Shown here: positions 1-64,000 of the stretch, one piece after another
Numbering within the stretch: the first letter of the stretch is position 1
Layout of the letters: each line of letters begins with the position of its first letter
Assembly (NCBI GenBank): GCA_002430735.1
Contig: DJCV01000013.1
Span: 33,460-97,459, forward strand
DNA from: Candidatus Woesebacteria bacterium UBA5941
GTDB lineage: Bacteria; Patescibacteriota; Microgenomatia; UBA8517
DNA: 64,000 bases
Direction: 5' to 3'
The notes under the pieces: model-generated
Database searches by the model: none
What the model was told of the DNA's origin: nothing
The model's input: the letters and a program-made list of their open reading frames with translations, nothing else
Position numbers and translations under genes: made by a program

Positions 1-1
1 C

Positions 2-271
<270 letters not shown>

Positions 272-274
272 CGT

Positions 275-1987
275 ATGGCCTTCGAATTTTTATCCTCACT
301 TTTCCGTAAGAAGCCTCTCGTGCCTCGAAAGACTACTGCTCCGATGGTATTGGTCGTAATAGATGGTTGGGGGATTGCACCACCGTCTGGAGGTAATGCG
401 ATTTCGCAGGCCAAAACTCCAAACATGACTATGTTTCTATCTAAGTATCCAAACACATCTTTAATCGCATCTGGCGAATCAGTAGGGCTTCCTGCGAATG
501 TTGTCGGGAATTCAGAAGTTGGACATTTGACCTTGGGAGTGGGTCGAGTCATTGATGAAAGTTTGGTGCGGATAAATCGCAGCATTGAAAATGGCGACTT
601 CTTTGAGAATGATGCTTTATTAAAAGCTGCACAGCATGTTAGAGAAACGGGAGGTACGTTTCATATCGGCGGAATGGTGAGTAGTGGTAATGTGCACTCT
701 TCTATTAAACATTTATATGCACTTATTGATTTTGCAAAACGTCAGAAGTTGCCTCAGGTGAGGCTGCACTTGTTTACTGATGGGCGAGATGCGGCACCTA
801 TGGATGGTATTAATGTTATTAAACAAATAGAAGAAGCAATATCAGCTGTCCCTTCTATAAAAATAGCCTCAATTGCAGGTCGTTACTATGCTATGGATCG
901 TGATGCCCGTTGGGAGAGAACAAAACAAGTGTACGATGCCATGACGTTGGGGAAAGGTCCTCAGTTTGCAAGTGCCTCCGCTGCAATGACGTCTTACTAT
1001 GCGCAAGCTATTACTGATGAGTTTGTAACGCCAAGTATCATTACATCAGAAGGATCTCCACCAAGTATAGTGAAAGATAATGATAGTATCATTTTGTTCA
1101 ACTATCGAATAGATAGACCTAGACAGATATCGATGAGTTTTGTGTTGCCAGATTTTGAATATCTCAAAGGCTACGAATGGGGGTTTGACTTAGATCAAGG
1201 AAATACTAAATCGAAAACTTCCAAAGGACCAACATTTAAAAGAGAGAAGATTGTACAAAATTTATTCTTTGTAAGTATGACGGAATACCAACGTCAGTTA
1301 CCGGTTTCTGCTGTAGCATTTCCAAACCATATCGTAAACGACTCGCTATCTGAAGTTCTCTCCAAGCTCAGTTATTCCCAACTTCACCTCGCTGAAAGTG
1401 AGAAAGAGCGAATGGTCACATATTACTTTGATGGGCTCAGAACCGAGCGTTTTACCGGTGAAGAAGTGACAATAGTACGCTCACCACGGGTACCTACCTA
1501 CGACAAGAAGCCTGAAATGGCCGTGAGAGAGATTACAGCCAAGTTTAAAAGCGCTATTCTGAGTGATGCATACGACTTTATCGTCTTAAATATTGCTAAT
1601 CCTGATATGGTTGCGCATACTGGAAACTTGAAGGCCACGGTACAGGCCGTCGAAGAAGTTGATAAGGCGATTGGCATTATGCACGACCTAGTAATGTCAA
1701 AGGATGGCACTATGTGTATTACAGCTGATCATGGAAATGCAGAGGAGCTTTTAACATATAATCAATCAGGCTTCTTTTTTACATCAGAGACTGGTTCGAT
1801 GAATACAGAGCATTCGAATAACCCTGTACCATTTGTTATTATGAATAAGGCATTCGTTGGAGCAGGTCAGTCAGTCGAAATGCAAAAAGGAGCATTAAGT
1901 GATGTAGCACCCACGATATTAGCACTCATGAAAGTGCCAGTGCCAGAAAGTATGACAGGGAAGAACCTTTTTGTAATTAAAAAATAA
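275..1987 (+). CDS. gpmI: 2,3-bisphosphoglycerate-independent phosphoglycerate mutase (iPGM).
   Basis: N-terminal 'VLVVIDGWGI', 'GNSEVGHLTLGVGRV', 'HLFTDGRDAAP', 'GRYYAMDRDARWERT' and C-terminal 'NPDMVAHTGN...ITADHGNAEE' motifs are diagnostic of iPGM. At 570 aa it carries an insertion of about 50 aa. Confidence 0.9.
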   Translation: MAFEFLSSLFRKKPLVPRKTTAPMVLVVIDGWGIAPPSGGNAISQAKTPNMTMFLSKYPNTSLIASGESVGLPANVVGNSEVGHLTLGVGRVIDESLVRINRSIENGDFFENDALLKAAQHVRETGGTFHIGGMVSSGNVHSSIKHLYALIDFAKRQKLPQVRLHLFTDGRDAAPMDGINVIKQIEEAISAVPSIKIASIAGRYYAMDRDARWERTKQVYDAMTLGKGPQFASASAAMTSYYAQAITDEFVTPSIITSEGSPPSIVKDNDSIILFNYRIDRPRQISMSFVLPDFEYLKGYEWGFDLDQGNTKSKTSKGPTFKREKIVQNLFFVSMTEYQRQLPVSAVAFPNHIVNDSLSEVLSKLSYSQLHLAESEKERMVTYYFDGLRTERFTGEEVTIVRSPRVPTYDKKPEMAVREITAKFKSAILSDAYDFIVLNIANPDMVAHTGNLKATVQAVEEVDKAIGIMHDLVMSKDGTMCITADHGNAEELLTYNQSGFFFTSETGSMNTEHSNNPVPFVIMNKAFVGAGQSVEMQKGALSDVAPTILALMKVPVPESMTGKNLFVIKK

Positions 1988-1996
1988 CAGAAACAC

Positions 1997-2611
1997 ATGT
2001 ATATAGAACCATTCTTTTTGACGGGTATCGCGATAGTATCTATTTGTTTAGTGCTTCTAATTGTCGCGGTTACTATTCTTTATATTCGCGTAAATAGGGC
2101 GTTTTTATCGATGAGTACAGAGTTTACTCTATACAAAAAGGATCATGAAACCCAAGCGAAGCACGCGCTTGACGAAGCGCAAAAGAAAGCTCAAGAAATT
2201 ATTGCAAGCACCCAACTTTTTAGCTCTGATATGAAAAAATCAGTTGCAGATGCTATTAACAAATCGGTTGCGAATGGTACTTCAACATATGATCAGTTAA
2301 TTTCTGAAATGGGAGACAAAAGCGCCAAAGAATTATTAACCTACTCAGATTCATTAAAGAAAATGGTACAAGGCGAAGCAAGTTCTTTAACCAATTCTTT
2401 TAAAGATCAGTTACAAAATGAAGAACAGGCTTTCCATCAAACACTAGAACAAAGTCAAGCAGAAATACTTGAAGAGGTAAAAAAGAAAGCAAGTGCTTTG
2501 TTGTCAGACGTTGTAAAAGATGCAGTCAAAAAATCCATTACTGTTGAGGAGTCAGAAGAGTTAATTCTTTCAAGTCTTCAGAAGATAAAGAAACAACATG
2601 GATTTTCCTAA
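1997..2611 (+). CDS. atpF: ATP synthase Fo subunit b-like protein (N-terminal TM helix plus long charged coiled coil).
   Basis: One N-terminal TM helix is followed by a K/E/Q-rich helical region. The gene sits immediately before atpH/atpA and overlaps the atpH start. Confidence 0.5.
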   Translation: MYIEPFFLTGIAIVSICLVLLIVAVTILYIRVNRAFLSMSTEFTLYKKDHETQAKHALDEAQKKAQEIIASTQLFSSDMKKSVADAINKSVANGTSTYDQLISEMGDKSAKELLTYSDSLKKMVQGEASSLTNSFKDQLQNEEQAFHQTLEQSQAEILEEVKKKASALLSDVVKDAVKKSITVEESEELILSSLQKIKKQHGFS

Positions 2612-3002
2612 TATCAAACCCAAGACAAAAGACGAGCTTTTGTCATATATCGAAATACTTACTGAAACTGTTTCAAAAGAAGAAGCAGAAGAAAAGCTCC
2701 CTACTAGTCTAATGCAAGAATTAACCCGTACTATGGTTGAAAAGCAGCAATCATTTGATCAAGCATCTTCTAATATCAAAACATATCTTAATGCTATGAA
2801 AGGTATAAAAATATATCTTTCTGAAGAACCTTCTCAGCGATTGGTGAAAAAGATCCTCACACTATTCTCGGATATTCATCCACATAGATATATAGAATTC
2901 ATAATAGATTCATCTGTTATTGCTGGTGTTAAAGTTTCAATTGATGGGAGCTACTACGATGAAAGTATTGACGCGCTGATTGATAAAAAGCTTGTACACT
3001 AA
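2598..3002 (+). CDS. atpH: ATP synthase F1 subunit delta (OSCP), short form.
   Basis: The C-terminal 'VIAGVKVSIDGSYYDESIDALIDKKL' matches the delta-subunit C-terminal signature. The gene is 134 aa, so the N-terminal domain is reduced. It sits between atpF and atpA. Confidence 0.55.
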   Translation: MDFPNIKPKTKDELLSYIEILTETVSKEEAEEKLPTSLMQELTRTMVEKQQSFDQASSNIKTYLNAMKGIKIYLSEEPSQRLVKKILTLFSDIHPHRYIEFIIDSSVIAGVKVSIDGSYYDESIDALIDKKLVH

Positions 3003-3013
3003 ACCTACACATT

Positions 3014-4467
3014 ATGTCTGCCCAAGACCTCTTTACCGTTTCGCTCAAAAAAATAAATGAAGTTGGCTTTGTTGAAGAAGTTCATTCTAACCTGATTAGA
3101 ATATCAGGTCTACCTCGAGTGCACGCTTTAGAGGTGGTTGTATTTGAAAACGGGTCACGCGGTTATGTCTACTCAATTGATGAGCTATTAATCGATGTTG
3201 TCTTAATGACTGATAATTCGGTCTCAATTGGCGAACGTGTGGCTAGAACCGGTGAGTCGATTATGGTTCATATGTCACCTGATTTATTAGGTAAACATGT
3301 GAATGCATTGGGTGAGCCTGTTGGAGTGAACTCGTCTATTCTGAATTCGCCAATTAAATACCCTGTGTTTCGTCCAGCGCCTCCCATGGCGTCTCGAACC
3401 CCGATTCGCCGTGAATTTGAAACCGGTATTGCCGTCGTAGATATGACCGTCCCTCTCGGTCATGGTCAACGCGAACTCTTGCTTGGTGATAGAAAAACAG
3501 GTAAAACCCAATTCTTGCTCCAAATTTTGAGGAACCAAGTGCAGCAGAATACGGTTTGTATTTATTGTGCGATAGGAAAGAGGGAAACAGAAATTCATGA
3601 GATTATTGAGCTTTTTAAAGATCCAGCCTACAAGGGCGCTGTTACCGTAGTTGCGAGTAGCGGGCATGAAGGTGTTGGGCGTATCTTTTTGACTCCGTTT
3701 ACTGCAATGTCCATTGCTGAATACTTTAGAGATCTTGGTCGTGATGTTTTTCTTATTCTTGATGACCTTTCTTCTCACGCACAGTTTTATCGTGAGCTCG
3801 CCCTTCTTGCTAAGCGATTCCCGGGGCGGTCTTCCTATCCGGGAGATATTTTCCATGTTCATGCGGAATTACTTGAGCGAGCAGGGAGTTTCCACTTGTC
3901 TAACAATAAAGAGGGAACGATTACCTGTTTGCCGGTTGCGCAGTCGGTTCTTGGAGATATAACGGGCTACATTACCACAAATTTAATGTCTATGACCGAT
4001 GGCCACTTATATCTTGACACCGAAATCTTTGATGAAGGAAGAAGACCAGCGCTAAACCCATTTCTTTCTGTGACTCGTGTCGGTCACCAGACTCAAACTC
4101 CTTTGCTCCGTGACTTATCACGCGAAATTACTAGTTTCTTGACAAGCTATCGCCGGGCACAAGAATTCTCTCACTTTGGAAGTGAAGTCAGTGCAGAAGT
4201 TAAAGAAACGATTGCTCGCGGCAAACTCGTTGATTCCTTTTTTGATCAAAATGCCCTCGTTGTATTCCCTGCAAATTTCGCTGCATTCATCCTCGCCCAT
4301 ATTTGGGCGGGTACTGTTAAAAGTGAAACGCCAGAAACATTTAAAAAGAAAGTATCTGAGGCATTAGCTAAGTTTGCAAATGATGCGCAGTATCGAGCGA
4401 ATGTGGAATCCTTAGCAACGCTTAAAGACTTCAAATCATTAATTGGGAAGGTGCAATCTATTTCTCT

Positions 4468-4471
<4 letters not shown>
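3014..4471 (+). CDS. atpA: ATP synthase F1 subunit alpha.
   Basis: It has the Walker A 'GDRKTGKT', is 485 aa long, and is followed by the gamma and beta genes. Confidence 0.95.
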
Positions 4472-6948
<2,477 letters not shown>

Positions 6949-6958
6949 CCTCAATCAG

Positions 6959-7031
6959 TCGGGGTGCTGGGATTCGAACCCAGGGCCTCAGCTACCCGAA
7001 AGCTGCACGCTACCAACTGCGCCACACCCCG
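6959..7031 (-). tRNA. tRNA-Pro, anticodon CGG.
   Basis: The reverse complement folds as a cloverleaf. The acceptor is CGGGGTG/CACCCCG with discriminator A, the T-arm is GGGTTCGAATCCC, and the anticodon stem is CAGCT/AGCTG with loop TTCGGGT. CCA is not encoded. Confidence 0.8.
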
Positions 7032-7231
7032 TTTTCCTCCAATTTTAGCCATTAACATCACTGGAAACAAATTGTGCACTTTATCTACAGGTTATCCGCA
7101 AAGCCTGCATGGTATTTATTTAAACCCATAATAAAGCTTCTTCGATAAGTTATCCACAATTTTGGCATTACTTTCAACATAGCCTATATTTCTAGCCTAG
7201 AAAGCAACTTTCCACTAAGGTACAATCACTT

Positions 7232-7918
7232 ATGGCTAACTTTTATGTAGTTGCTACTCCAATTGGAAATTTGGGAGATATTTCGAGTCGTGCGCTAGAT
7301 GTTCTATCTCAGGTAGATGTTGTCTTAGCAGAGGACAGCCGTGAAGCTCATAAATTGCTCCAGTCTTTTAATATTGATAAGCAGATTTTTGTTTATAACC
7401 AGCATTCATTTCTTTCAAAAAGAGATGAAATTTTAGCAATGCTTCTTTCAGGTAAAAATATGGCTCTTATTACTGATGCTGGCACGCCTGGAATTTCTGA
7501 TCCTGGAAATGAGCTTGTTTCTTTCCTTTCTCCCTTTGAAAATCAAATAAAAATCATTCCAATTCCCGGAGCAAGTGCGGTGTCAGCTCTTTTATCAGTT
7601 TCAGGTTTTCCCTGTCAGAACTATTCTTTTTTTGGTTTTTTTCCCAGGAACAAACAGTTAAAGTTTTTAAAGGAAATTTCTAGCATGCATCATCCAATTG
7701 TTTTTTTTGAATCTCCTCATCGGATTTTAAAAACACTTGAAGCGATTGAAGCAAACGTCCCCGCTACAACCAAAATAGTGTTAGGTCGAGAATTAACTAA
7801 GCTTTACGAATCAATCTACAGAGGAAGTGCTTCTGAAGTGCGCAGTTTGCTCTCCCAATCACTACCTATAAAAGGCGAGATCGTGGCTGTTTTATACAAT
7901 CCAAAAGGCAATAAATAA
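7232..7918 (+). CDS. rsmI: 16S rRNA (cytidine1402-2'-O)-methyltransferase.
   Basis: It has the 'FYVVATPIGNLGDIS' N-terminal signature, the 'LITDAGTPGISDPG' SAM-MTase motif, and is 228 aa long. Confidence 0.85.
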   Translation: MANFYVVATPIGNLGDISSRALDVLSQVDVVLAEDSREAHKLLQSFNIDKQIFVYNQHSFLSKRDEILAMLLSGKNMALITDAGTPGISDPGNELVSFLSPFENQIKIIPIPGASAVSALLSVSGFPCQNYSFFGFFPRNKQLKFLKEISSMHHPIVFFESPHRILKTLEAIEANVPATTKIVLGRELTKLYESIYRGSASEVRSLLSQSLPIKGEIVAVLYNPKGNK

Positions 7919-8219
7919 TTCCCCACTTGACGGGCAGTTTTGTAATGATTTATATTTTTACTCAGAAGAGCTCTTGCTTAAATTTAAGTACTAGAAAGAG
8001 ATCTTTACTGCACTCTAGAGGCCTGGAGTAATAGTAAAAATCTTTTTGCACTTTGTCTGATGTCTGGTCTGTTGTTTGCGTTCGTTGAAATTGCGCGACA
8101 CGCCCTTTGTCTGCTTTGAGTTTGGTTAGTGGTGGAGTTCAGGAGGGCGTTGTCTGCGTTCTCATTTTCGAAACTTCGTATACAGTGAGGATGCTTCTTG
8201 TCCTTTTATGTTTGTCTTT

Positions 8220-8294
8220 TGGTGCCTTTGGAGGGAATTGAACCCCCATCGTACCCTTAGGACGGGTCCGCTCTATCCGTTGAGCTACAAAGGC
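8220..8294 (-). tRNA. tRNA-Arg, anticodon CCT, with encoded CCA.
   Basis: The reverse complement reads GCCTTTGTAGCTCAACGGATAGAGCGGACCCGTCCTAAGGGTACGATGGGGGTTCAATTCCCTCCAAAGGCACCA. The acceptor is GCCTTTG/CAAAGGC, the T-loop is TTCAATT, and the anticodon loop GTCCTAA gives CCT. One G-A mismatch sits at the top of the anticodon stem. Confidence 0.75.
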
Positions 8295-8372
8295 GAACGC
8301 TTTGCGTTCCTATTCTACCATTTCTACCGCAACAGTTGCGTCTATGCGCTACAATTAATGTTCACGCTAAGG

Positions 8373-9371
8373 ATGGCACGAAAACTACTGGTTACGGGCG
8401 GTTGCGGCTTCATTGGGAGTAACTTTATTTCATATTGGTTTTCCAGATACCCTAAAGATTCAATTACAAACCTTGATGCGTTAACATACGCAGGGCACCT
8501 GTCTTCAACGGCACATTTCGCAGATAACAAGAACTACCACTTTATTAAAGGAAGCATTCTGAATAAGCGTGTGGTTGAGCGTGCAATGAAGGATGTTGAT
8601 ATTGTTGTTCATTTTGCAGCTGAAAGCCATGTTGATAGATCTATTAAAAATCCGACTCTTTTTCTCGAGACGAATGTACTCGGAACACAAGTCCTTCTTG
8701 AATCAGCATTACGAAATAAGATTAAACGATTTCATCATATTTCAACGGATGAAGTATATGGTGCTTTGGAGTTTAATACCGGAGAGAAATTTTCTGAAGA
8801 GACAAGCTACCGACCAAGGAGTCCTTATGCTGCATCAAAGGCTGCCTCAGATCATTTAGTGCAGTCATACGCACATACCTTTGGACTTCCTACGACGATC
8901 ACAAACTGTAGTAATAACTTCGGGCCTTTTCAGGATCCAGAGAAATTTATTCCACGGCTTATTACAAACTGTATTGAGGATAGGAAAGTTATGCTGTACG
9001 GTGATGGGCTCAATGTTCGAGATTGGTTACATGTTGAGGACCATTGCCGGGCAATCGATCTCGTGATTACGAAAGGAAGTATTAACAATACCTATTGCAT
9101 TGGAGGGCAGGTAGATGAGGTGAGTAACCTTGAGGTTGCGACTCGCGTGTTGAATTATTTTAATAAGAGTACGGATCAGATTGCATTTGTAACAGATCGA
9201 TTAGGACACGACAGGCGATATGCCGTCAACTGGACTAAGATTCGAACAGAACTTGGGTGGAAACCTCGGTATCAATTTGATGAATGGCTAACAGCAACTA
9301 TTAAATGGTACGAAGAAAATACTGCTTGGTGGAGGCCATTGAAAGAACGTGCTGAGAAATTGTATCGCTAA
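8373..9371 (+). CDS. rfbB: dTDP-glucose 4,6-dehydratase.
   Basis: It has the Rossmann 'LLVTGGCGFIGSNF' motif, 'YAASKAASDHLV' (the YxxxK motif) and 'HISTDEVYG'. The ORF-track start at 8208 lies inside the tRNA-Arg gene, so the start was moved to the MARKLL methionine (333 aa). Confidence 0.85.
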   Translation: MARKLLVTGGCGFIGSNFISYWFSRYPKDSITNLDALTYAGHLSSTAHFADNKNYHFIKGSILNKRVVERAMKDVDIVVHFAAESHVDRSIKNPTLFLETNVLGTQVLLESALRNKIKRFHHISTDEVYGALEFNTGEKFSEETSYRPRSPYAASKAASDHLVQSYAHTFGLPTTITNCSNNFGPFQDPEKFIPRLITNCIEDRKVMLYGDGLNVRDWLHVEDHCRAIDLVITKGSINNTYCIGGQVDEVSNLEVATRVLNYFNKSTDQIAFVTDRLGHDRRYAVNWTKIRTELGWKPRYQFDEWLTATIKWYEENTAWWRPLKERAEKLYR

Positions 9372-9376
9372 CCTGT

Positions 9377-10558
9377 TTACTTCAAACTGAGCCAGTATAA
9401 GTTTGGAAGGGTGCCTGTTGCTCCGAACCCGGTCAATATAACCATTTTGCTCGTCGATGTTGTTGGGAATGCATAGGGAAAGATATAGCTACCGGTGTAT
9501 ACAGCCAAACGGTTAGTTCCGTCATAGTCTTGAATAATAATCTTGTCTTTCTCTGTTATTAAGATATTAAGCGAGTTAGGCAGCCAGTACACCGTATTTC
9601 CGTTTGATTCCACAAGAAAGTTGCGGTCCTCTTTAATGTCATACACGTACGTCTTTCCATTCGCAATAGTTCTCTCTTGTTTCTGAGAAGAGGATCCTGG
9701 GAGTTCTTTCACTAATCCTGTTGGGATAGTTGCACTTCCACTTGCTGTGTATAAAATCTTCGTTTCATCAGGAGAGAATTGGATATTCTTTGTTACAGAT
9801 TGAAACACTTTGTTTATGTTCTTTTCAACTTTTGCCAGTTGTGCAGTTGTCTTTTCGTTTTTGCTTAATTCCCATTCTGCTTTAATCTTTTGGACCTGAG
9901 GCGCAATATTTACAAGGTTGCGAGAGTCGGTAAAGCTTGCGACCGGTAACAAGTATGTTCCAGACTTTGATGCAACTAAGAGTTCTCGTCCATCAGGGGA
10001 CCATTCCCATGTGAATGTTGTGAGATCAGCGTTTGTTATTCGTTTTGGGTCCCTCCCAAAACCAAGGGGAAGGTTCGTTGTTTCATACAGCCAGAGTCCG
10101 CCCTTTTCATTTTCTTTGTCCTTAGCTGGCTCAAGAGGTACTGCGTATGCAATTTTGGTGAAATCACGGCTTACTTGTGGATTCACAACACCGGTAAAGC
10201 TTAACGCGGTAAGTGAAGGTGCCGAGGGAATTAAGTATGCATTAATTTGGGTAACAATCTCTTTTTGGATTTCAATTGTCTTTTCCCAGGTTACAAACCC
10301 TTCTTTTCGCACTGAAACTTTATGACTGCCAGGATCTAATGGGAGGGTATTATTGGTTGCAGTCTCTAATTTGTCATCGACAAACACTTGTGCCCCTGTG
10401 GGTTCTGAGTTCACAACAAGAAGTCCCTTCGCAGAGATCGTAAGGGCGTCTTCTCTGTTTTCGAGGCGAAACCCGCGTGCATACAAAATAGCTACCGTGG
10501 TGATTCCCCCAACAACCAGTAGTGTTGAGAGCAGAATAAGAATTCTAAATTTGACCAT
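9377..10558 (-). CDS. PEGA-domain protein with an N-terminal membrane anchor and a beta-propeller-like (TolB-like) C-terminal region.
   Basis: It has an N-terminal TM helix. The PEGA-type motif is 'VNSEPTGAQVFVDDKL...PLDPGSHKVSVRKEGF'. The remainder is rich in beta-strand repeats. Confidence 0.6.
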   Translation of the reverse strand: MVKFRILILLSTLLVVGGITTVAILYARGFRLENREDALTISAKGLLVVNSEPTGAQVFVDDKLETATNNTLPLDPGSHKVSVRKEGFVTWEKTIEIQKEIVTQINAYLIPSAPSLTALSFTGVVNPQVSRDFTKIAYAVPLEPAKDKENEKGGLWLYETTNLPLGFGRDPKRITNADLTTFTWEWSPDGRELLVASKSGTYLLPVASFTDSRNLVNIAPQVQKIKAEWELSKNEKTTAQLAKVEKNINKVFQSVTKNIQFSPDETKILYTASGSATIPTGLVKELPGSSSQKQERTIANGKTYVYDIKEDRNFLVESNGNTVYWLPNSLNILITEKDKIIIQDYDGTNRLAVYTGSYIFPYAFPTTSTSKMVILTGFGATGTLPNLYWLSLK

Positions 10559-10614
10559 ACTCTATATTATAACAAGAGCGGGCTTTAGAAGCTCGTATAT
10601 GATACAAATATCTC

Positions 10615-11616
10615 ATGCGAAGAAAAATTGCCGTTGATTTAGGCACAAATAATACGAGCATTTGGTCCAATGGGTCTGTTGCCTTTACTGAGCCGACTAT
10701 TGTAGTCCTGTCTGCAAGCGATGAACGCATTGTGGCTATTGGTAATGAAGCACACGAAATGCTTGGTAAAACTCCTGAAACAGTGATATCCATTCGTCCC
10801 ATCTCTGGAGGTGTCATATCAGACTTCTCAATTGCTAAAGCTTTCTTAAAGATTCAATTTTCAAAACTCTCGCAATCGTTTGAGTTGCTACGTCCAGATG
10901 TAATGATTGCAGTTCCGTCTGGCAGTACTTCAGTTGAGCGTCGAGCTGCCCTTGAAGTAGCTCTCGAGGCGGGGGCAGCGCATGCATATATCGTTGAGGC
11001 GACACTTGCTGCCGCAATAGGCGCTGGGGTTGCTGTGAGTTCACCTGCCGGGAATGTAATATTACATATGGGAGCAGATGTAACAGAAGCTGCTGTTATA
11101 TCTCTCGGCGGAGTCGTTGCATATGAAAGTAAACGTGTGGGAGGGAACACTATTAATCAGGCAATTAAGCAACACCTGAAAAATAAACATGGACTCATTA
11201 TTGGCGACGCGACAGCAGAAGAAATTAAGCAGAAAATTGCGACTGCAGTCGTCACAACTGATGATCGAGAGCTTGAAATCTCTGGGCGTGATCTAACATT
11301 TGGGATGCCACGAAATGTTGTTGTTAAAACAAAAGAGATTCACACAGCGATCAGCCCGATTCTTGAACTGTTGTCAGCTGTTGTTGAGAGTGCACTTGAA
11401 AAAACTCCGCCAGAGTTATCATCTGATGTTATTGATAAGGGTATTGTTTTAACAGGTGGAGGAGCACGCTTAAGTAAGTTTGATAAGTTCTTAACTTTAA
11501 CCACTGGTATTCCGAGTCACTTAGCCGAAGATCCAGAGCTCTGTGCAGTTCGGGGTGCTGCTGTTGTGCTTGAAAATCTGAATTTGTGGAAGAGAAGCAT
11601 TATAACCAAATCGTGA
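10615..11616 (+). CDS. mreB: Rod-shape-determining actin homologue MreB.
   Basis: 'IAVDLGTNNT' is the phosphate-1 motif. The gene has the actin-fold motifs 'VPSGSTSVERRA' and 'GIVLTGGGARL', and is 333 aa long. Confidence 0.85.
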   Translation: MRRKIAVDLGTNNTSIWSNGSVAFTEPTIVVLSASDERIVAIGNEAHEMLGKTPETVISIRPISGGVISDFSIAKAFLKIQFSKLSQSFELLRPDVMIAVPSGSTSVERRAALEVALEAGAAHAYIVEATLAAAIGAGVAVSSPAGNVILHMGADVTEAAVISLGGVVAYESKRVGGNTINQAIKQHLKNKHGLIIGDATAEEIKQKIATAVVTTDDRELEISGRDLTFGMPRNVVVKTKEIHTAISPILELLSAVVESALEKTPPELSSDVIDKGIVLTGGGARLSKFDKFLTLTTGIPSHLAEDPELCAVRGAAVVLENLNLWKRSIITKS

Positions 11617-12425
11617 AAAAGCCTTTTAACGCTCAAAAAGAGATAATTACCCAAAAGCTCGACCATATTTTGGGTGTCAAAATAAGTAGCAGTAGCCAGG
11701 ATGATTTGCTAAAAGCCATCGAAAAATGGCTCATAGAAAAACGACATTTTTTAATAGTAACCCCCAATCCAGAGATTGTTCTAATGTCTCAATCAAATGA
11801 ATTACTTCGTAATGCTCTTAATTCTGCGGATATTTCACTTCCTGATGGTATTGGTCTTGTTTTTGCCGCAAAATTCCTAAGAAATTCTCACATGCGCCGA
11901 ATTCAAGGCAGAAAATTTATGGTCTCACTTCTTGGGCAATTAAACAAAATGGGAGGAAAAGTGTATTTTGTTGGCAGCACAGACGCGGTAATTCAGTCCG
12001 TACTGGAACGGGTATCACAAGACTTCCCACATGTTCATGCAAAAGGGACATCTGGTCCATTGCTCTCGCGGAATGGAAAACCTATAGATAAAGTAAGCGA
12101 AAATCGTGAAACAGCTGCACTTAATGAGATTACCTCGTTTAAACCAAACATTGTCTTTGTTGGATTTGGTGCTCCGAAACAGGAACTATGGTCTGCCAAA
12201 CATCGGAACATCTTTAGTAAGTCAGGGGTTATGGTTGTAGGAGGCAGTCTAGATACATATAGTGGTCATGTTTCCCATCCACCTGTTCTTTTTGAGCAAT
12301 TGGGGATTGAATGGTTATGGAGATTTATTCATGAACCAAAACGACTGATACGAATCTTAAATGCCGTTTTTGTATTTCCGTTGTTTGTTGTAAAAGCAAA
12401 AATTGAAAGCGTTTTATATAGATAG
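11586..12425 (+). CDS. WecB/TagA/CpsF-family glycosyltransferase (N-acetylmannosaminyltransferase-like).
   Basis: It has 'IVTPNPEIV', 'PDGIGLVFAAKFL', 'VYFVGSTDAV' and 'FVGFGAPKQELW' motifs typical of TagA/WecG. The 5' end overlaps mreB by 31 nt, so the true start may lie further downstream. Confidence 0.7.
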   Translation: MEEKHYNQIVKKPFNAQKEIITQKLDHILGVKISSSSQDDLLKAIEKWLIEKRHFLIVTPNPEIVLMSQSNELLRNALNSADISLPDGIGLVFAAKFLRNSHMRRIQGRKFMVSLLGQLNKMGGKVYFVGSTDAVIQSVLERVSQDFPHVHAKGTSGPLLSRNGKPIDKVSENRETAALNEITSFKPNIVFVGFGAPKQELWSAKHRNIFSKSGVMVVGGSLDTYSGHVSHPPVLFEQLGIEWLWRFIHEPKRLIRILNAVFVFPLFVVKAKIESVLYR

Positions 12426-12446
12426 CAATAGATTGACTATGTATTA

Positions 12447-13784
12447 TTGACGACTGAAAAACGAGATAAAGAAAATAAAGAGTATGAACATAGACTTTTT
12501 GATATAATAACCAATATGTCTTCCCTAAAGATGGATCTTCCTGTGGGCACTAAAGTGCCTGATCATATTGCCATTATTCCAGATGGAAATAGACGATGGG
12601 CACGAGCACGAGGGGTTAATACACTTCAAGGACATAAAAAAGGATTTGAAAGAGCCGTTGAGCTTGGTCGTGCTGCTCGGAGAGCGGGTGTCCATACTGT
12701 TTCTCTGTGGGGGTTTTCCACTGAAAACTGGGATCGGTCACCAAGAGAAGTTGATTATTTAATGAAACTCTATGTGAAGCTGATAGATGATTATCTCAAA
12801 GAAGCTGATGAAGATGAAGTCCGTCTGATTCATTTGGGACGGAAGGATCGAATCCCAAAGTTTTTAATGAAGAAAATTACTGAAGCGGAAGAAAAAACTC
12901 GACATCACAAGCGGCACGTTGCTAATCTTGCAATAGACTACGGAGGGCATGATGATATTTTGCGAGCGGTTCGAGCAATGGTCAAAGATGGATTAACTCC
13001 TGAGGAAATAGATAAGTCTACTTTTGAAAATTATCTTGATACAAAGGATCAGCCGTATCCGTATGTTGATTTATTAATCAGAACCTCAGGTGAGCAGCGA
13101 ACAAGTGGGCTGCTTCTTTGGCAGATGGAATATGCAGAAATGTATTGGGAAGAAAGTCATTTTCCTGATTTTACGACAGATAAATTGCGTGAGGCTATTA
13201 TTGATTATTCTAGACGAAGGCGCCGATTCGGCGGAAATGATGCCCATGAACATTTCAAATTTAAACCGGCAGTAACGGCAAAACTTGAAGTAAAATGGTG
13301 GAGACTTGCAAACATCCCTCAAGGTACACGATTCACTGATTATGCGATCTCACATTTAAAGGAGCAGTGGGGATTATCAAAGCAGCTTGCCAAAGATGCA
13401 GCGCACTTAATGGTCACGGCATTTATCGATTGTGAGAAGGAAAAGTGGCAAGAGGCTCAGGAAAAGCTGAAACAGTGTTATGAATTAATTAAGAGTGAAG
13501 CAAAACTAGCATTTGAGCCTGCACTTGCCGCAAAACTGCAAATGAGTTTATGGCAAAAAGCACAGAACTCAGGATCAGTCAGTGAACTGGATGCGACAAG
13601 TCGAGAACTTGTTTCAGAAGTATATAGAATCTCAGACTTTCAGGCTGCTAAAGCTGCTCATTTGATGAGCCTTGCAACCGTCGAGCGGGAACTTGCCACT
13701 GGAGATGAAAACGATCCCCATTGGAAAAAGGCTGAAGATTATTTAGAGAAATACTACTTAGCGCTTAAAGAACGAGTGGCTTGA
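12447..13784 (+). CDS. uppS: Isoprenyl transferase (undecaprenyl-diphosphate synthase) carrying a C-terminal helical extension of about 190 aa.
   Basis: 'HIAIIPDGNRRWA' and the 'RTSGEQRTSGLLLWQ' cis-prenyltransferase motifs are present. Total length is 445 aa, against about 250 aa for a typical UppS. Confidence 0.8.
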   Translation: MTTEKRDKENKEYEHRLFDIITNMSSLKMDLPVGTKVPDHIAIIPDGNRRWARARGVNTLQGHKKGFERAVELGRAARRAGVHTVSLWGFSTENWDRSPREVDYLMKLYVKLIDDYLKEADEDEVRLIHLGRKDRIPKFLMKKITEAEEKTRHHKRHVANLAIDYGGHDDILRAVRAMVKDGLTPEEIDKSTFENYLDTKDQPYPYVDLLIRTSGEQRTSGLLLWQMEYAEMYWEESHFPDFTTDKLREAIIDYSRRRRRFGGNDAHEHFKFKPAVTAKLEVKWWRLANIPQGTRFTDYAISHLKEQWGLSKQLAKDAAHLMVTAFIDCEKEKWQEAQEKLKQCYELIKSEAKLAFEPALAAKLQMSLWQKAQNSGSVSELDATSRELVSEVYRISDFQAAKAAHLMSLATVERELATGDENDPHWKKAEDYLEKYYLALKERVA

Positions 13785-13938
13785 AGAACCACAAAATTAA
13801 TTTGCGTGCAAGTGCCTAACTCTAGTATTTTTTTGCCCAGAAAATCGGTTTTTCTCAATTGACAGTTTTCTTCCGTTTATGCTTCAATGAATGACTGAGT
13901 AGTGCCTATGCAAAAGCTACTCAATACCTACTTATTTC

Positions 13939-16900
13939 ATGCCTAACGACCTGCCCACCGAGCCTAAATACATCGCAATCCGCACAGCAGCCGAGTTTCT
14001 TGGAGTGTCAATTGATACATTACGTAGATGGGACAAGCAGGGCATTCTAAAGGCACAAAGACCGAACGGCAAAGATCGTGTTTTTCTGGTTAAAGACTTA
14101 GAGCGATTTAAGTACGCACATCCACTTCAGGTCTCCGAAGCTGCAGACCTTCTGGGCATGTCTATTTCGACATTAAGGCGTCTTGAGACACGAGGGAAGC
14201 TCGTTCCTAAGCGCGACAGTAATGGTAGGCGTATTTACAATTTTGCAGAGCTTGCACGATTCGCAAAAAATGTCCCTTCAGACAAAGTAGCTGTTACTCA
14301 ATCTGAGGTCAATATTTTAACCAAAGATGCGGTTGCGGCACGTATTGAGGTAGACACTATATTGCGCCGCGTACGACGAGTACGCAGTATTGTTGCTTCG
14401 CTAGCAATCTTTGTTGTAGTTTCTATTACAACCCTCACCGTACTCTTTTTGCTTTACCCATCAGAAACAGCAGATTTTTTTGAGCTCACTGAGCCAGAGT
14501 ATGTAAGCAATGGTGTTATTTTAAACAGGTCAGTGCTTGGGGTTGCCAATTCAAACGAAGCTTCTGGTATTACTCCTATTATTATTTCATTATTTAGGCC
14601 ACTTGCAAAGGTTTCTCTGAACCTTGTTGGTCAAATAGATGAAGAAAAGTATCAGATCGCCACGCGTTCACACATTATTGACGGAGATTCTCTGCTGCGG
14701 AGCATTAGCTCAATTGAGATAAGCGATTCATCAGACTTTATTATCACCGATACAAGTGTTATTCATAATTTGAATGCTGAGCTCCTTGACGGCCGACAGG
14801 TAGGATCTAACCCAGGTAACCTTGTCGTAATTGATGACAACGGAAAGATTAACCCTGATCTTATTGACTATTCGACAGTTGAGGTTGCATTCACAATTGA
14901 GGATAGAAGTATTGGTGGTGCTCAAATAGAACTCGATACGATCGAGAATGAAAATATCGCTAATAGTGCTATTACAAGCAATAAGATTGAAGATGGAACC
15001 GTGTCCTCAAGCGATCTTGCTGATAATGCAGTTATTACCGCAAAAATTGCGGATAATGCAATTACTGGCGCTAAAATTGATAATGGAACAATTACGACAT
15101 CCGACCTTTCAACAGGGCTTAGTTTTTCAAGTAGTACACTCATTGATTTGTCTGCCGTTACTCATACATCAACTACACCTCAAGGGTTAGTTCTCCCAAA
15201 TGCGTCCTCTGCAAATCCTTCTGGTCCTTCAACTGGGGAAGGGTATTTGGCCTGGGACACCTCTGGGAATCAGTTAATTGTTTATGATGGTGCCAGTTGG
15301 GGCACCCTCGCTGGAACAGGCGACATTACCGGAGTCACTGCCGGTTCAGGTGTAACCGGTGGTGGTGCAAGCGGTGGTGTAACAGTAAATGTTGGAGCAG
15401 GAAATGGAATTACAGTTAACGCGGATGATATTGCCATAAATTTGGCAACAAGTGGTACAACTGGGGGGTCTTCGAGTAACTCAGGTCTTGAAGTAGGTTC
15501 AGGAGGGCTCAGTTTGCTAAAAGGTTGTAGTGATAACCAGATATTAAAGTGGACTGACGCTGGAGGATGGGCATGTAGTAACGATACTGGCAGTGGCAGC
15601 ACTGTTTCTGTTGAAGAAGGCGATTCATCGGTGACAGCAACGCTTTCGACACTCGACTTTTTAGCAGCAGACTTTATTGTGCAAGAAAGTCCGTCTGGAG
15701 AAGCGAATATTAGTGTCGACTATGCAAATTCCGGTATTACTCGAGTCAATCAAGCGCAAGTTGTTACCGGGGGATGGACCTTTAATACTGCGGCAACAAC
15801 GTTTACCACCGATCTTATCGCCAATGGGGGTATTACGCTTGCAAGCGGTGAAACCATTTCAAACGGGAGCGATTCAACAATCACCTTAGGTCGAAATGAT
15901 GCTGGAACTGTTACATTAAATGCAAAAGATGATGATGCAACAGCAGCGTTAACCATTCTTCCAGGAGGAGCAGCTGCATTAACACTTGGAGGAAGCGCTA
16001 CCACCGGAATTACGCTCGTAACAGATTCAACGGGTGATAGTGAAGTGGTCTTGCCTGCCAGTTCAATTGGGAATAGTGAGTTGGTCAACTCAGGGCTGAC
16101 ATTTGCCGGAAACTCCGGAAGTGGAAGTGTTGCCTTGGGTGGAACATTTACTATTGTAGGGGCTGGCATTAATAATGCTGTATATTCTGGCGGCACAGTT
16201 ACCATTACTGGAACTGAAGCAGACACTTTGGCAAGTGTAACTGGTCGAGGAGCTACTTCATCGACAGCACTCACCTTATCTTCAACGAGCAATGCAATTA
16301 CTGTGGGAACACTCACTATCTCCGGTGATGCATTTACTGATTTAACAGGGACTGGACTTACTATTTCCGGTGGAGCGTTAAACACAACCCTCGGGGTTGC
16401 CATTGATAGTAGCGAGATTACCGATGCCACAATTGGAAATGGCGATATCGCAAATGACACAATTGATCTTGACAAAGTTTCAGACACATTAACACTCGAC
16501 GCTGCAACCTCAATTACCGCAAGCGGTGCGCTCGGCCTTACCATTGGAAACAATGTGACGCTTTCTGCAACAGGCACGGGAGCTATTGTTGCAACTGATC
16601 TCTCTTGTACCGACTGTATTACTTCAACAGAAATTAGTGAGCTCACATTAGGCACTGACACTGCTGGTAATTATGTGGCTACCGTAACTGGGGGGGCAGG
16701 ACTGACGGGTTCCGGGGCAAGCGAGGGATCCACTCCAACTCTGGCTGTTGGAGCTGGAAATGGTATTACGGCGAATGCAGATGACATTGCCGTTAACCTG
16801 ACATCAAGCGGAACAACGGGCTCGACTTCAAGTAACTCAGGCCTTGAAGTAGGAAGTGGAGGGCTCAGTTTATTAAAAGGCTGTAATGATAATGAAATTT

Positions 16901-19900
16901 TAAAGTGGACTGACGCAGGTGGGTGGGCGTGTGCAACTGACACCTCTGGGAGTGGATCAGCTGCCGTTCAAGAAGGAGACTCAGGGGTCGTCGCCTCACT
17001 TTCGACACTCGACTTTTTGGCAGCAGACTTTATCGTTAGCGAGAGTCCATCTGGTGAGGCAAATATTAGTCTTGATTATGCAAATTCAGGTGTCACCCGT
17101 GTCGGGCAAGCTGAAACAGTAACCGGTGGCTGGACGTTTAATACTGCGGCAACTACCTTCACTACAGCAATTGACGTAAACTCCGCATCAACGGTCGCAG
17201 GCTTAACGGTTGACGGAAACGGCAGCCTCTCTGTATCAAATGGTTCACTTGATGGGGCACTTTCTCTTTCAGGAACCACCAGCGATAATGGACTGCAAAT
17301 TGGTCTGACAAACGGAACAAGTGGAGGAACTCAAAACATTGCCTACTTTGATAATGCTGCATCGAGCGGTACTACTGAAAGCATTTTGGTTATTGATAAC
17401 AGTGATACTGACACCGCTGTTACGAATGCAATTGAATTTATAAATGCAGGTGGAGGTTTTACCAATCTGTTTAATGTCGCGGGGACAACTATTAGTTCTG
17501 GTGAGTTCACACTTCTCGATGGACGTGATACAGCACTTGTCGATACAACTGATGCTGTATCAACCGCTATTACTGGTACAGGCACATTAACTGCAGGGGC
17601 AACAGGAGCTGGATTTACCATTAACTTCGGAACATCAACTCTCTCGGGCAATATCACGGGAACTAATATCTCAGGTGTAGATATTTCAGATGATACTAAT
17701 CTTACGGTGACAAATGGCATTACTCTCACGGGCGATCAGTTGAGCCTTGCCTCAACTGCTGCCGGTGATGGATTGACCTACACAACAGGAGTACTCGCGA
17801 TTGGTTCAGGCGCGGGAATTACCGTTTCTGCTGATGCAATTGCGGCAACATTGGGCACTTCAATCGCGAATTCTGAAATCGACAACGATGCGATTGATTT
17901 TGATAAAGTGTCAGACACCTTAACGCTTGATGCTGCAACATCTATTACAGCGAGTGGTGCTTTGGGACTTACGATCGGTAACAATGTGACGCTTTCAGCA
18001 ACAGGTACAGGAGCCATTACTGCAACGGACCTTTCTTGTACTGACTGTATTGGTTCAGCTGAAGTCGGTGAGTTAACACTTGGCACAGACACCGCAGGAA
18101 ACTATGTAGCAACTGTTACAGGTGGAGCAGGACTCACCGGTTCAGGCTCAAGCGAAGGATCAACTCCAACCATCGCTGTTGGTGCAGGGAATGGAATTGC
18201 AGTTAACGCTGATGACATTGCCGTTAATCTCACATCAAGCGGCACAACTGGTTCTACTTCAAGCAATTCAGGGCTTGAAGTTGGAAGTGGAGGGTTAACC
18301 CTTCTTAAGGGGTGTAGTGATAATGAGCTCTTAAAGTGGACTGACGCAGGTGGGTGGGCGTGTGCCACTGATACTTCAGGAAGTGGTGCTGCTGCTGTTC
18401 AAGAAGGAGACTCAACCATTGTAGCCTCACTATCAACACTCGATTTCTTGGCAGCAGACTTTATTGTAGGAGAATCTCCATCAGGGGAAGGAAATATATC
18501 AATTGATTATGCAAATTCAGGAATTACCCGTGTGGGGCAAGCTGAGACAGTAACGGGTGGTTGGACGTTTAATACTGCATCCACAACATTCACTACTGCA
18601 ATTGATGTAAACACAGCTTCAACAATGGCTGGACTGACTGTTGATGGCAATGGTAACCTCTCTGTTTCAAATGGAACCATAGATGGAGCAATCTCACTCT
18701 CTTCTACAACCTCTGATAATGCGACTCAAATCACACTCACAAACGGCACGAGTAGCGGAACTCAAAATATTGCCTACTTTGATAATGCTGCTTCTACTGG
18801 AACAACCGAAAGCATTGTGGTTATTGATAACAGTGATAGTGATACGGCAGTGACGAATGCAATTGAATTTGTAAACGCTGGAGGCGGGTTCACCAATTTG
18901 TTTAATGTTGCAGGCACAACTATTTCAACCACAGAGTTTACGCTCCTTGATGGACGAGACACCGCTTTGGTTGATACAACTGATGCGGTTGCAACAGCAA
19001 TTACAGGAACTGGAACTTTAACTGCAGGTGCAACGGGAGCTGGGTTTACCATTAACTTCGGAACATCAACCCTTTCAGGCGACGTAACAAGCGCAAATAT
19101 TTCAGGGGTCGATATTAGTGCTGATACAAACCTTTCAGCCTCTAATGGAGTGACGTTAACAGGAGATGCATTAAGCTTGTCATCTGCAGCGGGTGGCGAT
19201 GGATTAACATACACAACAGGCGTACTTGCTGTTGGCGCAGGGACGGGTATTTCAGTTGCAGCTGATGCAATTTCTGCAACATTGGGCACTTCAATTGCCA
19301 ACGCTGAAATCGATGATGATGTCATTAATTTTGACAAAATTGCGAACGCGTTAACACTTGATGAAGGCACAACAATAACAGCGGGCGGTGCATTAGGGCT
19401 CACGATCGGTAACAACGTCACTTTGTCAGCTACCGGGACAGGAGCGATTACTGCAACAGACTTGTCATGTGCAGATTGTATTAACGGCACCGAAATTGGC
19501 GACTTAACATTAGGGACAGACACAGCTGGAAACTATGTTGCCACAATTACCGGTGGGGCAGGACTGACCGGTTCAGGTTCAAGTGAAGGTTCCACTCCAA
19601 CGCTCGCTGTTGGAGCAGGTAACGGAATTACAGTGAACGCAGATGACATTACGATTGCGTTAACCGGAAGCGGCACAACTGGTTCTACTTCAAGCAATTC
19701 AGGACTTGAAGTTGGTTCTGGTGGACTCAGTCTCTTAAAGGGTTGTACTGACACTGAAATATTAAAGTGGACCGATGCCGGAGGATGGGCCTGTGCTGCT
19801 GACGAAACAGGCGGGGGAGGTTTCACAAGCTTCACTGCTGCAGGAGACTCAGGTGGTGGTCAAACGATTTCTGACGGAAATTCGTTATCTATTTTAGGTG

Positions 19901-22422
19901 GAACAAATGGAATTGATACCGTTGATAGTGCAACTGATACCGTGACCTTAAACCTTGATACAACTGAAATTGGAACAACCACATTTGGATCAGGAAGCGG
20001 GATTACCTGGACGTTTAATGCAGGAGCAACGGACCCTGTAATTGCATTTGGATCAGATACCATCGACTTTACGGCAGGTACGACTACGCTCTCTGGGAAC
20101 CTCACCGTTTCAGGGGGAACAATTTTAGGTGTCGCGACCAGTAATTTGTTAAATTCAGTAACCACAACATTAAACTTTGCAGGAGCCGCTACAACGTTAA
20201 ACATTGCTGACGGTGCAACTACCAAAACGATTGATATCGGGGGCGTGACTGCTGATGGCACTGACACAATAAATATTGCAACAAATGCCACTTCTCCAGA
20301 TGTTATTTCAATTGGAAACGGGCATGGGGTATCAAGTATCGCGCTTACATCAGGTGACTCATGGGCAATTAGCGCGAATGGTGTAATGACTCTTTCTGCT
20401 GATTCATCACAAACCACGGCGATTGTTGCAACAGATACTGACTACACGAATTTTGCCTCAATTGGCGACAACAATATCATAGGGACAACTGCTGCAATTG
20501 ACCTTACAAACTTTGACGTTGCTTCAACCGGTGCGCTTACCTTGGTTGGCGGATTGTCTCCAGATATCACGACGCAGTCAAATAATAATTTGACTATTCA
20601 GCCAGGAGGGACTGGTGCAATTATATTTAATTCAAGTAATACTTCAGCGTCTGCAATCGACATTAATGCAACGGGTACCGTTGCCGGGAATGCGTTCACG
20701 CTTGATACTACCAACGGTGGTATTGCGCTCACTGCTGGTGGTGCTTCAAACGGGGATATTACGATTCTTTCAACTGATGACTTGAGTATAAATGGAACAG
20801 CAGGTTCTGTGGTCAATATTGGAACATCAGCGGTAGCTCAAACAATTGCAATTGGTGCTTCAAGTAACACTGACCTTGCACTTGCTGACGCACAATGGAG
20901 CATAACCGGTGCTGGGGTTGCAAGCTTTGTTTCAGGAACGGTACTCGGATCTCAAACATTTACAACAAATAACATCGTTGACAGCGGAGCTCTTACTATT
21001 AAATCAGCAACCGGAGCTAATGCCTTAACGCTTGATTCAGGGTCTACAGGAACGGTGAACCTTGGTACGAGCAACAATGCGAAAACTATTAATATTGGAA
21101 CGGGAACACAAGGGAATACTATTCTCATTGGAACAGACAATACCACCTCTGACACGATTACAATCGGTACTGCACTAGATAACGTTTCAATTGTGGGTGA
21201 CTCCTGGTCAATTACCGATGCGGGGGTTTTGACCGTAGCATCATGTAGTGGATGTGGAGGCGGTGGAGGAACGTTGCAACAGGCTTATAGCGGTGATGCT
21301 GACGGTAGTAATGCGATCATTTTAACTGACTCAACTGATGGATCTGTTATTATCCAAACCGTGGCTGGAACACAGTTCCAAGTTGCTGCAACTGCTGCTC
21401 CAACTGTTGACCTTGCTTCAATCACAAATGCTGGTCAAGGAGTCACAAGTACGAGTGGTGTTGACGGGTTATCAATAACCTATGTGCAAGCAACAGACGC
21501 AGGCGCCATCACCGGGAGTGGGCTCGATGTGACATTAACTCCTTCTGGAGACGCCTCAGACGTTATCCGTGGAATCACCCTTAACAACATAACCAGTGGA
21601 AGTTCAACAGAGACTGGTTTGTATGTGGGAACTGGGTATGATCGTGATATTGAATTTGCAGACAGTACCCCAACAATTAGATCAGCCGATGGTGCAGTAC
21701 TTTCATTCACCGATGGAACAAACACGATGGCTTCTATTAAAGACCAAGGGACTTATGCATTTTTAAACATCACTCCAAAAGGAACGGCATCCGATCCAGC
21801 GACTTGTGCTGTTGGTGATGTGTACGTAAATAGTAGTGACGCGACGATTAAAGCTTGTACCGGAACTGATACCTGGGAAGCACTCGATGGCGGTGGTGGA
21901 GGCGGAACTAAGGTTGTGACGTTACATCCAGAATTCCCAGGCGCAACCCTTACCGCCAACGGAAGTGCGACTATTAATGGAACCATGACCTCAGATGTTA
22001 CCGGAAGTGCTGATGGATGGAAGAATTTCTATGAATGGAATTCAAGTCAAACAAGTTTGCAAGACTATACCGTTGCTGTTCGGTTCAAACTTCCATCTGA
22101 CTTTTCATCGTGGGCTACTTCGAATGCCATTGTTGTTAATTATGTAACAGAATCAACAGCAAACACCAATAATAAAATTGATATCGATATTCGAAACGAA
22201 GACGATACCCCAGGAACGACCGTGACTACGTCTTCAGCAAATGTCTCAGGAGTTGCAGCAACATGGACATCCGTTGCCATTGATGACTCAGTAATTGACG
22301 ATGGTGCGGCACCGGACATTGACGCAGCGGGTGAGGACATCGTTTTGTTAATTAAGCTTTACTCAAAAGACTCAAATTACTCACGAGTTGGTGATATTGT
22401 CCTAACATATACTGCCCAATAA
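13939..22422 (+). CDS. Giant (2827-aa) membrane-tethered surface protein. It has two N-terminal cytoplasmic MerR/excisionase-type HTH domains, a single TM helix, tail-fibre-like motifs, 3.5 tandem repeats of about 475 aa, beta-helix-like G/T/S-rich repeats, and a C-terminal beta-rich domain.
   Basis: It is a single uninterrupted ORF. The HTH motifs are 'IRTAAEFLGVSIDTLRRWDKQGIL' and 'VSEAADLLGMSISTLRRLETRGKL'. The TM helix is 'IVASLAIFVVVSITTLTVLFLLY'. 'GYLAWDTSGNQLIVYDGASWGTL' resembles phage tail-fibre repeats. Repeating blocks include '...LKGC(S/N)DN(E/Q)ILKWTDAGGWAC...TLSTLDFLAADFIV.ESPSGE.NIS.DYANSG(I/V)TRV'. Confidence 0.85.
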   Translation: MPNDLPTEPKYIAIRTAAEFLGVSIDTLRRWDKQGILKAQRPNGKDRVFLVKDLERFKYAHPLQVSEAADLLGMSISTLRRLETRGKLVPKRDSNGRRIYNFAELARFAKNVPSDKVAVTQSEVNILTKDAVAARIEVDTILRRVRRVRSIVASLAIFVVVSITTLTVLFLLYPSETADFFELTEPEYVSNGVILNRSVLGVANSNEASGITPIIISLFRPLAKVSLNLVGQIDEEKYQIATRSHIIDGDSLLRSISSIEISDSSDFIITDTSVIHNLNAELLDGRQVGSNPGNLVVIDDNGKINPDLIDYSTVEVAFTIEDRSIGGAQIELDTIENENIANSAITSNKIEDGTVSSSDLADNAVITAKIADNAITGAKIDNGTITTSDLSTGLSFSSSTLIDLSAVTHTSTTPQGLVLPNASSANPSGPSTGEGYLAWDTSGNQLIVYDGASWGTLAGTGDITGVTAGSGVTGGGASGGVTVNVGAGNGITVNADDIAINLATSGTTGGSSSNSGLEVGSGGLSLLKGCSDNQILKWTDAGGWACSNDTGSGSTVSVEEGDSSVTATLSTLDFLAADFIVQESPSGEANISVDYANSGITRVNQAQVVTGGWTFNTAATTFTTDLIANGGITLASGETISNGSDSTITLGRNDAGTVTLNAKDDDATAALTILPGGAAALTLGGSATTGITLVTDSTGDSEVVLPASSIGNSELVNSGLTFAGNSGSGSVALGGTFTIVGAGINNAVYSGGTVTITGTEADTLASVTGRGATSSTALTLSSTSNAITVGTLTISGDAFTDLTGTGLTISGGALNTTLGVAIDSSEITDATIGNGDIANDTIDLDKVSDTLTLDAATSITASGALGLTIGNNVTLSATGTGAIVATDLSCTDCITSTEISELTLGTDTAGNYVATVTGGAGLTGSGASEGSTPTLAVGAGNGITANADDIAVNLTSSGTTGSTSSNSGLEVGSGGLSLLKGCNDNEILKWTDAGGWACATDTSGSGSAAVQEGDSGVVASLSTLDFLAADFIVSESPSGEANISLDYANSGVTRVGQAETVTGGWTFNTAATTFTTAIDVNSASTVAGLTVDGNGSLSVSNGSLDGALSLSGTTSDNGLQIGLTNGTSGGTQNIAYFDNAASSGTTESILVIDNSDTDTAVTNAIEFINAGGGFTNLFNVAGTTISSGEFTLLDGRDTALVDTTDAVSTAITGTGTLTAGATGAGFTINFGTSTLSGNITGTNISGVDISDDTNLTVTNGITLTGDQLSLASTAAGDGLTYTTGVLAIGSGAGITVSADAIAATLGTSIANSEIDNDAIDFDKVSDTLTLDAATSITASGALGLTIGNNVTLSATGTGAITATDLSCTDCIGSAEVGELTLGTDTAGNYVATVTGGAGLTGSGSSEGSTPTIAVGAGNGIAVNADDIAVNLTSSGTTGSTSSNSGLEVGSGGLTLLKGCSDNELLKWTDAGGWACATDTSGSGAAAVQEGDSTIVASLSTLDFLAADFIVGESPSGEGNISIDYANSGITRVGQAETVTGGWTFNTASTTFTTAIDVNTASTMAGLTVDGNGNLSVSNGTIDGAISLSSTTSDNATQITLTNGTSSGTQNIAYFDNAASTGTTESIVVIDNSDSDTAVTNAIEFVNAGGGFTNLFNVAGTTISTTEFTLLDGRDTALVDTTDAVATAITGTGTLTAGATGAGFTINFGTSTLSGDVTSANISGVDISADTNLSASNGVTLTGDALSLSSAAGGDGLTYTTGVLAVGAGTGISVAADAISATLGTSIANAEIDDDVINFDKIANALTLDEGTTITAGGALGLTIGNNVTLSATGTGAITATDLSCADCINGTEIGDLTLGTDTAGNYVATITGGAGLTGSGSSEGSTPTLAVGAGNGITVNADDITIALTGSGTTGSTSSNSGLEVGSGGLSLLKGCTDTEILKWTDAGGWACAADETGGGGFTSFTAAGDSGGGQTISDGNSLSILGGTNGIDTVDSATDTVTLNLDTTEIGTTTFGSGSGITWTFNAGATDPVIAFGSDTIDFTAGTTTLSGNLTVSGGTILGVATSNLLNSVTTTLNFAGAATTLNIADGATTKTIDIGGVTADGTDTINIATNATSPDVISIGNGHGVSSIALTSGDSWAISANGVMTLSADSSQTTAIVATDTDYTNFASIGDNNIIGTTAAIDLTNFDVASTGALTLVGGLSPDITTQSNNNLTIQPGGTGAIIFNSSNTSASAIDINATGTVAGNAFTLDTTNGGIALTAGGASNGDITILSTDDLSINGTAGSVVNIGTSAVAQTIAIGASSNTDLALADAQWSITGAGVASFVSGTVLGSQTFTTNNIVDSGALTIKSATGANALTLDSGSTGTVNLGTSNNAKTINIGTGTQGNTILIGTDNTTSDTITIGTALDNVSIVGDSWSITDAGVLTVASCSGCGGGGGTLQQAYSGDADGSNAIILTDSTDGSVIIQTVAGTQFQVAATAAPTVDLASITNAGQGVTSTSGVDGLSITYVQATDAGAITGSGLDVTLTPSGDASDVIRGITLNNITSGSSTETGLYVGTGYDRDIEFADSTPTIRSADGAVLSFTDGTNTMASIKDQGTYAFLNITPKGTASDPATCAVGDVYVNSSDATIKACTGTDTWEALDGGGGGGTKVVTLHPEFPGATLTANGSATINGTMTSDVTGSADGWKNFYEWNSSQTSLQDYTVAVRFKLPSDFSSWATSNAIVVNYVTESTANTNNKIDIDIRNEDDTPGTTVTTSSANVSGVAATWTSVAIDDSVIDDGAAPDIDAAGEDIVLLIKLYSKDSNYSRVGDIVLTYTAQ
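15300..19800 (+). repeat. Intragenic tandem direct repeats of about 1.35-1.43 kb, about 3.5 copies, inside the giant gene.
   Basis: The 'LKGC.DN.ILKWTDAGGWAC' block recurs at about nt 15525, 16870, 18305 and 19740. Copies 2 and 3 are about 85-90% identical at the protein level over about 475 aa. Confidence 0.8.
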
Positions 22423-22429
22423 ACGCCCC

Positions 22430-24184
22430 ATGAAGAAACTAATGAACATTATTTTTAAACAGGCAAAAAGAAGCTTTCGTTCCGTTCTTCAATGGTGGCG
22501 GCATCTTTCTAAACGAACGCAGTTGAGTTTGAGTCTCTTTGAACTTGCGATTGTGTTCTTCGTGCTGCCAAACATTCATGGTGGTTTGAAAATTTTGGGG
22601 TTTGTAGAGAAAGACTTTATCGTCTCAACATCTGGTGCACTGTATGAAACCAATAACAATCCTTATTTTCGTGCACTAATTGGTAGTAGTAGCGATACCA
22701 AACAGTCTATTCTGAAATTTGAAATACAAGGTAAAACAGTAACCATAGGACTTCTTGATGCTGCAGAAGAAGCACCGGTTGTGAAACTTGTTGATGTAAA
22801 TGAGACTCCTTCTAACCTTATTATCCCTGAATCGCTCATACATGCTGAGGCTGAACTTGCCTCAGCTGAAGCTGTGTTGCAAGAAATTGCGAATAAAACC
22901 TATGAGGTTAGCCAAGAGGTATCAGAGATTATTGGAGAAGCTGAGCAGACGTTTTTTGGCCCGCGCGAGCAGATTGTTTTAAGAGCAATTGAAAAAATAA
23001 ACAAAGTTACCTATTATCGGAAACAGAACGCTCTCATTGAGACGATAGAACTTGTAAACCCAGACATTGAAACACTTCACTTTGTAGTGAAATCTCCCGA
23101 CATTTCTGTTCGTAAAACTCGATTGCAAGATTGGAACTTAGTGAGTGAAGGGAATGGGCTCATGACCGTTAAAACGCACATGGTGGATGGTCGTGGTGCA
23201 GTCTCAGCGCTACCTGAGGTAGATAATGCATTTACTGAAAGCACTGATGACACTATTCACCATTTGCTTCTACCCGTTGAGTGGATGCAATCACCCTCTC
23301 GAGTGTTCCCTCTGAAAGTTGTCCGCACATTTGCTCCTCTTGAGCCAGTACATGACTCTCTCGAATCCAAGCTACAAAATATAGTTGGAGAACAGTTTGT
23401 AGAACTCTCACTATTTACGTCTCACAACCCGCGGTTCTTAACCCTTTTCAAGGGAGATGTTTTATATTGGGAAGCACTATCAGGCACTATTTCACTTATT
23501 CAAAATGGAAATACAATACCGCTTTTTACCGAGCCGTTACTGTCAGGGCTTTCATGCACTGATAATGGGTGTTTCGCAGCAAGGACAGATACCATTCAGT
23601 TTTTTAACCCAACAGACATACTAAATCGCTTGCCTGAATCAGATATCAACACATTTTTCGAAAGTTTAAAGGTTTCTGATACTCCACTTGGTGGAATCGC
23701 TGTTGGGAAAGGTACAATTCTTCGTACAAGCTATTCAAGTCCAACAGGAGCCGTATATGGATCAAGCACTTTTGGTGGTGTCGAAAATAAAGTATATGAA
23801 AATGTAAGTTTTCCGTCGTTTCCAGCGGTCAGTGAAGACGGGCAATATCGAAGTTTTTGGGCTGAAGGGAAGCTGTTTATAGGTGAGGCAAATAGCAACT
23901 GGCAAACCATTTCAATCCCATTTGAACCTGAGTCAGTTTCCATTGGAAATGACAACCGTGTTTATTTTATAGTTAAGTTTGATCCTTTGCAGACGGATAT
24001 GGTTGTGCGAGTGACACCAGGTTTGGGACTTGAGATTCTCTCACACGTTACCGGGGACTTTAGTTCACTTCATATCACGAATGACACTCTCTACCTTGGG
24101 TTGAATATAGATGAACGGAACGGAGCTGTTTTGAAATTGCCACAGAATATTTTGGCATGGAATCAATGGAATGAATATGAATAA
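22430..24184 (+). CDS. Hypothetical membrane-anchored protein (584 aa). It is in an operon with the giant protein, and its stop overlaps the next start.
   Basis: It is a long ORF. The N-terminal signal anchor is 'LSLSLFELAIVFFVLP'. It lies 8 nt downstream of the giant gene, and the stop/start overlap is atgaatatgaataa. Confidence 0.6.
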   Translation: MKKLMNIIFKQAKRSFRSVLQWWRHLSKRTQLSLSLFELAIVFFVLPNIHGGLKILGFVEKDFIVSTSGALYETNNNPYFRALIGSSSDTKQSILKFEIQGKTVTIGLLDAAEEAPVVKLVDVNETPSNLIIPESLIHAEAELASAEAVLQEIANKTYEVSQEVSEIIGEAEQTFFGPREQIVLRAIEKINKVTYYRKQNALIETIELVNPDIETLHFVVKSPDISVRKTRLQDWNLVSEGNGLMTVKTHMVDGRGAVSALPEVDNAFTESTDDTIHHLLLPVEWMQSPSRVFPLKVVRTFAPLEPVHDSLESKLQNIVGEQFVELSLFTSHNPRFLTLFKGDVLYWEALSGTISLIQNGNTIPLFTEPLLSGLSCTDNGCFAARTDTIQFFNPTDILNRLPESDINTFFESLKVSDTPLGGIAVGKGTILRTSYSSPTGAVYGSSTFGGVENKVYENVSFPSFPAVSEDGQYRSFWAEGKLFIGEANSNWQTISIPFEPESVSIGNDNRVYFIVKFDPLQTDMVVRVTPGLGLEILSHVTGDFSSLHITNDTLYLGLNIDERNGAVLKLPQNILAWNQWNEYE

Positions 24185-27100
24185 GAAAAAATCAGTGTTC
24201 GCAGTATTACTTGTCATAGTGTTTATGGTTTCCTCCATGGGATTGCCACAACTTGTGTTATTTCAATCCCTCCAGAAGCCACTCCCGAAAACTCTTGAAA
24301 GAGCTCCAGAAGCAAAAGCTGAAAATGCGTACATTTCAGCTACAGCGTCAGTTACTACTGGAATACAAACCAATCATCATTCCTATACTCAGATAGCAGA
24401 TACCTTTGACTGGAGAATACTCACGACCGCTTCAGGACTCGATGCAACGGTAACATTCTCAAATGTTGCGCTGAATAGTGCCAACGTATTGTATGTGAAC
24501 TACAACGGGTCAGCTTCATCCGCATCATTAACGTACGAAATTCAGATTCGTGATTTTACTGCAGGCACATGGAGAACCATTAACCCACATGCAACAACGC
24601 TGGCCAACGTAACCGACCAGGCCGCCGGGCTTTTGTATCAGCCGACTGCTGCGGTTGCTGGAATGGGGCAGATCGCAATTTATGATGGATACTTTAGTAA
24701 TGGAAGCAACTCACCAGTTTCAATCCCATTGTCTGACTTTGTAAATGATAGTAATGAAGTGCAAATTCGATTCCTATCAGCCACAGTGACACCGAATCTT
24801 GAAATGCGTATTGATTATTTGTCTGTTGAACCAGCAATAGAAAACATGAAATATGCATCTTCTATGACAACTGCAGCAGGCACCGTTTCCAATGAATATA
24901 ACGATACAACAACAGACGACAATACAACAAACTTATCTATTGCGGCGACCGCAAGTGGTATTGACACATATTTGTCGTTTACGAACATGCCAACCCCGTA
25001 CACCGGGGCGAACGTTATTTTGGTGGAATATTCAGGAAATGATGACGCGTCACTTTCTGATTACAGTATTCAAGTCCGTGATTTCACTAACGGCCAATGG
25101 GATACGTTAAACGGAACTGTTTTAAATAGCGCAACTGATACCACCCATTACTTTGCAACTTCAACAGCACAAGCTGTTACAGACTATATCTCAGGAAATG
25201 AAATTCGGATTCGGTTTGTTTCAACTGATACGTCGGGTACTTTAAATATTGATTTTGCTCGAGTGACTATTGGGTCAGTCATGACTAATACAGGATTTTA
25301 TATAGATGAAATTAGTAGGGGATCTGTTTCAAGTGGAAGTGAAACAAACATGCAAACCATTGATACAACGTCAGCTGCATCTAGCTGGGTTCTTTCAACA
25401 AGTGCTTCAGATGTCACCGCAACAACCCAGTATCCAGGTGACTGTAATGCGGCTACTAATAACTGTGTTGGGGTAAATTTACAGCTTCCAGTAACTGTTC
25501 CTTCAAACACGATGGTAACCGGTGTGCACACTATGTTTCGATACAACACTTCAAGCGCAAACATCGATATGGAGTTTGGGATACGGAATGTGATGAATGG
25601 AAATATGGCGGTGACAACTGCTGTTGCCGATGAAACATCTCTTCAGTCGATGCGAAGGGAGTTAAGCTATCCAATGCCTCCACAAGTTGGAACAGACCCT
25701 TTGGTAACAGTTCCTGTGTATGAGCCCGAGTATTATGTAAACACAATAAACGATGCAATTAATTTTTATGCTCGATCTGCAGCTTCGTCGGCAAGTGGAA
25801 CGCTCACTCTTGATTTTGTCTTTGTCTCAATACGATATTTAGGCCCTTATAAAAGTGTGAGTAACAGATGGGTGCCTACTGGTGCAACGATTACAAACGG
25901 AACAAACAACGCCTCAAACTTTAGGTATGCAAACAGGGATGACTCAAACTATTATTCAGTTACTCCTAGTGGTAGTGGTACTGATTATTACTTGTCTTTC
26001 TCGAACGTTGAGATACCAACAAATGCCAATAAAATTATTATTGACACCCGCGCCCGTTCAAGCGCAGCTTCTCAAACGTATGAAATATATCTTTACGACT
26101 TTGTGAATACGACGTGGAGGGAAGTTACTCCGCATAGTACGAATTACACTTCTGATGGTACGCTAAGCACCGAGGAGTTAGTTCAAGTGGAAGTGTACGA
26201 TGGGTATTTTAGTAACGCGAGCGATGCACCTGTTTCAACGCCAATTTCAAATTTTGTGAGTTCTTCACAAATGCGTGTGCGATACGTAATGGCAAGTACA
26301 ACTAATCGTTTAGAGATTGATTGGGTAAATGTAGAGATTGCAAATGACCCGGTTTATTTTGCTGCAGATTCAACGATTACCAACGGAACTATTACAAATG
26401 AATATAATGATACAACGACAGATGATGCAACAACGAGTTATACAATTACAAATTCAAGCGGAATTGATTTTTACCTATCATTTAAAAATGTGTTGACTCC
26501 GCCCACGGGAGCGGATACTGCGTATTTACATGTGTCATCGCATATGACTGCAGGCGCAGGAAGTTATACTATTTCACTTTACAACTTTAATACAACGAGT
26601 TGGGTCCCATTTAATGGAACGGTATTAACACACACTTCCGATCGAACTGATTACTACTTCCTCAACATTTCTAATTGGGCTCATTATATTAGCGGTAACG
26701 AAATGCGCGTAAGGTTCAACTCAGCTTCAGCAGGAGGGACTATTGTTGTCGATTATGCCAAGCTAGCTCTTGGGTCTGTAACAAATAGTACCGTGGGACA
26801 AACAATTGATCTTGGAGGAACATATGTAAACTCATATTCAGAAACTGCAACACTTGATACCAGTAACTTTGTAGCACTTGAAAATTCATGGGGTATTCGC
26901 AGTCATCCAAACACGCAGTCTGCAGAGGCACTAGAAGCTCCAGCCTCAATTGCATTGACAGTGAATTATCCACTCACCGTACCGACGAATGTGTATCCTT
27001 CAGGCATCATTTGGGCAATGAAAGGGTCTAGTAATGCGACAACTATTTCACCAACTGTGTCATTTACCAATACAAAAATCGGTACTCGAGTTGCGACAAA

Positions 27101-27335
27101 TGCGCGAGGGGTAACGCTTGCTCTCAATGCACTCCCGAACGCGGGTGATTTAGGAACGTTTGCTTCAACAACCGAAGTTATGAGAGAAGGGTGGTTTATC
27201 GAAAACACGGCGAATGCTCTTTTGAACGAACAAAATATGGTTCAAATGCGTATTAGAACAACTGCTTCTACGCTCTTAGGCCCTGCATATTTTATGATTG
27301 ATGCAGGGTTTGTAGCTTTAAGGTACGCTGAATAA
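24171..27335 (+). CDS. Large secreted repeat protein (1054 aa). It has a signal peptide and four beta-rich modules of about 160 aa of two alternating types.
   Basis: The signal peptide is 'KKKSVFAVLLVIVFMVSSMG'. Type-A modules carry 'YEIQIRDF..W' and 'YDGYFSNGS..PVS.P.S.FV'. Type-B modules carry 'NEYNDTTTDD.TT...SGID.YLSF.N' and 'YISGNE.R.RF'. It is dense in N-x-S/T sequons. Confidence 0.7.
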   Translation: MNMNKKKSVFAVLLVIVFMVSSMGLPQLVLFQSLQKPLPKTLERAPEAKAENAYISATASVTTGIQTNHHSYTQIADTFDWRILTTASGLDATVTFSNVALNSANVLYVNYNGSASSASLTYEIQIRDFTAGTWRTINPHATTLANVTDQAAGLLYQPTAAVAGMGQIAIYDGYFSNGSNSPVSIPLSDFVNDSNEVQIRFLSATVTPNLEMRIDYLSVEPAIENMKYASSMTTAAGTVSNEYNDTTTDDNTTNLSIAATASGIDTYLSFTNMPTPYTGANVILVEYSGNDDASLSDYSIQVRDFTNGQWDTLNGTVLNSATDTTHYFATSTAQAVTDYISGNEIRIRFVSTDTSGTLNIDFARVTIGSVMTNTGFYIDEISRGSVSSGSETNMQTIDTTSAASSWVLSTSASDVTATTQYPGDCNAATNNCVGVNLQLPVTVPSNTMVTGVHTMFRYNTSSANIDMEFGIRNVMNGNMAVTTAVADETSLQSMRRELSYPMPPQVGTDPLVTVPVYEPEYYVNTINDAINFYARSAASSASGTLTLDFVFVSIRYLGPYKSVSNRWVPTGATITNGTNNASNFRYANRDDSNYYSVTPSGSGTDYYLSFSNVEIPTNANKIIIDTRARSSAASQTYEIYLYDFVNTTWREVTPHSTNYTSDGTLSTEELVQVEVYDGYFSNASDAPVSTPISNFVSSSQMRVRYVMASTTNRLEIDWVNVEIANDPVYFAADSTITNGTITNEYNDTTTDDATTSYTITNSSGIDFYLSFKNVLTPPTGADTAYLHVSSHMTAGAGSYTISLYNFNTTSWVPFNGTVLTHTSDRTDYYFLNISNWAHYISGNEMRVRFNSASAGGTIVVDYAKLALGSVTNSTVGQTIDLGGTYVNSYSETATLDTSNFVALENSWGIRSHPNTQSAEALEAPASIALTVNYPLTVPTNVYPSGIIWAMKGSSNATTISPTVSFTNTKIGTRVATNARGVTLALNALPNAGDLGTFASTTEVMREGWFIENTANALLNEQNMVQMRIRTTASTLLGPAYFMIDAGFVALRYAE

Positions 27336-27345
27336 CCTGAAACAT

Positions 27346-30300
27346 ATGGCACTCAAAAAGAAAAAATTCATACTCTCAATTGTTTTAAGTTGTGCAATGA
27401 CTGCTCAATCGTGGCATTTACCGTATTTAATTTTAAACGAGGCACCACAGACACGGGAGCTTGCACAAAAATTACGTCCGAATGAAGTTTCAAGTGCAGA
27501 CGCTCGATTTCAGTTCCAGCCAACAACGACAACAGTGACTACAGCAAAAGGCACGACAGGGGATCATCTAGCGGTAGGTGCCGCTGATAATCTATATATG
27601 TATGCCACAAGCTCCGATTCAGGGCTCGACATCTCGTTTACTTTTAATAATGTTCGATTGTGGAGCGCGAACGCTATTCGTGTTTTCTATGATGGGTTTG
27701 CGAGCTCAGCATCACTTACATATGAGATTCAAATTCGGGATTATGTAAATAGTACCTGGCGAAATATTAATCCCCATGAGGCCACAAATACAAATACTGC
27801 TGACTCAACACTTGCAGGATCTCTTTCATCAGTTGCTGCAAATTTACCAGGTGGAGGAGTGATTGATATTTATGATGGTTACTTTAGTAATGGCAGTAAC
27901 ACTCCAGTTGCGACGCCGCTTTCTAATTTTGTAAACAGTGACAAGCAAATGCAAATTAGGTTTTATTATGCAGGTTCCACTGAGAACCTTCAGTTAGCAA
28001 TTGATAATATTACGATTCAACCATCTCAACTTCCATATTATTACCCATCAAGCTCAACAAAAAACAGTACTGGCGCACAGACAAATGAATATAATGATTT
28101 AACAACAGATGACGCGACAACAAGCATGACTTTTGCAGGAGCAGTTGGAGGGATTAGCAATGATTTTTACTTCACCAATGTGAGCCTCCCGTACTCTGAT
28201 GCAAATACATTCTTAATTGAGTACTCCGGCCATATTTCTACCTCTAACTACTCAATAGCAATATATGACTATAACGATGCAGAATATCAGACATTAAATG
28301 GAGCAGTGCTCACAAACACATCCGATGCTACCAATTACTTTGCTCTTGTGCCGGCTGCCAACAGCGACGCGATGGAAGACTTTATTGATGAGGCAAACAA
28401 TAATCGAATGAATATTAGGGTGACTTCCCCAACTACAAGCGGGACCCAAACAATCGATTTTTTAAAGCTTGTTATCGGTTCCACTCACACAAATACCGGT
28501 GACTATATAGCTGCGATTACTAGAGGAACAACTTCATCAGGAACTGAGGCAAATGTGAGGAATTTAGATACCTCAAATACGATTTCCCAATGGGTGTTGA
28601 ACGCGACGACATCAGAACAAGACACGGAGAGCTCTGGGGATTGTACAACTATCACTGGGTATTGTGTGGCAATGCAAGTAACAGTACCAGTTACAGTTTC
28701 TGCTCAAAATATTGTGCAATCGGTTATCCAATATGGTCGATTTAACACAAACAACGCAGACTCGGATCCACTCATGGCTGTGCGGGATGTTGCAGGGAGT
28801 TATGATGCAACTACCTCCTCAACAAACATGACGGCCGCGGCTATGGTTATTCGCGAAACCAACAACCCAATGCCTCAGCAAGTAGGATATGCAGCCCTTG
28901 CCGCTGTTCCTGCATTCACTCCAAACTCCTACGTTCGCAAAAGTTATAACTCTATGTCTATGCGTATTTATACCCCTGCTGCAGCTGCGGCACGAACCAT
29001 GAGTGTTGATTTCGCCTTTATGACGATTACACTGGTAACTCCACTTGAGCGTGAGGTGTACCGGAAAGTGCCATCAGGGGGTACTATTACTGCCGGCACT
29101 GAGACCAACTCGAATTATCGGTTTACCCAGGGAGATGATGCTGTAAACTGGGATTTAAACCCGAATGGTACAACTGGTACTGATGTCTATGTGTCTTTTA
29201 ACGACACGACAATTCCAACTGGTTCAAATAAGTTAATTATAACGAGTAACCATCGATGGGATGTTAATTCGGCAAGTTACGAAATGTATATTTATGATTT
29301 CGTTACAGACACATGGCGTGATATGTCGCCTCATGAGACGAATTTTACACACGACGCGACTGCTGCTAATTATGACTACATACAGCTTGAGATATTTGAC
29401 GGATATTTCAGTAATGGAAGTGGGACCCCTGTTTCAACACCATTATCAAACTTTGTTGAAAATGGGGAAGTGCGCGTCCGTATGTTATCTGCGTCAACTA
29501 CCGCGGATCTTGATTGGGATTTTGCCCAAATTCAATTCGTGATTGATCCATCGTATCTTCCTGCTGACATTGTAACAACCACAGGAACAGAGGCCAATGA
29601 ATATACTGATCTTTTTACTGATGACAACACAACGAACTTAACCTTAACCCCTTCTGGGAACGCGGTTGACTCATATTTGACGTTTGCGAATGTCGTGATG
29701 CCTCCTGAAGGCTTTAATGCGCTATTTGTAGAGTTTACTGGATGGAAGACAACCTCTGGCACAATCAACCTAAACTTACGCAATTTTACAACTGGCTCGT
29801 GGGAACCAATTAAGACAGGTGCCTCAATCGTTGCGCGTGCGACTCATTATTATGTCGTTGAGATAGGCGATTGGAGTAACTATATCGATTCGAATAACCA
29901 CATGCGGGTACAAATAACATCAGCAGCGAGTGCGACCGTTGTGAATCTTGATTTTATTCAAATCACTATGGGAATGGTTCCCAAGGCGGATACCCCCGTT
30001 ACGGCAAATTACGGGGCTATTATGAATGGAACCGCTGCAAGCTTGGGTAATATTGACACTATCTCAAGCACTGATGAATTGAACGGTGCTAATTACTTAA
30101 CTATTACTGAGTCAAACGCTACAACCGGGATTCCAGCCCATGACACCATGGGGGGAAAATCATTACAAGTTGATTTTCCTTTCCACGTTGACCCTGGAAC
30201 ATATCCAGTTGGGCTCATTTGGAATTATCGGGCTGCGTCACACACAACAGTTGTCGTAACACCTACTATTGAGACAGGTGGATTTAACTATCAATCACTT

Positions 30301-30624
30301 AACACAAGCTTTTTATATACGTTGCTTGCCGCGAATGCTATGGCTGCGACCTCTGACACTGCAGTTTTAACCTCGACAACACAAGCCTTTCGACAGGGTT
30401 GGTTCGTAGAACCACTAGCAAATTTATGGGATAGCGTTGATAACAGATTGAAATTTAGACTTGCGACTACAACAGGACTTGTGAATGCAGAGTGGGATTT
30501 GAGCGTGGACTTTGTGTTTTTGTCGTATCGATGGGTACCATTTGAGATAACTCCTAACCCCGAGCAACAAATGCGCGGAGGAACCTTTTTCTTTGGTGGT
30601 GATGAGCAGAAGAAGTCATTTTGA
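27346..30624 (+). CDS. Paralogue of the preceding secreted repeat protein (1092 aa) with the same A-B-spacer-A-B-C-terminus architecture.
   Basis: The signal peptide is 'KKKFILSIVLSCAMTAQS'. Conserved 'YEIQIRDYVNSTW', 'YDGYFSNGSNTPVATPLSNFV' and 'NEYNDLTTDDATTS' are present. The shared C-terminal motif is 'FRQGWF.E..AN'. Confidence 0.7.
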   Translation: MALKKKKFILSIVLSCAMTAQSWHLPYLILNEAPQTRELAQKLRPNEVSSADARFQFQPTTTTVTTAKGTTGDHLAVGAADNLYMYATSSDSGLDISFTFNNVRLWSANAIRVFYDGFASSASLTYEIQIRDYVNSTWRNINPHEATNTNTADSTLAGSLSSVAANLPGGGVIDIYDGYFSNGSNTPVATPLSNFVNSDKQMQIRFYYAGSTENLQLAIDNITIQPSQLPYYYPSSSTKNSTGAQTNEYNDLTTDDATTSMTFAGAVGGISNDFYFTNVSLPYSDANTFLIEYSGHISTSNYSIAIYDYNDAEYQTLNGAVLTNTSDATNYFALVPAANSDAMEDFIDEANNNRMNIRVTSPTTSGTQTIDFLKLVIGSTHTNTGDYIAAITRGTTSSGTEANVRNLDTSNTISQWVLNATTSEQDTESSGDCTTITGYCVAMQVTVPVTVSAQNIVQSVIQYGRFNTNNADSDPLMAVRDVAGSYDATTSSTNMTAAAMVIRETNNPMPQQVGYAALAAVPAFTPNSYVRKSYNSMSMRIYTPAAAAARTMSVDFAFMTITLVTPLEREVYRKVPSGGTITAGTETNSNYRFTQGDDAVNWDLNPNGTTGTDVYVSFNDTTIPTGSNKLIITSNHRWDVNSASYEMYIYDFVTDTWRDMSPHETNFTHDATAANYDYIQLEIFDGYFSNGSGTPVSTPLSNFVENGEVRVRMLSASTTADLDWDFAQIQFVIDPSYLPADIVTTTGTEANEYTDLFTDDNTTNLTLTPSGNAVDSYLTFANVVMPPEGFNALFVEFTGWKTTSGTINLNLRNFTTGSWEPIKTGASIVARATHYYVVEIGDWSNYIDSNNHMRVQITSAASATVVNLDFIQITMGMVPKADTPVTANYGAIMNGTAASLGNIDTISSTDELNGANYLTITESNATTGIPAHDTMGGKSLQVDFPFHVDPGTYPVGLIWNYRAASHTTVVVTPTIETGGFNYQSLNTSFLYTLLAANAMAATSDTAVLTSTTQAFRQGWFVEPLANLWDSVDNRLKFRLATTTGLVNAEWDLSVDFVFLSYRWVPFEITPNPEQQMRGGTFFFGGDEQKKSF

Positions 30625-30660
30625 GTTTGCAATGTCAGTGTGTTTTGGCTATGAATAAAC

Positions 30661-31662
30661 ATGGCGCAAAAAATTATCCCTACCGTTATTGCAATGGCGG
30701 GACTGTTTTTAATAGGCTTTTTTCTAGGAAAAAGTAACCCGGATTCATTGAACAGTGCTCTAAATACTATCCGAGGACAGCAAGTCAGACAAAGTGGATT
30801 CACATATATTAATCCGCTCCTTGAGTGTGAGATTGCAGAAGAACTGGATTTTGCGGAATTGACACCATTTAAGAAGGATGTTGAGAAGTATGTTGGTGAC
30901 CAAATTACGAGTGGGGATGCAACACATATTTCTATTTACTTTAGAGACCTCATGAACGGGCCGTGGATGGGAATAAATGAACGGGAGGAATTCTCCCCGA
31001 GTTCATTATTAAAAGTTCCCCTTATTATGTCTTTTTACTTACAAAGTGAAAAGGATCCCTCATTACTTGAACGAAAGTTTTTATATAACGGTACCTTTGA
31101 TATTGAGGATAATCAAAATATAACACCAGAGGAGACATTAGCAGTAGGTAACGAGTATTTCGGTGAAGAATTAATTGAGAGAACCATTCGTTTTTCTGAC
31201 AACAATGCGGCCAAGTTATTGTCTCAAAGCATGATGAGTGAGTATTTTTTTAAACCATATAAAGATCTTGGATTAAAGCTGCCAGTTATGTCAAACGGTG
31301 AGTATTACATTCGTGTTAAAGACTATGCATCATTTTTTCGAGTTCTCTACAATGCATCTTATTTGACTAAGACCAGTTCTGAAAAAGCACTTTCAATACT
31401 TGCACGCTCCACCTTCAATGAAGGGCTAAGGGGCGGCGTCCCGAGCACAATCCCAGTTGCCAGTAAATTTGGGGAACGAATCTGGGAAAATACAAACGAG
31501 CATCAAATGCATGATTGTGGGATTGTGTATTATCCAGGGCATCCTTATCTCTTATGTGTCATGACAAAAGGGAAGTCGTTTGAATCTCTCGAAAAAACAA
31601 TTTCTGGTGTGTCAAGGCTTATATATGAAAAGGCGAACGAGGCTTACTCGATTCGAGATTAA
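30661..31662 (+). CDS. Class A beta-lactamase-like serine hydrolase (penicillin-binding-fold), membrane-anchored.
   Basis: It has an N-terminal TM helix. An S-x-x-K-like 'SPSSLLKV' is present, along with the SDN loop 'RFSDNNAAKLL' and a KTG-like 'SKFG'. Confidence 0.55.
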   Translation: MAQKIIPTVIAMAGLFLIGFFLGKSNPDSLNSALNTIRGQQVRQSGFTYINPLLECEIAEELDFAELTPFKKDVEKYVGDQITSGDATHISIYFRDLMNGPWMGINEREEFSPSSLLKVPLIMSFYLQSEKDPSLLERKFLYNGTFDIEDNQNITPEETLAVGNEYFGEELIERTIRFSDNNAAKLLSQSMMSEYFFKPYKDLGLKLPVMSNGEYYIRVKDYASFFRVLYNASYLTKTSSEKALSILARSTFNEGLRGGVPSTIPVASKFGERIWENTNEHQMHDCGIVYYPGHPYLLCVMTKGKSFESLEKTISGVSRLIYEKANEAYSIRD

Positions 31663-31682
31663 TCTCTGATAGAATCTCATGT

Positions 31683-32417
31683 ATGGTATCCTTTAAGGTG
31701 AAAGTTTTGCATGTAAAGATTTTTTTCGGTCTCATTGCAGTGGTTGGAGTTACTGCAGTTGGTGTCATCACATTTCTTCGTCAAAACCCTTCGGTACTGG
31801 GATCTTCAAAAGTGACTACCGCAGGGGATCCACAGAAAGAATTGGACCAACTTGTGGCTGAAATTAAAAAAGTAATGATTCTACCTGGAGATGAAGTCCC
31901 TACGCTTGCTACAGTATCTGAAGCAGAAAAGCTTTCTTCTCAAACATTCTTTAAAAATGCACAAAATGGCGACAAAGTGCTCATTTACAAAAAAGTCAGA
32001 AAAGCGATTTTGTGGCGACCATCTGCACGCTTAATTATAGAAGTAGGAACAGTCACTTCGAATGAGAAACCTGTTTCACCAGACAGTTCTGCGAACAATG
32101 AGACAGATGCATCTGCGAAGATGGATGCGCCGAAACGAGTACTATTTGCCAATGGAACAACGCAACCTGGGTTGGCTTCGGCAATTGCAGATCAGGCAAA
32201 AACGATTCCAGGAGTCGTAGTTGTTGATCGAGTAATTGCAAAGCGAACTGACTACGAGAAAACTATTATTGTTGATTTAACAGGGAAACGGGAACTGGAA
32301 GCGCAGTTTTTATCCCAAGAAATTGGAGGTGAAGTAAGCACTCTTCCTGAGGGTGAAGTAAAGTCTGAGGGGGTGGATTTTATGGTGATCCTTGGAACTG
32401 ATCTAATTTCAGATTAA
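31683..32417 (+). CDS. LytR_C (LytR/CpsA/Psr C-terminal) domain-containing membrane protein.
   Basis: It has an N-terminal TM helix. The C-terminal 'VLFANGTTQPGLASAIADQAKTIPGVVVVDRVIAKRTDYEKTIIVDL' matches the LytR_C pattern. Confidence 0.55.
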   Translation: MVSFKVKVLHVKIFFGLIAVVGVTAVGVITFLRQNPSVLGSSKVTTAGDPQKELDQLVAEIKKVMILPGDEVPTLATVSEAEKLSSQTFFKNAQNGDKVLIYKKVRKAILWRPSARLIIEVGTVTSNEKPVSPDSSANNETDASAKMDAPKRVLFANGTTQPGLASAIADQAKTIPGVVVVDRVIAKRTDYEKTIIVDLTGKRELEAQFLSQEIGGEVSTLPEGEVKSEGVDFMVILGTDLISD

Positions 32418-32492
32418 ATCACGCTCCGTGCAGGGGACGACCACGCTTTTTGCTTTACATTCAGAAAAAACTCTCGTATAACAAAAGGTGTT

Positions 32493-33233
32493 ATGGATAC
32501 TGAAGTGAAAAGTGAAAAAAAGAAGCGGCGTGTTCCTCAATTTTTAATTACCAAGATTCTTCCACTGGTTCTTGTTGCGACGATTGGAGCTGCTGGAATG
32601 TACCTACTTGTAAGCAAGAACCCGTCTGTCATGGGAATTACTACTAATAGTGAAGCCGACAGTGCGAAAGAAGTGGAAGCGCTCGTAAATGAGGTTAATA
32701 AAATAATGACGCTGCCTACTGATGAATCGCCAACGATTGCGACCGTGAGTGACGCAGAAAAAATTAAGGCTCAATCATTTTTTAAAAACGCTCAGAATGG
32801 AGACAAGCTCTTGGTATATACCAAAGGACGAAAAGCAATTCTCTATAGACCAAGCGATAAACGTATTATTGATGTCGGTGTTATAAACATTAACCAACCA
32901 CAAGCAAACGCAACTACTTCTGGGTCACAACAAAATATCACCCCTGCCACTAAAACATATCGAATCGCTCTCTATAATGGCACGACAACCGTCGGAGCTA
33001 CAAAAGAGGTGGAAGGAGCAGTCAAAGCAGTATTTCAAGACGCACAGTTTGTAGAACGCTCTGTCGCAGCCCTTACAGATTATGCGGAAACAATTGTTGT
33101 TGACCTGAATGGAAACCGTGGAGATGACGCAAAGAAAATTGCAGAAGCATTAAGAGTTTCATTGAGTGCACTTCCAGATGGAGAAGAGAAACCTGAGAAT
33201 GCAGACTTTTTGATTATCGTTGGTGGGCAATAA
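32493..33233 (+). CDS. LytR_C domain-containing membrane protein (paralogue of 31683-32417).
   Basis: It is about 45% identical to the neighbouring gene, with 'TVSDAEKIKAQSFFKNAQNGDKLLVY' and 'IALYNGTTTVGATKEV...ETIVVDLNG'. Confidence 0.55.
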   Translation: MDTEVKSEKKKRRVPQFLITKILPLVLVATIGAAGMYLLVSKNPSVMGITTNSEADSAKEVEALVNEVNKIMTLPTDESPTIATVSDAEKIKAQSFFKNAQNGDKLLVYTKGRKAILYRPSDKRIIDVGVININQPQANATTSGSQQNITPATKTYRIALYNGTTTVGATKEVEGAVKAVFQDAQFVERSVAALTDYAETIVVDLNGNRGDDAKKIAEALRVSLSALPDGEEKPENADFLIIVGGQ

Positions 33234-33260
33234 AAAAAGGCCGTTTAGGTAAACGGCCCC
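33232..33260 (-). terminator. Intrinsic terminator (9-bp perfect stem, GG loop) with the U-tract on the minus strand.
   Basis: On the + strand the sequence is ggccgttta-gg-taaacggcc, preceded by aaaaaaa. Read on the minus strand this gives a hairpin followed by TTTTTTT, directly downstream of the minus-strand ORF 33275-33592. Confidence 0.65.
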
Positions 33261-33274
33261 TTGTCGAAATGAGG

Positions 33275-33592
33275 TTATGTATTCGCTGTGTCTGTGGTTT
33301 TTTTGCGCCGAAAAAGCTCTTGTGGCAGCGCTGCCATTTTTTCTTCTGCTTTCGGTGTAAAGAATGCTGCGGCCTCCGCGCTCACATATGCCTTCACAAT
33401 AATTGCAATCCAGCTTAAGAGTGAAACACCAAAGAGCGACGCAATCAGCGTTGCCGGGTTTAATGTTACAACCAGTGGTGCTCCATTAATGAGAATTGCT
33501 GGAGTGCTAAGCACCCAGATTGGCTCAACTTGCAGGATTGCAGTGTCGTTAAGAGCTGCGGCACAGACGAGTACAAGTATTACGAAAACCAT
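33275..33592 (-). CDS. Hypothetical small membrane protein.
   Basis: The 105-aa ORF has hydrophobic segments and is followed by the intrinsic terminator oriented for this strand. The overlapping + ORF 33288-33617 is judged less likely. Confidence 0.4.
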   Translation of the reverse strand: MVFVILVLVCAAALNDTAILQVEPIWVLSTPAILINGAPLVVTLNPATLIASLFGVSLLSWIAIIVKAYVSAEAAAFFTPKAEEKMAALPQELFRRKKTTDTANT

Positions 33593-33678
33593 GATCTGCT
33601 CCTCTCAATTTCGATAGCCTATAATAGCATCATTCGCACTCACTGTCAAAACGGCAGCCTTGACGGGGTAGACCCAGT

Positions 33679-33906
33679 TTGATACAGTGCCTACACATGG
33701 CTGAGAAGAAAGCGCTTGATTTAAAAAATTTACCAGACCTACTCACAGTGAGGGAGGTTGCAGAAGTACTTCGTGTATCACCGCTCACGATCAAAAGATG
33801 GGGAAAGAAGGGTATTTTGCCTCCAATTCGTATTAATTCACGGGGAGATAGACGATATAAAAAGGAAGCTGTCCTTTGGAAATTAGGTATTACTTCTGAA
33901 AGTTAA
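33679..33906 (+). CDS. Small MerR/excisionase-type (HTH_17-like) DNA-binding protein.
   Basis: 'LLTVREVAEVLRVSPLTIKRWGKKGIL...GDRRY' matches the HTH family found twice at the N-terminus of the giant protein. The likely true start is the internal MAEKK methionine. Confidence 0.65.
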   Translation: MIQCLHMAEKKALDLKNLPDLLTVREVAEVLRVSPLTIKRWGKKGILPPIRINSRGDRRYKKEAVLWKLGITSES

Positions 33907-33982
33907 TTCGTTTCTCGCTAAAAATGTGCTTCCGCTCTTGTTTTTGACGTTTTTGTAGTATAATACGCTCAACTTCTCTTCT

Positions 33983-34903
33983 ATGAAGAAATCCCTTATT
34001 ACTGTCACTACTGTGCTGTCACTTGTACTGAGCGTGCATGATATTCACGCTCAAACAGTCGTTCCTACTGCACGTCCGCGGGTCACAAGAACCGCGACTC
34101 CTACCGTGAGTCCAACTCCCTCTGAAACACCCGTTCCTACAGTCGAACCGGTTCCTACACAAAGGCCTGATATTACCCAAAGAACTGAAGAATCAGTCGG
34201 TCCGCTTGAAAAGATTTTGAAAGAAGAATCTTTAGGAGCAGTATGGAAGGCTCCACTTAAGCATGTTATCGCTCGAGCAGTTAAAAACGGAGTACCAGCA
34301 AATACTGTTGTACTGCTTCTCTTGTTGCCTGTGGTAGCTGCCTTCGTCGCAGGTGCAAGACATTTATTAGGACTTCAAGGGTTCGGGATCTTACTGCCTG
34401 CAGCGCTTGCTATTTCATTCTTAGCACTTGGCCCAATTGTTGGAATCGGCATGTTTTTAGTGATCATTGGAAGTTCAACACTTGGACGTATGTTCTTGCG
34501 TAAGATTAAGCTAAGACTACACTATTTACCTCGAATGTCCTTGCTCCTTGCATTTACAGTGCTCTGTATTTTAGGCGTGCTATTACTTGGCTCAACGATT
34601 AATGTCTCAGGTATTACCAACGTCTCAATTTTCCCCGTACTCTTTTTAGTTCTTCTCTCTGAAGACTTTATTCGTGTGCAATTAGGGAAGAGCTTCCATA
34701 CTGCCGTCAATATTACCGCTCAAACACTCTTGCTCGCGCTTGTTTCATACTTCTTCCTAACACTTTCTGAAATTCAGATGTTTGCTATTAAATATCCAGA
34801 AATCTTAATTGGGGGAGTACTTGTCATTAACATCGTATTAGGAAAGTTTTCCGGGCTCAGACTTCTTGAGTACTACCGTTTTAGAAAGTTAATTAAAAAG
34901 TAA
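33983..34903 (+). CDS. Membrane protein with a signal peptide, a Pro/Thr-rich linker and 6-7 TM helices (a '7TM' receptor-like module of the kind linked to RimK-type ligase systems).
   Basis: The signal peptide plus 'PTARPRVTRTATPTVSPTPSETPVPTVEPVPT' linker is followed by at least 6 hydrophobic helices. It lies immediately upstream of the ATP-grasp/protease/RimK genes. Confidence 0.55.
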   Translation: MKKSLITVTTVLSLVLSVHDIHAQTVVPTARPRVTRTATPTVSPTPSETPVPTVEPVPTQRPDITQRTEESVGPLEKILKEESLGAVWKAPLKHVIARAVKNGVPANTVVLLLLLPVVAAFVAGARHLLGLQGFGILLPAALAISFLALGPIVGIGMFLVIIGSSTLGRMFLRKIKLRLHYLPRMSLLLAFTVLCILGVLLLGSTINVSGITNVSIFPVLFLVLLSEDFIRVQLGKSFHTAVNITAQTLLLALVSYFFLTLSEIQMFAIKYPEILIGGVLVINIVLGKFSGLRLLEYYRFRKLIKK

Positions 34904-34913
34904 CCTTACCACT

Positions 34914-36227
34914 ATGAAACTGAATCACATCCTAGGGCTGAACGCTCGAAGCCAGCATTTTACGTTCCAAAGTAACACCCGCGAGGGGAAGCGTATTGCA
35001 AAGTCTAAAATCCTCACAGCAAAACATCTCAAAAAACTCGGAATCCCTACACCGCGCATCTATAAAAAGTTTTTTAAGCCAGAACATATCATGGATTTTG
35101 ACTGGAAGCAGCTGCCTTCAAGCTTTGCATTAAAACCAAGCAAAGGATTGGGTGGTGGGGGAATTATTGTGATCAAAAGAAAGAGTAAAGACGGAAAATT
35201 CTGGACTACAACCAATAAAGAGAAGCTCACCATAGACGATATGAAGCTCCATGTACTCGACATTTTAGAAGGAGCGTTTAGTATTGGCAGTGTTCCAGAC
35301 TCAGCTTTTATTCAAGAATATGTAGGTCGTCACAAGGCATTTACGCGATACGCGTACCGTGGAACTCCCGATATTCGCGTTATCGTGTTTAACAAAGTTC
35401 CGGTTATGGCAATGTTGCGACTTCCCACTAAAGAAAGTGGAGGAAGGGCAAATCTTCACCAAGGCGCTGTTGGAGTGGGTATCGATATCGCAACAGGGGT
35501 CACGACAAAGGCAATATGGCATGGGGAACCGATTAAATATAAGCCTGATTCAGACCGTAAGCTCACTGGAGTCAAGATTCCACAGTGGACTAAGATTCTT
35601 GAAACGGCCGCAAAATCGGCCGAAATTCCAGGACTTGGGTATATGGGCGTAGATATTGTGCTGCATCCAGAACGAGGACCAATGGTACTTGAAGTTAATA
35701 GCCAACCAGGTCTCCAGATTCAGCTTGCAAACTTAAGCGGCCTTAAAAAGCGTCTTGAGCGTGTGGATGATCTCGATGTTCAAGGGTTCGAACAAGGCGT
35801 TCGTATTGCCAAAGCGCTGTTTGCTGATAAGGAAGTGGTTGTCAGCATGAAGGCAGAAGAGGGAATTCAGACGGTAACTGCAGTACAAGAAATCACTCTC
35901 CGAGGCGAAAATAAAAAGAAAATGCAGGTTATGGCAAAACTAGATACAGGGGCATGGCGAACTTCTATTAGTCGTGATATCGCTGAAGACTTAGGATTGT
36001 TAAAGCCAGGTAACATTTTGTGGGAAAAGCGTGTGCAAAGCAGCTTAGGACTTGAACGCAGACCAATTATTCTTTTGACCTTTGTCCTTGCAGGGCGCAA
36101 AATAACCACAGATGCATCTGTGGCTCAACGAGCGTCGCTCAAATACCCAATGATTGTCGGTCGAAAGAATTTGAAAGGTTTTCTTATAGACCCAGGAATC
36201 AGGTATAATAAAAAGAATAGAGTATGA
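34914..36227 (+). CDS. Fusion of an ATP-grasp protein (alpha-L-glutamate-ligase-related, rimK_rel_E_lig-like) and a retropepsin-like clan-AA aspartic protease.
   Basis: N-terminal ATP-grasp motifs are 'FALKPSKGLGGGGIIVI', 'DIRVIVFNKVPVMAMLRLP' and 'ANLHQGAVGVGIDIATG'. The C-terminal 'KLDTGAWRTSIS' (DTGA active-site motif) and 'MIVGRKNLKGFLIDP' are typical of retropepsin-like proteases found next to RimK-related ligases. Confidence 0.7.
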   Translation: MKLNHILGLNARSQHFTFQSNTREGKRIAKSKILTAKHLKKLGIPTPRIYKKFFKPEHIMDFDWKQLPSSFALKPSKGLGGGGIIVIKRKSKDGKFWTTTNKEKLTIDDMKLHVLDILEGAFSIGSVPDSAFIQEYVGRHKAFTRYAYRGTPDIRVIVFNKVPVMAMLRLPTKESGGRANLHQGAVGVGIDIATGVTTKAIWHGEPIKYKPDSDRKLTGVKIPQWTKILETAAKSAEIPGLGYMGVDIVLHPERGPMVLEVNSQPGLQIQLANLSGLKKRLERVDDLDVQGFEQGVRIAKALFADKEVVVSMKAEEGIQTVTAVQEITLRGENKKKMQVMAKLDTGAWRTSISRDIAEDLGLLKPGNILWEKRVQSSLGLERRPIILLTFVLAGRKITTDASVAQRASLKYPMIVGRKNLKGFLIDPGIRYNKKNRV

Positions 36228-37102
36228 AAATTACCCTCCTAACAACACTCCCTAGTTTAATTGAAAACCGCCGTATTAAAGAAGAAGTTGAGGCAAGAGG
36301 AGATACCTTTGCACTTGTGGATATGAAGGAATTCTCTTATAAGGTCATAAACGATACTCTTTCAGTACCTCAAATGGATGTATTACTTGCAAGCGATGTT
36401 GTTATTGTAAGAGGAATCTTTAATGCAGTGAAATCAATTGCTTCCCTTGTTGCCTATTTAAGAGCGAAAGGTGTTCGCGTGTTCGACAATAATTTGAGCT
36501 CACACCCGTATTCTATTGATAAAGTAGTTGATGTTTTTAAGCTCGCTTTAGCTCACATCCCAACTCCAAACACTGTGTACGCAAGGTCATTTGATGAATA
36601 CCCACAGCTACTGGAACAAGTAGGGTACCCCGCTATTATCAAATCAACACGGATGGGGAAGGGAGTGGGGGTAAATAAATATGACACAAAAGAGGAGGCC
36701 GCGCAGTACATTAATGAGCTCAAATCAAACGATGCGAATGCGAAAAGTTACCTTATTCAATCATACATTCCATATGAACACGACCTTCGTGTACTTGTTA
36801 TTGGTCGCACAATGTATGCGATGAAAAGAATACCTCAATCTGGTGAATTTAGGGCGAATTTTTCGCTTGGAGGCAGTGTCGAGCCCTTCCCTTTGACGCC
36901 TGAAATTGAAGAGCTTTCGTTGAGAGCAATTACTGCCGTTGGATTAGAAATTGCAGGAGTAGATATTTTAATTGAACCGAATGGAAAAAAGTACATTCTG
37001 GAGGTAAACCACACTCCTGGATTTGAAGGTATGGAAAAAGCGCTTAACAGTAATATTGGCAGTAAGTTTTTAGAATACGTTCTAGACGCCGCTCATATAT
37101 AA
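36224..37102 (+). CDS. RimK-family ATP-grasp alpha-L-glutamate ligase.
   Basis: It has 'GYPAIIKSTRMGKGVGV', 'YLIQSYIPYEHDLRVLVIG', 'GEFRANFSLGGS', 'AGVDILIEPNGKKYILEVNHTPGF', and an ATGA overlap with the upstream gene. Confidence 0.8.
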   Translation: MKITLLTTLPSLIENRRIKEEVEARGDTFALVDMKEFSYKVINDTLSVPQMDVLLASDVVIVRGIFNAVKSIASLVAYLRAKGVRVFDNNLSSHPYSIDKVVDVFKLALAHIPTPNTVYARSFDEYPQLLEQVGYPAIIKSTRMGKGVGVNKYDTKEEAAQYINELKSNDANAKSYLIQSYIPYEHDLRVLVIGRTMYAMKRIPQSGEFRANFSLGGSVEPFPLTPEIEELSLRAITAVGLEIAGVDILIEPNGKKYILEVNHTPGFEGMEKALNSNIGSKFLEYVLDAAHI

Positions 37103-37109
37103 TACCCAT

Positions 37110-38003
37110 ATGAAAATCCTTATTGTCGGCTTAAAAACGAATCCACAGCTTTATCGCTTGCAAGATGAGGCTGTTAAAAGAGGCCATCAGATTCACGGGT
37201 GTCTGACATCGGATCTTTCAATTGAGGCCTCTCAAAACGCATTTAAACCAGCCCTTTTGGAAGAAGACATTACCAGTTTTGACGTTATTTATTTATGGGC
37301 ACTTGGGAAACGACGATGGGAATGGTGCACTGCATGTTTATGGTTACAAGAACATTATGGAACTGTTATCGTAAATCAAAAATTAATTGATCCGACATAC
37401 AATTATTTTTTAAGTCCTGCAATTGATTATTTGCGACAAAAAGAAAACAAATTATTATTTCCAAAATCTGCAATTTTATTTTCATTAAAAACTTTAAACA
37501 AAGTTATCAAAAATTTTGAATTTCCATTAGTTGTTAAACCAAGCAATGGTCGCCAAGGCCGCGGCGTTTCTAAGGTACATACATTAGCAGAACTCTATAA
37601 ATCAATTGATGCGTTAAATGAAGACGAATCCCCAGCCTTTGTGTTACGTGAATTTATCCCGAATGATGGGGATATTCGTGTGTTTACGGTGGGATATAAG
37701 GCTATTGGGGCAATGAAAAGAACCCCTAAAAAAGGTGATTTTCGCAGTAACATTAGCCAAGGTGGCAGCGGAAAAAGTTTTAGTTTAGCCAAAAACCCTG
37801 AAGTGAAGAAAATTGCAGAAAAATTAAGCAAAATCACCCGAACTGAGATTGCGGGGGTAGACATAATGATCCACAAGAAGACTAAAAAGCCATATATTTT
37901 AGAAATCAACCCCGGTCCCCAATTCACAGGATTTGAGAAGTTTACTAAAATGAATGCTGCAAAAGAGATTATCCTCTACTTTGAGAAAATCGCGAAGAAA
38001 TAA
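37110..38003 (+). CDS. RimK-family ATP-grasp ligase (second paralogue).
   Basis: It has 'FPLVVKPSNGRQGRGV', 'VLREFIPNDGDIRVFTVG', 'GDFRSNISQGGS' and 'AGVDIMIHKKTKKPYILEINPGPQF'. Confidence 0.75.
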   Translation: MKILIVGLKTNPQLYRLQDEAVKRGHQIHGCLTSDLSIEASQNAFKPALLEEDITSFDVIYLWALGKRRWEWCTACLWLQEHYGTVIVNQKLIDPTYNYFLSPAIDYLRQKENKLLFPKSAILFSLKTLNKVIKNFEFPLVVKPSNGRQGRGVSKVHTLAELYKSIDALNEDESPAFVLREFIPNDGDIRVFTVGYKAIGAMKRTPKKGDFRSNISQGGSGKSFSLAKNPEVKKIAEKLSKITRTEIAGVDIMIHKKTKKPYILEINPGPQFTGFEKFTKMNAAKEIILYFEKIAKK

Positions 38004-38005
38004 AA

Positions 38006-38030
38006 ACGTCCACACGATGTGTGTGGACGT
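38006..38030 (-). terminator. Intrinsic terminator (10-bp perfect stem) oriented for the minus-strand gene 38056-38466.
   Basis: The + strand reads acgtccacac-gatgt-gtgtggacgt, preceded by an A-run. This gives the U-tract on the minus strand. Confidence 0.6.
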
Positions 38031-38055
38031 ATCCCCAATTTGAGCGATATCTATA

Positions 38056-38466
38056 TTATTCAGGCATTGTGAACTGGATGTCGGTTATGTTCAGGGAAAT
38101 TTCATGACTACCATTTGCATCGGTGATGTTTACGATGAACTGGTTGTCATCGCCTTCCCCGTATACATGTATCGTTACATTCACTCCAGCACAAGTGAAT
38201 GATTCACGCAGCCGCTCAAATGCGTCACTCAAATTAAACTGCATTTCGGTGTCAGGAACTGGGATTGCTGATAAACCAAAGGGTATTTTCAGGATGTGTA
38301 CCTTCTGTTTGCTGTCCGTAACATGGACTTCAAACTGATCTTCGTCGTTCTCCCCTAAAACTTCAATGGATATACCCGCGTTAAGAATACCTGTGACTTC
38401 ACGCAGTTGTTCAAATGCCGCACTGAGTGTATCCGTTACAGCCAACTGCTCATTATGAGTTAACAT
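38056..38466 (-). CDS. Hypothetical acidic protein built from two internally duplicated halves of about 60 aa.
   Basis: 'LSAAFEQLREVTGILNAGISIEVLGENDEDQFEVHVTD' and 'LSDAFERLRESFTCAGVNVTIHVYGEGDDNQFIVNITD' are an internal repeat. A terminator lies downstream. Confidence 0.5.
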   Translation of the reverse strand: MLTHNEQLAVTDTLSAAFEQLREVTGILNAGISIEVLGENDEDQFEVHVTDSKQKVHILKIPFGLSAIPVPDTEMQFNLSDAFERLRESFTCAGVNVTIHVYGEGDDNQFIVNITDANGSHEISLNITDIQFTMPE

Positions 38467-38553
38467 TATTGTCTCCTTAAACTCAAATCGGTAACCGATA
38501 GTGTACTACTCAAGCCATCGTAAGTCAAAAAAGTAGCCTATATTGTATAAAAA

Positions 38554-38589
38554 TGGTATAATGCCCTATCGTTTTTCTGCATGAGGAGG
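38554..38589 (+). promoter_or_regulatory. Extended -10 sigma70-type promoter (TGgTATAAT) plus a strong Shine-Dalgarno (GAGGAGG) for ORF 38595-39161.
   Basis: tggtataat lies at about 38554-38562. gaggagg lies 6 nt before the ATG at 38595. Confidence 0.5.
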
Positions 38590-38594
38590 CTGTT

Positions 38595-39161
38595 ATGTCT
38601 GCATACGAAAAGCTCGTTAAAAACCTCGATCCCGGCATCGAAGCATTCAAGGAAGGAACACTGCCCCAACGTCTGGGTGACTATGCCCAATTTCGCGTGA
38701 TGCTCAGGGCGTTGTTGATAGGAGCGGAAATTGACTTCACCGGGCATGAAGCCTGGTCTGAAGCACAATTTCGTCGTCTGGATCAAGGTCGCGGGCCGGC
38801 GGTGGTTGCAGCGCTTGGACGTGAACGTGCAGAACAAATGGTGCATGATGCCGTTGCATATGCCGAATGGTATATGGGCGAGCAGTATTCCAGCGTGGTG
38901 CTGGAAGCAGGTATGCGGCAGGTGTTGGCCGATGTTTTGGCGGTAGCCATCCTGGACGGTGAGCGTTCACAGAAAGCGTTCAACTCGCTCCAAAAGCGTG
39001 TTTTGGCTGGATATCGCCGGTTGGCCGAAAAGAAGAATGCATTGAAACAATACGTGCCAGCCATTGATGCCCTGTTTCAGGGTGACCTGCCTGACAGCGG
39101 TTTTGGCGCTACGCCTGTGGGCGGCCTGACTTTCGTCATGCACATGTTCGACTCTGAATAA
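38595..39161 (+). CDS. Hypothetical protein encoded by a compositionally foreign gene (about 54% GC, CTG-dominated leucine codons).
   Basis: The 188-aa ORF carries a canonical promoter/RBS upstream and a strong terminator downstream. Its GC content and codon usage differ sharply from flanking genes, and several spurious antisense ORFs appear because of the high GC. Confidence 0.6.
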   Translation: MSAYEKLVKNLDPGIEAFKEGTLPQRLGDYAQFRVMLRALLIGAEIDFTGHEAWSEAQFRRLDQGRGPAVVAALGRERAEQMVHDAVAYAEWYMGEQYSSVVLEAGMRQVLADVLAVAILDGERSQKAFNSLQKRVLAGYRRLAEKKNALKQYVPAIDALFQGDLPDSGFGATPVGGLTFVMHMFDSE

Positions 39162-39175
39162 GGGTTGAGCAGACC

Positions 39176-39212
39176 AGCTGGGGTGGATTCACATCTGCCC
39201 CAGCTTTTTTAT
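39176..39212 (+). terminator. Rho-independent terminator.
   Basis: The stem agctgggg/ccccagct has a 14-nt loop and is followed by tttttt. It lies immediately after the stop at 39161. Confidence 0.75.
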
Positions 39213-39228
39213 TTGATAAAATACCTAT

Positions 39229-39603
39229 ATGAACTATTTTCTTGCGAAAACAGAAGCTGAAGAGTATTCCATTGATGACCTGAAACGTGATGGAAAGATT
39301 CCGTGGACTGGAGTTAATAACCCGCAGGCTAAAAACTTTTTAAAGTCTATGGTGAAGGGAGACTTGGTATATATTTATCATACCGGTAATGTTAAGGCGA
39401 TTGTTGGATTAGCTGAAGTCATAGAAGAAGGTGAAGTACCAGTGTTTTCGTACAAAAAGACATTTACTCCTCCACTTGCAACACTCCATGAAATAAAATC
39501 ATATGAGGAGTTTTCAGATTTAAAGTTAGTCAGACAATCACGACTTTCAGTTATGGATGTTCCACCAAAACTTCTTTCATTTCTTCAAAAAAAGGCACAA
39601 TAA
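39229..39603 (+). CDS. EVE (PUA-like) domain protein.
   Basis: 'MNYFLAKTEAEEYSIDDLKRDGKIPWTGVNNPQAKNFLKSMVKGDLVYIYHTG..IVGLAEV' matches the EVE domain consensus (M.YWL.K.EP..FSI.DL...G...W.GVRN.QARN.L..M..GD..F.YHS). Confidence 0.7.
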   Translation: MNYFLAKTEAEEYSIDDLKRDGKIPWTGVNNPQAKNFLKSMVKGDLVYIYHTGNVKAIVGLAEVIEEGEVPVFSYKKTFTPPLATLHEIKSYEEFSDLKLVRQSRLSVMDVPPKLLSFLQKKAQ

Positions 39604-39642
39604 AAGCCGAAGATAGTTCCTCGGCTTTATTACGCATTGATC

Positions 39643-40242
39643 CTAAAAAGGTGCATAGAGATAAATGCGATGCGGCGCATTTGCTCGATCTCGAATTTCA
39701 ATGAAACCGTGCTTTGCCTCATAAAACGGTTCACCTTCATTTTGCATCAGTTTAAAAAGCGTTGTGAGCGCAAGCAAAATGTGTTCCTTGGCGGTGGTAA
39801 TCTCAGGCGGTGTCGCTAAACACATCCCAACGTTTGGAAATACCTTTACTTCAAGGTTCATGTGATCCAATTCTTCACCTATCAGGGTAAATGCATTGGT
39901 CACCCTGATCTCGGGCGTTCGATACGGGTTGATGGGATTTTCTACTGTCACAATCAAATGCGGATATGATGCCAAGTCACTGGTTATGTAAATGCCCTTT
40001 GGTGCATATCGTGGTTCTACTGTTGTGTATTGCTTGAGTAACCACATGATCACGTGGGTTAAATATTCCCCAGTGATATCTTTATCCCACGGATTTGATA
40101 AAAGCATTCCAGATTGCCGACTAACCATATTGGGTCGAATTCCCCAACGTGCTAATAACCTCGCCGCTTGACCTAAGACATTCTTTCCCTCTGACATGAG
40201 AACCTCCAAAATGTACACCTGTAATGTGGGCAAGTATATCAT
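39643..40242 (-). CDS. Hypothetical protein, with possible remote T-fold/GTP-cyclohydrolase-I-like similarity.
   Basis: The ORF is 199 aa, and the likely start is MSEGKNV (an internal Met about 15 codons in). Weak resemblance in 'KEHILLALTTLF...GFIEIRDRA' to the FolE C-terminal helix/'IRD' region is speculative. Confidence 0.4.
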   Translation of the reverse strand: MIYLPTLQVYILEVLMSEGKNVLGQAARLLARWGIRPNMVSRQSGMLLSNPWDKDITGEYLTHVIMWLLKQYTTVEPRYAPKGIYITSDLASYPHLIVTVENPINPYRTPEIRVTNAFTLIGEELDHMNLEVKVFPNVGMCLATPPEITTAKEHILLALTTLFKLMQNEGEPFYEAKHGFIEIRDRANAPHRIYLYAPF

Positions 40243-40269
40243 TTTACCCGTAAATATGCGAAAAAAATG

Positions 40270-41097
40270 TTAGCGAGATGAAGTAAAGCTATCTTCTAAA
40301 ACGGAGAGGAGTCCAGCCGTAACCGCTGATTGCTCTCCCTGAATCACCACCCGAGACCCACGTTGCATCTCGTGGTTATTAAATCCATCCGGGGCGTCAT
40401 TATGTATTTCAACAATGTACCCACCGGTATCTGGTCTGTTTTGTTCGTCAATCATGTTGAAATATGTTTGACGTCTCCTGAGCGCGAGTACATCTTGATC
40501 CTCTGCTTTTAGTAATTCAAGTACTCGGAATCTATTTATTTTACTCGAATCGGGTTCAAGTGATGCATCTAACATATATTTAGTAAGGTCTTGATTTTGA
40601 GGTGATTCAAATGGCTCTGAAAGATATCGAATAGCAATGTAGTTTGCATCGGCAATTGCTGCTGAAAACTCTTCAATTGTTGCAAGAGTTATGCGGTCTC
40701 CATTTGAGGAGTCATATGAGGAACTGTGAGCGCTAACCGTTTCGCTATTTTTGGTCAGCTCAACAATACGTCCGTCGTGTGTTTTGCACTCCACGTCTAT
40801 GCGTGCAATTCCTTTCGGCATTGCTGCTTCAGTAAATGGCTCCACCACCCCTGCCACTTGGTTTTCATAGTAGCTCCAATGCACATTTGTGCTCTCATCA
40901 ATTTTATTGATGATGTCGAGCAATATTTCTCCTTCAGGTAAGCCTTCACTCGTTCTTCTCTCTGGATGAAGTGTCATGCCTTGGTGTGCGAGACCTGTAC
41001 CGATAACAGTTCCAGCAAGAGCAAATTTTCCAACGTTCTTTAAAAATTCTCGCTTTGAGGGGTCTTTTAGACCTTCGTTTTCGTGATCAGTATCCAC
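40270..41097 (-). CDS. Hypothetical secreted protein with a Tat-like signal peptide (GTG start).
   Basis: 'SKREFLKNVGKFALAGTVIGTGLAHQG' resembles a twin-arginine-type signal with a KR variant. The ORF is 275 aa. Confidence 0.45.
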   Translation of the reverse strand: MDTDHENEGLKDPSKREFLKNVGKFALAGTVIGTGLAHQGMTLHPERRTSEGLPEGEILLDIINKIDESTNVHWSYYENQVAGVVEPFTEAAMPKGIARIDVECKTHDGRIVELTKNSETVSAHSSSYDSSNGDRITLATIEEFSAAIADANYIAIRYLSEPFESPQNQDLTKYMLDASLEPDSSKINRFRVLELLKAEDQDVLALRRRQTYFNMIDEQNRPDTGGYIVEIHNDAPDGFNNHEMQRGSRVVIQGEQSAVTAGLLSVLEDSFTSSR

Positions 41098-41151
41098 TTA
41101 TTGACTGTAGTAAAGGGTGGAAGGAATGTAAACGAGCAGATTTTCCTCCAC

Positions 41152-41179
41152 TAAAAAATCCGCTGTTAAGCGGATTTTC
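41152..41179 (-). terminator. Intrinsic terminator downstream of rplL.
   Basis: aatccgc-tgtta-gcggatt is flanked by A6 on one side and T4 on the other. On the minus strand the hairpin is followed by TTTTTT. Confidence 0.6.
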
Positions 41180-41200
41180 TAGGAATAAAATAATAAACTA

Positions 41201-41608
41201 TTACTTTAATTCAACAGTAGCTCCTGCTGCTTTAAGCTTTTCAGCTGCTGATTTAGCATCTTCAGCTTTAGCATTTTCAAGAACTGTTGCTGGAACAGCT
41301 TCTGTTAAGTCTTTTGCTTCTTTAAGTCCTAAGTTTTGATTAATCTCACGAAGGGCCTTAATAACAGAAATTTTGTTAGCTCCAGTATCAGTCATAACAA
41401 CTGTTTGAGTTGAGCTTTCGCCTGCGGCTGCGGCTCCGGCTTCAGCTGGTGCTGCTGCAGCAGGGGCTGCTGCTGCGACCGGCATGGCGGAGACACCAAA
41501 CTTCTCTTGCAAAGCGGAAACCATATCAGCAAGTTCTAATACTGAAAGATTAGAAATTTCTTCAATGAGTTTTTCGACTTTTGCGGTTAGTTTCTTTTCG
41601 TCTGCCAT
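41201..41608 (-). CDS. rplL: 50S ribosomal protein L7/L12.
   Basis: It has the Ala-rich hinge and the C-terminal 'ISVIKALREINQNLGLKEAKDLTEA...AAGATVELK'. Confidence 0.9.
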   Translation of the reverse strand: MADEKKLTAKVEKLIEEISNLSVLELADMVSALQEKFGVSAMPVAAAAPAAAAPAEAGAAAAGESSTQTVVMTDTGANKISVIKALREINQNLGLKEAKDLTEAVPATVLENAKAEDAKSAAEKLKAAGATVELK

Positions 41609-41625
41609 AGTTAGCTCACCTCCTC

Positions 41626-42168
41626 TTATGCATTCATACTCTTTTGTCGTGCATGAAGCACGTACACGAGTTTTTGAATGTTTCCATTTAAAGTGGACAT
41701 CAGTCCGTATAGTGGGGATGAAATTCCACCAACTACTTGCGCAATTAATTGATCTTTACCAGGAAGTTTTGAAATACGTCCAATTCCTGCTGCATCTTGA
41801 AAAATTCCTTCAACAACAGCTGCTTTCCATTTTGTTTTTTCAGTATCAGCCATGAACTTACCTAAAATTTGAATAGGAGCAACAGGATCTTTTTCAGCAA
41901 CTACAACAGCAGTTTGACCTGACAAAATAGTATCAGAGAATGCTTCTTCCGGGAGATTTGCGTTCTTCGCAGCAATTTTAATGAGGGTATTTTTTGCAAC
42001 AAGCATTTTTCCATTTCCTTCTTTAAGCTTCTTTTTAAGTGCTTGTCCCTCTTTCATGGTGAGTGTTGTGTAATCAACAAACATGACAGAAGACGCATTT
42101 TTAAGCGCCTCTGAAAGAGCGGAAACTTCGTTTAATTTTGTGTCTTTAATTTGTTTTGAATGTTTCAT
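41626..42168 (-). CDS. rplJ: 50S ribosomal protein L10.
   Basis: The 180-aa gene lies upstream of rplL and has an L10 N-terminal 'K..LNEVSAL...L...SS.MFVDY.TLT' pattern. Confidence 0.85.
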   Translation of the reverse strand: MKHSKQIKDTKLNEVSALSEALKNASSVMFVDYTTLTMKEGQALKKKLKEGNGKMLVAKNTLIKIAAKNANLPEEAFSDTILSGQTAVVVAEKDPVAPIQILGKFMADTEKTKWKAAVVEGIFQDAAGIGRISKLPGKDQLIAQVVGGISSPLYGLMSTLNGNIQKLVYVLHARQKSMNA

Positions 42169-42312
42169 GGTATAAAAAAATCCTCAACCAGTGAGGACAT
42201 AGAAATTGCTATTTGTATGAGCCTCGGCACATTATAACCACTATGGGTTGCGTGCTGTCTTTGGTTAGAAGTATAATACCACAGTTAACCGTGAATAACA
42301 AGGGAGTACGTC

Positions 42313-42747
42313 ATGTTTTTGATACGGAGGAGTGTGTGGGGTGAACGGCTTCAGAAAGTACTTTTGGTTTGTGGAATAGTTTTGATTTGCAGCGTGTGTG
42401 CAGCACTTTCAGTGATAACATACCAGCTTTCACAGCCGCTGTCTGTGGTGGAATGCGACGACTTTGTAGCTAAAGTCGTTGAAATTGTGACAGAACATGG
42501 GCCGCAACGTGAGCTTGTAGTCGAAGTCCAAAAGTACGTTTCCCCCAACGTGTTTGAAACAAATCAGTATCCAGGACTTATCGGCTTCCCTCACAAATCA
42601 GTTGGGAAGCTGATTGGAGAATGCAAGGGAAATAAGGTTACCTTTGCAGCAGAAAATATTGATGGTTCCTGGGACAGCTACCAGGTTTGTTTAGGACAAC
42701 GGTGTTCGGATGAGGAGAGAAAACCAGTTCGAATAAACATTGGGTAA
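42313..42747 (+). CDS. Hypothetical membrane-anchored protein.
   Basis: The 144-aa ORF has an N-terminal TM helix and lies upstream of the PA14 protein on the same strand. Confidence 0.4.
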   Translation: MFLIRRSVWGERLQKVLLVCGIVLICSVCAALSVITYQLSQPLSVVECDDFVAKVVEIVTEHGPQRELVVEVQKYVSPNVFETNQYPGLIGFPHKSVGKLIGECKGNKVTFAAENIDGSWDSYQVCLGQRCSDEERKPVRINIG

Positions 42748-42833
42748 TACACCTCGAAATATAGGCGGATAGTCTCCGCCTTTTTTGTTGAAGACTTTCT
42801 TGACACGTTACCTCAACACTGCTTTCATGAGTA

Positions 42834-45800
42834 ATGGAGTTTGATATGAATCGAGATCCGATTCAATTCGATAGTGAGAATAAAGCCTTCACTTTAAAAG
42901 AGAAAATGAGGGCATTTAAAATGTCTCTGAGACATTCTGCTTCTCCCTCCAAAAAACCTATTGTCAGCGGCATTTTAGTAATAGCCCTTGCAATTAGTAC
43001 TGTGTTTTTAACACAGCGCGTGCAGACTCCGGTACCAGTTGCTGAGAATTCACAAGCGGCGGTTCCCGTTCCCTGGACGTATCCTCGGAAGTTAAAAGTT
43101 ATCATTCTTCGTTATTTTAACCCGTCATCCCCTGAAGCATTTCGAAGCCCTGCTAATGCACAAATTCTGACGGATAATATGCAGGGTATTCTTTTTCAAT
43201 CTTCAAAATTCAAAGGAAATCCGATTGCTACGTCCTCTGTTCAGGTTGAGGTAGCTGGTACATATGACTTCAATGGCCTTCCGCCAAACCCTACAGGTGA
43301 ATGGGAGGATGGATATCGGCAGATGGTTGAACAAATCTTGCCAGGTGAGAATAGAACTGTCTGTGATCGCATTAATGCTGAGGGAATTGACCAAGTGTGG
43401 TTTATGGGTGACCCTTCTCAACCTGGCTTTATCAAGGGTCCTGAGTTTGCAATATCAAGCAAATACATTCGTCCTGAAACACTGGCGCTTAATTATGAGT
43501 ATCAGATTTTGCCAAAGACGCTGTTTTGTGGTGGCCAGAAGAGTTTTATGGTTTTCTATTTTGATTTAAGCCGTGTCGAAGTAAGTTCACATGCAATGGG
43601 TCATTATATGGAATCTCTTTTAGGTGCGGCACAGGGATTTGAACTTTTTACTAAAGGGTACATGGGAGTTTCATATTATGGTAATGGTGTTGATGGTGAG
43701 GCGATTCCTGGAGTGAACCTGTCTGACAAGTGCGGGAGTATTCACGTCCCTCCAAATGTATCAACGATCCTGAGTACTAATCCAAACCGATATAAAGGAT
43801 ATGAGTACGGTGATCCTACTGAAGTTCAATCCAGTTGTGACAACTGGAAGCCTGATGGCTCAGGTGCGAAGTCTGCCGTGAGTGCGGCAACTTGGACGAA
43901 TAGCAACAACCTTATTGGTAGCCAGGAATTGCGATATCACACATGGTGGATGCGGAATTTGCCAAATATGAATAATGGGCTCACCTATAACCAGATTCCA
44001 CTTCCGAATTGGTGGGATTTTATGGTTGATACTGATGAAACAATCGCATTTTATCTCAACAATACGTATTATATGAATCCAGATCTCTTCTTTGCAGTTA
44101 ACACTTCAGCGTGTGCTTCTACGACAAATGATACGTATATTACGTGTTCCTTTAATCCATCTGGGGTGTTGGGAGCAGCGACTGAATCTACTGAGAAAGA
44201 TTCTGAATTGTCACCTGCAGTATTGCAATCATCTGCTGCAGAATATGGAAAAATGATCTTAGTGACTGTTGGGTATTCTCCAAGCGCGGCAAACGCTTCT
44301 GCTGCCGTAGAGGTTGCCAGTTATTGCGGTCTTCCGCTCACTAAAGTGAATGCCACCCCATCGAGTGGTGGTGGCATGAAAACAGAGATGTTTTACATTA
44401 TCAATCCCGTAGGTACAAATTGTCAGGCGTATTTACAGTTTACGAGAGCTCCTGGAGAACGAATCGTGTCAGTCAGTGAATTTAATAATGTTGCCACAAC
44501 CGGAACCGTTTCAACTGGAACGACAATAACCGGTTCAACAAGTACTACCTATACTATTAACCCGACCTTCGTATCACTTAACTTAACAAGCACAAAAGAT
44601 ACCTTACCATTGTGTACCTACGCTCAGTATTCAGAACAGACAACTCCTCCAAATACAAATGCGGTAACTACAACAGGAAAAACACGCCAATTATGGAAAT
44701 ATGAACATACTCGAGTGTTAGGCCCTAATGGAGAGCCGAATCCAAATGGACCAATTGCCAATGTGTGGGGCGGTTTGGTTGGTGGCACTCAGAGAACTGC
44801 TGATGGGATGCAAACCGTGACATGGACGTTTGGGAAAACAATGCCGTGGTCAGCGACATGCGCAAACTTTAAAGTAAAGCCGTTTACTACGCCACCAACT
44901 ACCCCTCCTGTCACCCCTCCACCGCCAACGCCTGCTCCGATTCCGTCAGTTACCTTAAAGGTAAACGGCGCAGATAATGTAACAATTCCATATAACAAAT
45001 CTGTGTCACTTTCGTGGACTTCATCAAATGTCACCAGTTGTACTGCGAGTAACGGTTGGACGGGAACAAAAGCAGTGTCTGGTTTTGAGACAACAGCATT
45101 ACTTACTGCTAATAAGACTTATACGATCAATTGCACCGGTTCATTTGGTAGTGTGAGTGATACTGTGAACGTCACTGTAACGAGAGTGCCTGTTGTTGAT
45201 TTGAAAATTAATGGAAGTGATACCTCCGTAACACTTGAAAAAGGAATTGCACCGACTCTTGCATGGACTCAAACAGGAGCAACGAGCTGTACTGCAAGTG
45301 GTGGATGGACTGGGACAAAAGCGGTTGCTGGCGGTTATGAAAAGGGGGCCGTTCTTGGAAATAATGCAACCTATACCTTAACGTGTACAAATGCGTCGGG
45401 AAGTGCGAGTGATACAGTGTCCGTGGTTGCAGCAGCAACAACTGCAAAAACGGGTTATTTAGCTCAATATTTCAGTGACACTAATTTCCAAAAGCTGGGT
45501 TCACAGAGTGTTATCAGTTCTATTAATTTTGATTGGGGAACGACTGGTTTACCATATCCTGGTGGACCGTCAAACTACTATTCATCGCGATATACAGCAC
45601 AAATTACTCCATCTGTAACTGGAACATATACCTTTATTACGACTTCTGATGATGGGGTACGTCTGTACGTAGACGACGTACCTGTTATTTATGATTGGAT
45701 TTATCATGGAAGAGCTATATCGACAGGCACGATTGCATTAACGGCAGGGAAGCAATACGATTTCGTACTCGAACATGCTGAATCAACAGGTGGTGCCACC

Positions 45801-47159
45801 ATGATTTTCCAAGCAGGAATTGGCACTTCACCAGCGGCATTGAACCCAAAAGCCGTCGCATTAAATTTGGGCAATAATGGGGGAGGCTTAACAGCTGAAT
45901 ATTTCGGAACTGATTCATTCACGAATGTAATTGCAACCACTCGAGAACCGCTTCTTGATTCACTGTGGACCACTGTTCCGACGTCCCAGTTGCCACGGAC
46001 ATATAACTCTGCTCGATATTCTGGAACTATTACTCCAAAGGTCAGTGCGACCTATACGTTTGCTATCCCTCAAGGGGTGAGAATGTGGATTAACAACGTT
46101 GAAAAGACAGCATCTCCGACTCAGGCGATGACAGCAAACACTGCATATAACATTCGGTTTGAGACGAAACTGGGTGAATATATGTACTTTTACGCCCGTT
46201 GGAAGTATGGAACTCAGCCATACACGGCTCTTGATTTTCGATTCTTACGACCACTCGTGACAACCCAGACACAGCAACCGTCACCTCCTGTGTCTGCTCC
46301 TTCAAGACAAGGGATAACGGGAACATATTTTGATAAAAGAGATTTCACTGGGAATTCAGTGTCCCGAATCGACCCGTATATCCAGTTTTATTGGTCAGGT
46401 GCCGTGCCAATTGAGACAATTCCAACGAAAGACTTTTCGGTGCGATGGACTGGGTCACTTGTTGTTCCAACTGCCGGCGCGTATACCTTCTACACAGAGG
46501 CTGACGATGGGATAAGAGTGTTTGTAGATGGGCAAAAAGTAATTGATAAATGGACATGGGAATCACACTCTGGGAACGAGCAATCTTCCAATGCTATAAA
46601 CCTGTCCGCCGGAGACCATTCCTTGGTGGTTGAGTACAATCAAGGCAGTGGAGGTTCAAAGGCCATTCTTCGATGGAGTGGTCCAAATATTACAAAGCGG
46701 GTTATTCAAACTGAAAATCTAAAAGCCGAAAACGCGCTTGTTTCAGGTGTGCGAGCAAGTTACTTTAACAACGAATCATTCTCAGGAACGAGTATCGATA
46801 AGACAGACCCCTCCATTAACTTTACTTGGAATACTGACGCTCCTACTACAGGTGTAAACGCAAATAATTTTTCTGTTCGATGGACTGGTGTTGTGAATGT
46901 TACAGATCAAGGTAGTTATACCTTTTACACAGAGGCTGACGATGGGATGAAAATATGGATCGACGACCAGCTCGTTCTGGACTACTGGTGGTGGCAGAGC
47001 CATTATGGCGCTGAGAAGGCTTCAAACGCGATCACTTTGAGTCCTGGCACCCATACGGTAAAGGTTGAAGCGCATGATGCCAGTGGAGGTTCAAAGGCGA
47101 TTCTTCGATGGAGCGGTCCAAATATCCCAAAGCAAGTCGTTCCACTGTATTTGAATTGA
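42834..47159 (+). CDS. Large secreted protein (1441 aa). It has an N-terminal domain of unknown function, a Pro/Thr linker, two Ig-like domains and four C-terminal PA14 domains.
   Basis: It has a signal/TM 'IVSGILVIALAISTVFL' and the linker 'PPTTPPVTPPPPTPAPIP'. The two Ig-like modules of about 80 aa carry 'SCTAS.GWTGTKAV'. The PA14 signatures 'GITGTYFDKRDFTG...FSVRWTG...YTFYTEADDG(I/M)(R/K)(V/I)(F/W)(V/I)D' occur four times. Confidence 0.8.
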   Translation: MEFDMNRDPIQFDSENKAFTLKEKMRAFKMSLRHSASPSKKPIVSGILVIALAISTVFLTQRVQTPVPVAENSQAAVPVPWTYPRKLKVIILRYFNPSSPEAFRSPANAQILTDNMQGILFQSSKFKGNPIATSSVQVEVAGTYDFNGLPPNPTGEWEDGYRQMVEQILPGENRTVCDRINAEGIDQVWFMGDPSQPGFIKGPEFAISSKYIRPETLALNYEYQILPKTLFCGGQKSFMVFYFDLSRVEVSSHAMGHYMESLLGAAQGFELFTKGYMGVSYYGNGVDGEAIPGVNLSDKCGSIHVPPNVSTILSTNPNRYKGYEYGDPTEVQSSCDNWKPDGSGAKSAVSAATWTNSNNLIGSQELRYHTWWMRNLPNMNNGLTYNQIPLPNWWDFMVDTDETIAFYLNNTYYMNPDLFFAVNTSACASTTNDTYITCSFNPSGVLGAATESTEKDSELSPAVLQSSAAEYGKMILVTVGYSPSAANASAAVEVASYCGLPLTKVNATPSSGGGMKTEMFYIINPVGTNCQAYLQFTRAPGERIVSVSEFNNVATTGTVSTGTTITGSTSTTYTINPTFVSLNLTSTKDTLPLCTYAQYSEQTTPPNTNAVTTTGKTRQLWKYEHTRVLGPNGEPNPNGPIANVWGGLVGGTQRTADGMQTVTWTFGKTMPWSATCANFKVKPFTTPPTTPPVTPPPPTPAPIPSVTLKVNGADNVTIPYNKSVSLSWTSSNVTSCTASNGWTGTKAVSGFETTALLTANKTYTINCTGSFGSVSDTVNVTVTRVPVVDLKINGSDTSVTLEKGIAPTLAWTQTGATSCTASGGWTGTKAVAGGYEKGAVLGNNATYTLTCTNASGSASDTVSVVAAATTAKTGYLAQYFSDTNFQKLGSQSVISSINFDWGTTGLPYPGGPSNYYSSRYTAQITPSVTGTYTFITTSDDGVRLYVDDVPVIYDWIYHGRAISTGTIALTAGKQYDFVLEHAESTGGATMIFQAGIGTSPAALNPKAVALNLGNNGGGLTAEYFGTDSFTNVIATTREPLLDSLWTTVPTSQLPRTYNSARYSGTITPKVSATYTFAIPQGVRMWINNVEKTASPTQAMTANTAYNIRFETKLGEYMYFYARWKYGTQPYTALDFRFLRPLVTTQTQQPSPPVSAPSRQGITGTYFDKRDFTGNSVSRIDPYIQFYWSGAVPIETIPTKDFSVRWTGSLVVPTAGAYTFYTEADDGIRVFVDGQKVIDKWTWESHSGNEQSSNAINLSAGDHSLVVEYNQGSGGSKAILRWSGPNITKRVIQTENLKAENALVSGVRASYFNNESFSGTSIDKTDPSINFTWNTDAPTTGVNANNFSVRWTGVVNVTDQGSYTFYTEADDGMKIWIDDQLVLDYWWWQSHYGAEKASNAITLSPGTHTVKVEAHDASGGSKAILRWSGPNIPKQVVPLYLN

Positions 47160-47177
47160 TTGTGTAAACCTGTGAAG

Positions 47178-47873
47178 TTATGCGACAGCCACTTTGACTG
47201 AAGGACCCATGGTGGAGCTTAAGTACATGGTTACAATTTGTCGGGCTGAAACTCCAGCGATAACAGCATTAATGTTTTCTGTTAAATCTTTGTCAGTCAT
47301 GCTGATCTTACCAACTGCTAAGTGAATAAGTGGTGCACTTTTTTCTGTTTTTACTGTTACATTGTTTGTTGAAAACTTTTCAACAGCAGCTTCATTTTTA
47401 ACGAGTGTTCCATTCTTAGGATTTGGCATCATTCCACGAGGTCCTAAGAGTTTTGCAAACCGGACTAATTTAGGCATCATGTCTGCAGTTGCCAGTAAAA
47501 TATCAAATTCAATCTTTCCTTGAGTAAGTTTTTCAATTGTGGCGTCTGTTGCAAACTCTACCTTCTTTTGACGACCTGCGCCATGTGGGAGGGTCAATTG
47601 TACTGAGAGATTATCTTTTCGAACTTGAGCATGTAATTCAACAGTAGCATCAAATTTTACAAATGAAGTCTCTTTAATAAGAGTTAATGCTTCAGCGAGT
47701 GAGTACGTTCTATTGTCATCAACCTTAGCTCGTGATGAAAGAATATTTTTTCCGTGCTTTGGCTTCTTGAACGCCGTTTTGGCTGCTAAGTCTTCAATTT
47801 TCTTTGCAGCGTATTTATCCACTTTTGTTGAAGTGTTCTCAGCGCCTACAGTAACGTTTTTTGTTTTTCCCAT
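47178..47873 (-). CDS. rplA: 50S ribosomal protein L1.
   Basis: The 231-aa gene has 'KFDATVELHAQV' and 'LPHGAGRQKKV' L1 motifs. Confidence 0.9.
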   Translation of the reverse strand: MGKTKNVTVGAENTSTKVDKYAAKKIEDLAAKTAFKKPKHGKNILSSRAKVDDNRTYSLAEALTLIKETSFVKFDATVELHAQVRKDNLSVQLTLPHGAGRQKKVEFATDATIEKLTQGKIEFDILLATADMMPKLVRFAKLLGPRGMMPNPKNGTLVKNEAAVEKFSTNNVTVKTEKSAPLIHLAVGKISMTDKDLTENINAVIAGVSARQIVTMYLSSTMGPSVKVAVA

Positions 47874-47877
47874 ATAA

Positions 47878-48306
47878 TTAAGCTTCTACTTTAACTCCCA
47901 TTGATCGGGCAGTTCCTGCAACAACTTTCATTGCAGCTTCAACGTTTTCAGTATTCAAATCATTCATTTTTTCTTTTGCGATTTCTTCAAGTTGTACTTT
48001 AGAGAGCGTTCCTGCGATGGTTCGAGGCGTTGTGCCGCTTCCTTTTTCAATTCCAAGCTTTTTCTTGATCATTGCTGATACTGGAGCTAATCGAAGTTCA
48101 AAATCAAAAGATCGATCTTCATAGATAGTGATAACAGCAGGAACAACGTTTCCGCGCATAGAAGCTGTTCTATCGTTATATTGCTTCACAAAGTCCATGA
48201 TATTTAACCCGTGTTGACCTAAAATAGGTCCCAAAGGAGGGGCTGGGGTTGCAGCACCTGCTTGTAGGTTAACTTTAACGGTTGTTTTGATTTTTTTGCC
48301 TGCCAT
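47878..48306 (-). CDS. rplK: 50S ribosomal protein L11.
   Basis: 'KVNLQAGAATPAPPLGPILGQHGLNIMDFVKQYN' is the L11 signature. Confidence 0.9.
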   Translation of the reverse strand: MAGKKIKTTVKVNLQAGAATPAPPLGPILGQHGLNIMDFVKQYNDRTASMRGNVVPAVITIYEDRSFDFELRLAPVSAMIKKKLGIEKGSGTTPRTIAGTLSKVQLEEIAKEKMNDLNTENVEAAMKVVAGTARSMGVKVEA

Positions 48307-48525
48307 GGTTATAAATTAAAATCTCATTTGAAGATACTAAAAAGAGTCGAAGCGCCACCTAAAAAGGAAGTTTTTCGATACTTTGTGAGTATCTTCCTCG
48401 ATAGAATCTATCGAAGTACACGTAGTATATCGAGGTTTACGTGTGAATTCAAGTTTTGGGTGTTTTTATTCTATATTCACAACAGCTATCGTGTATGAAA
48501 TAATACATGTATATCAAATAATAAT

Positions 48526-48927
48526 ATGTCAGAACATGAAGGATCGGGTTCAGTAGATCTGGATGCGTTCACACCACCTGAATTACCAAACATTGGTACT
48601 CCTAACCCAGAAGGACATCTCCCCATTGAGAAAGACCCTGGGTATTTAAAATTATCTCCGGAAGATCGGATACGTGTACAGCAAAACACTCGCATTGCAG
48701 TGGCCGAGGGAGAAGATACAAGGTCTGGAATAGATGACCTTGTGAAGACTGGAAGTCTTCGTAAAATTGATAGTGAGGGTGACGAAACCCGTTACAGAGA
48801 TGTTTCAGGACAACGTGAATATGTACACAACTCACAAACTGGCCGTCTTACTCTCATTAAGGATGAAGATGGTGTCGATTATCGCAAAGAAGAGCAAGAT
48901 AGTAGCCGTGAAGACGAAGAGGAATAA
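48526..48927 (+). CDS. Hypothetical highly acidic protein.
   Basis: The 133-aa ORF is D/E-rich with no recognisable domain. It is weakly supported. Confidence 0.3.
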   Translation: MSEHEGSGSVDLDAFTPPELPNIGTPNPEGHLPIEKDPGYLKLSPEDRIRVQQNTRIAVAEGEDTRSGIDDLVKTGSLRKIDSEGDETRYRDVSGQREYVHNSQTGRLTLIKDEDGVDYRKEEQDSSREDEEE

Positions 48928-49010
48928 TCAAAACTTCAGGAAGAGCGACTGAACAACTCCCGTTTGCACCCATACCCCATATTCTTTATAATAACGCCAT
49001 CAATCGGTTT

Positions 49011-49586
49011 GTGATGGAGGTTTCCGCAATGCTCACACGGATGAAATGGGGAGACATCGTCAACAGCCCCCTGATGCAAGTTCTCATGTACGATAACAAA
49101 CGGTACATGGCAAGAAATTTATCAGGCGGGCATCTACCGAAAGGTCTGTTTTGCCAGCCAGAGTACACCACTGTGAAGGCGAAACGTATTGAGATCGGTG
49201 GGGTAACATTCATTGATGATTACAATGCCCAGGTGTATGAACCAGGGGACTACCGCCTCTGGGACGGAAACACACCTGATGATCAGTTGCATATACACCG
49301 GAGTTGGACAGCAAAAAAAATGTCATTTGAAGCCACGTATACGGTGTTAAGAGAAAGGGCAGAGTTCGTTGTAGCCCATAAAACGGGCTATTTACAAGCA
49401 GCGCTCATACCTGTGCCGTTTTTCGTGTGGACTCTGGACAATAAAAACAAGCCGTTCTACTATCCGGCCGGGAGCATTATGGTTCGTCAGGTGACACCTG
49501 ATGGCCAAGTGTTATCCGATGAATATGCAATGCCTGCACATCGGTTCAGTCGGTATCAGCCAGTGAAAGCAGCACGGGTTGCATAA
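49011..49586 (+). CDS. Hypothetical protein with elevated GC (about 49%) and foreign-looking codon usage.
   Basis: The 191-aa ORF is followed by a strong intrinsic terminator. It is inserted between rplK and nusG. Confidence 0.5.
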   Translation: MMEVSAMLTRMKWGDIVNSPLMQVLMYDNKRYMARNLSGGHLPKGLFCQPEYTTVKAKRIEIGGVTFIDDYNAQVYEPGDYRLWDGNTPDDQLHIHRSWTAKKMSFEATYTVLRERAEFVVAHKTGYLQAALIPVPFFVWTLDNKNKPFYYPAGSIMVRQVTPDGQVLSDEYAMPAHRFSRYQPVKAARVA

Positions 49587-49601
49587 CAGCAACCACTAAG
49601 T

Positions 49602-49633
49602 CCCTTAGGTGTACTGAGGGGCTTATTTTTTTT
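49602..49633 (+). terminator. Rho-independent terminator.
   Basis: The stem cccttag/ctgaggg is 7 bp with one G-U pair and a 5-nt loop. It is followed by cttatttttttt. Confidence 0.65.
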
Positions 49634-49677
49634 GCAGAAAAAAGAGGGAAAGGCGAAAAAAGCATTAACGAAAGGTG

Positions 49678-50310
49678 TTAAACCTTGGTTACTTGAAGGA
49701 AGTCGAGTTCGACTGGAGTTTCTCGACCGAAAATAGATACTAACACTTTTACTTTTCCTCGAGCTTCATCAACTTCATGAACAGTACCCAAAAAGTCAGT
49801 AAATGGTCCATCAGAAATTTTAACAGCTTCTCCAACACTGAGCTTTGTCTTAAACCGTGGAGCAGGGGAACTCGTAAACTTCATGATGTTGTTTACTTCA
49901 ACTTCAGAAAGAGGAGTTGGTTGGTCTCCAATACCAACGAAACCAGTGATTCCTGGGGTTGTTCGGACTGCGAGCCATGTGTTGTCATCCAAAATCATCT
50001 TAACGAGGATATATCCTGGGAAAATTTTCTCTTTAACGGTAGCTTTTTTACCGCCACGAACAACTACTTTATCTTGAGTAGGAACGAGAATTTCAAATAC
50101 GCGATCAACCATACCCATAGATTCAATACGTTGCTTTAATGTTTGAGAAACACGAACTTCGTGTCCTGAATTACTGTGGACTACATACCACTTTGCATCC
50201 TTGGAGTCATCTGAGTTCACGATAATGTGACCAGCAATCTTCTTTTTGCCGATACCACGCTCATCAATGATTGCGTCAGTTGTTGTTGGTGTTGTTTGTG
50301 AATCGCTCAT
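49678..50310 (-). CDS. nusG: Transcription termination/antitermination factor NusG.
   Basis: 'KWYVVHSNSGHEVRV' (NGN domain) and the C-terminal KOW 'GEAVKISDGPFTDFLGTVHEVD' are present. The ORF track extends to 50436, but the start is more likely MSDSQT, overlapping the secE stop. Confidence 0.85.
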   Translation of the reverse strand: MSDSQTTPTTTDAIIDERGIGKKKIAGHIIVNSDDSKDAKWYVVHSNSGHEVRVSQTLKQRIESMGMVDRVFEILVPTQDKVVVRGGKKATVKEKIFPGYILVKMILDDNTWLAVRTTPGITGFVGIGDQPTPLSEVEVNNIMKFTSSPAPRFKTKLSVGEAVKISDGPFTDFLGTVHEVDEARGKVKVLVSIFGRETPVELDFLQVTKV

Positions 50311-50489
50311 CTTGTAATAAGAATTTCTAATGTTTTGGCGAATAAAATGTCGAGAGAACCGAGGTACACTCCGACAATCGCCGATAGTATTATAACAGTT
50401 GCTGTGAGTTTTACAACATCCTGTCTTTTCGGCCATACTACCTTCAATAATTCAGCACGGACTTCTTTAATGTAGGTAATAGGATTCAT
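50307..50489 (-). CDS. secE: Preprotein translocase subunit SecE.
   Basis: The 60-aa gene has 'IKEVRAELLKVVWPKRQDV' plus one TM helix. It lies immediately upstream of nusG and overlaps it. Confidence 0.7.
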   Translation of the reverse strand: MNPITYIKEVRAELLKVVWPKRQDVVKLTATVIILSAIVGVYLGSLDILFAKTLEILITR

Positions 50490-50502
50490 GCGGTGTATCT
50501 TA

Positions 50503-50808
50503 TCATTTTGGGTCAGTACTACTCAAGTCTAGTTGAAACGCGTGAAGTTTTGAATCCTCATTTATAAAAACCAAATGTGAATCGGCATGGAAAAATTCAA
50601 CCTCTGTGCAAGTAAATCTCACCATACTGTCATGGCCTTCGCTTCCAACATTCACTTCGACAATAATTTTATCTTTTTCACCAATCTCAAATGAGGTGTT
50701 ATTCTCAAAGCCCATCCAGAGATATCGTTTTTCAGGAATAAGTGTAATTAAATTTGAAAGTGATTCTAGTTCTACGTTGCGGTGGTTCGGTATCAGACGC
50801 TCAGGCAT
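50503..50808 (-). CDS. Hypothetical protein.
   Basis: The 101-aa ORF ends 14 nt upstream of secE. Confidence 0.35.
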   Translation of the reverse strand: MPERLIPNHRNVELESLSNLITLIPEKRYLWMGFENNTSFEIGEKDKIIVEVNVGSEGHDSMVRFTCTEVEFFHADSHLVFINEDSKLHAFQLDLSSTDPK

Positions 50809-50837
50809 TGCTCATTTTAACATGATAAAATTTTGGC

Positions 50838-51848
50838 ATGGATTCAAATACCGAATATTCATTAAAAGGGAGGACTGAAACGCTGGAGGCTGAAACAACC
50901 CAGCAACTTGAACTTACAAAAATTTCTCCAGAGGCCCAAGAGAAGCTCTCTGAATTCGGCCTGTCTGAGCAGTCGGTACAAGAATTGCGTGATATTACTG
51001 CTTCATTTCGATACGATTTAGTTCCCAAACGTGCTGAAGAAATTTTCTCACAGAACGACGTCTTTATTGCAATGGATAATAATGGTGAAAAATGTGCTGT
51101 TATACCTAATTTTTACGATCCAAAAGGATCTCTTGAAGGTAATTGCGATCAGCTTGGGTTCCAGTTTATTACGAATATGCGAATGCAATCGTGGCTTGAA
51201 GATTGCAATGATGAAATTGCACAAAACGGGGGAAAACCAGTAGAAGCAGTACTTTGTATTGGTAAATCTGACGAGTTTTTTGTAAAGGAAGGCCAGAATC
51301 ACGTATGGGTTGCGTTACGCCAGCAAGGGAGCAGGATAAAGGAAGATATGGTAGACATTGATCCGGCACTCCAAAAAATTGGTACTCCGGTAGAGGACAA
51401 TTATGAGCACAAACGTGTATTTAAGGATACCGGTGAATTCGCGCTGTCTTTAACGGAAAAAGTGCGAATTGGTGCACTGACTGCTTCTGAAGACGGGGGA
51501 ATGAATTATGAGGCCACTGATTCAATTGTGTTAGGAGTTTCTCCCGATAGAACAGTTGCATATGCATTAGGCTATGTTGAGAATGGCGATGGTGGTGAAA
51601 TCCTGCCAATCGTGAAAGTATTGGACACCGCAGGTGAAATAGTAACAACACATTTGGTGGAGCCCCAAACAGGAAATATTTTTGACGGGGGGAATATCGA
51701 CAGTCTGAGTGAATCTTCCAGAAGTGATATCGATAATTTGCTTGGCGCGCTGGCAAAAACTCAATTTAACAGTGATATCGGTCAATTCCCGTATGCAATT
51801 GACCAATCCACTCTCGAAGACGAAGGATACTTTATAAATGTTAAATGA
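50838..51848 (+). CDS. Hypothetical protein.
   Basis: The 336-aa ORF has no recognised motif. Confidence 0.5.
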   Translation: MDSNTEYSLKGRTETLEAETTQQLELTKISPEAQEKLSEFGLSEQSVQELRDITASFRYDLVPKRAEEIFSQNDVFIAMDNNGEKCAVIPNFYDPKGSLEGNCDQLGFQFITNMRMQSWLEDCNDEIAQNGGKPVEAVLCIGKSDEFFVKEGQNHVWVALRQQGSRIKEDMVDIDPALQKIGTPVEDNYEHKRVFKDTGEFALSLTEKVRIGALTASEDGGMNYEATDSIVLGVSPDRTVAYALGYVENGDGGEILPIVKVLDTAGEIVTTHLVEPQTGNIFDGGNIDSLSESSRSDIDNLLGALAKTQFNSDIGQFPYAIDQSTLEDEGYFINVK

Positions 51849-52447
51849 TAGTCGGTCTTGACGAAGTTGGTCGAGGAGCATGGGCTGGTCCAGTAGTGGC
51901 TGGGGCAGTTTGCTTTGATACTCCCTACAAAATAAAGGACCGTAGGTTGCCCGTTTTTATTGATGACTCAAAACGCTTAAGTGAGCAACAACGCATAGAA
52001 TCAGCACAGTGGATATATGAAAACGCTTTATTTTGGGGAATTGGAAAGGGGACTGTCTCGACTATAAATAGGAGGGGCATTGTTCCTGCCGCCAATTATG
52101 CATTTAGACGAGCTTTTAAACCCATTCGCACAAGCGTGCCAAATCCTATCACTTCTGTTCTTCTCGATGCGTTTTATATTCCTCGGTTAGGTGTACACAA
52201 GAAATACCAGACACCTGTTATAAAAGGTGATCAAAAAGAGTTTGCAATTGCTGCCGCCTCAATTATTGCCAAAGTATGGAGAGATGACTACATGGCGCGC
52301 CTCGGGAATAAGTCATATAAACCATACCTTTGGGAACAGAACAAAGGATACGGAACAAAAGCCCATCAAATGGCCATAAGAACACATGGCATTACAAAAC
52401 ACCATAGAACTTTGTATTTACGGAAACTATTAAATGAAGAACGTTAA
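51845..52447 (+). CDS. rnhB: Ribonuclease HII.
   Basis: It has 'IVGLDEVGRGAWAGPVVAGAV' and 'DDSKRLS'. Confidence 0.85.
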   Translation: MIVGLDEVGRGAWAGPVVAGAVCFDTPYKIKDRRLPVFIDDSKRLSEQQRIESAQWIYENALFWGIGKGTVSTINRRGIVPAANYAFRRAFKPIRTSVPNPITSVLLDAFYIPRLGVHKKYQTPVIKGDQKEFAIAAASIIAKVWRDDYMARLGNKSYKPYLWEQNKGYGTKAHQMAIRTHGITKHHRTLYLRKLLNEER

Positions 52448-52638
52448 GCGTTTCGCTTCTTTTCAAGTTCGATTTGAAAATTCATGCGATATTTTTTCTC
52501 TTTTCGTTTTTCAGCTTCCTTTTTAAACCGCTCACGATCACGATATTCGAGCAAAAGTCCTGAGGACAGAACCTTTTTTCTAAATCGAGCAATGAGCTTG
52601 TCGTCGCTTTCGCCTTTTTGTTTTTTTACTACTACCAT
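52444..52638 (-). CDS. rpsU: 30S ribosomal protein S21.
   Basis: The 64-aa basic protein has 'LIARFRKKVLSSGLLLEYRDRERFKK'. Confidence 0.7.
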   Translation of the reverse strand: MVVVKKQKGESDDKLIARFRKKVLSSGLLLEYRDRERFKKEAEKRKEKKYRMNFQIELEKKRNA

Positions 52639-52745
52639 AATAAAAGTCGCCTCCTTTCACACGAATTCTTGGAGCAAGCAGTCAAGAAATAAACCTAGAA
52701 GTCGTGAAGATCTACGGCAAATATATCAGAATCTTCAAAAGATTG

Positions 52746-54005
52746 CTAGAACCCATAACTTTCAAGACTCTCATTTTGCACACGAACGCGAGGGAGTGTG
52801 AGTGCCTGTTTTTTGCATAGTACTCGTCCTTGTTGGGTCGTAAATGCAATCGTGTAGTCTCGTTTTTTCAGCTCAGTCTCTGAATACTTGCCAACGGTAC
52901 CGTAGGGGTACGCAAAAATTTTTGGATTCCCGAGATTTCGTTCGCGAAGCTCGCGATCAGCCGTTTCAATTTCCATTGTTACTTCAGTGTTACTCGCAAA
53001 CATACTTTTGTGGCTCCAGGTATGGTTGGCAAAGAGCATTGTCCCAGAGTCATTCATTTCCGCAATCTGCTCCCAAGTGAGGTACCCGTCATTTCCAATA
53101 AGTCCTGTTGGGGTAAAGACTGTTCCTTTCATTCCAAAAGCTCGCAAAAGTGGATATGCGTTCTCGTATATGTCTTGATACGCATCGTCAAAGGTTATGA
53201 GTACAGATTTCGCTGGAATTGGCGTACCGTTATCAAAAAATGCTTTTAAGTCTTTCATCTCAATTGTTTTATATTGATTGTCAGCAAGGTATGCTAAATG
53301 CCTCGTAAACGCTTCAGGGCTTACCGATAGTCCTAATCTGTTATTCTTCTTGGCAATCGAAAGATCTTCAACATGGTGATAGACGAGCGTAGGAAGGGTG
53401 ACACACGGTCCATACTTTTCATCCATCTGCGTAAAGCTCAAAGGTTTAGGAGTTGGGCTTGTTGTCGGGGTTTGGAGATATTTTGAAATATCAATGACTG
53501 ACGATTGAGCCGTAGGCGTTGGGGTGCTCTCTACAAATGGAGCATAAATTTTTTCATATGCTGGCTTTAAAAATCGCGCTGGGGTGAGTGTTGTGAGAAA
53601 CCCTGTCGCGAAACCAAGTATCCCATCAATTGCAAAAATAATGACAATTGGAAGAATGTAATTATTTGGGAAATGTTTCTTCACCTTTACTTTTTGTTCT
53701 AATTTATGACCAGCATAAATTTGAGCAAGCGCAAACAAGATGACAAACCCCACAGCACTCGGATGCACATATGATGGAATGTGGATGCTTAACGCCTCAT
53801 ATATTGCGTTTAATCGCGGAATTGCGATTACCGATTGTGTTATAAAAATAACGCCAAAAATAATGCCGTTAATCCATAGGAGTTTAGGGAACCAGGTATG
53901 GTATTTTTTATCTCTCCACATTAAAAACCACGCAAGTGGCGCAAATGCCCACAATAAGAACACAATGAATGTGTGTTTAGTCGATGGTTTGAGTTGTACC
54001 TTCAC
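52746..54005 (-). CDS. Polysaccharide deacetylase (NodB homology domain) with an N-terminal multi-TM region.
   Basis: It has 'VLITFDDAYQDIYENAYPLLRAFGMKGTVF' and 'HTWSH' motifs. Confidence 0.75.
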   Translation of the reverse strand: MKVQLKPSTKHTFIVFLLWAFAPLAWFLMWRDKKYHTWFPKLLWINGIIFGVIFITQSVIAIPRLNAIYEALSIHIPSYVHPSAVGFVILFALAQIYAGHKLEQKVKVKKHFPNNYILPIVIIFAIDGILGFATGFLTTLTPARFLKPAYEKIYAPFVESTPTPTAQSSVIDISKYLQTPTTSPTPKPLSFTQMDEKYGPCVTLPTLVYHHVEDLSIAKKNNRLGLSVSPEAFTRHLAYLADNQYKTIEMKDLKAFFDNGTPIPAKSVLITFDDAYQDIYENAYPLLRAFGMKGTVFTPTGLIGNDGYLTWEQIAEMNDSGTMLFANHTWSHKSMFASNTEVTMEIETADRELRERNLGNPKIFAYPYGTVGKYSETELKKRDYTIAFTTQQGRVLCKKQALTLPRVRVQNESLESYGF

Positions 54006-54028
54006 GAAATTCAGTATATCGCATTACA

Positions 54029-55720
54029 ATGAGTGGTATGCACCTCTTTTTGCAGATCGGAACTATCTTTGTAATAGCCACAATACTAGCATTTCTCATG
54101 AAAGTATTCAGACAGCCATTTGTCGTTGGATATATTTTGGCGGGTATTGTTGCGGGCCCACATGTTCTAAATGTCATCTACTCAGCTGAAACTGTTGAAC
54201 TGCTTTCAAAGATCGGAATTGTATCTCTCCTTTTCATTGTTGGGGTGAGCTTAAACCCTCATGTTATTCGTGAAGTAGGGAAAGTATCTCTGGTAACTGG
54301 AGTTGGACAGGTAGTGCTAACCAGTATTGGTGGATATTTCCTTGCGCGCTTACTTGGGATAGAGGCGGTGAATTCCGTGTATATCGGGATAGCACTCACC
54401 TTTAGCAGCACCATTATTATTTTAAAGCTACTCGCAGACAAATCAGATTTGAATAAGCTGTACGGGAAAATTGCGATTGGGTTTTTACTCGTGCAAGACA
54501 TAATTGCAACCGTTATTTTGGTCGCAATCGCCACACTTTCACACACGGGGAGTGAGAGTATTGGAACTGTTGCAGTAGTGCTATTCCTCAAAGCCGTTTC
54601 ACTGAGCGCAATTTTATATATTTGTGCACGCTATATTCTGCCCCAACTCTCAAAGTTATTTGCTTCGTCGCAAGAGTTGTTGTTTCTATTCTCAGTTACG
54701 TGGGGAATAAGTGTCGCAGGAGTCTTTTATGTGCTCGGATTTTCGGCTGAGATAGGAGCCTTAGTCGCTGGAGTAACACTGTCAGTTTCGCCTTTTGCAT
54801 ACGAAATAAGTTCTCGAATGAAACCGCTTCGTGATTTTTTTATAGTACTTTTTTTCGTCTTCCTGGGCTCGCAAATTTCATTCGATCATATTATTTCACT
54901 TGCAGTTCCAGCAGTTATTTTTTCTCTCTTTGTCCTGATTGGAAACCCGCTCATTATGTATGTGTTAGTAAACTTATTAGGATATAGGCGAAGAACAGCC
55001 TTTGAAGTATCTTTGACTGTTGCACAAATTAGTGAATTTTCCTTAATTGTTGTGACTTTGGGATTTCAATTGGGGCAAGTCACACAAGAGACATTGTCTT
55101 TGGTGACTTTGGTTGGGTTAATCACTATTTCAGCATCTTCTTACTTAATTCTGAATTCCGACCGGATATACCCACGAGTAATGCATTTATTGCGCTTTCT
55201 AGAATTGCGAAAAACGGGGGTAATTGCTCGTTCGGAACAAACTTCACCTGAAAAATCAGTAGAAATGTTGCTGTTTGGGTATGATCGTGTGGGAGAACAT
55301 TTTGTATCAGCATTCGAACATATAGGAAAAGAGTATATGGTTGTGGATTTTAACCCTAAATCAATTGAGCGAATGAAACGAAAGGAAATTAGACACCGTT
55401 TCGGAGACGCCGAAGATATTGAATTTCTGGATGAACTACCATTAAGCAAAGTGAAGTTAATTGTTTCAACTATTCCTGAGTTTCAAGTCAATCGAGTGTT
55501 GACTGAATATTTTCACAAAAGACATCCTGAAGCTATTATTATGGTGATATCGCACAATATTGAAGATACAAAAGAGCTGTATCACGCGGGAGCAAGTTAT
55601 GTGATTGTGCCTCACTACTTAGGGGCATCCTTCGCAGCTGGCTTGATAAAAAAACATGGTATACGATTAAGCAAATTTATTGCCGAGCGTGAAAAACAGT
55701 CTCAAATCTTGTATACTTGA
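54029..55720 (+). CDS. CPA2-family monovalent cation:proton antiporter with a C-terminal RCK/TrkA-N domain.
   Basis: It has about 12 TM helices starting 'QIGTIFVIATILAFLMKVFRQPFVVGYILAGIV'. The C-terminal 'LLFGYDRVGEHF' is a Rossmann RCK domain. Confidence 0.8.
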   Translation: MSGMHLFLQIGTIFVIATILAFLMKVFRQPFVVGYILAGIVAGPHVLNVIYSAETVELLSKIGIVSLLFIVGVSLNPHVIREVGKVSLVTGVGQVVLTSIGGYFLARLLGIEAVNSVYIGIALTFSSTIIILKLLADKSDLNKLYGKIAIGFLLVQDIIATVILVAIATLSHTGSESIGTVAVVLFLKAVSLSAILYICARYILPQLSKLFASSQELLFLFSVTWGISVAGVFYVLGFSAEIGALVAGVTLSVSPFAYEISSRMKPLRDFFIVLFFVFLGSQISFDHIISLAVPAVIFSLFVLIGNPLIMYVLVNLLGYRRRTAFEVSLTVAQISEFSLIVVTLGFQLGQVTQETLSLVTLVGLITISASSYLILNSDRIYPRVMHLLRFLELRKTGVIARSEQTSPEKSVEMLLFGYDRVGEHFVSAFEHIGKEYMVVDFNPKSIERMKRKEIRHRFGDAEDIEFLDELPLSKVKLIVSTIPEFQVNRVLTEYFHKRHPEAIIMVISHNIEDTKELYHAGASYVIVPHYLGASFAAGLIKKHGIRLSKFIAEREKQSQILYT

Positions 55721-55738
55721 TTCTGTTCAGCAACAAAT

Positions 55739-56059
55739 ATGCTAAAAAAAGAACTACAAGGATTTATCGATTTCATTCAAGAAAAAGGGATTATTAGTCT
55801 TGCGATCGGTTTTATTATCGGTGGCGCTGTCACAAAGGTAGTAACTGCACTTGTTCAGGACATTTTAAATCCATTAATAGGACTTCTTTTAGGTGCTGCT
55901 GGTAACTTAAGCGAACAATATATGATGGTAGGGAAAGCGAAAGTTCACTGGGGAAATTTTGTAGGAACCACGATCGACTTCTTAATTATTGCGGCAGTTG
56001 TATATTACGGCGTCAAACTCTTAGGCATCGAAACACCTTCTAAATCTAAAAAGAAATAA
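55739..56059 (+). CDS. mscL: Large-conductance mechanosensitive channel.
   Basis: 'FIDFIQEKGIISLAIGFIIGGAVTKVVTALVQDILNPLIG' matches MscL TM1. Confidence 0.8.
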   Translation: MLKKELQGFIDFIQEKGIISLAIGFIIGGAVTKVVTALVQDILNPLIGLLLGAAGNLSEQYMMVGKAKVHWGNFVGTTIDFLIIAAVVYYGVKLLGIETPSKSKKK

Positions 56060-56086
56060 GCTATACAAAGCTGGTATTATGAAACC

Positions 56087-56455
56087 ATGAATCTTCTTTT
56101 GATTGCGCACATCGGTGGAGCAATTGCCATTTCATTTGCGATATTCGTGTCTCTCTGGTCATTACCTAAGAGTAAACAGACATTGCATAAGCAGTTATTT
56201 GTATCGCTAGGAATTGGGTCAATGATACAAACAATAACGGGATCATTACTTGCTGTGTCGAGCGAGGGCACAATTGCGAGTTATTGTGCAAAGATGGGGC
56301 TGTATCTTTCTGCAATTTTTGTAACTGAGCTACTCCTTCTGCGAAAACTGCAAGACAGCTCTTCCCTCGAATCTACAAAACGTTTGTTTGTGTATATCAC
56401 CATAAATACCGTTTTAGTATTCGTAACAGTGGTATCCCTTACCTACTACGCATGA
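56087..56455 (+). CDS. Hypothetical membrane protein.
   Basis: The 122-aa ORF has 4 predicted TM helices. Confidence 0.4.
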   Translation: MNLLLIAHIGGAIAISFAIFVSLWSLPKSKQTLHKQLFVSLGIGSMIQTITGSLLAVSSEGTIASYCAKMGLYLSAIFVTELLLLRKLQDSSSLESTKRLFVYITINTVLVFVTVVSLTYYA

Positions 56456-56991
56456 ATCAACCTATTGAAGTAGCTACATTTGCGGGTGGATGTTTCTGGT
56501 GCACTGAGGCTATTTTTGAGCGACTAAAGGGCGTTAAGTCAGTACTTCCAGGATATTCTGGTGGAACGGTTAGTAATCCAACATATGAAGCTGTTTGCAC
56601 CGGCACCACAGGTCATGCTGAAGCAATACAGGTGGTTTTTGATCCAACGCTCATATCGTATGAACGGCTTTTATATGTTTTCTTTAAAACACACGACCCG
56701 ACAACTCTTAATCAGCAAGGTGCTGACCATGGCACTCAATACCGCAGTGCTATTTTTTATCACTCCGAGGAACAAAAAAAACTCGCTGAGAATCTTGTGG
56801 AGAAATTAACAAAAGAGAAGATTTATACAAATAGGATCGTGACTGAAATTGTTCCATTTGAGAAGTTTTTTGAAGCAGAGGATTATCACAAGCATTTTTA
56901 TGAACGAAATAAAAACAATGGATATTGCCAACTTGTCATTAACCCGAAGCTTCAGAAGCTAGCGCACGAGTTTATTGATGAACTAAAGTAA
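56452..56991 (+). CDS. msrA: Peptide methionine sulfoxide reductase MsrA.
   Basis: The active-site motif is 'ATFAGGCFWCTEA', followed by 'GHAEAIQVVFDP'. Confidence 0.9.
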   Translation: MNQPIEVATFAGGCFWCTEAIFERLKGVKSVLPGYSGGTVSNPTYEAVCTGTTGHAEAIQVVFDPTLISYERLLYVFFKTHDPTTLNQQGADHGTQYRSAIFYHSEEQKKLAENLVEKLTKEKIYTNRIVTEIVPFEKFFEAEDYHKHFYERNKNNGYCQLVINPKLQKLAHEFIDELK

Positions 56992-56996
56992 TCTGC

Positions 56997-57500
56997 ATGA
57001 GAACGATTCGAGTTACCGACAAAATGCAAGTTGGTTATGAGTACAATTGCACTGAGCCAATTGGTAAGAATTTCGATCCGTTGTTTAAACCTCAATTGAC
57101 TCCTAAAGAAATGCTTTCCCTGGGAGTTTTCGGCGGAAAGTATATGACTGATTGCAGAGATGAATTTCCTCAGGATTGGTTTACTAATGCAAAGCTCTCT
57201 CCTGAAAAAAAAGACAAAAACATTAATTACTTTAAAGTACATGCGAGCCAACCACTTTCTGTGTGGAGGAAAAAGGGCTGGATTTATCCTGATGATCCTC
57301 GCGGATGGTTTCAGTGGTATTGTCGATATTACATGGGAAGACGAATCCCGACTGAAGATACCAGACAAATTGCACGGTGGATTGCTATGAAGCGTCATAT
57401 CATGCAGCTCACGAATCATTGTAAAAAAGGTGATGTGACATGCCAACCACGCAGACGCCAGGCGCTATTACATTGGGCATACGATTCGCGAGTCATGTAA
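56997..57500 (+). CDS. Hypothetical protein, Trp/Tyr-rich ('WFQWYCRYYMGRR').
   Basis: The 167-aa ORF is coupled downstream of msrA. No confident family assignment was made. Confidence 0.45.
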   Translation: MRTIRVTDKMQVGYEYNCTEPIGKNFDPLFKPQLTPKEMLSLGVFGGKYMTDCRDEFPQDWFTNAKLSPEKKDKNINYFKVHASQPLSVWRKKGWIYPDDPRGWFQWYCRYYMGRRIPTEDTRQIARWIAMKRHIMQLTNHCKKGDVTCQPRRRQALLHWAYDSRVM

Positions 57501-57555
57501 TCGACAAATCTGGACTTGCGTTGAGAGTTTTCACTTGGTTTACTGAGTACTACTC

Positions 57556-58944
57556 ATGAAACAGAATTTGTCTCCTTGGATCGACCAATTAAATCGCACT
57601 CGCGATGTTCATTTGCTTTCTGATAACCGCGAAACTGATGTCGCAATTATCGGCGCTGGAATTGCAGGCATTAGTACTGCGTACTTCGCACTGACCACAA
57701 CGCCCTATAAAGTATTTTTGATTGAAGGGGATAAGGTTGCCCATGGTGCAACGGGGCACAATGCAGGTCAAATTGTGAGTTACTTCGAACGTCAAATATC
57801 GGATCTTGTAAAAGAATTTGGAATAACTCAGACAAGTGAAGCACAAGCTGCGGTCGATTCCGCATGGGATTTACTTGAGGAGATATATAAAAAGGTAAAG
57901 TTGCGGACTCCATTTGCACAGTTTACGGGATATGCAGGCTGTCAGGATTTAGCTGAAGTGATTGTGCACCTTGAAAACAACATGTATGCCCGCGAAACAC
58001 ATATCAATATGGAGCCTTTGATGGTTGCAGAAGAGTCGGGAATCACAGAACAAATCCCAAAAACATACGATGGTCTGTATTCAATAGTTCCACAAAAAGA
58101 TATCCTATCCCTCCTTGAAACCGAAGACCCTCGCTATATCGCAGCGCTTTCATCTCGAAAGGGTGTGATGAATAGCGCTTTGTTTTGCGAAGAATTACTT
58201 GATTACTTATTTCGAGAGTATGCTGATCGATTTACGCTTTTTGAAGAAAGTCATGTGAGTGATGTTGTGTTAAGTGATTCTCACGCGAAATTAAAAATTC
58301 GAGACAAGGAGATTACTGCGAAGAAAGTTGTTTTATGTACAAATGGATTTGAGAAATTCACAATTACCAATACAAATGGTGCTGACATTAATACGCAGTT
58401 TCACCATTTAGTGAATGGGTCAGTAGGGTATATGGCGGCGTACCTTGAGGACCATACAAAGTCTCCTACTGCCGTGAGCTACTTGCCAGCTGCACAAAAA
58501 ACAGGAGACCCTGTTATGGATGCGATTCCATACTTTTATTTGACCCGCAGAACGTTTGAGTCAGAAGCGAATCAACTTCACAGCTTAATTTGTGTGGGTG
58601 GTCCCGAAGTTCGGATGGATGACACTGATAACTACACCCACGAGCACCCATATCCTGAAGAGGCTCAATCAGTCATTGATCAGTTTCTCCATAAAACATA
58701 TAAACATGCACCAACAGGGGAGATTACCTACAAGTATAAATGGCATGGACTCATGGGATATACGCCAAATGGGGTTCGCTGTATTGGTCCAGAACCCATT
58801 AATCCGGTGCTTTTGTATAACTTGGGATGTAATGGGATTGGGATCTTACCGTCAATTTATGGCGGGAAGAAGATTTCGCAATTCTTAAACAATGAACAGC
58901 TCGCACCTTCTATTTTTGATCCAAAAGATAGTCGGTTACAGTAA
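57556..58944 (+). CDS. FAD-dependent oxidoreductase (DAO family).
   Basis: It has the 'DVAIIGAGIAGISTAY' dinucleotide-binding motif and is 462 aa long. Confidence 0.75.
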   Translation: MKQNLSPWIDQLNRTRDVHLLSDNRETDVAIIGAGIAGISTAYFALTTTPYKVFLIEGDKVAHGATGHNAGQIVSYFERQISDLVKEFGITQTSEAQAAVDSAWDLLEEIYKKVKLRTPFAQFTGYAGCQDLAEVIVHLENNMYARETHINMEPLMVAEESGITEQIPKTYDGLYSIVPQKDILSLLETEDPRYIAALSSRKGVMNSALFCEELLDYLFREYADRFTLFEESHVSDVVLSDSHAKLKIRDKEITAKKVVLCTNGFEKFTITNTNGADINTQFHHLVNGSVGYMAAYLEDHTKSPTAVSYLPAAQKTGDPVMDAIPYFYLTRRTFESEANQLHSLICVGGPEVRMDDTDNYTHEHPYPEEAQSVIDQFLHKTYKHAPTGEITYKYKWHGLMGYTPNGVRCIGPEPINPVLLYNLGCNGIGILPSIYGGKKISQFLNNEQLAPSIFDPKDSRLQ

Positions 58945-59721
58945 TTCCTTTGAAGTAAGATACTTAATAATCCCGTTTGCAAGCCCTTTTGCAGAAACTT
59001 CTGGTCTATTCACAATAATTTTTCGATCATTTGCATTCGTCAAAAATCCGGTTTCTAAAATAACAGAGGCAGTTTTTGGATGTACTGCATGTTCATATCT
59101 CCACCAGGCGAATGCGTAGTATCCAGTCATGTTGCGACTGATATTGTCATCAAATAGTAGTTTAGTCTCGGCGCCGTATGTTTCAGTTATAAACTCCACA
59201 AGATCAATTGCATTACCACTAAAGTCTCGTCTCGGTGCAGCTATCTTAAATCCAGACGCACTTCTGTCAGTTGAGCCGTCGGCATGAATTGCGACAAAAA
59301 CGTCCGCCCAATATCGCGGGGGAACCGTGGACGGCAAAATATCAACGATGATGTTTTTCTCAGCCAGGATGTTTTTCGTTTCTTCTGCGATTGCATAATT
59401 AACTTCCCATTCAGATTTGCCTGCAGCACTTGCTCCGGTATTTCCTCGCAATCGTTCGAGTTCTTCAGGTAGCTCATTGTTCTTCCAGTGTCCTACTTGC
59501 AATCCCACACGAGCGGGGCCTTCAGGTCGGGTCCAAGTATTCAGCCATTCAAAGGGATCAGGGTCAGGAGGTGTTAAGTCTTCAATGACATATGGAGGAG
59601 CACCAGTATCAGTTGGGGCGAAATAATTTTTACCAACTAAAAAACCTCCAACAAACAGCGGAAGTATGAGGAGAAAAAATATGATTTTTTTGAACACAGG
59701 AATTAGCAGTGTACTATCCAT
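58936..59721 (-). CDS. N-acetylmuramoyl-L-alanine amidase (Amidase_3-like), membrane-anchored.
   Basis: It has 'DVFVAIHADGS' and 'FLTNANDRKII' motifs and an N-terminal TM helix. Confidence 0.6.
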   Translation of the reverse strand: MDSTLLIPVFKKIIFFLLILPLFVGGFLVGKNYFAPTDTGAPPYVIEDLTPPDPDPFEWLNTWTRPEGPARVGLQVGHWKNNELPEELERLRGNTGASAAGKSEWEVNYAIAEETKNILAEKNIIVDILPSTVPPRYWADVFVAIHADGSTDRSASGFKIAAPRRDFSGNAIDLVEFITETYGAETKLLFDDNISRNMTGYYAFAWWRYEHAVHPKTASVILETGFLTNANDRKIIVNRPEVSAKGLANGIIKYLTSKELL

Positions 59722-59739
59722 TCCTTAGAAAGTGCTGAG

Positions 59740-60846
59740 TTATTGAGCTACTGCCGTCTGTGCTGCTTTTAAGTTCTTGTTGTAGAACAATGCTTTGTCA
59801 TATTCAGCTTGTGCGGCTCCCATATCTCCGCGTGTACTGAAAATGTTTCCTCGAATTAAGTAGAGTTCAGAAAATGCCCTGTTTTGGTTATTTAAAATCC
59901 TTTCAGTCATTTGTAAGACTCGGTCATACTGTTCTAATTCATAATATGCCTCTATTGGCTCGATTTGATACCACAGGGTGCGGAACGGAAGACGTGTTTC
60001 AACCTTCTCAAATTCAGAAACTGCGTTAGCATAATTTCCGGTGTGGAAAAGTGCCACAGAATAATTAAATCGCGCATAAATATCATTTGGATTTTCTGTG
60101 AGCAATCGCTCCGCTCGGTTCGCCGCAAGTTCCCAGGATGATTGTTCATCAAAATTTTCCATTAATATCCCTTCTGCAAGATGTTCTTTCTCACTAGGGA
60201 TGAGTAGCAAAAATTCGTAATTAAATTTCTCCCAAATTTCATCAAAATCCTCATATGAATACACGAGGTTTTTCCCTTGCAGAGAGTCATCTTGAATGAG
60301 TGTTCTTGTCGTGTCGTCAAACCCTTTTATGACTCGGTAATGGCCGATATCTTCGCTCGCCGTAAGCCATGTTCTGGTTATCACCGGAAATCCTGCACTA
60401 ATCGCGCGTTTTATAAGTTCTCGGTTCCCATTCGGTCTGTGGTAGGAAACGAGATTGTAGTCCTTTGCTTTTTCGCCCAATTCTGGGAGTGTCACTGATT
60501 TATCATCGTTATCACCTTGTGAGTTTTGGTATGGTCTCAGCGCTTGTCCTAACACTTGCTGTGATTCATTTATTCCGTAGTAATACAGGGCCATTGAAAG
60601 AGCTGCTGGGCCGCAGTTGTTGAACGTTTGGAACACATGATATGTGCTACTGAGTGTGCGCGCTGATTGAGTGGGATACGCGGTTGGGGTTGGTTTGGGT
60701 GATGGTGACTGTCTGGTTAATAGTGGAGTGACACGGGAATTGGTAATTGGTGTCGTGTTTTGAAAGAACTGTAGAGCGAAAGAAGGATAGAGAATGAGGG
60801 CGACGCCCGCAATGAATATAAGAAGAATGAGGATTAGTTTATGCAC
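59740..60846 (-). CDS. Peptidase C39-like domain protein with C-terminal TPR repeats.
   Basis: 'QTFNNCGPAALSMALYYYG' is a C39-like Cys motif. It is followed by TPR-like repeats ('GNYANAVSEFEK', 'MGAAQAEYDKALFYN'). Confidence 0.6.
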   Translation of the reverse strand: MHKLILILLIFIAGVALILYPSFALQFFQNTTPITNSRVTPLLTRQSPSPKPTPTAYPTQSARTLSSTYHVFQTFNNCGPAALSMALYYYGINESQQVLGQALRPYQNSQGDNDDKSVTLPELGEKAKDYNLVSYHRPNGNRELIKRAISAGFPVITRTWLTASEDIGHYRVIKGFDDTTRTLIQDDSLQGKNLVYSYEDFDEIWEKFNYEFLLLIPSEKEHLAEGILMENFDEQSSWELAANRAERLLTENPNDIYARFNYSVALFHTGNYANAVSEFEKVETRLPFRTLWYQIEPIEAYYELEQYDRVLQMTERILNNQNRAFSELYLIRGNIFSTRGDMGAAQAEYDKALFYNKNLKAAQTAVAQ

Positions 60847-60874
60847 TTATATATAGTAGCAGCTACGAACGGTT

Positions 60875-61501
60875 TTATTTAAGGAACTGCAACGTTTGAA
60901 AAATAGCATCCACTTCTTTTTGATACCCAACTTCTTCTGGATCAGCTACAAGGCGACTAATACTGACTGCATACGGAGAATTTGAATCCTTTTGTAAAAC
61001 GGTATAGGTCGATTCTCCTAATGATCGAATTGTATACTCATATCCGCTGTGTGCTCCGACAGTAATTGGCGTTTTGTCCTTTACCAGTTCACTCGTTCCG
61101 CTCACTTTAATTTCAGCGATGCGAGCGTCGATTACTTGTGCTAAAGGCATTCCCTTCAATTCAATCGGTTCAAAAACCATAATGACGCCATCGTACATTT
61201 CCGTTTGTCCTCGTTGTGTCGCACCTTTTTTGGTAATACGTATATACTGACCGTTGCCCTGCAGGTCGAGTACATAGTCGTTTGGGTATAACATGCTAAA
61301 AATACCTTTTGAATCACTGTAGCTGCTGCCACCTTGCTGCAATTTCTTGACGAGTTCATTTTCAGGTTCCGTTGAAAGAGGAGATGAAACAGGGGACGGG
61401 GCGAAGGTTACCATTGGGTCGTGCGCGACTGACGCGCGATTAATTCCATATGCCGCGATAGAGATAAGAATAATTGCTGAACCAACAAATGCGAGTTTCA
61501 T
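60875..61501 (-). CDS. Hypothetical secreted protein.
   Basis: The 208-aa ORF has a signal peptide 'MKLAFVGSAIILISIAAYG'. Confidence 0.4.
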   Translation of the reverse strand: MKLAFVGSAIILISIAAYGINRASVAHDPMVTFAPSPVSSPLSTEPENELVKKLQQGGSSYSDSKGIFSMLYPNDYVLDLQGNGQYIRITKKGATQRGQTEMYDGVIMVFEPIELKGMPLAQVIDARIAEIKVSGTSELVKDKTPITVGAHSGYEYTIRSLGESTYTVLQKDSNSPYAVSISRLVADPEEVGYQKEVDAIFQTLQFLK

Positions 61502-61561
61502 AAAAGTAGTATAGATAGCTTACACGATAAGTTTGTAAGAATCAGGTGAGAATTGTGTGAA

Positions 61562-63160
61562 TTATTTCTTCGCTTTCTTTGAAGCACTGCCAATCGCTTC
61601 CGTAATCGTTCTGAAGCCGTTCTTCTTAAGTAGATCAGGGAGTTCTGTATTAATATTCGCAACAAGCTGTGGGCCTTCAAAAATCATTCCTGTTATGAGT
61701 TGTACCAAACTTGCGCCACGGGTAATTTTTTCATATGCATCGTGTGCATTAAAAACCCCTCCACACCCAATGATCGTAAGACGCTTCTTGTAATGCTTGT
61801 AAGTTAAGGAAATTAATTCATTCGAGCGATCAAATGTTGGCTTGCCGCTAAAATTTCCTTTCGGGAATTTTGAAACTTCTGATTGATTCAGCGCGGGGTG
61901 ACTCCGATCCTTTTGCAAGTTTCCAAAAATGACTCCTGTCACTGAATGTTTGCTAATTACCTCTAGCATGGACAGCACCTCTTTATTTGATTTCTCGATA
62001 GGCATTTTTATAAAAATAGGTCGAGTAATGTGTAGACTGTCAATTGCGGTTAAGAGTCGATTAAGATTTTGTGGCGGATAAAAACTCACATTTGTAAGTA
62101 AGTTTGGACAACTAATATTTAATTCATAATACGAGTGGTTGCCATTTGATCGCTCAAAAAGGATAAATGCGCGAACAATGTCATCAATACTTTTTTTAAC
62201 CGTATTAACACTCGGTGTATTTGTTTTTCCAATCGAAATCCCGACCGGAATTGGAAACACGAGGCCTTTTAATCGATCTATTGTTTTTGTCGCTCCAAGG
62301 TTTTTAAACCCTTTATTCACCATTAATGACTTTGATTTTGGAAGTCTGCCAAGCATTGGTGAGGGGTTTCCTTTATATGGTCGGTTGGTAATAGTTCCAA
62401 CGGTTTGAAATCCAAAGCCAATACCATCAAGTGTCTGCGTGAGTCGTGCCTCATAGTCAAACCCAGCAGCAAGTCCGATTGGGTTTTTAAAGTACACACC
62501 TGCAATCGATTGAGAAAGCGATTTGTCTTCTCTGACAAATAAGAAATGGGCAAGTTTTTTGAAGAGCCAGAGGCTGCCCACGCGTTCTCCAAAGTGGACC
62601 ATATTCGTGTGTACTCTCTCGGGGGGTAGTAAAAAGAGTATTTGTTTAAGTACATATACATAGAGAATGCGAATAATGAATTGTGTGAGCTGTTTCCGCT
62701 CTTTGGCAAAGTAAAACAGGATACCGAGAAAAAGAAGCGTGCTTGTTGCAGCTGACACCATGCAATACACACATAACGCATGAATAACAAAAAGCTGTAG
62801 GTATACAAAATAAAGCGAACTCACAAATCCAATACAGGACATTACAATCGCTAGAAACACGAAGGATCGTTTGTGGAGGAGAATAACTGTTAAAAGCACA
62901 AAGGAAAGTATCGTATAGTGTACAAATCCAATGAGTGCAAGGGGAATACCAATGACTACTGAGTAACTACTTCTCAAAACGGTCCCACAATCTCCCAGTA
63001 AGGAATTGGCGCTGCATGGCGGTATTGTTTTTTGAAAGTGTTCGTATGCTAAATACCCTGAGTCAAATAACCCAAGGAGCGCACACAGGAGTAGCAGTAC
63101 TGGCCAGTACTTTTTCATTACTTTTTCGTTTTGCAACAATCGCAGTTGCAGCCACAACAA
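61562..63160 (-). CDS. Fusion protein: an N-terminal VKOR (vitamin K epoxide reductase-like) membrane domain joined to a C-terminal dihydroorotate dehydrogenase.
   Basis: The VKOR loop Cys pair 'PPCSANSLLGDCG' and TM CXXC 'CVYC' are present. The DHODH motifs are 'FKNPIGLAAGFD', 'GFGFQTVGTIT', 'GKTNTP' and 'LNISCPN'. Confidence 0.75.
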   Translation of the reverse strand: MLWLQLRLLQNEKVMKKYWPVLLLLCALLGLFDSGYLAYEHFQKTIPPCSANSLLGDCGTVLRSSYSVVIGIPLALIGFVHYTILSFVLLTVILLHKRSFVFLAIVMSCIGFVSSLYFVYLQLFVIHALCVYCMVSAATSTLLFLGILFYFAKERKQLTQFIIRILYVYVLKQILFLLPPERVHTNMVHFGERVGSLWLFKKLAHFLFVREDKSLSQSIAGVYFKNPIGLAAGFDYEARLTQTLDGIGFGFQTVGTITNRPYKGNPSPMLGRLPKSKSLMVNKGFKNLGATKTIDRLKGLVFPIPVGISIGKTNTPSVNTVKKSIDDIVRAFILFERSNGNHSYYELNISCPNLLTNVSFYPPQNLNRLLTAIDSLHITRPIFIKMPIEKSNKEVLSMLEVISKHSVTGVIFGNLQKDRSHPALNQSEVSKFPKGNFSGKPTFDRSNELISLTYKHYKKRLTIIGCGGVFNAHDAYEKITRGASLVQLITGMIFEGPQLVANINTELPDLLKKNGFRTITEAIGSASKKAKK

Positions 63161-63231
63161 TTATTATTCATTGAAATTCACCACCTTTATTGAAGAATAC
63201 CCAATGAGAGGTGTCGTGTATGTGACGAATA

Positions 63232-63855
63232 TCACTTCGCGATCTCTTTCTGCAAATCTGAGAGTTTGAGTATTGTCACTCTATTGTTTTGCGTTGTAAG
63301 AAGACCTGCTTTCTTTAACGTTTGTAAGTTACGGCTTACCGTTTCTCTCTGTAATCCAAGCCATGAGGCAATCTGTTCTTGGGAAGTTGTGATTGCAACC
63401 GTATCTTCTCCCGTATTTTCTTTTTCTGCGAAATATACCAGTAAACGCACAATTTTTTGATATGCATCGCTAAAAAGTATTGTTTCTATCCGAGTTGTAA
63501 GTCCCATCATTGCTTTTGAGAAACTGACTGCTAAGTTAAATAAAACGTCTGGTTGCTCGTGAAGAAACAAAAGGACATCAGAAAGAGGAGCTTTAAAGGC
63601 TGTTACTTCTTCTTGTGTCTGAAAGTAGTACGTGTTTTGCCTTTCGCTCAGCGGAATCATGAGCGGAAAGTATGCACCAGCTTTGAAGATGGTCAGTGTT
63701 ACTTCCTCACCCTCAGGTGAGAGCGCATACATTCTGACTAGACCTCTTTCTATGTAGTAAATATCTTCAATCGAGGTACTGGGTTGTATGATAATTTGTC
63801 CCTTTTTGAACGTACAAGGGGTGTGTTTTGAAAAAAAAGTGGCTGGGGTGCTCAT
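63232..63855 (-). CDS. Crp/Fnr-family transcriptional regulator.
   Basis: It has an N-terminal cNMP-binding beta-barrel and a C-terminal HTH 'QEQIASWLGLQRETVSRNLQTLKKAGLL'. Confidence 0.8.
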   Translation of the reverse strand: MSTPATFFSKHTPCTFKKGQIIIQPSTSIEDIYYIERGLVRMYALSPEGEEVTLTIFKAGAYFPLMIPLSERQNTYYFQTQEEVTAFKAPLSDVLLFLHEQPDVLFNLAVSFSKAMMGLTTRIETILFSDAYQKIVRLLVYFAEKENTGEDTVAITTSQEQIASWLGLQRETVSRNLQTLKKAGLLTTQNNRVTILKLSDLQKEIAK

Positions 63856-64000
63856 AGTGAGGAGTATATCAAGAAATCTAAGGGTAGACGATCTCCTTAA
63901 ATACGTTAACTGCGTTGTGGAAGCAGTCTCTTTTGTGTCTCACCGACTACAAATACGACAAGCGAAGCAAGAGCGATCAATGTAAATTCGACAGGAGTAA

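Follow-up and report, generated by a model that had tools for sequence, protein, structure and literature searches.

Organization of the locus

The cassette analyzed here comprises five open reading frames, all on the + strand, within a 64,000-nt stretch of DNA (hereafter, the window; all coordinates are positions within it). An ORF check of the window confirmed the five co-directional, tightly spaced genes described in the first-pass annotation, each at the coordinates it gave, with gaps of 76, 10, -4 and 7 nt between the successive HTH, 7TM, fusion, RimK A and RimK B genes; the start of RimK A overlaps the stop of the fusion gene by 4 nt. The features of the locus are:

33660..33688, + strand, promoter-like site (TTGACG, 17-nt spacer, TACAGT, TG extension) just 5' of the HTH gene; weak evidence, from a consensus scan alone
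33697..33906, + strand, HTH gene, small MerR/BldC-like DNA-binding protein, 69 aa from ATG (MerR_1/HTH_17)
33983..34903, + strand, 7TM gene, RloB-like, 306 aa (PF14402)
34914-36227, + strand, fusion gene, whole ORF, 437 aa
34914..35828, + strand, RloC-type ATP-grasp ligase domain of the fusion, residues 1-305 (PF14397, TIGR02291)
35865..36227, + strand, RloA/RimB-type retropepsin domain of the fusion, residues 318-437 (PF05618, RloA1-3 models, Foldseek)
35943-35954, + strand, catalytic D344-T-G-A motif of the fusion
36224..37102, + strand, RimK-family ATP-grasp ligase A, 292 aa (TIGR00768, PF08443, Rimk_N)
37110..38003, + strand, RimK-family ATP-grasp ligase B, 297 aa (PF08443; TIGR00768 just under the cut-off)
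38006..38030, no strand assigned, GC-rich hairpin with a 10-bp stem between RimK B and the convergent gene 38056-38466 (terminator scan)

From the spacing only, we infer that the five genes are co-transcribed, and the hairpin likely marks the end of the cassette transcript. The count of promoter-like sites in the cassette region was not above the shuffled expectation in the consensus scan, and an Rfam scan of 33200-38600 gave no matches. Profile searches upheld all previous domain assignments (HTH, 7TM, ATP-grasp, retropepsin and two RimK), with matches to ATPgrasp_ST, Zn_protease, RimK and 7TM_transglut. Two further profiles that had been suggested for these proteins did not fit: TIGR02281 (clan AA DTGA proteases) had no match at E <= 0.01 in the NCBIfam scan, and RLAN had none in profile searches of the cassette proteins.

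The ligase-retropepsin fusion

The N-terminal domain of the fusion protein matches PF14397 (ATPgrasp_ST) at E 1.5e-67 over residues 12-285 (228 bits against a cut-off of 31.4) and TIGR02291 at E 4e-80. The latter score, 269 bits, lies below the 314-bit equivalog (trusted) cut-off, and for this reason we assign the domain to RloC at the family level, not at the level of orthologues; for comparison, Legionella RloC scores 436 bits with the same model. By profile score, this core ligase is of the RloC type and not of the RimK type (269 vs 53 bits), and the closest folds detected with Foldseek are ArgX, LysX and RimK. Residues K74, D247, E260 and N262 are invariant in 77/77 fusions, and the ligase active site is intact. 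In the AlphaFold model (pLDDT 80.8), the fusion consists of two domains joined by a disordered linker, residues 306-317. Autoprocessing at this linker (..KAEEG..) was considered and set aside, given that RloA cleavage requires at least eight consecutive Glu.

The C-terminal domain, residues 318-437, matches PF05618 (Zn_protease/RimB-like) over residues 371-432 at 31.3 bits, with a cut-off of 27. The RloA1-3 models match it at E about 1e-6, with scores far under their cut-offs, whereas the RimB model NF052261 had no match to the fusion at E <= 0.01. The crystal structure of RloA (9g58) was retrieved by Foldseek at E 2e-7, and residues K342, D344, R383 and R406, which vary little or not at all among close relatives, align with K46, D48, R114 and R137 of RloA; D344 is present in the window's fusion and in 59/77 fusions. 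In RloA, the substitutions R114A and R137A abolished poly-E cleavage and complementation (PMC12239564), and the domain examined here retains the residues that RloA uses for poly-glutamate binding. Together, PF14397, PF05618, the D344-T-G-A motif and the RloA-like fold bear out the original description of an ATP-grasp enzyme fused to a DTGA aspartic protease; the peptide quoted in support of that description, AKLDTGAWRTSIS, maps to 35934-35972 and includes the DTGA. No signal peptide or TM segment was identified in the fusion, and in 79/80 related loci the protease is likewise fused and has no secretion signal of its own, so that it must be cytoplasmic. Trimming would then occur inside the cell, at least in the system of the window.

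The 7TM protein

The 7TM protein matches PF14402 (7TM_transglut) at E 2.8e-21 and covers positions 312-507 of the 508 of the RloB model, that is, the 7TM half alone. Profile searches found neither PF14400 nor PF01841, in agreement with the initial description of a 7TM protein without a transglutaminase domain. A signal peptide is followed by an external linker rich in Pro and Thr, a short external segment that is conserved, and seven TM helices; the protein ends with a basic cytoplasmic helix (..RFRKLIKK). The cytoplasmic loops, which are strongly basic, are its best-conserved part: 60% of their columns are at least 90% identical, compared with 21% of the external columns. No solved structural relative of the 7TM fold was found, and a transport or acceptor role can therefore not be read from structure.

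Conservation of the cassette

Relatives of the fusion protein, with the 7TM gene before the fusion gene, were identified in at least 587 species-level genomes, essentially all of them from Patescibacteria. Of the related loci, 74 extend far enough to be judged, and in all 74 the fusion gene comes immediately after the 7TM gene, mostly with a gap of -4 to +20 nt, a synteny that is far above chance. Across many genomes, fusion proteins share 60-69% identity, and the 7TM and fusion genes are among the better-conserved gene pairs of Woesebacteria-like Patescibacteria. An extra ATP-grasp gene is present within five genes downstream in 51/58 loci of the window's subtype; the RimK-type genes are frequent yet variable, being absent from many loci, whereas the 7TM gene is absent from none. 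Only the 7TM-fusion pair is a universally conserved unit, to which the two RimK genes are added in a lineage-dependent manner. The gene-neighborhood survey that had been proposed for the five-gene set accordingly supported this pair, whereas both the RimK genes and the HTH gene turned out to be variable.

The longest ORF of the HTH gene, 33679-33906, starts with TTG and encodes 75 aa; the ATG at 33697, which is favored by gene callers and by homologues, yields the 69-aa protein. This protein matches MerR_1/HTH_17 at E 8e-10 and the BldC family at E 2.6e-10, the latter under the family cut-off. It shares 43% identity over 47 aa with the N-terminus of the giant protein, which bears two MerR/HTH_17 domains, in line with the relationship noticed originally. 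The link to the surface operon that had been drawn from it is weak: the HTH gene immediately precedes the 7TM gene in only 10/74 loci and is present somewhere in the locus in 24/80, and we therefore regard it as loosely linked to the cassette and not as part of its core. In several related loci, a divergent gene separates the two.

These observations bear on the function proposed in the first-pass annotation, namely, that a peptide signal or tag is made, processed and sensed by the 7TM protein; in a full form of this model, the peptide would be exported and the HTH protein would be the transcriptional output. The short external segment of the 7TM protein is conserved (16/43 columns at least 90% identical) and, in the window, the HTH gene is 76 nt upstream, two points in favor of this model. 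However, a domain search of the 7TM protein did not reveal an output domain such as a kinase or cyclase, it is mainly the cytoplasmic side of this protein that is conserved, the HTH gene is rarely adjacent, and the related neighborhoods share neither an exporter gene nor a gene for a precursor peptide. Sensing by the 7TM protein thus finds no support here, and we consider the signal model as a whole highly improbable.

The downstream RimK-family ligases

The presence of two additional RimK paralogues after the fusion gene was corroborated by matches of both proteins to PF08443 (RimK; E 5e-31 for A and 8e-31 for B). RimK A contains Rimk_N and scores 172.5 bits with TIGR00768 (cut-off 143.4), whereas RimK B, which is 30% identical to RimK A, scores 141.1 bits, just under that cut-off. 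The closest solved structures to RimK A are the Pseudomonas and E. coli RimK, and the nearest solved relative of RimK B is likewise RimK.

This relationship would be compatible with a cytoplasmic, Rim-like system, in which the RimK paralogues and the fusion glutamylate and trim the C-terminal tail of a soluble protein, for example S6 or the adjacent HTH protein, tuning translation or transcription, and the 7TM protein serves only as an anchor or regulator. Such a system would also accord with the protease lacking a signal peptide, like RimB, with the acidic tails of the HTH homologues at related loci (-EE in 9/24, D/E in 16/24), and with the convergent L10 and L7/L12 genes found downstream in about 40/81 loci. 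Nevertheless, with scores of 92 (RimK A) and 78 bits (RimK B) against a cut-off of 331, the two ligases are far from the S6-ligase equivalog model PRK10446 and do not qualify as S6-ligase orthologues; the window's own HTH protein ends in ..GITSES; the core ligase is RloC-type; and it is the RimK genes, never the 7TM gene, that are missing from many loci. A search with the E. coli S6 sequence found no match in the window or in 83 related loci. On balance, a Rim-like role for the cassette seems unlikely.

Comparison with known systems

The families involved here were reportedly first described by Iyer et al. in 2009. The Rlo system, named in 2025, is the RloA-RloB-RloC operon of Pseudomonas aeruginosa, which affects osmotic tolerance (hypo-osmotic stress), biofilm formation and antibiotic tolerance (Lormand et al., mBio, PMC12239564). 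Loss of the RloA proteases of P. aeruginosa is rescued when rloB or rloC is lost as well (PMC12239564), which implies that the protease removes a product of the ligase and the 7TM protein. As had been claimed for proteobacteria, the three genes are separate and adjacent in the operons of Legionella adelaidensis and Aeromonas caviae, which encode a PF05618 protease, a membrane protein of ~510 aa with both PF14400 and PF14402, and a ligase of ~315 aa (PF14397).

The window shares with RloABC the PF05618 retropepsin, which carries DTG and the K/R residues for poly-E binding, the PF14402 7TM protein, and the PF14397/TIGR02291 ligase, encoded in adjacent, co-directional genes that bring the three functions into one predicted operon (gaps of 10 and -4 nt). 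It differs in several respects. The protease is attached to the C-terminus of the ligase, has no signal peptide and is predicted to be cytoplasmic, whereas RloA is separate, secreted and periplasmic; hence, the two systems may operate at different steps. Missing from the 7TM protein is the inactive transglutaminase domain of roughly 250 aa found in RloB, the gene order is B followed by the C-A fusion instead of A-B-C, extra RimK-type ligases are encoded at the 3' side, and the host is a Patescibacterium, a bacterium of the candidate phyla radiation with a small genome.

A cytoplasmic retropepsin-like endopeptidase acting together with an alpha-L-glutamate ligase, or joined to it in one protein, is also known from RimB-RimK and from RimBK of Desulfotalea psychrophila (Little et al., JBC 2025, PMC11957791). 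RimB and RimK act as a pair, RimK being stimulated by RimB, which also trims poly-Glu, and a hybrid of the two proteins has activity (PMC11957791). In RimBK, however, the protease is N-terminal and the ligase is of the RimK type, in contrast to the C-terminal protease on an RloC-type ligase in the window; furthermore, the Rim system, with ribosomal protein S6 as its substrate, has no 7TM partner. Cyanophycin synthetase and cyanophycinase offer another parallel, an ATP-grasp polymerase extending a peptide C-terminus together with a dedicated peptidase. The window, in contrast, has no Mur-ligase-like M domain and no cyanophycinase, and its ligases score just 47-54 bits against CphA.

A sister subtype and the 7TM tail

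In a sister subtype, the catalytic Asp of the retropepsin has been lost (D to N/H). Where the fused retropepsin lacks this residue, a MATCAP-like carboxypeptidase is encoded downstream in 13/17 loci, or a stand-alone active retropepsin follows, as in locus L052; some peptidase nearly always accompanies the ligase. The cytoplasmic tail of the sister-subtype 7TM protein ends with -EE, as in ..SIIEE, in 77/101 cluster representatives, compared with 0.95% of the other proteins from the same loci, and the -EE tail, the MATCAP gene and the loss of D344 are associated (Fisher tests, p about 1e-5, shared ancestry ignored). Among the conserved neighbor genes, just the sister-subtype 7TM proteins and the HTH family stood out for acidic C-termini. 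The tails of Legionella and Aeromonas RloB are not acidic, and an -EE ending therefore does not characterize Rlo systems in general. The sister-subtype ligases match the CphA ATP-grasp region at 315 bits. The window's subtype combines an active-type retropepsin with a basic 7TM tail, and no MATCAP gene is present in the window.

The joint occurrence of the -EE tail, the MATCAP gene and the dead retropepsin raises the possibility that the ligases act on their partner, the 7TM protein, with its cytoplasmic C-terminal tail as the acceptor. Such a bacterial "tail code", in which ATP-grasp ligases would extend the tail and either a retropepsin, in the window's subtype, or a MATCAP-like carboxypeptidase, in the sister subtype, would trim it, resembles the eukaryotic pairing of TTL/TTLL with MATCAP, in that ATP-grasp ligases accompany a PF08014 MATCAP-family carboxypeptidase and a tail ending with -EE; in place of tubulin, a 7TM membrane protein of bacteria would be the acceptor. 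We treat this as a speculative and rather unlikely scenario and, for the window's subtype with its basic tail, it would extend solely by homology.

Proposed mechanism

The cassette appears to be a compact, very widely conserved variant of the Pseudomonas Rlo system. Probably, it is a Patescibacterial (Woesebacteria-type) Rlo/Rim-family ligase and retropepsin system, coupled to the membrane, that builds and trims alpha-linked acidic peptide chains. We read it as a chain-building and trimming module because the protease domain keeps the poly-glutamate-binding residues of RloA. In this scheme, the ligase would be seated at the cytoplasmic face of the 7TM protein and would make alpha-linked acidic chains, most likely of L-glutamate, either as a free peptide or as the tail of an acceptor protein; the choice of Glu is deduced solely from the binding residues of the protease. 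The fused protease would pair with a second copy to form the active site and would cut the chains internally, thereby controlling chain length or turnover in the manner of RimB with RimK. Starting or elaborating the chains might be the task of the RimK paralogues, and the 7TM protein would be the obligatory partner, as the acceptor itself or as the route of the product to the envelope. By analogy with Pseudomonas Rlo, the system probably serves envelope or osmotic homeostasis.

The basic tail of the window's 7TM protein, together with the TIGR02291 and RloA-model scores below the respective cut-offs, was counted against the main reading.

The involvement of the envelope could also be more direct, with the ATP-grasp enzymes adding amino acids to a lipid-linked precursor of the cell wall or a surface polymer, which the 7TM protein would flip across the membrane. 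PF14397 is named after its association with surface-polysaccharide loci, the cassette of the window is preceded by genes for two LytR_C-like proteins and one protein of the beta-lactamase family, and Pseudomonas rloA mutants show altered cell shape and increased sensitivity to cell-wall antibiotics (PMC12239564). However, in other genomes these upstream genes are not conserved beside the cassette, related cassettes have no conserved glycosyltransferase or Mur-type gene nearby, and the conserved poly-Glu-binding residues of the protease indicate a peptide chain, not a glycan or lipid. A precursor-modifying system thus appears very unlikely, and the building and trimming of acidic peptide chains is the interpretation that we retain.

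Implications

Rlo has been portrayed as essentially proteobacterial, with 96% of the RloB matches in Proteobacteria (PMC12239564), and our literature searches found no description of the present architecture in Patescibacteria. The streamlined Rlo form identified here extends the system to these bacteria, and the fusion of the ligase with the protease argues that both enzymes act on the same molecule. The two natural subtypes, one with an active retropepsin and a basic tail and the other with a dead retropepsin, a MATCAP-like carboxypeptidase and an -EE tail, provide a handle for finding the Rlo substrate. Furthermore, bacterial MATCAP homologues beside TTL/RimK-like ligases bear on the origin of the tubulin-tail enzymes. 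If the 7TM tail is indeed the acceptor, the substrate class of the Rlo system would thereby be identified, and the bacterial tail cycle would be a counterpart of the glutamylation and tyrosination of tubulin.

Domain architecture of the cassette

The five co-directional open reading frames (ORFs) reported in the first-pass annotation are present at exactly the positions it gave, with intergenic gaps of 76, 10, -4 and 7 nt, and profile searches recovered every domain named there; the domain-level assignment is secure. On the 5' side lies a 445-nt gap with a hairpin at 33235-33262.

Features of the cassette (window coordinates)
33697-33906 (+), HTH gene: MerR/HTH_17, BldC-like
33983-34903 (+), 7TM gene: PF14402 7TM_transglut
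34914-36227 (+), fusion protein, 437 aa: PF14397 ATPgrasp_ST (E 1.5e-67) and TIGR02291 (E 4e-80), then PF05618 RimB-like/Zn_protease
36224-37102 (+) and 37110-38003 (+), two RimK-family ligases: PF08443/TIGR00768, 30% identical to each other
38006-38030, strong hairpin 3' of the cassette, before the convergent gene

For the HTH gene, the ATG at 33697, not the TTG at 33679, is the most probable start. TATAAT hexamers precede the start codons of three genes by 8-19 nt, those for the 7TM protein and the two RimK-family ligases (33958-33982, 36199-36223, 37085-37109), and no Shine-Dalgarno-like GGAGG was seen before any of the five genes.

For the fusion, AlphaFold predicts (pLDDT 80.8) an ATP-grasp body joined by a disordered linker (residues 306-317) to a C-terminal domain rich in beta structure; the peptide AKLDTGAWRTSIS, quoted in the first-pass annotation, is encoded at 35934-35972. 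In Foldseek searches, the ATP-grasp part matched ArgX, LysX and RimK, and the C-terminal part matched the RloA crystal structure 9g58 (E 2e-7) and Lpg0085.

Distribution and conserved core

A protein search with the fusion yielded 6195 clusters at E <= 1e-5, whose top 120 range in length from 425 to 468 aa and share 61-69% identity with the window protein; in databases, fusion proteins are labelled as alpha-L-glutamate ligase-like protein, ATP-dependent zinc protease or hypothetical protein. Scanning one genome per species, we detected relatives in at least 587 genomes. The best 80 of these, all with full-length coverage (the 80-locus set), come from Woesebacteria, Blackburnbacteria, Shapirobacteria and unclassified Patescibacteria, together with metagenome-assembled genomes (MAGs) carrying doubtful proteobacterial labels. 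The cassette occurs in many MAG records whose titles read "uncultured Gammaproteobacteria" or "Pseudomonadales bacterium" (loci L005, L006, L009, L011, L012 and many more), with fusions 40-66% identical to that of the window. Where the neighbourhood was checked (e.g. L006, L009, L011), the surroundings are Woesebacteria-like, and the proteobacterial titles are probably placeholders or errors.

Synteny counts over the 80 loci identify the 7TM and fusion genes as the core of the system: the 7TM gene lies directly 5' of the fusion gene in all 74 judgeable loci, mostly overlapping it or within 20 nt. RimK genes extend this core often, but variably (directly 3' of the fusion in 39 of 75 loci, two in succession in 19), and the HTH gene is a loosely syntenic neighbour (directly 5' in 10 of 74, anywhere in the locus in 24 of 80). 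Further recurrent 3' genes encode ATP-grasp proteins of other families, a SAM methyltransferase, a GNAT acetyltransferase and, in one clade, a MATCAP-family (PF08014) carboxypeptidase. In one Patescibacterial genome (L080, 5394-9367), the 7TM protein has 532 aa and includes an external PKD domain, and a 790-aa protein joins the RloC-type ligase to a complete MATCAP domain.

Conservation of the small HTH protein is extremely high (..RINSRGDRRYKKEAVLWLLGMQSKEE; e.g. L014 5726-5941, L015 56-271, L054 3831-4049). In related loci its gene usually lies no more than 5.5 kb 5' of the cassette and shares its strand. The C-terminus of the protein is -EE in 9 of 24 loci and D/E in 16 of 24; the window copy (33697-33906) ends in ..GITSES.

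Comparison with Rlo and Rim systems

The matching NCBIfam models are named RloA (retropepsin-like peptidase) and RloB (osmotic stress tolerance membrane protein), names that stem from a 2025 study of P. aeruginosa (PMC12239564). There, RloA1-3 are secreted retropepsins that cleave runs of at least 8 glutamates, RloC is a cytoplasmic ATP-grasp protein, and the defects of the triple protease mutant are rescued by loss of rloB or rloC; 96% of RloB hits were in Proteobacteria (PMC12239564). In the RimB-RimK system, poly-alpha-glutamate on ribosomal protein S6 is trimmed and built, and a RimB-RimK hybrid with an N-terminal protease is active (PMC11957791).

We directly compared the cassette with two proteobacterial rlo operons, from a Legionella adelaidensis plasmid and from Aeromonas caviae. 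Both encode a separate PF05618 protease, a ~510-aa PF14400+PF14402 protein and a ~315-aa PF14397 ligase; these ligases are 35-38% identical to residues 1-304 of the window fusion and end where its linker starts. The window cassette differs in having a fused protease, no transglutaminase domain and two additional RimK paralogues, and the comparison thus bears out the same contrast drawn in the first-pass annotation. The rloA-type retropepsin of the Legionella plasmid operon (L084 2556-3014, NZ_LR134414.1; PF05618 E 2e-21) is named "RimK/LysX family protein" in RefSeq, which appears to be a misannotation.

Active sites and the 7TM protein

The ATP-/Mg-binding residues of the ligase (K74, D247, E260, N262) are invariant in all 77 aligned fusions. 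In RloA, K46, R114 and R137 hold the poly-glutamate substrate, and the R114A and R137A substitutions abolish both cleavage and complementation (PMC12239564). By alignment to RloA structures, K342, D344, R383 and R406 of the window protein correspond to K46, D48, R114 and R137, and are invariant or nearly so among close relatives. The retention of these poly-glutamate-holding residues is our main ground for regarding the chain that is built and cleaved as acidic, most probably alpha-linked glutamate, a view we consider moderately supported.

For the 7TM protein, a seven-helix topology with the N-terminus outside and the C-terminus inside is indicated by hydrophobicity, the positive-inside rule and the AlphaFold model. 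The signal peptide is followed on the external side by a variable Pro/Thr-rich linker and a short conserved segment. The cytoplasmic loops and C-terminal helix, with 13 Lys/Arg versus 2 Asp/Glu, are the most conserved regions (at least 90% identity in 60% of columns, versus 21% outside). The proposal of the first-pass annotation that this protein senses the product finds little support.

Two natural subtypes

The catalytic Asp is lost in 18 of the 77 fusions (residue motif NTG or HTH in place of DTG), along with the K and R residues. The retropepsin is dead in 14 of 15 MATCAP loci and active in 58 of 62 loci without MATCAP; at L052, one of the four exceptions among the latter, the fused copy is dead (NTG) and an extra stand-alone active retropepsin is present. 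Given that a dead retropepsin tracks with MATCAP or, at L052, with a stand-alone retropepsin, the ligase is nearly always accompanied by some peptidase. Stand-alone genes with an intact DTG directly follow the fusion gene at L052 (8283-8714) and L077 (8263-8724), a hint that heterodimers form or that the stand-alone gene replaces the fused copy.

The same division is seen in the 7TM tail. Over the 80-locus set, its final residue is D/E in 10 of 16 MATCAP loci versus 5 of 62 others, and the tail closes with -EE in 6 of 16 versus 0 of 62 (Fisher p about 1e-5, uncorrected for shared ancestry). In larger samples, -EE ends 77 of 101 7TM proteins of the MATCAP-type subfamily versus 0 of 119 in the subfamily of the window, against a background of 0.95% among 945 other proteins from the same loci. 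An -EE tail is the classic acceptor signature for RimK-like and TTL-like enzymes, and the membrane partner of the MATCAP subtype carries this signature. The extra ligases of this subtype resemble the ATP-grasp domain of cyanophycin synthetase, a domain that extends a peptide C-terminus. Two further loci, with annotation from independent gene callers, show the order 7TM_transglut, ATPgrasp_ST, MATCAP.

Whereas proteobacterial RloB carries a fused inactive transglutaminase, the MATCAP subtype has a separate Transglut_core protein nearby. This ~625-aa PF01841 protein is encoded three genes 5' of the 7TM gene (L086 3483-5357; L087 3397-5268), with UvrC and a holin-like membrane protein in between; the same family occurs at 9 of 80 loci (e.g. 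L052 2506-4419).

The window belongs to the other subtype, with an active DTGA, a basic 7TM tail (..RFRKLIKK) and RimK-family genes directly 3'. Of 58 loci of this subtype, 40 have a RimK-family gene directly 3' and 51 have an extra ATP-grasp gene within five genes.

Genomic neighbourhood

A PF13354 beta-lactamase-family gene (30661-31662) and two adjacent paralogous genes (31683-32417 and 32493-33233, +) for membrane-anchored proteins of ~245 aa each, with weak LytR_C matches, form an envelope-related trio just 5' of the cassette, which is not kept beside the cassette in other genomes. The cassette may decorate envelope precursors, but this reading draws mainly on such neighbours, which are not conserved elsewhere.

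The convergent gene (38056-38466, -) encodes a 136-aa acidic protein that lacks a Pfam match, ends in ..FTMPE and is an internal tandem duplication (..LSAAFEQLREV..ISIEVLGENDEDQFEVHVTD.., again as ..LSDAFERLRES..VTIHVYGEGDDNQFIVNITD..). The 2827-aa protein encoded at 13939-22422 (+) begins with two tandem MerR/HTH_17 helix-turn-helix domains, odd for the surface protein that the first-pass annotation took it to be. The L7/L12 and L10 genes (41201-42168, -) are convergent and lie a few genes 3' of the cassette in ~40 of 81 related loci, which may reflect conserved Woesebacteria genome order or hint at a ribosomal connection. A very acidic 133-aa product without a Pfam match is encoded beside the L11/L1 genes (48526-48927, +), at a distance of 10 kb from the cassette. 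Its C-terminus reads ..SSREDEEE; no other window ORF of 60 aa or longer has four or more D/E in the final six positions, which makes this one conceivable as a RimK-type acceptor.

Proposed function and significance

We propose that the cassette both assembles acidic peptide chains and cuts them back, on the cytoplasmic side of the membrane. Chain length or turnover would be controlled by the fused retropepsin as a built-in element, and the RimK paralogues could start or elaborate chains. The 7TM protein would serve as obligatory partner, whether it is the acceptor or offers a route to the envelope. Alternatively, a soluble protein, S6 or the HTH protein, may be modified in a Rim-like manner; HTH relatives often end in -KEE, and the S6 gene is not in the 64,000-nt window.

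Neither PMC12239564 nor PMC11957791 mentions Patescibacteria or the fusion described here, and full-text literature searches returned no description of the 7TM/fusion architecture. The Rlo-type family is already known, and the Patescibacterial fused architecture is a new form of it. The fused cassette constrains how the whole Rlo/Rim family works, and the sister MATCAP subtype yields a testable substrate hypothesis.

Follow-up and report, generated by a model that had tools for sequence, protein, structure and literature searches.

A GC-rich gene beside an ATP-grasp ligase cluster in Patescibacteria: lineage-typical, and perhaps exchanged among relatives

What is a GC-rich gene, equipped with the kind of promoter, ribosome-binding site and terminator familiar from E. 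coli, doing in an AT-richer Patescibacteria genome? The question is posed by a 188-aa open reading frame (ORF), here called FAM, within a window of 64,000 nucleotides (the whole stretch of DNA that was analysed). The initial annotation offered two answers: a recent acquisition from a proteobacterium or phage, or else a chimeric assembly or contamination. The evidence reviewed here argues for a third. FAM is very probably a lineage-typical gene in its canonical locus, and neither proteobacterial, phage-derived nor an artefact. Taken as a whole, the best explanation is, on balance, that of a lineage-typical accessory of an ATP-grasp ligase system, the present copy of which was probably exchanged within the phylum.

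The locus comprises the following features, in window coordinates.

33983..34903, + strand: 7TM_transglut membrane protein (RloB-like), first gene of the cluster (PF14402, E=2.8e-21)
34914..36227, + strand: ATPgrasp_ST ligase (RloC-like) with a C-terminal RimB-like retropepsin domain (PF14397, E=1.5e-67; PF05618, 31.3 bits, cut-off 27)
36224..37102, + strand: RimK-like ATP-grasp ligase 1 (PF08443, E=5e-31; Rimk_N, 28.1 bits, cut-off 26.4)
37110..38003, + strand: RimK-like ATP-grasp ligase 2, RimK2 (PF08443, E=8e-31; 55-64% identical in relatives)
38056..38466, - strand: 136-aa ORFan, divergent from FAM, with its own Shine-Dalgarno sequence and its own terminator (38030-38006)
38554..38562, + strand: extended -10 element TGGTATAAT, a putative promoter, 32 nt before the ATG (direct reading and pattern search)
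38583..38589, + strand: Shine-Dalgarno sequence GAGGAGG, 5 nt before the FAM ATG
38595..39161, + strand: FAM coding sequence, 188 aa (ORF list; homologues P0002-P0015; alignments A1 and A2)
39176..39215, + strand: predicted intrinsic terminator, a stem-loop (39176-39205) followed by the T-run TTTTTTATTT
39229..39603, + strand: EVE-domain gene (PF01878, E=1.7e-29), immediately 3' of FAM
41201..42168, - strand: rplL and rplJ, which anchor the synteny and face the ligase cluster convergently in every related locus

The compositional anomaly is real. GC content of the ORF is 0.538, against 0.405 and 0.408 in the left and right 1-kb flanks and 0.422 in the window (z = +3.9), and composition shifts sharply at both ends of the cassette. 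A sliding-window scan places the maximum 567-nt GC of the window (0.552) at 38624-39190, overlapping FAM; the runner-up reaches 0.513. By codon position, FAM GC runs 0.67 / 0.40 / 0.55, a periodicity of the coding type. Its third-position GC (GC3) ranks first among 50 long ORFs, the others falling between 0.24 and 0.44 with the exception of ORF 49014-49586 (0.52). That second GC3-rich ORF was considered as a FAM paralogue, and no similarity between the two was found.

Not all of the anomaly lies in codon choice. Host coding sequence has a GC of 0.424, the FAM protein would be expected to require 0.474, and 0.541 is observed: about 43% of the excess is due to amino-acid composition (rich in Ala, Arg, Gly, and Gln), a family-wide trait, and about 57% is synonymous. 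The synonymous part is large, since GC3 is 0.548 where the same protein under host codon usage would have 0.368 (z = +5.4, the window maximum). FAM is also a codon outlier, with the second lowest synonymous log-likelihood under host usage among 50 genes (z about -2.6). Per codon, its log-likelihood is -1.286 with the host table, -1.216 with a uniform one and -1.219 with that of the homologue-bearing contig L013, so that its codons fit the uniform table better than the host's; for native genes the host table gives -0.97 to -1.02. The claim that CTG encodes most leucines proved overstated: CTG accounts for 8 of 20 (40%), and TTG, supposedly a host codon, for 7 of 20, although CTG makes up just 9% of host leucines. 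Both CTG and CGT are enriched in FAM. Overlapping antisense ORFs, four of them (58-102 aa), are present as described, together with one alternative-frame sense ORF of 71 aa; none of these has any support.

The extended -10 element, GAGGAGG and intrinsic terminator are likewise all in place around FAM. The implied 5' untranslated region is about 25-33 nt long, and the best -35 candidate, judged by eye, is TAGCCT (3 of 6 positions matching). The terminator has 13-nt stem arms that are 85% complementary, and is the top terminator-like site within 30-50 kb. Taken singly these motifs are within chance (for example, TGNTATAAT occurs 4 times in the window against 2.6 expected), while their ordered arrangement around a conserved ORF is convincing.

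Are such signals special to E. coli? They are present, but the host uses the same types. Among 50 genes in the window, a Shine-Dalgarno core stands 3-13 nt ahead of the ATG in only five: FAM, its 136-aa neighbour, rplL (as AGAGGAGGT), rplJ, and a 144-aa ORF. Extended -10 boxes also stand 7 nt before two other gene starts, and terminator-like sites number 34 in the window (17.7 +/- 4.2 expected). The adjacent EVE gene follows the other pattern, with native codon usage and a -10-like box 6 nt before its ATG, an arrangement of the leaderless type. One CPR genome thus appears to hold two expression modes: mostly leaderless-looking genes, and a few with strong Shine-Dalgarno sequences. To judge from its signals, the extended -10 promoter would give FAM a leadered mRNA of its own, on which a strong Shine-Dalgarno sequence would start translation and which would end at the intrinsic terminator. 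The leadered mode is common to FAM, rplL, and rplJ, whereas most operon-leading genes look leaderless; this suggests that FAM may be highly expressed.

Homologues show that FAM truly encodes a protein, in a genome of the Patescibacteria (CPR, Woesebacteria-like), and that it belongs to a rare, very fast-evolving, uncharacterised family of helical proteins of about 190 aa. With phmmer, run exhaustively on 1.84 billion representatives, there were nine matches (E 2.5e-16 to 8e-4) in which the conserved motifs are collinear: QFRxLDQGRGPAVV; G(R)GLxQxLAD; LNxRVxxG; and ASxPxGG..W. A profile search added five further homologues, and profile scans of genome contigs and of metagenome contigs yielded one new locus each. 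The homologues, about 15 in all, are 21-37% identical to FAM, the nearest at 37%. The AF2 model is all-alpha (pLDDT 83.7, pTM 0.84). Searches of Pfam, NCBIfam, and PHROGs with the FAM ORF and all 15 family members gave noise only; a sequence-profile search of the PDB matched designed helical repeat proteins only; and Foldseek comparison with the PDB and BFVD found nothing better than an E of about 1.

FAM diverges far faster than the ligases beside it. Between the window and other loci, RimK2 is 55-64% identical and FAM 25-38%; between two relatives, L008 and L009, the figures are 79% and 34%. The other cluster products are similarly well kept, with the 7TM_transglut protein 50-54% identical to its equivalents in L008, L011, and L013, and the ATPgrasp_ST ligase 59-63% identical in relatives.

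Gene order shows that the family has a fixed address: the 3' side of an ATP-grasp amidoligase cluster, convergent to rplL-rplJ. The order 7TM_transglut, ATPgrasp_ST (with the RimB-like domain), RimK, RimK, FAM, near rplL-rplJ, recurs in each of the six homologue contigs whose flanks are usable (L007, L008, L009, L011, L013, and L014), each showing it as far as the contig extends. In relatives FAM comes directly after RimK-like ligase 2, and in L007, L008, and L009 it overlaps the next ligase gene; this overlap, found in low-GC relatives, suggests translational coupling. Since FAM sits in the usual site of its family, neither import from a proteobacterium or phage nor an assembly artefact is indicated. 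About 16 members are thus known among roughly 15 billion proteins, strictly tied to RloB/RloC/RimK-type clusters near rplKAJL in Patescibacteria.

The lineage itself is clear from ribosomal protein L11: the window protein shares 73-76% identity with proteins labelled Woesebacteria or Patescibacteria, and among PDB entries Thermotoga and Mycobacterium rank above E. coli, for the window and for L013 alike. Closer relatives were sought through L11. Two contigs (L015 and L017) end before the region; L016, whose L11 is 87% identical, has a differently composed cluster; and in L018 no such cluster follows rplL. Among relatives the cluster thus has a patchy distribution. In the FAM-equivalent place L016 encodes a 192-aa protein with motif-level resemblance only (hhalign E=0.03), and its EVE gene, at the corresponding place, is 73% identical to that of the window. 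The 136-aa ORFan lies between FAM and the ligase operon in the window genome only. It contains an internal tandem duplication (halves 45% identical, E=9e-11), and its GC3 excess has a z of +2.45. The 136-, 199-, 275-, 144-, and 190-aa neighbours have no homologue in the related loci.

How, then, did this copy come by its composition? FAM may have been swapped in from a GC-richer Patescibacteria relative with the same cluster and not yet ameliorated to host composition, the preferred reading, though one to which we would give an even chance at best. The replacement would have occurred as a stand-alone cassette, perhaps together with the divergent 136-aa ORFan. A recent exchange predicts a far closer relative among 15 billion proteins than the nearest homologue, at 37%, which argues against it, although the lineage is very sparsely sampled. 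No candidate donor was identified in the searches.

Alternatively, inheritance may have been purely vertical, with the GC3 excess maintained through selection, or through GC-biased gene conversion tied to frequent recombination in a gene that is diversifying. This we consider unlikely, though worth serious attention. Synteny is kept in 6 of 6 informative homologue contigs, and the divergence of FAM relative to its neighbours is in the proportion usual for the family; because that divergence follows the family's general rate, vertical descent is possible. Moreover, the L013 orthologue shares the stand-alone layout: the identical nonamer TGGTATAAT, also 32 nt before the first ATG, a GGAGG, and a terminator. 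Its GC3 too is raised (0.576), which could reflect a conserved, selected property rather than two transfers. Neither a donor nor mobile-element scars were found.

Several observations resist this explanation. A uniform table describes the synonymous usage of FAM better than the host table does, which is not so for native genes. Expression-linked selection points the opposite way, as the genes expected to be highly expressed (rplL, rplJ, rplA, and rplK) have the lowest GC3, 0.24-0.29. Folding of the mRNA is unremarkable against synonymous-codon shuffles (z = -1.8 for FAM and -0.8 for the L013 orthologue; -2.9 for the rplJ control). Finally, FAM copies inside the operon (L007, L008, L009, L011, and L014) have no GC3 excess. 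Their total GC does exceed that of the flanks, by 0.04 in L007, L008, and L009 and by 0.06 in L014 and L011; the excess is larger for the homologues in L010 (0.07) and L013 (0.10).

Exchange among Patescibacteria with the same cluster preserves part of the initial claim of recent horizontal acquisition: a horizontal origin of the copy is plausible, but the donors first proposed fail. That the expression cassette was recently imported from either source, proteobacterium or phage, is very improbable. The GC of 0.54, the CTG and CGT enrichment, and the consensus extended -10, Shine-Dalgarno, and terminator do resemble enterobacterial gene design, and L013 is a MAG contig labelled 'uncultured Gammaproteobacteria'. 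However, blastn, tblastn, and scans found no DNA or protein match to the cassette in 5,426 E. coli genomes, PLSDB plasmids, INPHARED phages, or IMG/VR, and PHROGs and BFVD folds gave none to FAM. Every homologue with usable flanks lies in a Patescibacteria-type syntenic context, at the same position in the host's relatives. The L013 label is not credible: its ribosomal proteins are 50-72% identical to those of the window, and E. coli comes about 25th when PDB entries are ranked against its L11. Homologues of the same lineage, in L010, L011, and L013, have a similar GC (0.50-0.545), which refutes import in its strong form. Signals of the FAM types occur in host genes as well, and the site is not empty in relatives (six other contigs carry FAM).

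Nor does the site look like one of insertion. No tRNA, integrase, or other mark of a mobile element lies near FAM, and the direct and inverted repeats flanking it are short chance matches only. FAM recalls a classical atypical genomic islet in being a GC, GC3, and codon outlier, bounded by terminators, in a variable region between conserved genes. It differs in having no integrase, tRNA site, repeats, or donor, and in belonging to a family native to the site across the lineage.

A chimeric assembly, or contaminating DNA such as vector joined into the contig, has a negligible probability. Composition changes abruptly at both cassette ends, as a chimera would have it, but the region 38000-39700 is 100% identical in five contigs (L001-L005) that span both junctions and come from different samples, assemblers, and coverages: ENA ERZ761594 and ERZ761600; JGI 3300014773 (941,966 bp) and 3300005680; and Logan SRR5325101. 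Stated contig coverages range from 2.6x to 375x (9.9x to 375x in the two of the five spanning contigs that carry a coverage in their names), and a sixth contig, of 775 bp, lies inside the FAM region. This base-for-base agreement among separate assemblies, one of them 0.94 Mb long, indicates at the assembly level that the locus is not chimeric, and distant homologues hold the same position in other genomes. The 'E. coli-like' GC island thus stems neither from contamination nor from transfer across phyla; the assembly is trustworthy at this locus, and composition alone misled on the donor.

There is next to no chance that FAM is a spurious ORF or a structured RNA of high GC content. In an AT-rich genome a GC-rich island often proves to be an RNA gene, and the region folds slightly better than dinucleotide shuffles (z = -2.7, 20 shuffles), but the fold is ordinary against synonymous-codon shuffles (z only -1.8), Rfam gives no match at gathering score and none credible at E<=1, and codon-position GC periodicity, protein homologues with conserved motifs, and a confident AF2 fold all speak for a protein.

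What might this protein do? Tentatively, FAM could be a non-enzymatic partner of the adjoining ATP-grasp ligases: either a substrate or scaffold for amino-acid ligation, or a specificity subunit. Strict conservation of the neighbourhood, overlap with a ligase gene in low-GC relatives, and the lack of a recognisable catalytic fold all point this way. The functional argument is wholly one of neighbourhood. The family's C-termini are variable (DSE, DGE, GEE, TSK, LSK, and others), which argues against a simple C-terminal acceptor of the RimK/S6 or LysW type. More speculative, and on present evidence doubtful, is the notion that FAM represents a new kind of dedicated, abundant substrate or carrier on which three or four RimK/RloC-type ligases would build peptide tags. 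If so, its rapid turnover, high-expression cassette, and non-host codons might reflect frequent exchange or diversifying selection in episymbiotic Patescibacteria.

Among the closest described systems is RloABC, reported in Pseudomonas only in 2025. In the window cluster, likewise, a 7TM_transglut protein precedes an ATPgrasp_ST ligase, and a RimB-like (PF05618) protease domain comes after. However, that domain is fused to the ligase C-terminus, whereas the RloABC protease is secreted, and window-type clusters add two or three RimK-like ligases and FAM; the RloABC description has no FAM-like component. Matches to RloB were 96% proteobacterial in the RloABC paper, whereas the window cluster is in Patescibacteria. 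Even in Pseudomonas little is understood of such clusters; a candidate protein partner would provide a handle on the targets of the ligases. A literature search on RimK in Patescibacteria brought nothing useful.

Other ATP-grasp systems offer partial parallels. The RimK/RimB system of S6 shares the RimK-family ligases, the RimB-like protease, the idea of a protein substrate extended by ligation, and adjoining ribosomal protein genes; FAM is not S6, has no conserved acidic C-terminus, and is accompanied by several ligase paralogues. Precursors of graspetides (microviridin-type) are short leader-plus-core peptides modified by ATP-grasp macrocyclases. Like them, FAM is fast-evolving, unannotated, and encoded beside RimK-like ATP-grasp genes, but it is a predicted well-folded helical protein of 190 aa (pTM 0.84) with no repeated Thr/Ser...Asp/Glu core motif. 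In the LysW/LysX system, the ligase belongs to the RimK family and has as its target a small, dedicated protein from its own operon. LysW is an acidic zinc-ribbon protein of about 54 aa with a conserved EDWGE tail. FAM, at about 190 aa, helical, devoid of cysteine, and variable in its tail, does not have the makings of a LysW-like carrier, although three subtype-B members do end in acidic residues (DSE, EDGE, and GEE).

The GC outlier in the window is real and statistically clear. For the most part it has an ordinary explanation: an orphan gene, specific to the lineage, at its usual site. The gene encodes a 188-residue protein, here called FAM together with its family of distant homologues. 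The features concerned (the box and the GAGGAGG as read from the sequence) are:

38056-38466, - strand: 136-aa ORFan, divergent from FAM and separating it from the ligase operon
38554-38562: TGGTATAAT box upstream of FAM
38583-38589: GAGGAGG, 5 nt upstream of the FAM ATG
38595-39161, + strand: FAM ORF, 188 aa
39176-39205: hairpin with 13-nt arms, then a T-run, downstream of FAM

The promoter box, ribosome-binding site and terminator of the initial annotation are thus in place, and so is the GC contrast: 0.538 in the ORF versus 0.405 and 0.408 in the 1-kb flanks and 0.422 in the window. Among all 567-nt windows GC peaks at 0.552 at 38624-39190 (z = +3.9; runner-up, 0.513). GC at codon positions 1, 2 and 3 is 0.67, 0.40 and 0.55, and GC3 ranks top among the 50 long ORFs. 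CTG had been said to encode most leucines; it is enriched against the host share of 9% and is the plurality codon (8/20; TTG, 7/20), but not the majority. The encoded protein has many Ala (13%), Arg (7%) and Gln (6%) residues. Overlapping antisense ORFs are present within the region, as described; no support was found for any of them as genes.

FAM is a rare uncharacterised family. A word-indexed search returned FAM itself only; among 1.84 billion cluster representatives searched exhaustively with HMMER, nine are distant homologues (E 2.5e-16 to 8e-4; 30-43% identical over the matched parts), and a profile search contributed another five. The alignment contains collinear motifs: QFRxLDQGRGPAVV; G(R)GLxQxLAD; LNxRVxxG; and ASxPxGG, then W. 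An AlphaFold2 model built from it is confidently all-helical (pLDDT 83.7, pTM 0.84). FAM matches no Pfam or NCBIfam family and, by sequence profile, no solved structure; Foldseek of the model against PDB gave nothing better than E=0.94. The family evolves very fast: between homologue contigs L008 and L009, the second RimK-like ligase of the adjacent cluster (RimK2) is 79% identical, FAM only 34%. The low identity of the window's FAM to other copies (25-38%) is therefore, alone, no sign of foreignness.

In all six homologue contigs with enough flank (L007, L009 and L011 from Logan; L008 and L014 from JGI; L013, a GTDB representative MAG), the FAM gene lies directly 3' of the same cluster. The common order, or whichever part of it the contig covers, is a 7TM_transglut protein, an ATPgrasp_ST ligase whose C-terminus carries a RimB-like protease domain, and a pair of RimK-like ligases; the cluster is convergent to rplL-rplJ(-rplA-rplK). 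The window has the identical order at 33983-38003, with rplL/rplJ at 41201-42168. From locus to locus, identity is 47-64% for the ligase and 7TM proteins and 45-77% for the ribosomal proteins. The genomes are related and share one conserved cluster. The first three cluster genes are similar to the RloB/RloC/RloA-RimB components of a recent report on Pseudomonas (PMC11957051).

FAM keeps strictly to this neighbourhood, is embedded in the operon in low-GC relatives and L011, and in L007, L008 and L009 overlaps the ligase gene that follows. This suggests, tentatively, that FAM may act with the ATP-grasp ligases without being an enzyme itself, as a substrate, scaffold or specificity factor. A simple C-terminal acceptor role, as in the RimK/S6 and LysW systems, is disfavoured because FAM C-termini are variable. 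A minor novelty is that CPR bacteria have an unannotated family linked to Rlo/RimK-type clusters.

The window's ribosomal protein L11 shares 73-76% identity with proteins named Candidatus Woesebacteria or Patescibacteria group. Among PDB sequences E. coli L11 ranks well below the L11 entries of Thermotoga, Mycobacterium and Thermus. L013 (CAZSLA010000006.1) bears the title 'uncultured Gammaproteobacteria bacterium'; its L11 shows 72% identity to the Patescibacteria-type L11 of the window and gives a similar ranking against PDB (E. coli about 25th), so the title is not credible for this contig, whose label or binning looks wrong.

A closer relative, L016 (GCA_038206135.1, JBBRBD010000008.1, 17095-20432; L11 87% identical, and the EVE protein encoded directly downstream of FAM 73%), carries a re-composed cluster beside rplL: ATPgrasp_ST, RimK, methyltransferase, 192-aa protein, RimK, EVE. 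The 192-aa protein shows only collinear motif-level likeness to FAM (NAGRAPAM, SGMIQ..ALA, LNARR, SSIPPGF; hhalign E=0.03), and may be an extremely diverged member. In the window, rplK-rplA is split from rplJ-rplL by a giant PA14-domain gene on the opposite strand (1,441 aa; 42313-47159). Two other closer relatives have PA14/Peptidase_S8 genes of 1,408 and 1,232 aa at the equivalent place (L015 5839-10065; L018 4056-7754); the interruption is unusual yet conserved.

The expression signals had been called E. coli-like. They are present, but host genes carry the same types, and FAM's signals are of a type that the host itself uses, albeit in a minority of genes. Taking the first ATG as start codon, which makes both counts rough, 13 of 50 long ORFs lack a Shine-Dalgarno and carry a -10-like hexamer that ends 3-14 nt (mostly 6-7 nt) upstream of the ATG (for example 10558-10574, 12500-12516, 37095-37110, 39213-39229 and 50823-50838), and only five have a Shine-Dalgarno core: FAM, its 136-aa neighbour, rplL (AGAGGAGGT), rplJ and a 144-aa ORF. 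The hexamer 6-7 nt from the ATG is the arrangement expected for leaderless mRNAs. Two further TGNTATAAT boxes in the window each lie 7 nt upstream of a gene start. Terminator-like hairpins, found after other host genes too, are twofold enriched (34 vs 17.7 +/- 4.2 in shuffles). The L013 homologue, 32% identical in protein, has the same TGGTATAAT 32 nt upstream of its ATG, GGAGG and a strong terminator.

Under host codon usage FAM would have a GC of 0.474, versus 0.424 in host coding DNA and 0.541 observed; about 43% of the excess is thus compositional and 57% synonymous. The compositional part belongs to the whole family, FAM being +0.04 to +0.10 above its flanks in each of the seven other loci. 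The synonymous part does not: GC3 is 0.548 versus 0.368 expected in the window (z=+5.4, largest of 50 genes), neighbour-like in L007, L008, L009, L011 and L014, and raised only in L013 (0.576). Codon usage is indeed unlike that of the host.

Per-codon log-likelihood
FAM, host table: -1.286
FAM, uniform table: -1.216
FAM, L013 locus table: -1.219
Native EVE, RimK2 and rplJ, host table: -0.97 to -1.02

Three causes of the synonymous excess were rejected: mRNA structure (z -1.8 versus synonymous-codon shuffles; rplJ, -2.9); an RNA gene (no Rfam match); and high expression, as GC3 is lowest in ribosomal protein genes. Another small stand-alone gene rich in GC3 lies at 49014-49586 (190 aa; GC 0.486; GC3 0.516; excess z=+4.1), with a TATAAT box, GGAGG upstream of an internal ATG at 49030, and a strong terminator at 49597-49625 (region 48960-49635); it has no Pfam family, no paralogy with FAM and no homologue in related loci. 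The 122-aa ORF at 56087-56455 (+), also without a Pfam family, ranks last of the 50 ORFs in synonymous-codon likelihood, a little under FAM.

The non-host synonymous signature requires recent arrival or gene-specific bias. Our preferred reading, held at close to an even chance, is that this copy was exchanged with a GC-richer Patescibacteria relative carrying the same cluster; the codon usage may reflect this intra-phylum exchange. Four observations favour arrival: FAM is detached from the operon by the divergent ORFan, which also has a Shine-Dalgarno site, raised GC3 (z=+2.45) and no homologue in related loci; terminators flank the pair; what lies between the ligases and rplL differs from relative to relative; and FAM genes of GC-richer relatives have GC 0.50-0.545. 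Purely vertical descent with gene-specific bias ranks second and is rather unlikely. Neither a donor nor insertion scars around the cassette were found. The ORFan itself comprises two tandem copies of a ~65-aa domain (45% identical, E=9e-11; DNA repeat D1, 195-nt spacing); it ends in a terminator of its own and matches no Pfam family.

Of the recent acquisition from a proteobacterium or phage first proposed, only the within-phylum exchange is retained: E. coli-like bacteria, plasmids and phages are ruled out as source by the absence of DNA and protein matches in 5,426 complete E. coli genomes, PLSDB plasmids and INPHARED phages; IMG/VR, PHROGs (protein) and BFVD folds likewise gave no match. 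Chimera or contamination, also raised, fails because a chimera would not recur identically across separate assemblies: the identical FAM protein is on at least 13 contigs from ENA, JGI, NCBI and Logan assemblies (among them a JGI contig of 941,966 bp), and five of these, each crossing both junctions, are 100% identical to window 38000-39700, at 9.9x and 375x coverage in the two whose names give it. One of the five, the JGI contig L003, aligns to the window as two 100%-identical blocks that skip 31044-31076, which suggests a small indel, variant or unresolved stretch in one assembly.

Follow-up and report, generated by a model that had tools for sequence, protein, structure and literature searches.

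A gene in the 64-kb window analysed here (the whole stretch of DNA under study) encodes a VKOR-like membrane domain joined to a dihydroorotate dehydrogenase (DHODH, PyrD), and the question that it raises is whether these two redox enzymes act on each other or simply share a polypeptide. VKOR and class-2 DHODH both normally reduce quinone and, therefore, the two halves would be competitors for an oxidant and not complements.

The VKOR-DHODH fusion occupies one continuous open reading frame (61562..63160 (-); 532 aa when counted from TTG). The ATG at 63118 (518 aa, MKKYWPV...) is almost certainly the true start, judging by database homologues that begin there, which would place the gene at 61562..63118 (-) with its stop codon at 61562-61564. 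The protein is identical to the database protein P0001 and is present on at least three independently assembled metagenome contigs. A Pfam search found VKOR (PF07884) at residues 22-145 (E 5e-25, 88.6 bits against a gathering threshold of 27.5) and DHO_dh at residues 215-511 (E 7.7e-48), while the AF2 model of the fusion protein (pLDDT 92, pTM 0.89) contains four TM helices and an unbroken linker helix. The linker (residues 137-152, FAKERKQLTQFIIRIL; 62663..62710 (-)) is a positively charged helix leading from TM4 to DHODH helix alpha-1; in the model an uninterrupted helix at residues 138-161 (pLDDT ~95) spans the domain junction, and the mean net charge of the linker across the fused family is +1.5. 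In the homologue P0136, two extra hydrophobic, apparently TM, segments are inserted at the linker; as they are even in number, the topology would stay unchanged.

Both domains were detected by Pfam in all 120 listed relatives (53-62% identity, the identical P0001 aside), and the NISCPN motif, the C-x-[YF]-C motif and the loop Cys pair are kept in 120/120; those relatives that carry names are Microgenomates-group CPR bacteria, and on these hits and on its AtpD relatives the host of the fusion is placed in the Microgenomates group of the CPR as well. Among 26 diverse fused members, C35, C44, S50, C116, C119, H170, R258, N334, C337, N339, K371 and N400 are all invariant. The joining of VKOR and PyrD in one frame, as proposed in the first-pass annotation, was thus confirmed by the single ORF, the two Pfam domains and the same layout in the 120 listed relatives, and the fusion is genuine and conserved. 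Two adjacent genes merged by frameshift, mis-assembly or an ORF-calling error might be suspected from two related loci, L093 and L119, where the halves appear as separate or interrupted ORFs, but the overlapping or broken frames there are what sequencing errors typically make of a fused gene. Given the identical gene on at least three contigs, the same architecture in all 120 listed clusters and a confidently modelled unbroken helix across the junction, the chance of such an artefact is negligible and it was ruled out; the frameshift parting the domains, which the first-pass annotation had asked to be checked, is not there. The architecture is apparently undescribed so far, since no VKOR-DHODH fusion was mentioned in a literature search that included VKOR surveys and that covered subscription journals incompletely.

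The VKOR half (residues 1-136; 62711..63118 (-)) has its four TM helices at residues 5-29, 60-81, 84-112 and 117-136 in the AF2 model (pLDDT ~90), and it aligns with the Synechococcus VKOR structures 4nv2, 4nv5 and 3kp9. Its annotation as a VKOR-like domain of four to five TM helices holds for the VKOR identity and for four helices, but not for a fifth. The loop Cys pair and the CXXC that had been noticed from the sequence were both located and are conserved in the listed relatives. The extracytoplasmic pair C35...C44 ('CSANSLLGDC', 62987-63016 (-)) is followed by the conserved Ser50 (62969-62971 (-)), and the active site C116-V-Y-C119 ('CVYC', 62762-62773 (-)), located at the outer end of TM4, lines up with Synechococcus VKOR 'CMYC'. 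The five catalytic residues of the VKOR half do not vary in the sampled fused proteins, even where overall identity falls to 38%, whereas the TM sequence around them drifts freely. The charge distribution points to an N-in/C-in topology, with positive cytoplasmic segments and a Cys loop that is not positive, and the DHODH that follows as the C-terminal domain is predicted to be cytoplasmic from the AF2 model and the charges.

The VKOR half is closest to stand-alone CPR VKORs, whose genes lie immediately downstream of DsbA genes, and in the P0074 locus a DsbA gene and the start of the fusion share 4 nt. A DsbA-like partner gene was found neither in the 64-kb window nor in 15 fused loci with DNA. 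The VKOR-MdbA pairing in CPR has already been published (PMC6744442). With other bacterial VKORs (CPR DsbA-VKOR operons, A. oris VKOR/MdbA, Synechococcus VKOR-Trx), the present protein has in common the 4-TM core, the loop Cys pair, the Ser and the TM4 CXXC, whereas its partner is a cytoplasmic flavoenzyme and not an extracytoplasmic Trx-fold domain. The VKOR-thioredoxin fusions (Synechococcus 3KP9/4NV5, plant LTO1 type) possess a fifth TM helix and an extracytoplasmic Trx-like domain, and VKOR-DHODH has neither. In giant viruses, VKOR is genetically linked to an epoxidase-desaturase, for which a shared vitamin-K cofactor was proposed (PMC13486548, PNAS 2026). These modules are alike in that VKOR is linked genetically to a second redox enzyme; however, the viral partner adjoins VKOR unfused and uses up its hydroquinone, while the DHODH here is fused and itself reduces quinone.

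The DHODH half is class 2 by fold, N-terminal tunnel domain and family scores, and departs from that class in its base residue. It consists of a class-2 N-terminal helical (quinone-tunnel) domain (residues 153-200; 62519..62662 (-)), with helices at residues 166-182 and 184-194 in the AF2 model, and of the alpha/beta-barrel catalytic domain (residues 201-518; 61565..62518 (-)) recognized by Pfam as DHO_dh. The invariant His170 of the tunnel domain aligns with human His56 and Arg258 with human Arg136, both being retained. Class-2 NCBIfam models align starting at model positions 3-11 and the class-2 cut-offs are passed (TIGR01036, 238.8 against 200; NF003652, 279.5 against 267), whereas the class-1 models match weakly and far below their cut-offs (PRK02506, 63 bits against 301; TIGR01037, 69 against 270). 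Likewise, class 1 was matched in the PDB at E ~1e-10 versus 3e-46 for class 2, and the DHODH half superposes on full-length M. tuberculosis class-2 DHODH (8ofw) with a TM of 0.96 and an rmsd of 1.7 A. On the alignment to the DHODH classes that had been suggested, the first-pass label of a class-1-like catalytic Cys is right for the base residue but misleading for the enzyme as a whole.

Compared with class 2 DHODHs (E. coli PyrD, M. tuberculosis, human), the fold, the two-helix tunnel domain and the FMN/orotate Asn and Lys are in common; N334, N339, K371 and N400 of the FMN/orotate site do not vary in any of the three groups compared (fused, unfused, Ser-type). The differences are a Cys in place of the Ser base, an Asn in the fusion where class 2 has the Lys of 'GKNK', and the membrane attachment, which is by amphipathic helices or a single TM helix in class 2 and by a 4-TM enzyme anchor in the fusion. 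Class 1A enzymes (L. lactis PyrDA, trypanosomatid DHODH) also have the Cys base in N-x-S-C-P-N, but they are soluble enzymes in which fumarate is used at the substrate site and the N-terminal tunnel domain is missing.

The catalytic motif N334-I-S-C337-P-N339 ('NISCPN') lies at 62102-62119 (-), with the Cys337 codon at 62108-62110. By phmmer it matches 'NVSSPN' of M. tuberculosis and human class-2 DHODH column for column, so the Cys stands in for the catalytic-base Ser. The placement of the Cys at the catalytic-base position was borne out in this way, and the expectation of a Ser in class 2 agrees with the canonical sequences compared (Ser in 23/23). The Cys base is present in 135/135 CPR/DPANN/Flavobacterial Cys-type sequences, in 116/116 unfused CPR/DPANN-type sequences compared and in a respiring Flavobacteriaceae subclade. 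On these comparisons it is a trait of CPR/DPANN class-2-like DHODHs generally, which are mostly unfused. The Cys as a mark of the fusion was ruled out, because unfused CPR/DPANN forms and some Flavobacteriaceae share it.

Two acceptor-side positions within 61694..61921 (-) are also altered, namely Leu401 (human Thr285; 61916-61918) and Ile475 (human Tyr356; 61694-61696). Position 401 is Leu in 14/14 fused forms, Leu (90) or Thr (21) in unfused Cys-type forms and Thr in 22/23 Ser-type forms, while position 475 is Ile in 14/14 fused forms, Ile (58), Tyr (22) or Val (18) in unfused Cys-type forms and Tyr in 22/23 Ser-type forms. The Tyr-to-Ile and Thr-to-Leu replacements, fixed in the fused forms compared, hint at an atypical acceptor. 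A related case is known from fungi, where class-II DHODs with a Cys base (S. japonicus, D. bruxellensis, A. robustus Ura9) were linked to respiration-independent function (PMC8520639, Bouwknegt et al. 2021). The likeness lies in a Cys on a class-2 scaffold in organisms or conditions without respiration; the fungal enzymes differ in having no VKOR fusion and, with quinone-site residues reported as otherwise conserved (PMC8520639), in the Tyr-to-Ile and Thr-to-Leu changes that the fusion protein adds to the Cys. ArUra9 has lost the N-terminal domain and its acceptor is free FAD/FMN, not decylubiquinone, and fungal respiration-independence neither requires the Cys nor follows from it alone (PMC8520639).

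The collection scans recovered at least 12 new fused loci with DNA, and the numbers of fused and unfused genomes are not quantitative. Near-complete genomes with the fusion are represented by the ~942-kb contig of the present organism and by ENA ERZ25039515 contig_30883 (1.23 Mb) and ERZ25039513 contig_12787 (995 kb). Among around 55 unfused CPR/DPANN pyrD loci, a VKOR within 6-10 kb was encountered in L118 alone, in which pyrD and then VKOR follow as separate genes in an order reversed relative to the fusion. Among the matches listed, unfused DHODHs reach 54-58% identity to the present one, like the fused ones. Two sister DHODHs, P0152 and P0232, have a different membrane domain as fusion partner, PAP2 and a multi-TM domain, respectively. 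In an NJ tree, which is star-like and unsupported and was used for the gross pattern and not for gains or losses of the fusion, Cys and Ser forms split grossly and fused and unfused forms interleave.

The gene directly upstream on the same strand (63232..63855 (-)) encodes a Crp/Fnr-family regulator (cNMP_binding and HTH_Crp_2 by Pfam at the identical locus), which has a single Cys and thus no FNR-type Fe-S motif. The order Crp-DsbA-fusion is found in the P0074 locus, and Crp is not general (1/15 fused loci with DNA). Between the regulator and the fusion, a possible Cys-rich leader ORF, MNNNCCGCNCDCCKTKK (63118..63171 (-)), has a stop codon overlapping the fusion ATG (TAATG) and a strong SD (AAAGGTGGTGA) 6 nt upstream. 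It was not found upstream of 14 other fused genes; this putative ORF would therefore be lineage-specific, and its role as a conserved regulatory element was ruled out. No gene neighbourhood is consistent across the fused loci: NUDIX adjoins four of 15 fused genes and PAP2 adjoins two of 15, and DsbA occurs in one locus. There are no quinone or oxidase genes among the neighbours of the fused loci, and no pyr genes in the 64-kb window or the Pfam-annotated flanks of the fused loci. Methionine-sulfoxide reductase genes were observed close to the fusion gene in two loci.

At roughly even odds (about 0.5), the fusion is a bifunctional integral-membrane protein in which two intact enzymes share a type of cofactor and pass no electrons to each other. 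This reading builds on what was observed, namely the domain layout, the conserved residues, the predicted topology, the distribution among lineages and the link of the VKOR lineage to DsbA. The VKOR half would re-oxidise an extracytoplasmic thiol-disulfide oxidoreductase of the DsbA/MdbA type through C35/C44 and then C116-x-x-C119, delivering the electrons to a membrane quinone close to the outer leaflet. TM4 would run on via the positive helix into helix alpha-1 and hold the class-2-type DHODH at the cytoplasmic face, where dihydroorotate would be oxidised to orotate on FMN with Cys337 as base. The electrons might then leave through the N-terminal tunnel, and the lipophilic acceptor that receives them would most likely be the quinone pool that also serves VKOR. 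We infer both activities as well as the identity of the acceptor and the route of quinol re-oxidation. The quinone itself is probably scavenged together with host lipids, because CPR bacteria do not make quinones. The benefit of the fusion might be a permanent membrane anchor for the DHODH and the co-expression of two quinone-dependent housekeeping oxidations; the PAP2 and multi-TM fusions of sister DHODHs make membrane anchoring plausible. According to published reports, CPR lineages have neither a complete electron transport chain nor the genes for quinone biosynthesis (PMC7507113; PMC8407418) and, therefore, the quinone source and its re-oxidation weigh against this explanation. At the level of sequence, the remodelled acceptor tunnel and the missing DsbA and pyr neighbours would also count against it, while the rigid, confidently predicted linker, together with two active sites that are both strictly kept, would be compatible with a functional partnership as well.

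Such a partnership could take the form of an obligate intramolecular relay, in which a captive quinone would move back and forth between the DHODH and VKOR sites, with one half-reaction driving the other. Dihydroorotate oxidation in the cytoplasm might, for example, feed a VKOR running in reverse, with electrons passing out to extracytoplasmic disulfides, and an organism without a respiratory chain would thereby gain an electron outlet for pyrimidine synthesis. The conserved fusion with both active sites strictly kept, the rigid linker in a high-pTM model and an acceptor tunnel remodelled in all fused forms compared speak for a relay, as do L118 as one independent pyrD/VKOR adjacency, the methionine-sulfoxide reductase genes near the fusion gene at two loci and the usefulness of an internal sink to a host lineage without an ETC and quinone synthesis. 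However, one of the enzymes would need to run backwards, because both normally reduce quinone, and the transfers from quinol to disulfide and from quinol to orotate are both uphill by textbook potentials. The active sites are predicted to lie on opposite membrane faces (AF2 model, charges), most CPR DHODHs and VKORs are unfused and unlinked, Leu401 and Ile475 predominate among unfused relatives as well, and the PAP2-DHODH fusion shows a redox rationale to be unnecessary. A relay is accordingly doubtful, and a self-contained transmembrane redox device, with a tightly held quinone cycling between the DHODH tunnel and the outward VKOR site in stoichiometric coupling, is less probable still; in its variants, VKOR would be reversed as an electron exporter or the DHODH would re-oxidise the VKOR quinol. 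The direct coupling of dihydroorotate oxidation to the VKOR module, on which the first-pass annotation had built, is not supported, as both halves reduce quinone, their sites are on predicted opposite faces and the halves exist alone. Its further suggestion of an adaptation to a missing respiratory chain is in keeping with the reported absence of an ETC from the host lineage. The Cys, for its part, is not tied to the fusion.

Alternatively, the DHODH could use a non-quinone oxidant (free flavin as in ArUra9, or another soluble or lipophilic oxidant), with VKOR as a functionally unrelated anchor that carries on its own disulfide chemistry with any quinone at hand. Fungal Cys-type DHODs that work without respiration and the use of free FAD/FMN by ArUra9 (PMC8520639) favour this, and so do the coincidence of the Cys-type clade with ETC-less CPR/DPANN lineages and the replacement of a conserved tunnel Tyr and an active-site Thr. 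Nevertheless, the tunnel domain, His170 and Arg258 are fully kept, while ArUra9 is without that domain; the curated thresholds of quinone-dependent families are still passed, the fungal Cys does not by itself decide respiration-independence (PMC8520639), and respiring Flavobacteriaceae carry the Cys too. On balance this option is unlikely, although it stands somewhat ahead of the relay. Very improbable is a VKOR domain that is degenerate and redox-dead and serves as a membrane tether for the DHODH. Eukaryotic class-2 DHODHs do carry an N-terminal TM anchor, sister DHODHs are joined to PAP2 or a multi-TM domain, and there is no DsbA partner in the window or most fused loci; against this, the five VKOR catalytic residues remain invariant down to 38% identity amid drifting TM surroundings, and one fused gene (P0074) shows translational coupling to a DsbA gene.

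If, as the preferred reading of two intact enzymes has it, the halves are merely independent, the protein would be a tidy case, of modest importance, of two enzymes fused on account of a shared cofactor and of membrane anchoring. If the transmembrane redox device were true, pyrimidine synthesis would be tied to the redox balance of the envelope with no need for a quinone pool or a terminal oxidase, and the Cys base, Tyr-to-Ile and Thr-to-Leu would be adaptations to that mode. The Cys-for-Ser observation made in fungi is widened here to the majority state in two superphyla, CPR and DPANN, with further acceptor-site changes. Moreover, CPR and DPANN, reported to be without respiratory chains and quinone synthesis, widely retain VKOR and class-2-type DHODH, both of which need quinone on present understanding, and this poses a physiological puzzle across a large share of microbial diversity. 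With both enzymes in one polypeptide, the fusion offers a compact experimental handle on quinone scavenging, on the real acceptor of the DHODH and on cross-talk between the two.

The VKOR-DHODH gene occupies one uninterrupted frame (61562-63160, minus strand), in which a Pfam search assigns residues 22-145 to VKOR (E 5e-25) and residues 215-511 to DHO_dh (E 7.7e-48), numbered from the internal ATG at 63118 at which the 100% identical database copy P0001 (518 aa) starts. No frameshift lies between the halves, and the fusion of VKOR with PyrD described in the first-pass annotation is confirmed, with its motifs at their reported positions. P0001 was recovered on three or more metagenome contigs that had been assembled independently, and the chance that the fusion is an artefact is practically negligible. 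Among the matches listed for the full-length protein, all 120 relatives (53-62% identity, identical P0001 aside) contain both domains, those with names being Candidatus Levybacteria and Roizmanbacteria, and their public annotation label is only "quinone-dependent dihydroorotate dehydrogenase". Two close relatives (L093, 5962-7393; L119, 1308-2935) lie in overlapping or interrupted ORFs, which are probably sequencing frameshifts, natural splitting being the alternative. A search of the available literature, two surveys of the VKOR family included, found no description of this architecture.

The host is taken to be a Microgenomates-group CPR bacterium because of the fusion relatives, the named relatives of the ATP synthase beta subunit (Woesebacteria, Microgenomates) and the window content, which includes ATP synthase, iPGM, MreB, UppS, ribosomal genes and giant surface-type ORFs. 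In its other genes the window resembles a small CPR genome, and no respiratory, quinone or pyr genes were found in the 64 kb outside the fusion. The very large ORFs (2827, 1054, 1092 and 1441 aa; 13939-22422, 24171-27335, 27346-30624 and 42834-47159, plus strand), the first carrying several CxDC/CxxC motifs, are guessed to encode CPR surface or adhesion proteins. A plus-strand cluster at 33983-38003, comprising a 7TM_transglut membrane protein, an ATPgrasp_ST protein with a Zn-protease-like tail and two RimK-type ATP-grasp ligases, resembles a system for peptide ligation or modification. The 5' end of a 387-aa ORF (8208-9371, plus) overlaps tRNA-Arg(CCT) (8220-8294, minus), so the ORF probably begins further downstream than listed.

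Immediately upstream of the fusion, a possible 17-codon leader ORF with seven Cys (MNNNCCGCNCDCCKTKK; 63118-63171, minus) follows 6 nt after a strong Shine-Dalgarno sequence (AAAGGTGGTGA, ~63177-63187), and its TAA overlaps the fusion ATG (TAATG), while the fusion gene has no obvious Shine-Dalgarno of its own. This ORF may encode a Cys-rich leader peptide whose translation is coupled to that of the fusion; 14 other fused genes have nothing equivalent upstream. The downstream neighbour (208 aa; 60875-61501, minus), position-conserved only in the identical contigs, has neither Cys nor a Pfam match, and its N-terminal hydrophobic segment is a probable membrane anchor. A NUDIX hydrolase gene directly precedes the fusion in four of 15 fused loci (L004 7274-7690; L087 3-305; L093 5546-5959; L084 9523-9951), abutting it on the same strand in three, and on the window side one lies ~4 kb upstream, past the window end (L001 5353-5820). 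Methionine sulfoxide reductase genes were also seen ~3-5 kb from the fusion gene, namely MsrA (PMSR, GGCFWC; window 56452-56991, plus) and, at the locus of the fused relative P0074, SelR/MsrB (14508-14927), which may be coincidence or a loose redox-repair neighbourhood.

The DHODH half, whose catalytic Cys had been called class-1-like, is of the class-2 type. It scores above the cut-offs of the quinone-dependent NCBIfam models (TIGR01036, 238.8 bits vs 200; NF003652, 279.5 vs 267) and far under those of the class-1 models, and its best solved relatives are all class 2, led by the Mycobacterium tuberculosis enzyme 8ofw (3e-46), with class 1A reaching only ~1e-10. Alignments to class-2 structures start in the class-2-specific N-terminal helices, and in an AlphaFold2 model built from a 26-member family alignment (pLDDT 92.1, pTM 0.89) the DHODH part can be superposed on the full-length M. 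tuberculosis enzyme (TM score 0.96, rmsd 1.7 Å). The fusion thus shares the fold and N-terminal helices of that enzyme and differs by its Cys base: since NISCPN falls exactly on NVSSPN of solved class-2 enzymes, Cys337 stands in place of the catalytic-base Ser, as the first reading had placed it.

In a search of 1.84 billion cluster representatives with only the DHODH half, the matches listed in order of similarity mix fused with unfused proteins; N-x-S-C-P-N also occurred in unfused proteins of ~350-400 aa, up to 54% identical, and Ser forms appeared only under ~37% identity. Among the matches listed from species-representative genomes, Cys-type enzymes come from many CPR groups (Saccharibacteria, Paceibacterota, Andersenbacteria, Parcubacteria, Berkelbacteria) and from DPANN archaea (Pace-, Woese- and Nanoarchaeota). 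A rough NJ tree sets a large Cys-type CPR/DPANN radiation apart from the canonical Ser-type group, with VKOR-fused forms mainly in one region, intermixed with unfused ones. By these sequence comparisons, the Cys base characterises a clade and is not tied to the fusion. NVSCPN or NISCPN is also present in otherwise canonical class-2 DHODHs of Fodinibius and a Flavobacteriaceae-type Bacteroidota subclade (Olleya, Aquimarina, Algibacter, Kordia, Vicingus; loci L050, L054, L058, L061, L068, L072, L075 and L080, with pyrD at ~10001-11040 in most, and L025), apparently a separate, independent natural switch. A Cys-for-Ser state has been published in fungi, in which it is correlated with pyrimidine synthesis independent of respiration (PMC8520639).

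The VKOR half is intact by sequence. C35, C44, S50, C116 and C119 are invariant in 26 diverse fused members, matching motifs occur in 120 of 120 relatives among the matches listed, and the core aligns to crystal structures of Synechococcus VKOR, in which CMYC is the counterpart of CVYC. Where four to five TM segments had been proposed, the model has four (5-29, 60-81, 84-112, 117-136) and no fifth, because a short helix of positive charge (FAKERKQ...) joins TM4 without a break to DHODH helix alpha-1. Family mean net charges are positive at the N-terminus (+1.4), loop 2 (+1.9) and linker (+1.5), against -0.35 for the Cys loop and +0.2 for loop 3; an N-in/C-in topology is therefore predicted, which indicates an outward-facing VKOR active site and a DHODH on the cytoplasmic side of the membrane, the arrangement of other bacteria. 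The P0136 linker contains an additional pair of hydrophobic and apparently TM segments, an even number that would keep this topology. At the P0074 locus, a DsbA gene, itself preceded by a Crp-family regulator, overlaps the fused gene's start by 4 nt, mirroring the DsbA-VKOR operons of the closest relatives of the VKOR half, stand-alone CPR VKORs (133-169 aa) directly downstream of DsbA/Thioredoxin_4 genes. CPR are enriched in MdbA-like oxidoreductases, which often adjoin VKOR and whose proposed role is pilin folding (PMC6744442). A Crp-family regulator is also directly upstream of the fusion in the window; no DsbA-like gene was found in the 64-kb window or in the 15 fused loci for which DNA was available, so such a partner would be encoded elsewhere.

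The acceptor side of the DHODH half bears on whether it still reduces quinone. The position of human Thr285 is Leu in 14 of 14 fused and 90 of 116 unfused Cys-type sequences and Thr in 22 of 23 Ser-type ones; that of Tyr356, in the tunnel beside FMN, is Ile in all 14 fused, Tyr in 22 of 23 Ser-type, and Ile (58), Tyr (22) or Val (18) in unfused Cys-type sequences. The GKNK Lys is Asn. The counterparts of His56 and Arg136 are kept, as is every Asn and Lys of the orotate/FMN site. The fusion thus has Leu/Ile in contrast to the canonical class-2 Thr/Tyr, and the pattern points to an intact substrate site and a tunnel domain that is present, with a remodelled inner end. Five tabulated Flavobacteriaceae-type Cys sequences keep Thr, with Tyr (four) or Phe (one) at the second position. 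A non-quinone acceptor is considered unlikely.

Direct redox coupling, as the first-pass annotation proposed, meets several lines of contrary evidence, and a true intramolecular relay between the halves is judged a little less likely still. Canonical VKOR and class-2 DHODH each reduce quinone and form no redox loop unless one runs backwards, which by textbook potentials is uphill for either, and their active sites lie on opposite membrane faces by the predicted topology. Each half also occurs alone in related organisms, as stand-alone DsbA-linked VKORs and as unfused pyrD, with no VKOR within 6-10 kb in at least ~55 CPR/DPANN loci. The exception, metagenome contig L118 (326-4077), would fit a relay: ArsR regulator, unfused Cys-type pyrD, stand-alone VKOR, TauE/SafE exporter, FmdE-like and small CPTC thioredoxin-like genes, the only side-by-side pair among the loci listed, in reverse order to the fusion. 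Strictly kept active sites and a rigid, confidently modelled junction would also fit it, and an internal redox arrangement would be attractive because CPR reportedly have neither quinone synthesis nor complete ETCs (PMC7507113, PMC8407418). However, other membrane domains have fused with sister Cys-type CPR DHODHs, namely an N-terminal PAP2 phosphatase (P0152, 550 aa) and an unannotated multi-TM domain (P0232, 667 aa), which shows that a membrane anchor is reason enough for such a fusion. P0134 (497 aa) instead carries a C-terminal CTP_transf_like cytidylyltransferase-like domain, possibly FMN/FAD-related, and PAP2 genes adjoin VKOR-DHODH genes at the P0045, P0074 and P0072 loci. That the VKOR half is a dead membrane anchor is highly improbable. 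We favour, with a probability of about 0.5, a bifunctional protein whose VKOR half would retain its DsbA/MdbA-reoxidising role and double as the membrane anchor of a class-2-type, Cys-base DHODH, both halves using the same, probably scavenged, lipophilic quinone.

The Flavobacteriaceae-type genera are mostly typically aerobic and partly cultured, and their Cys switch could be tested in culturable organisms. The fusion itself is of most value as a single-protein way into the "quinone paradox" of CPR and DPANN.
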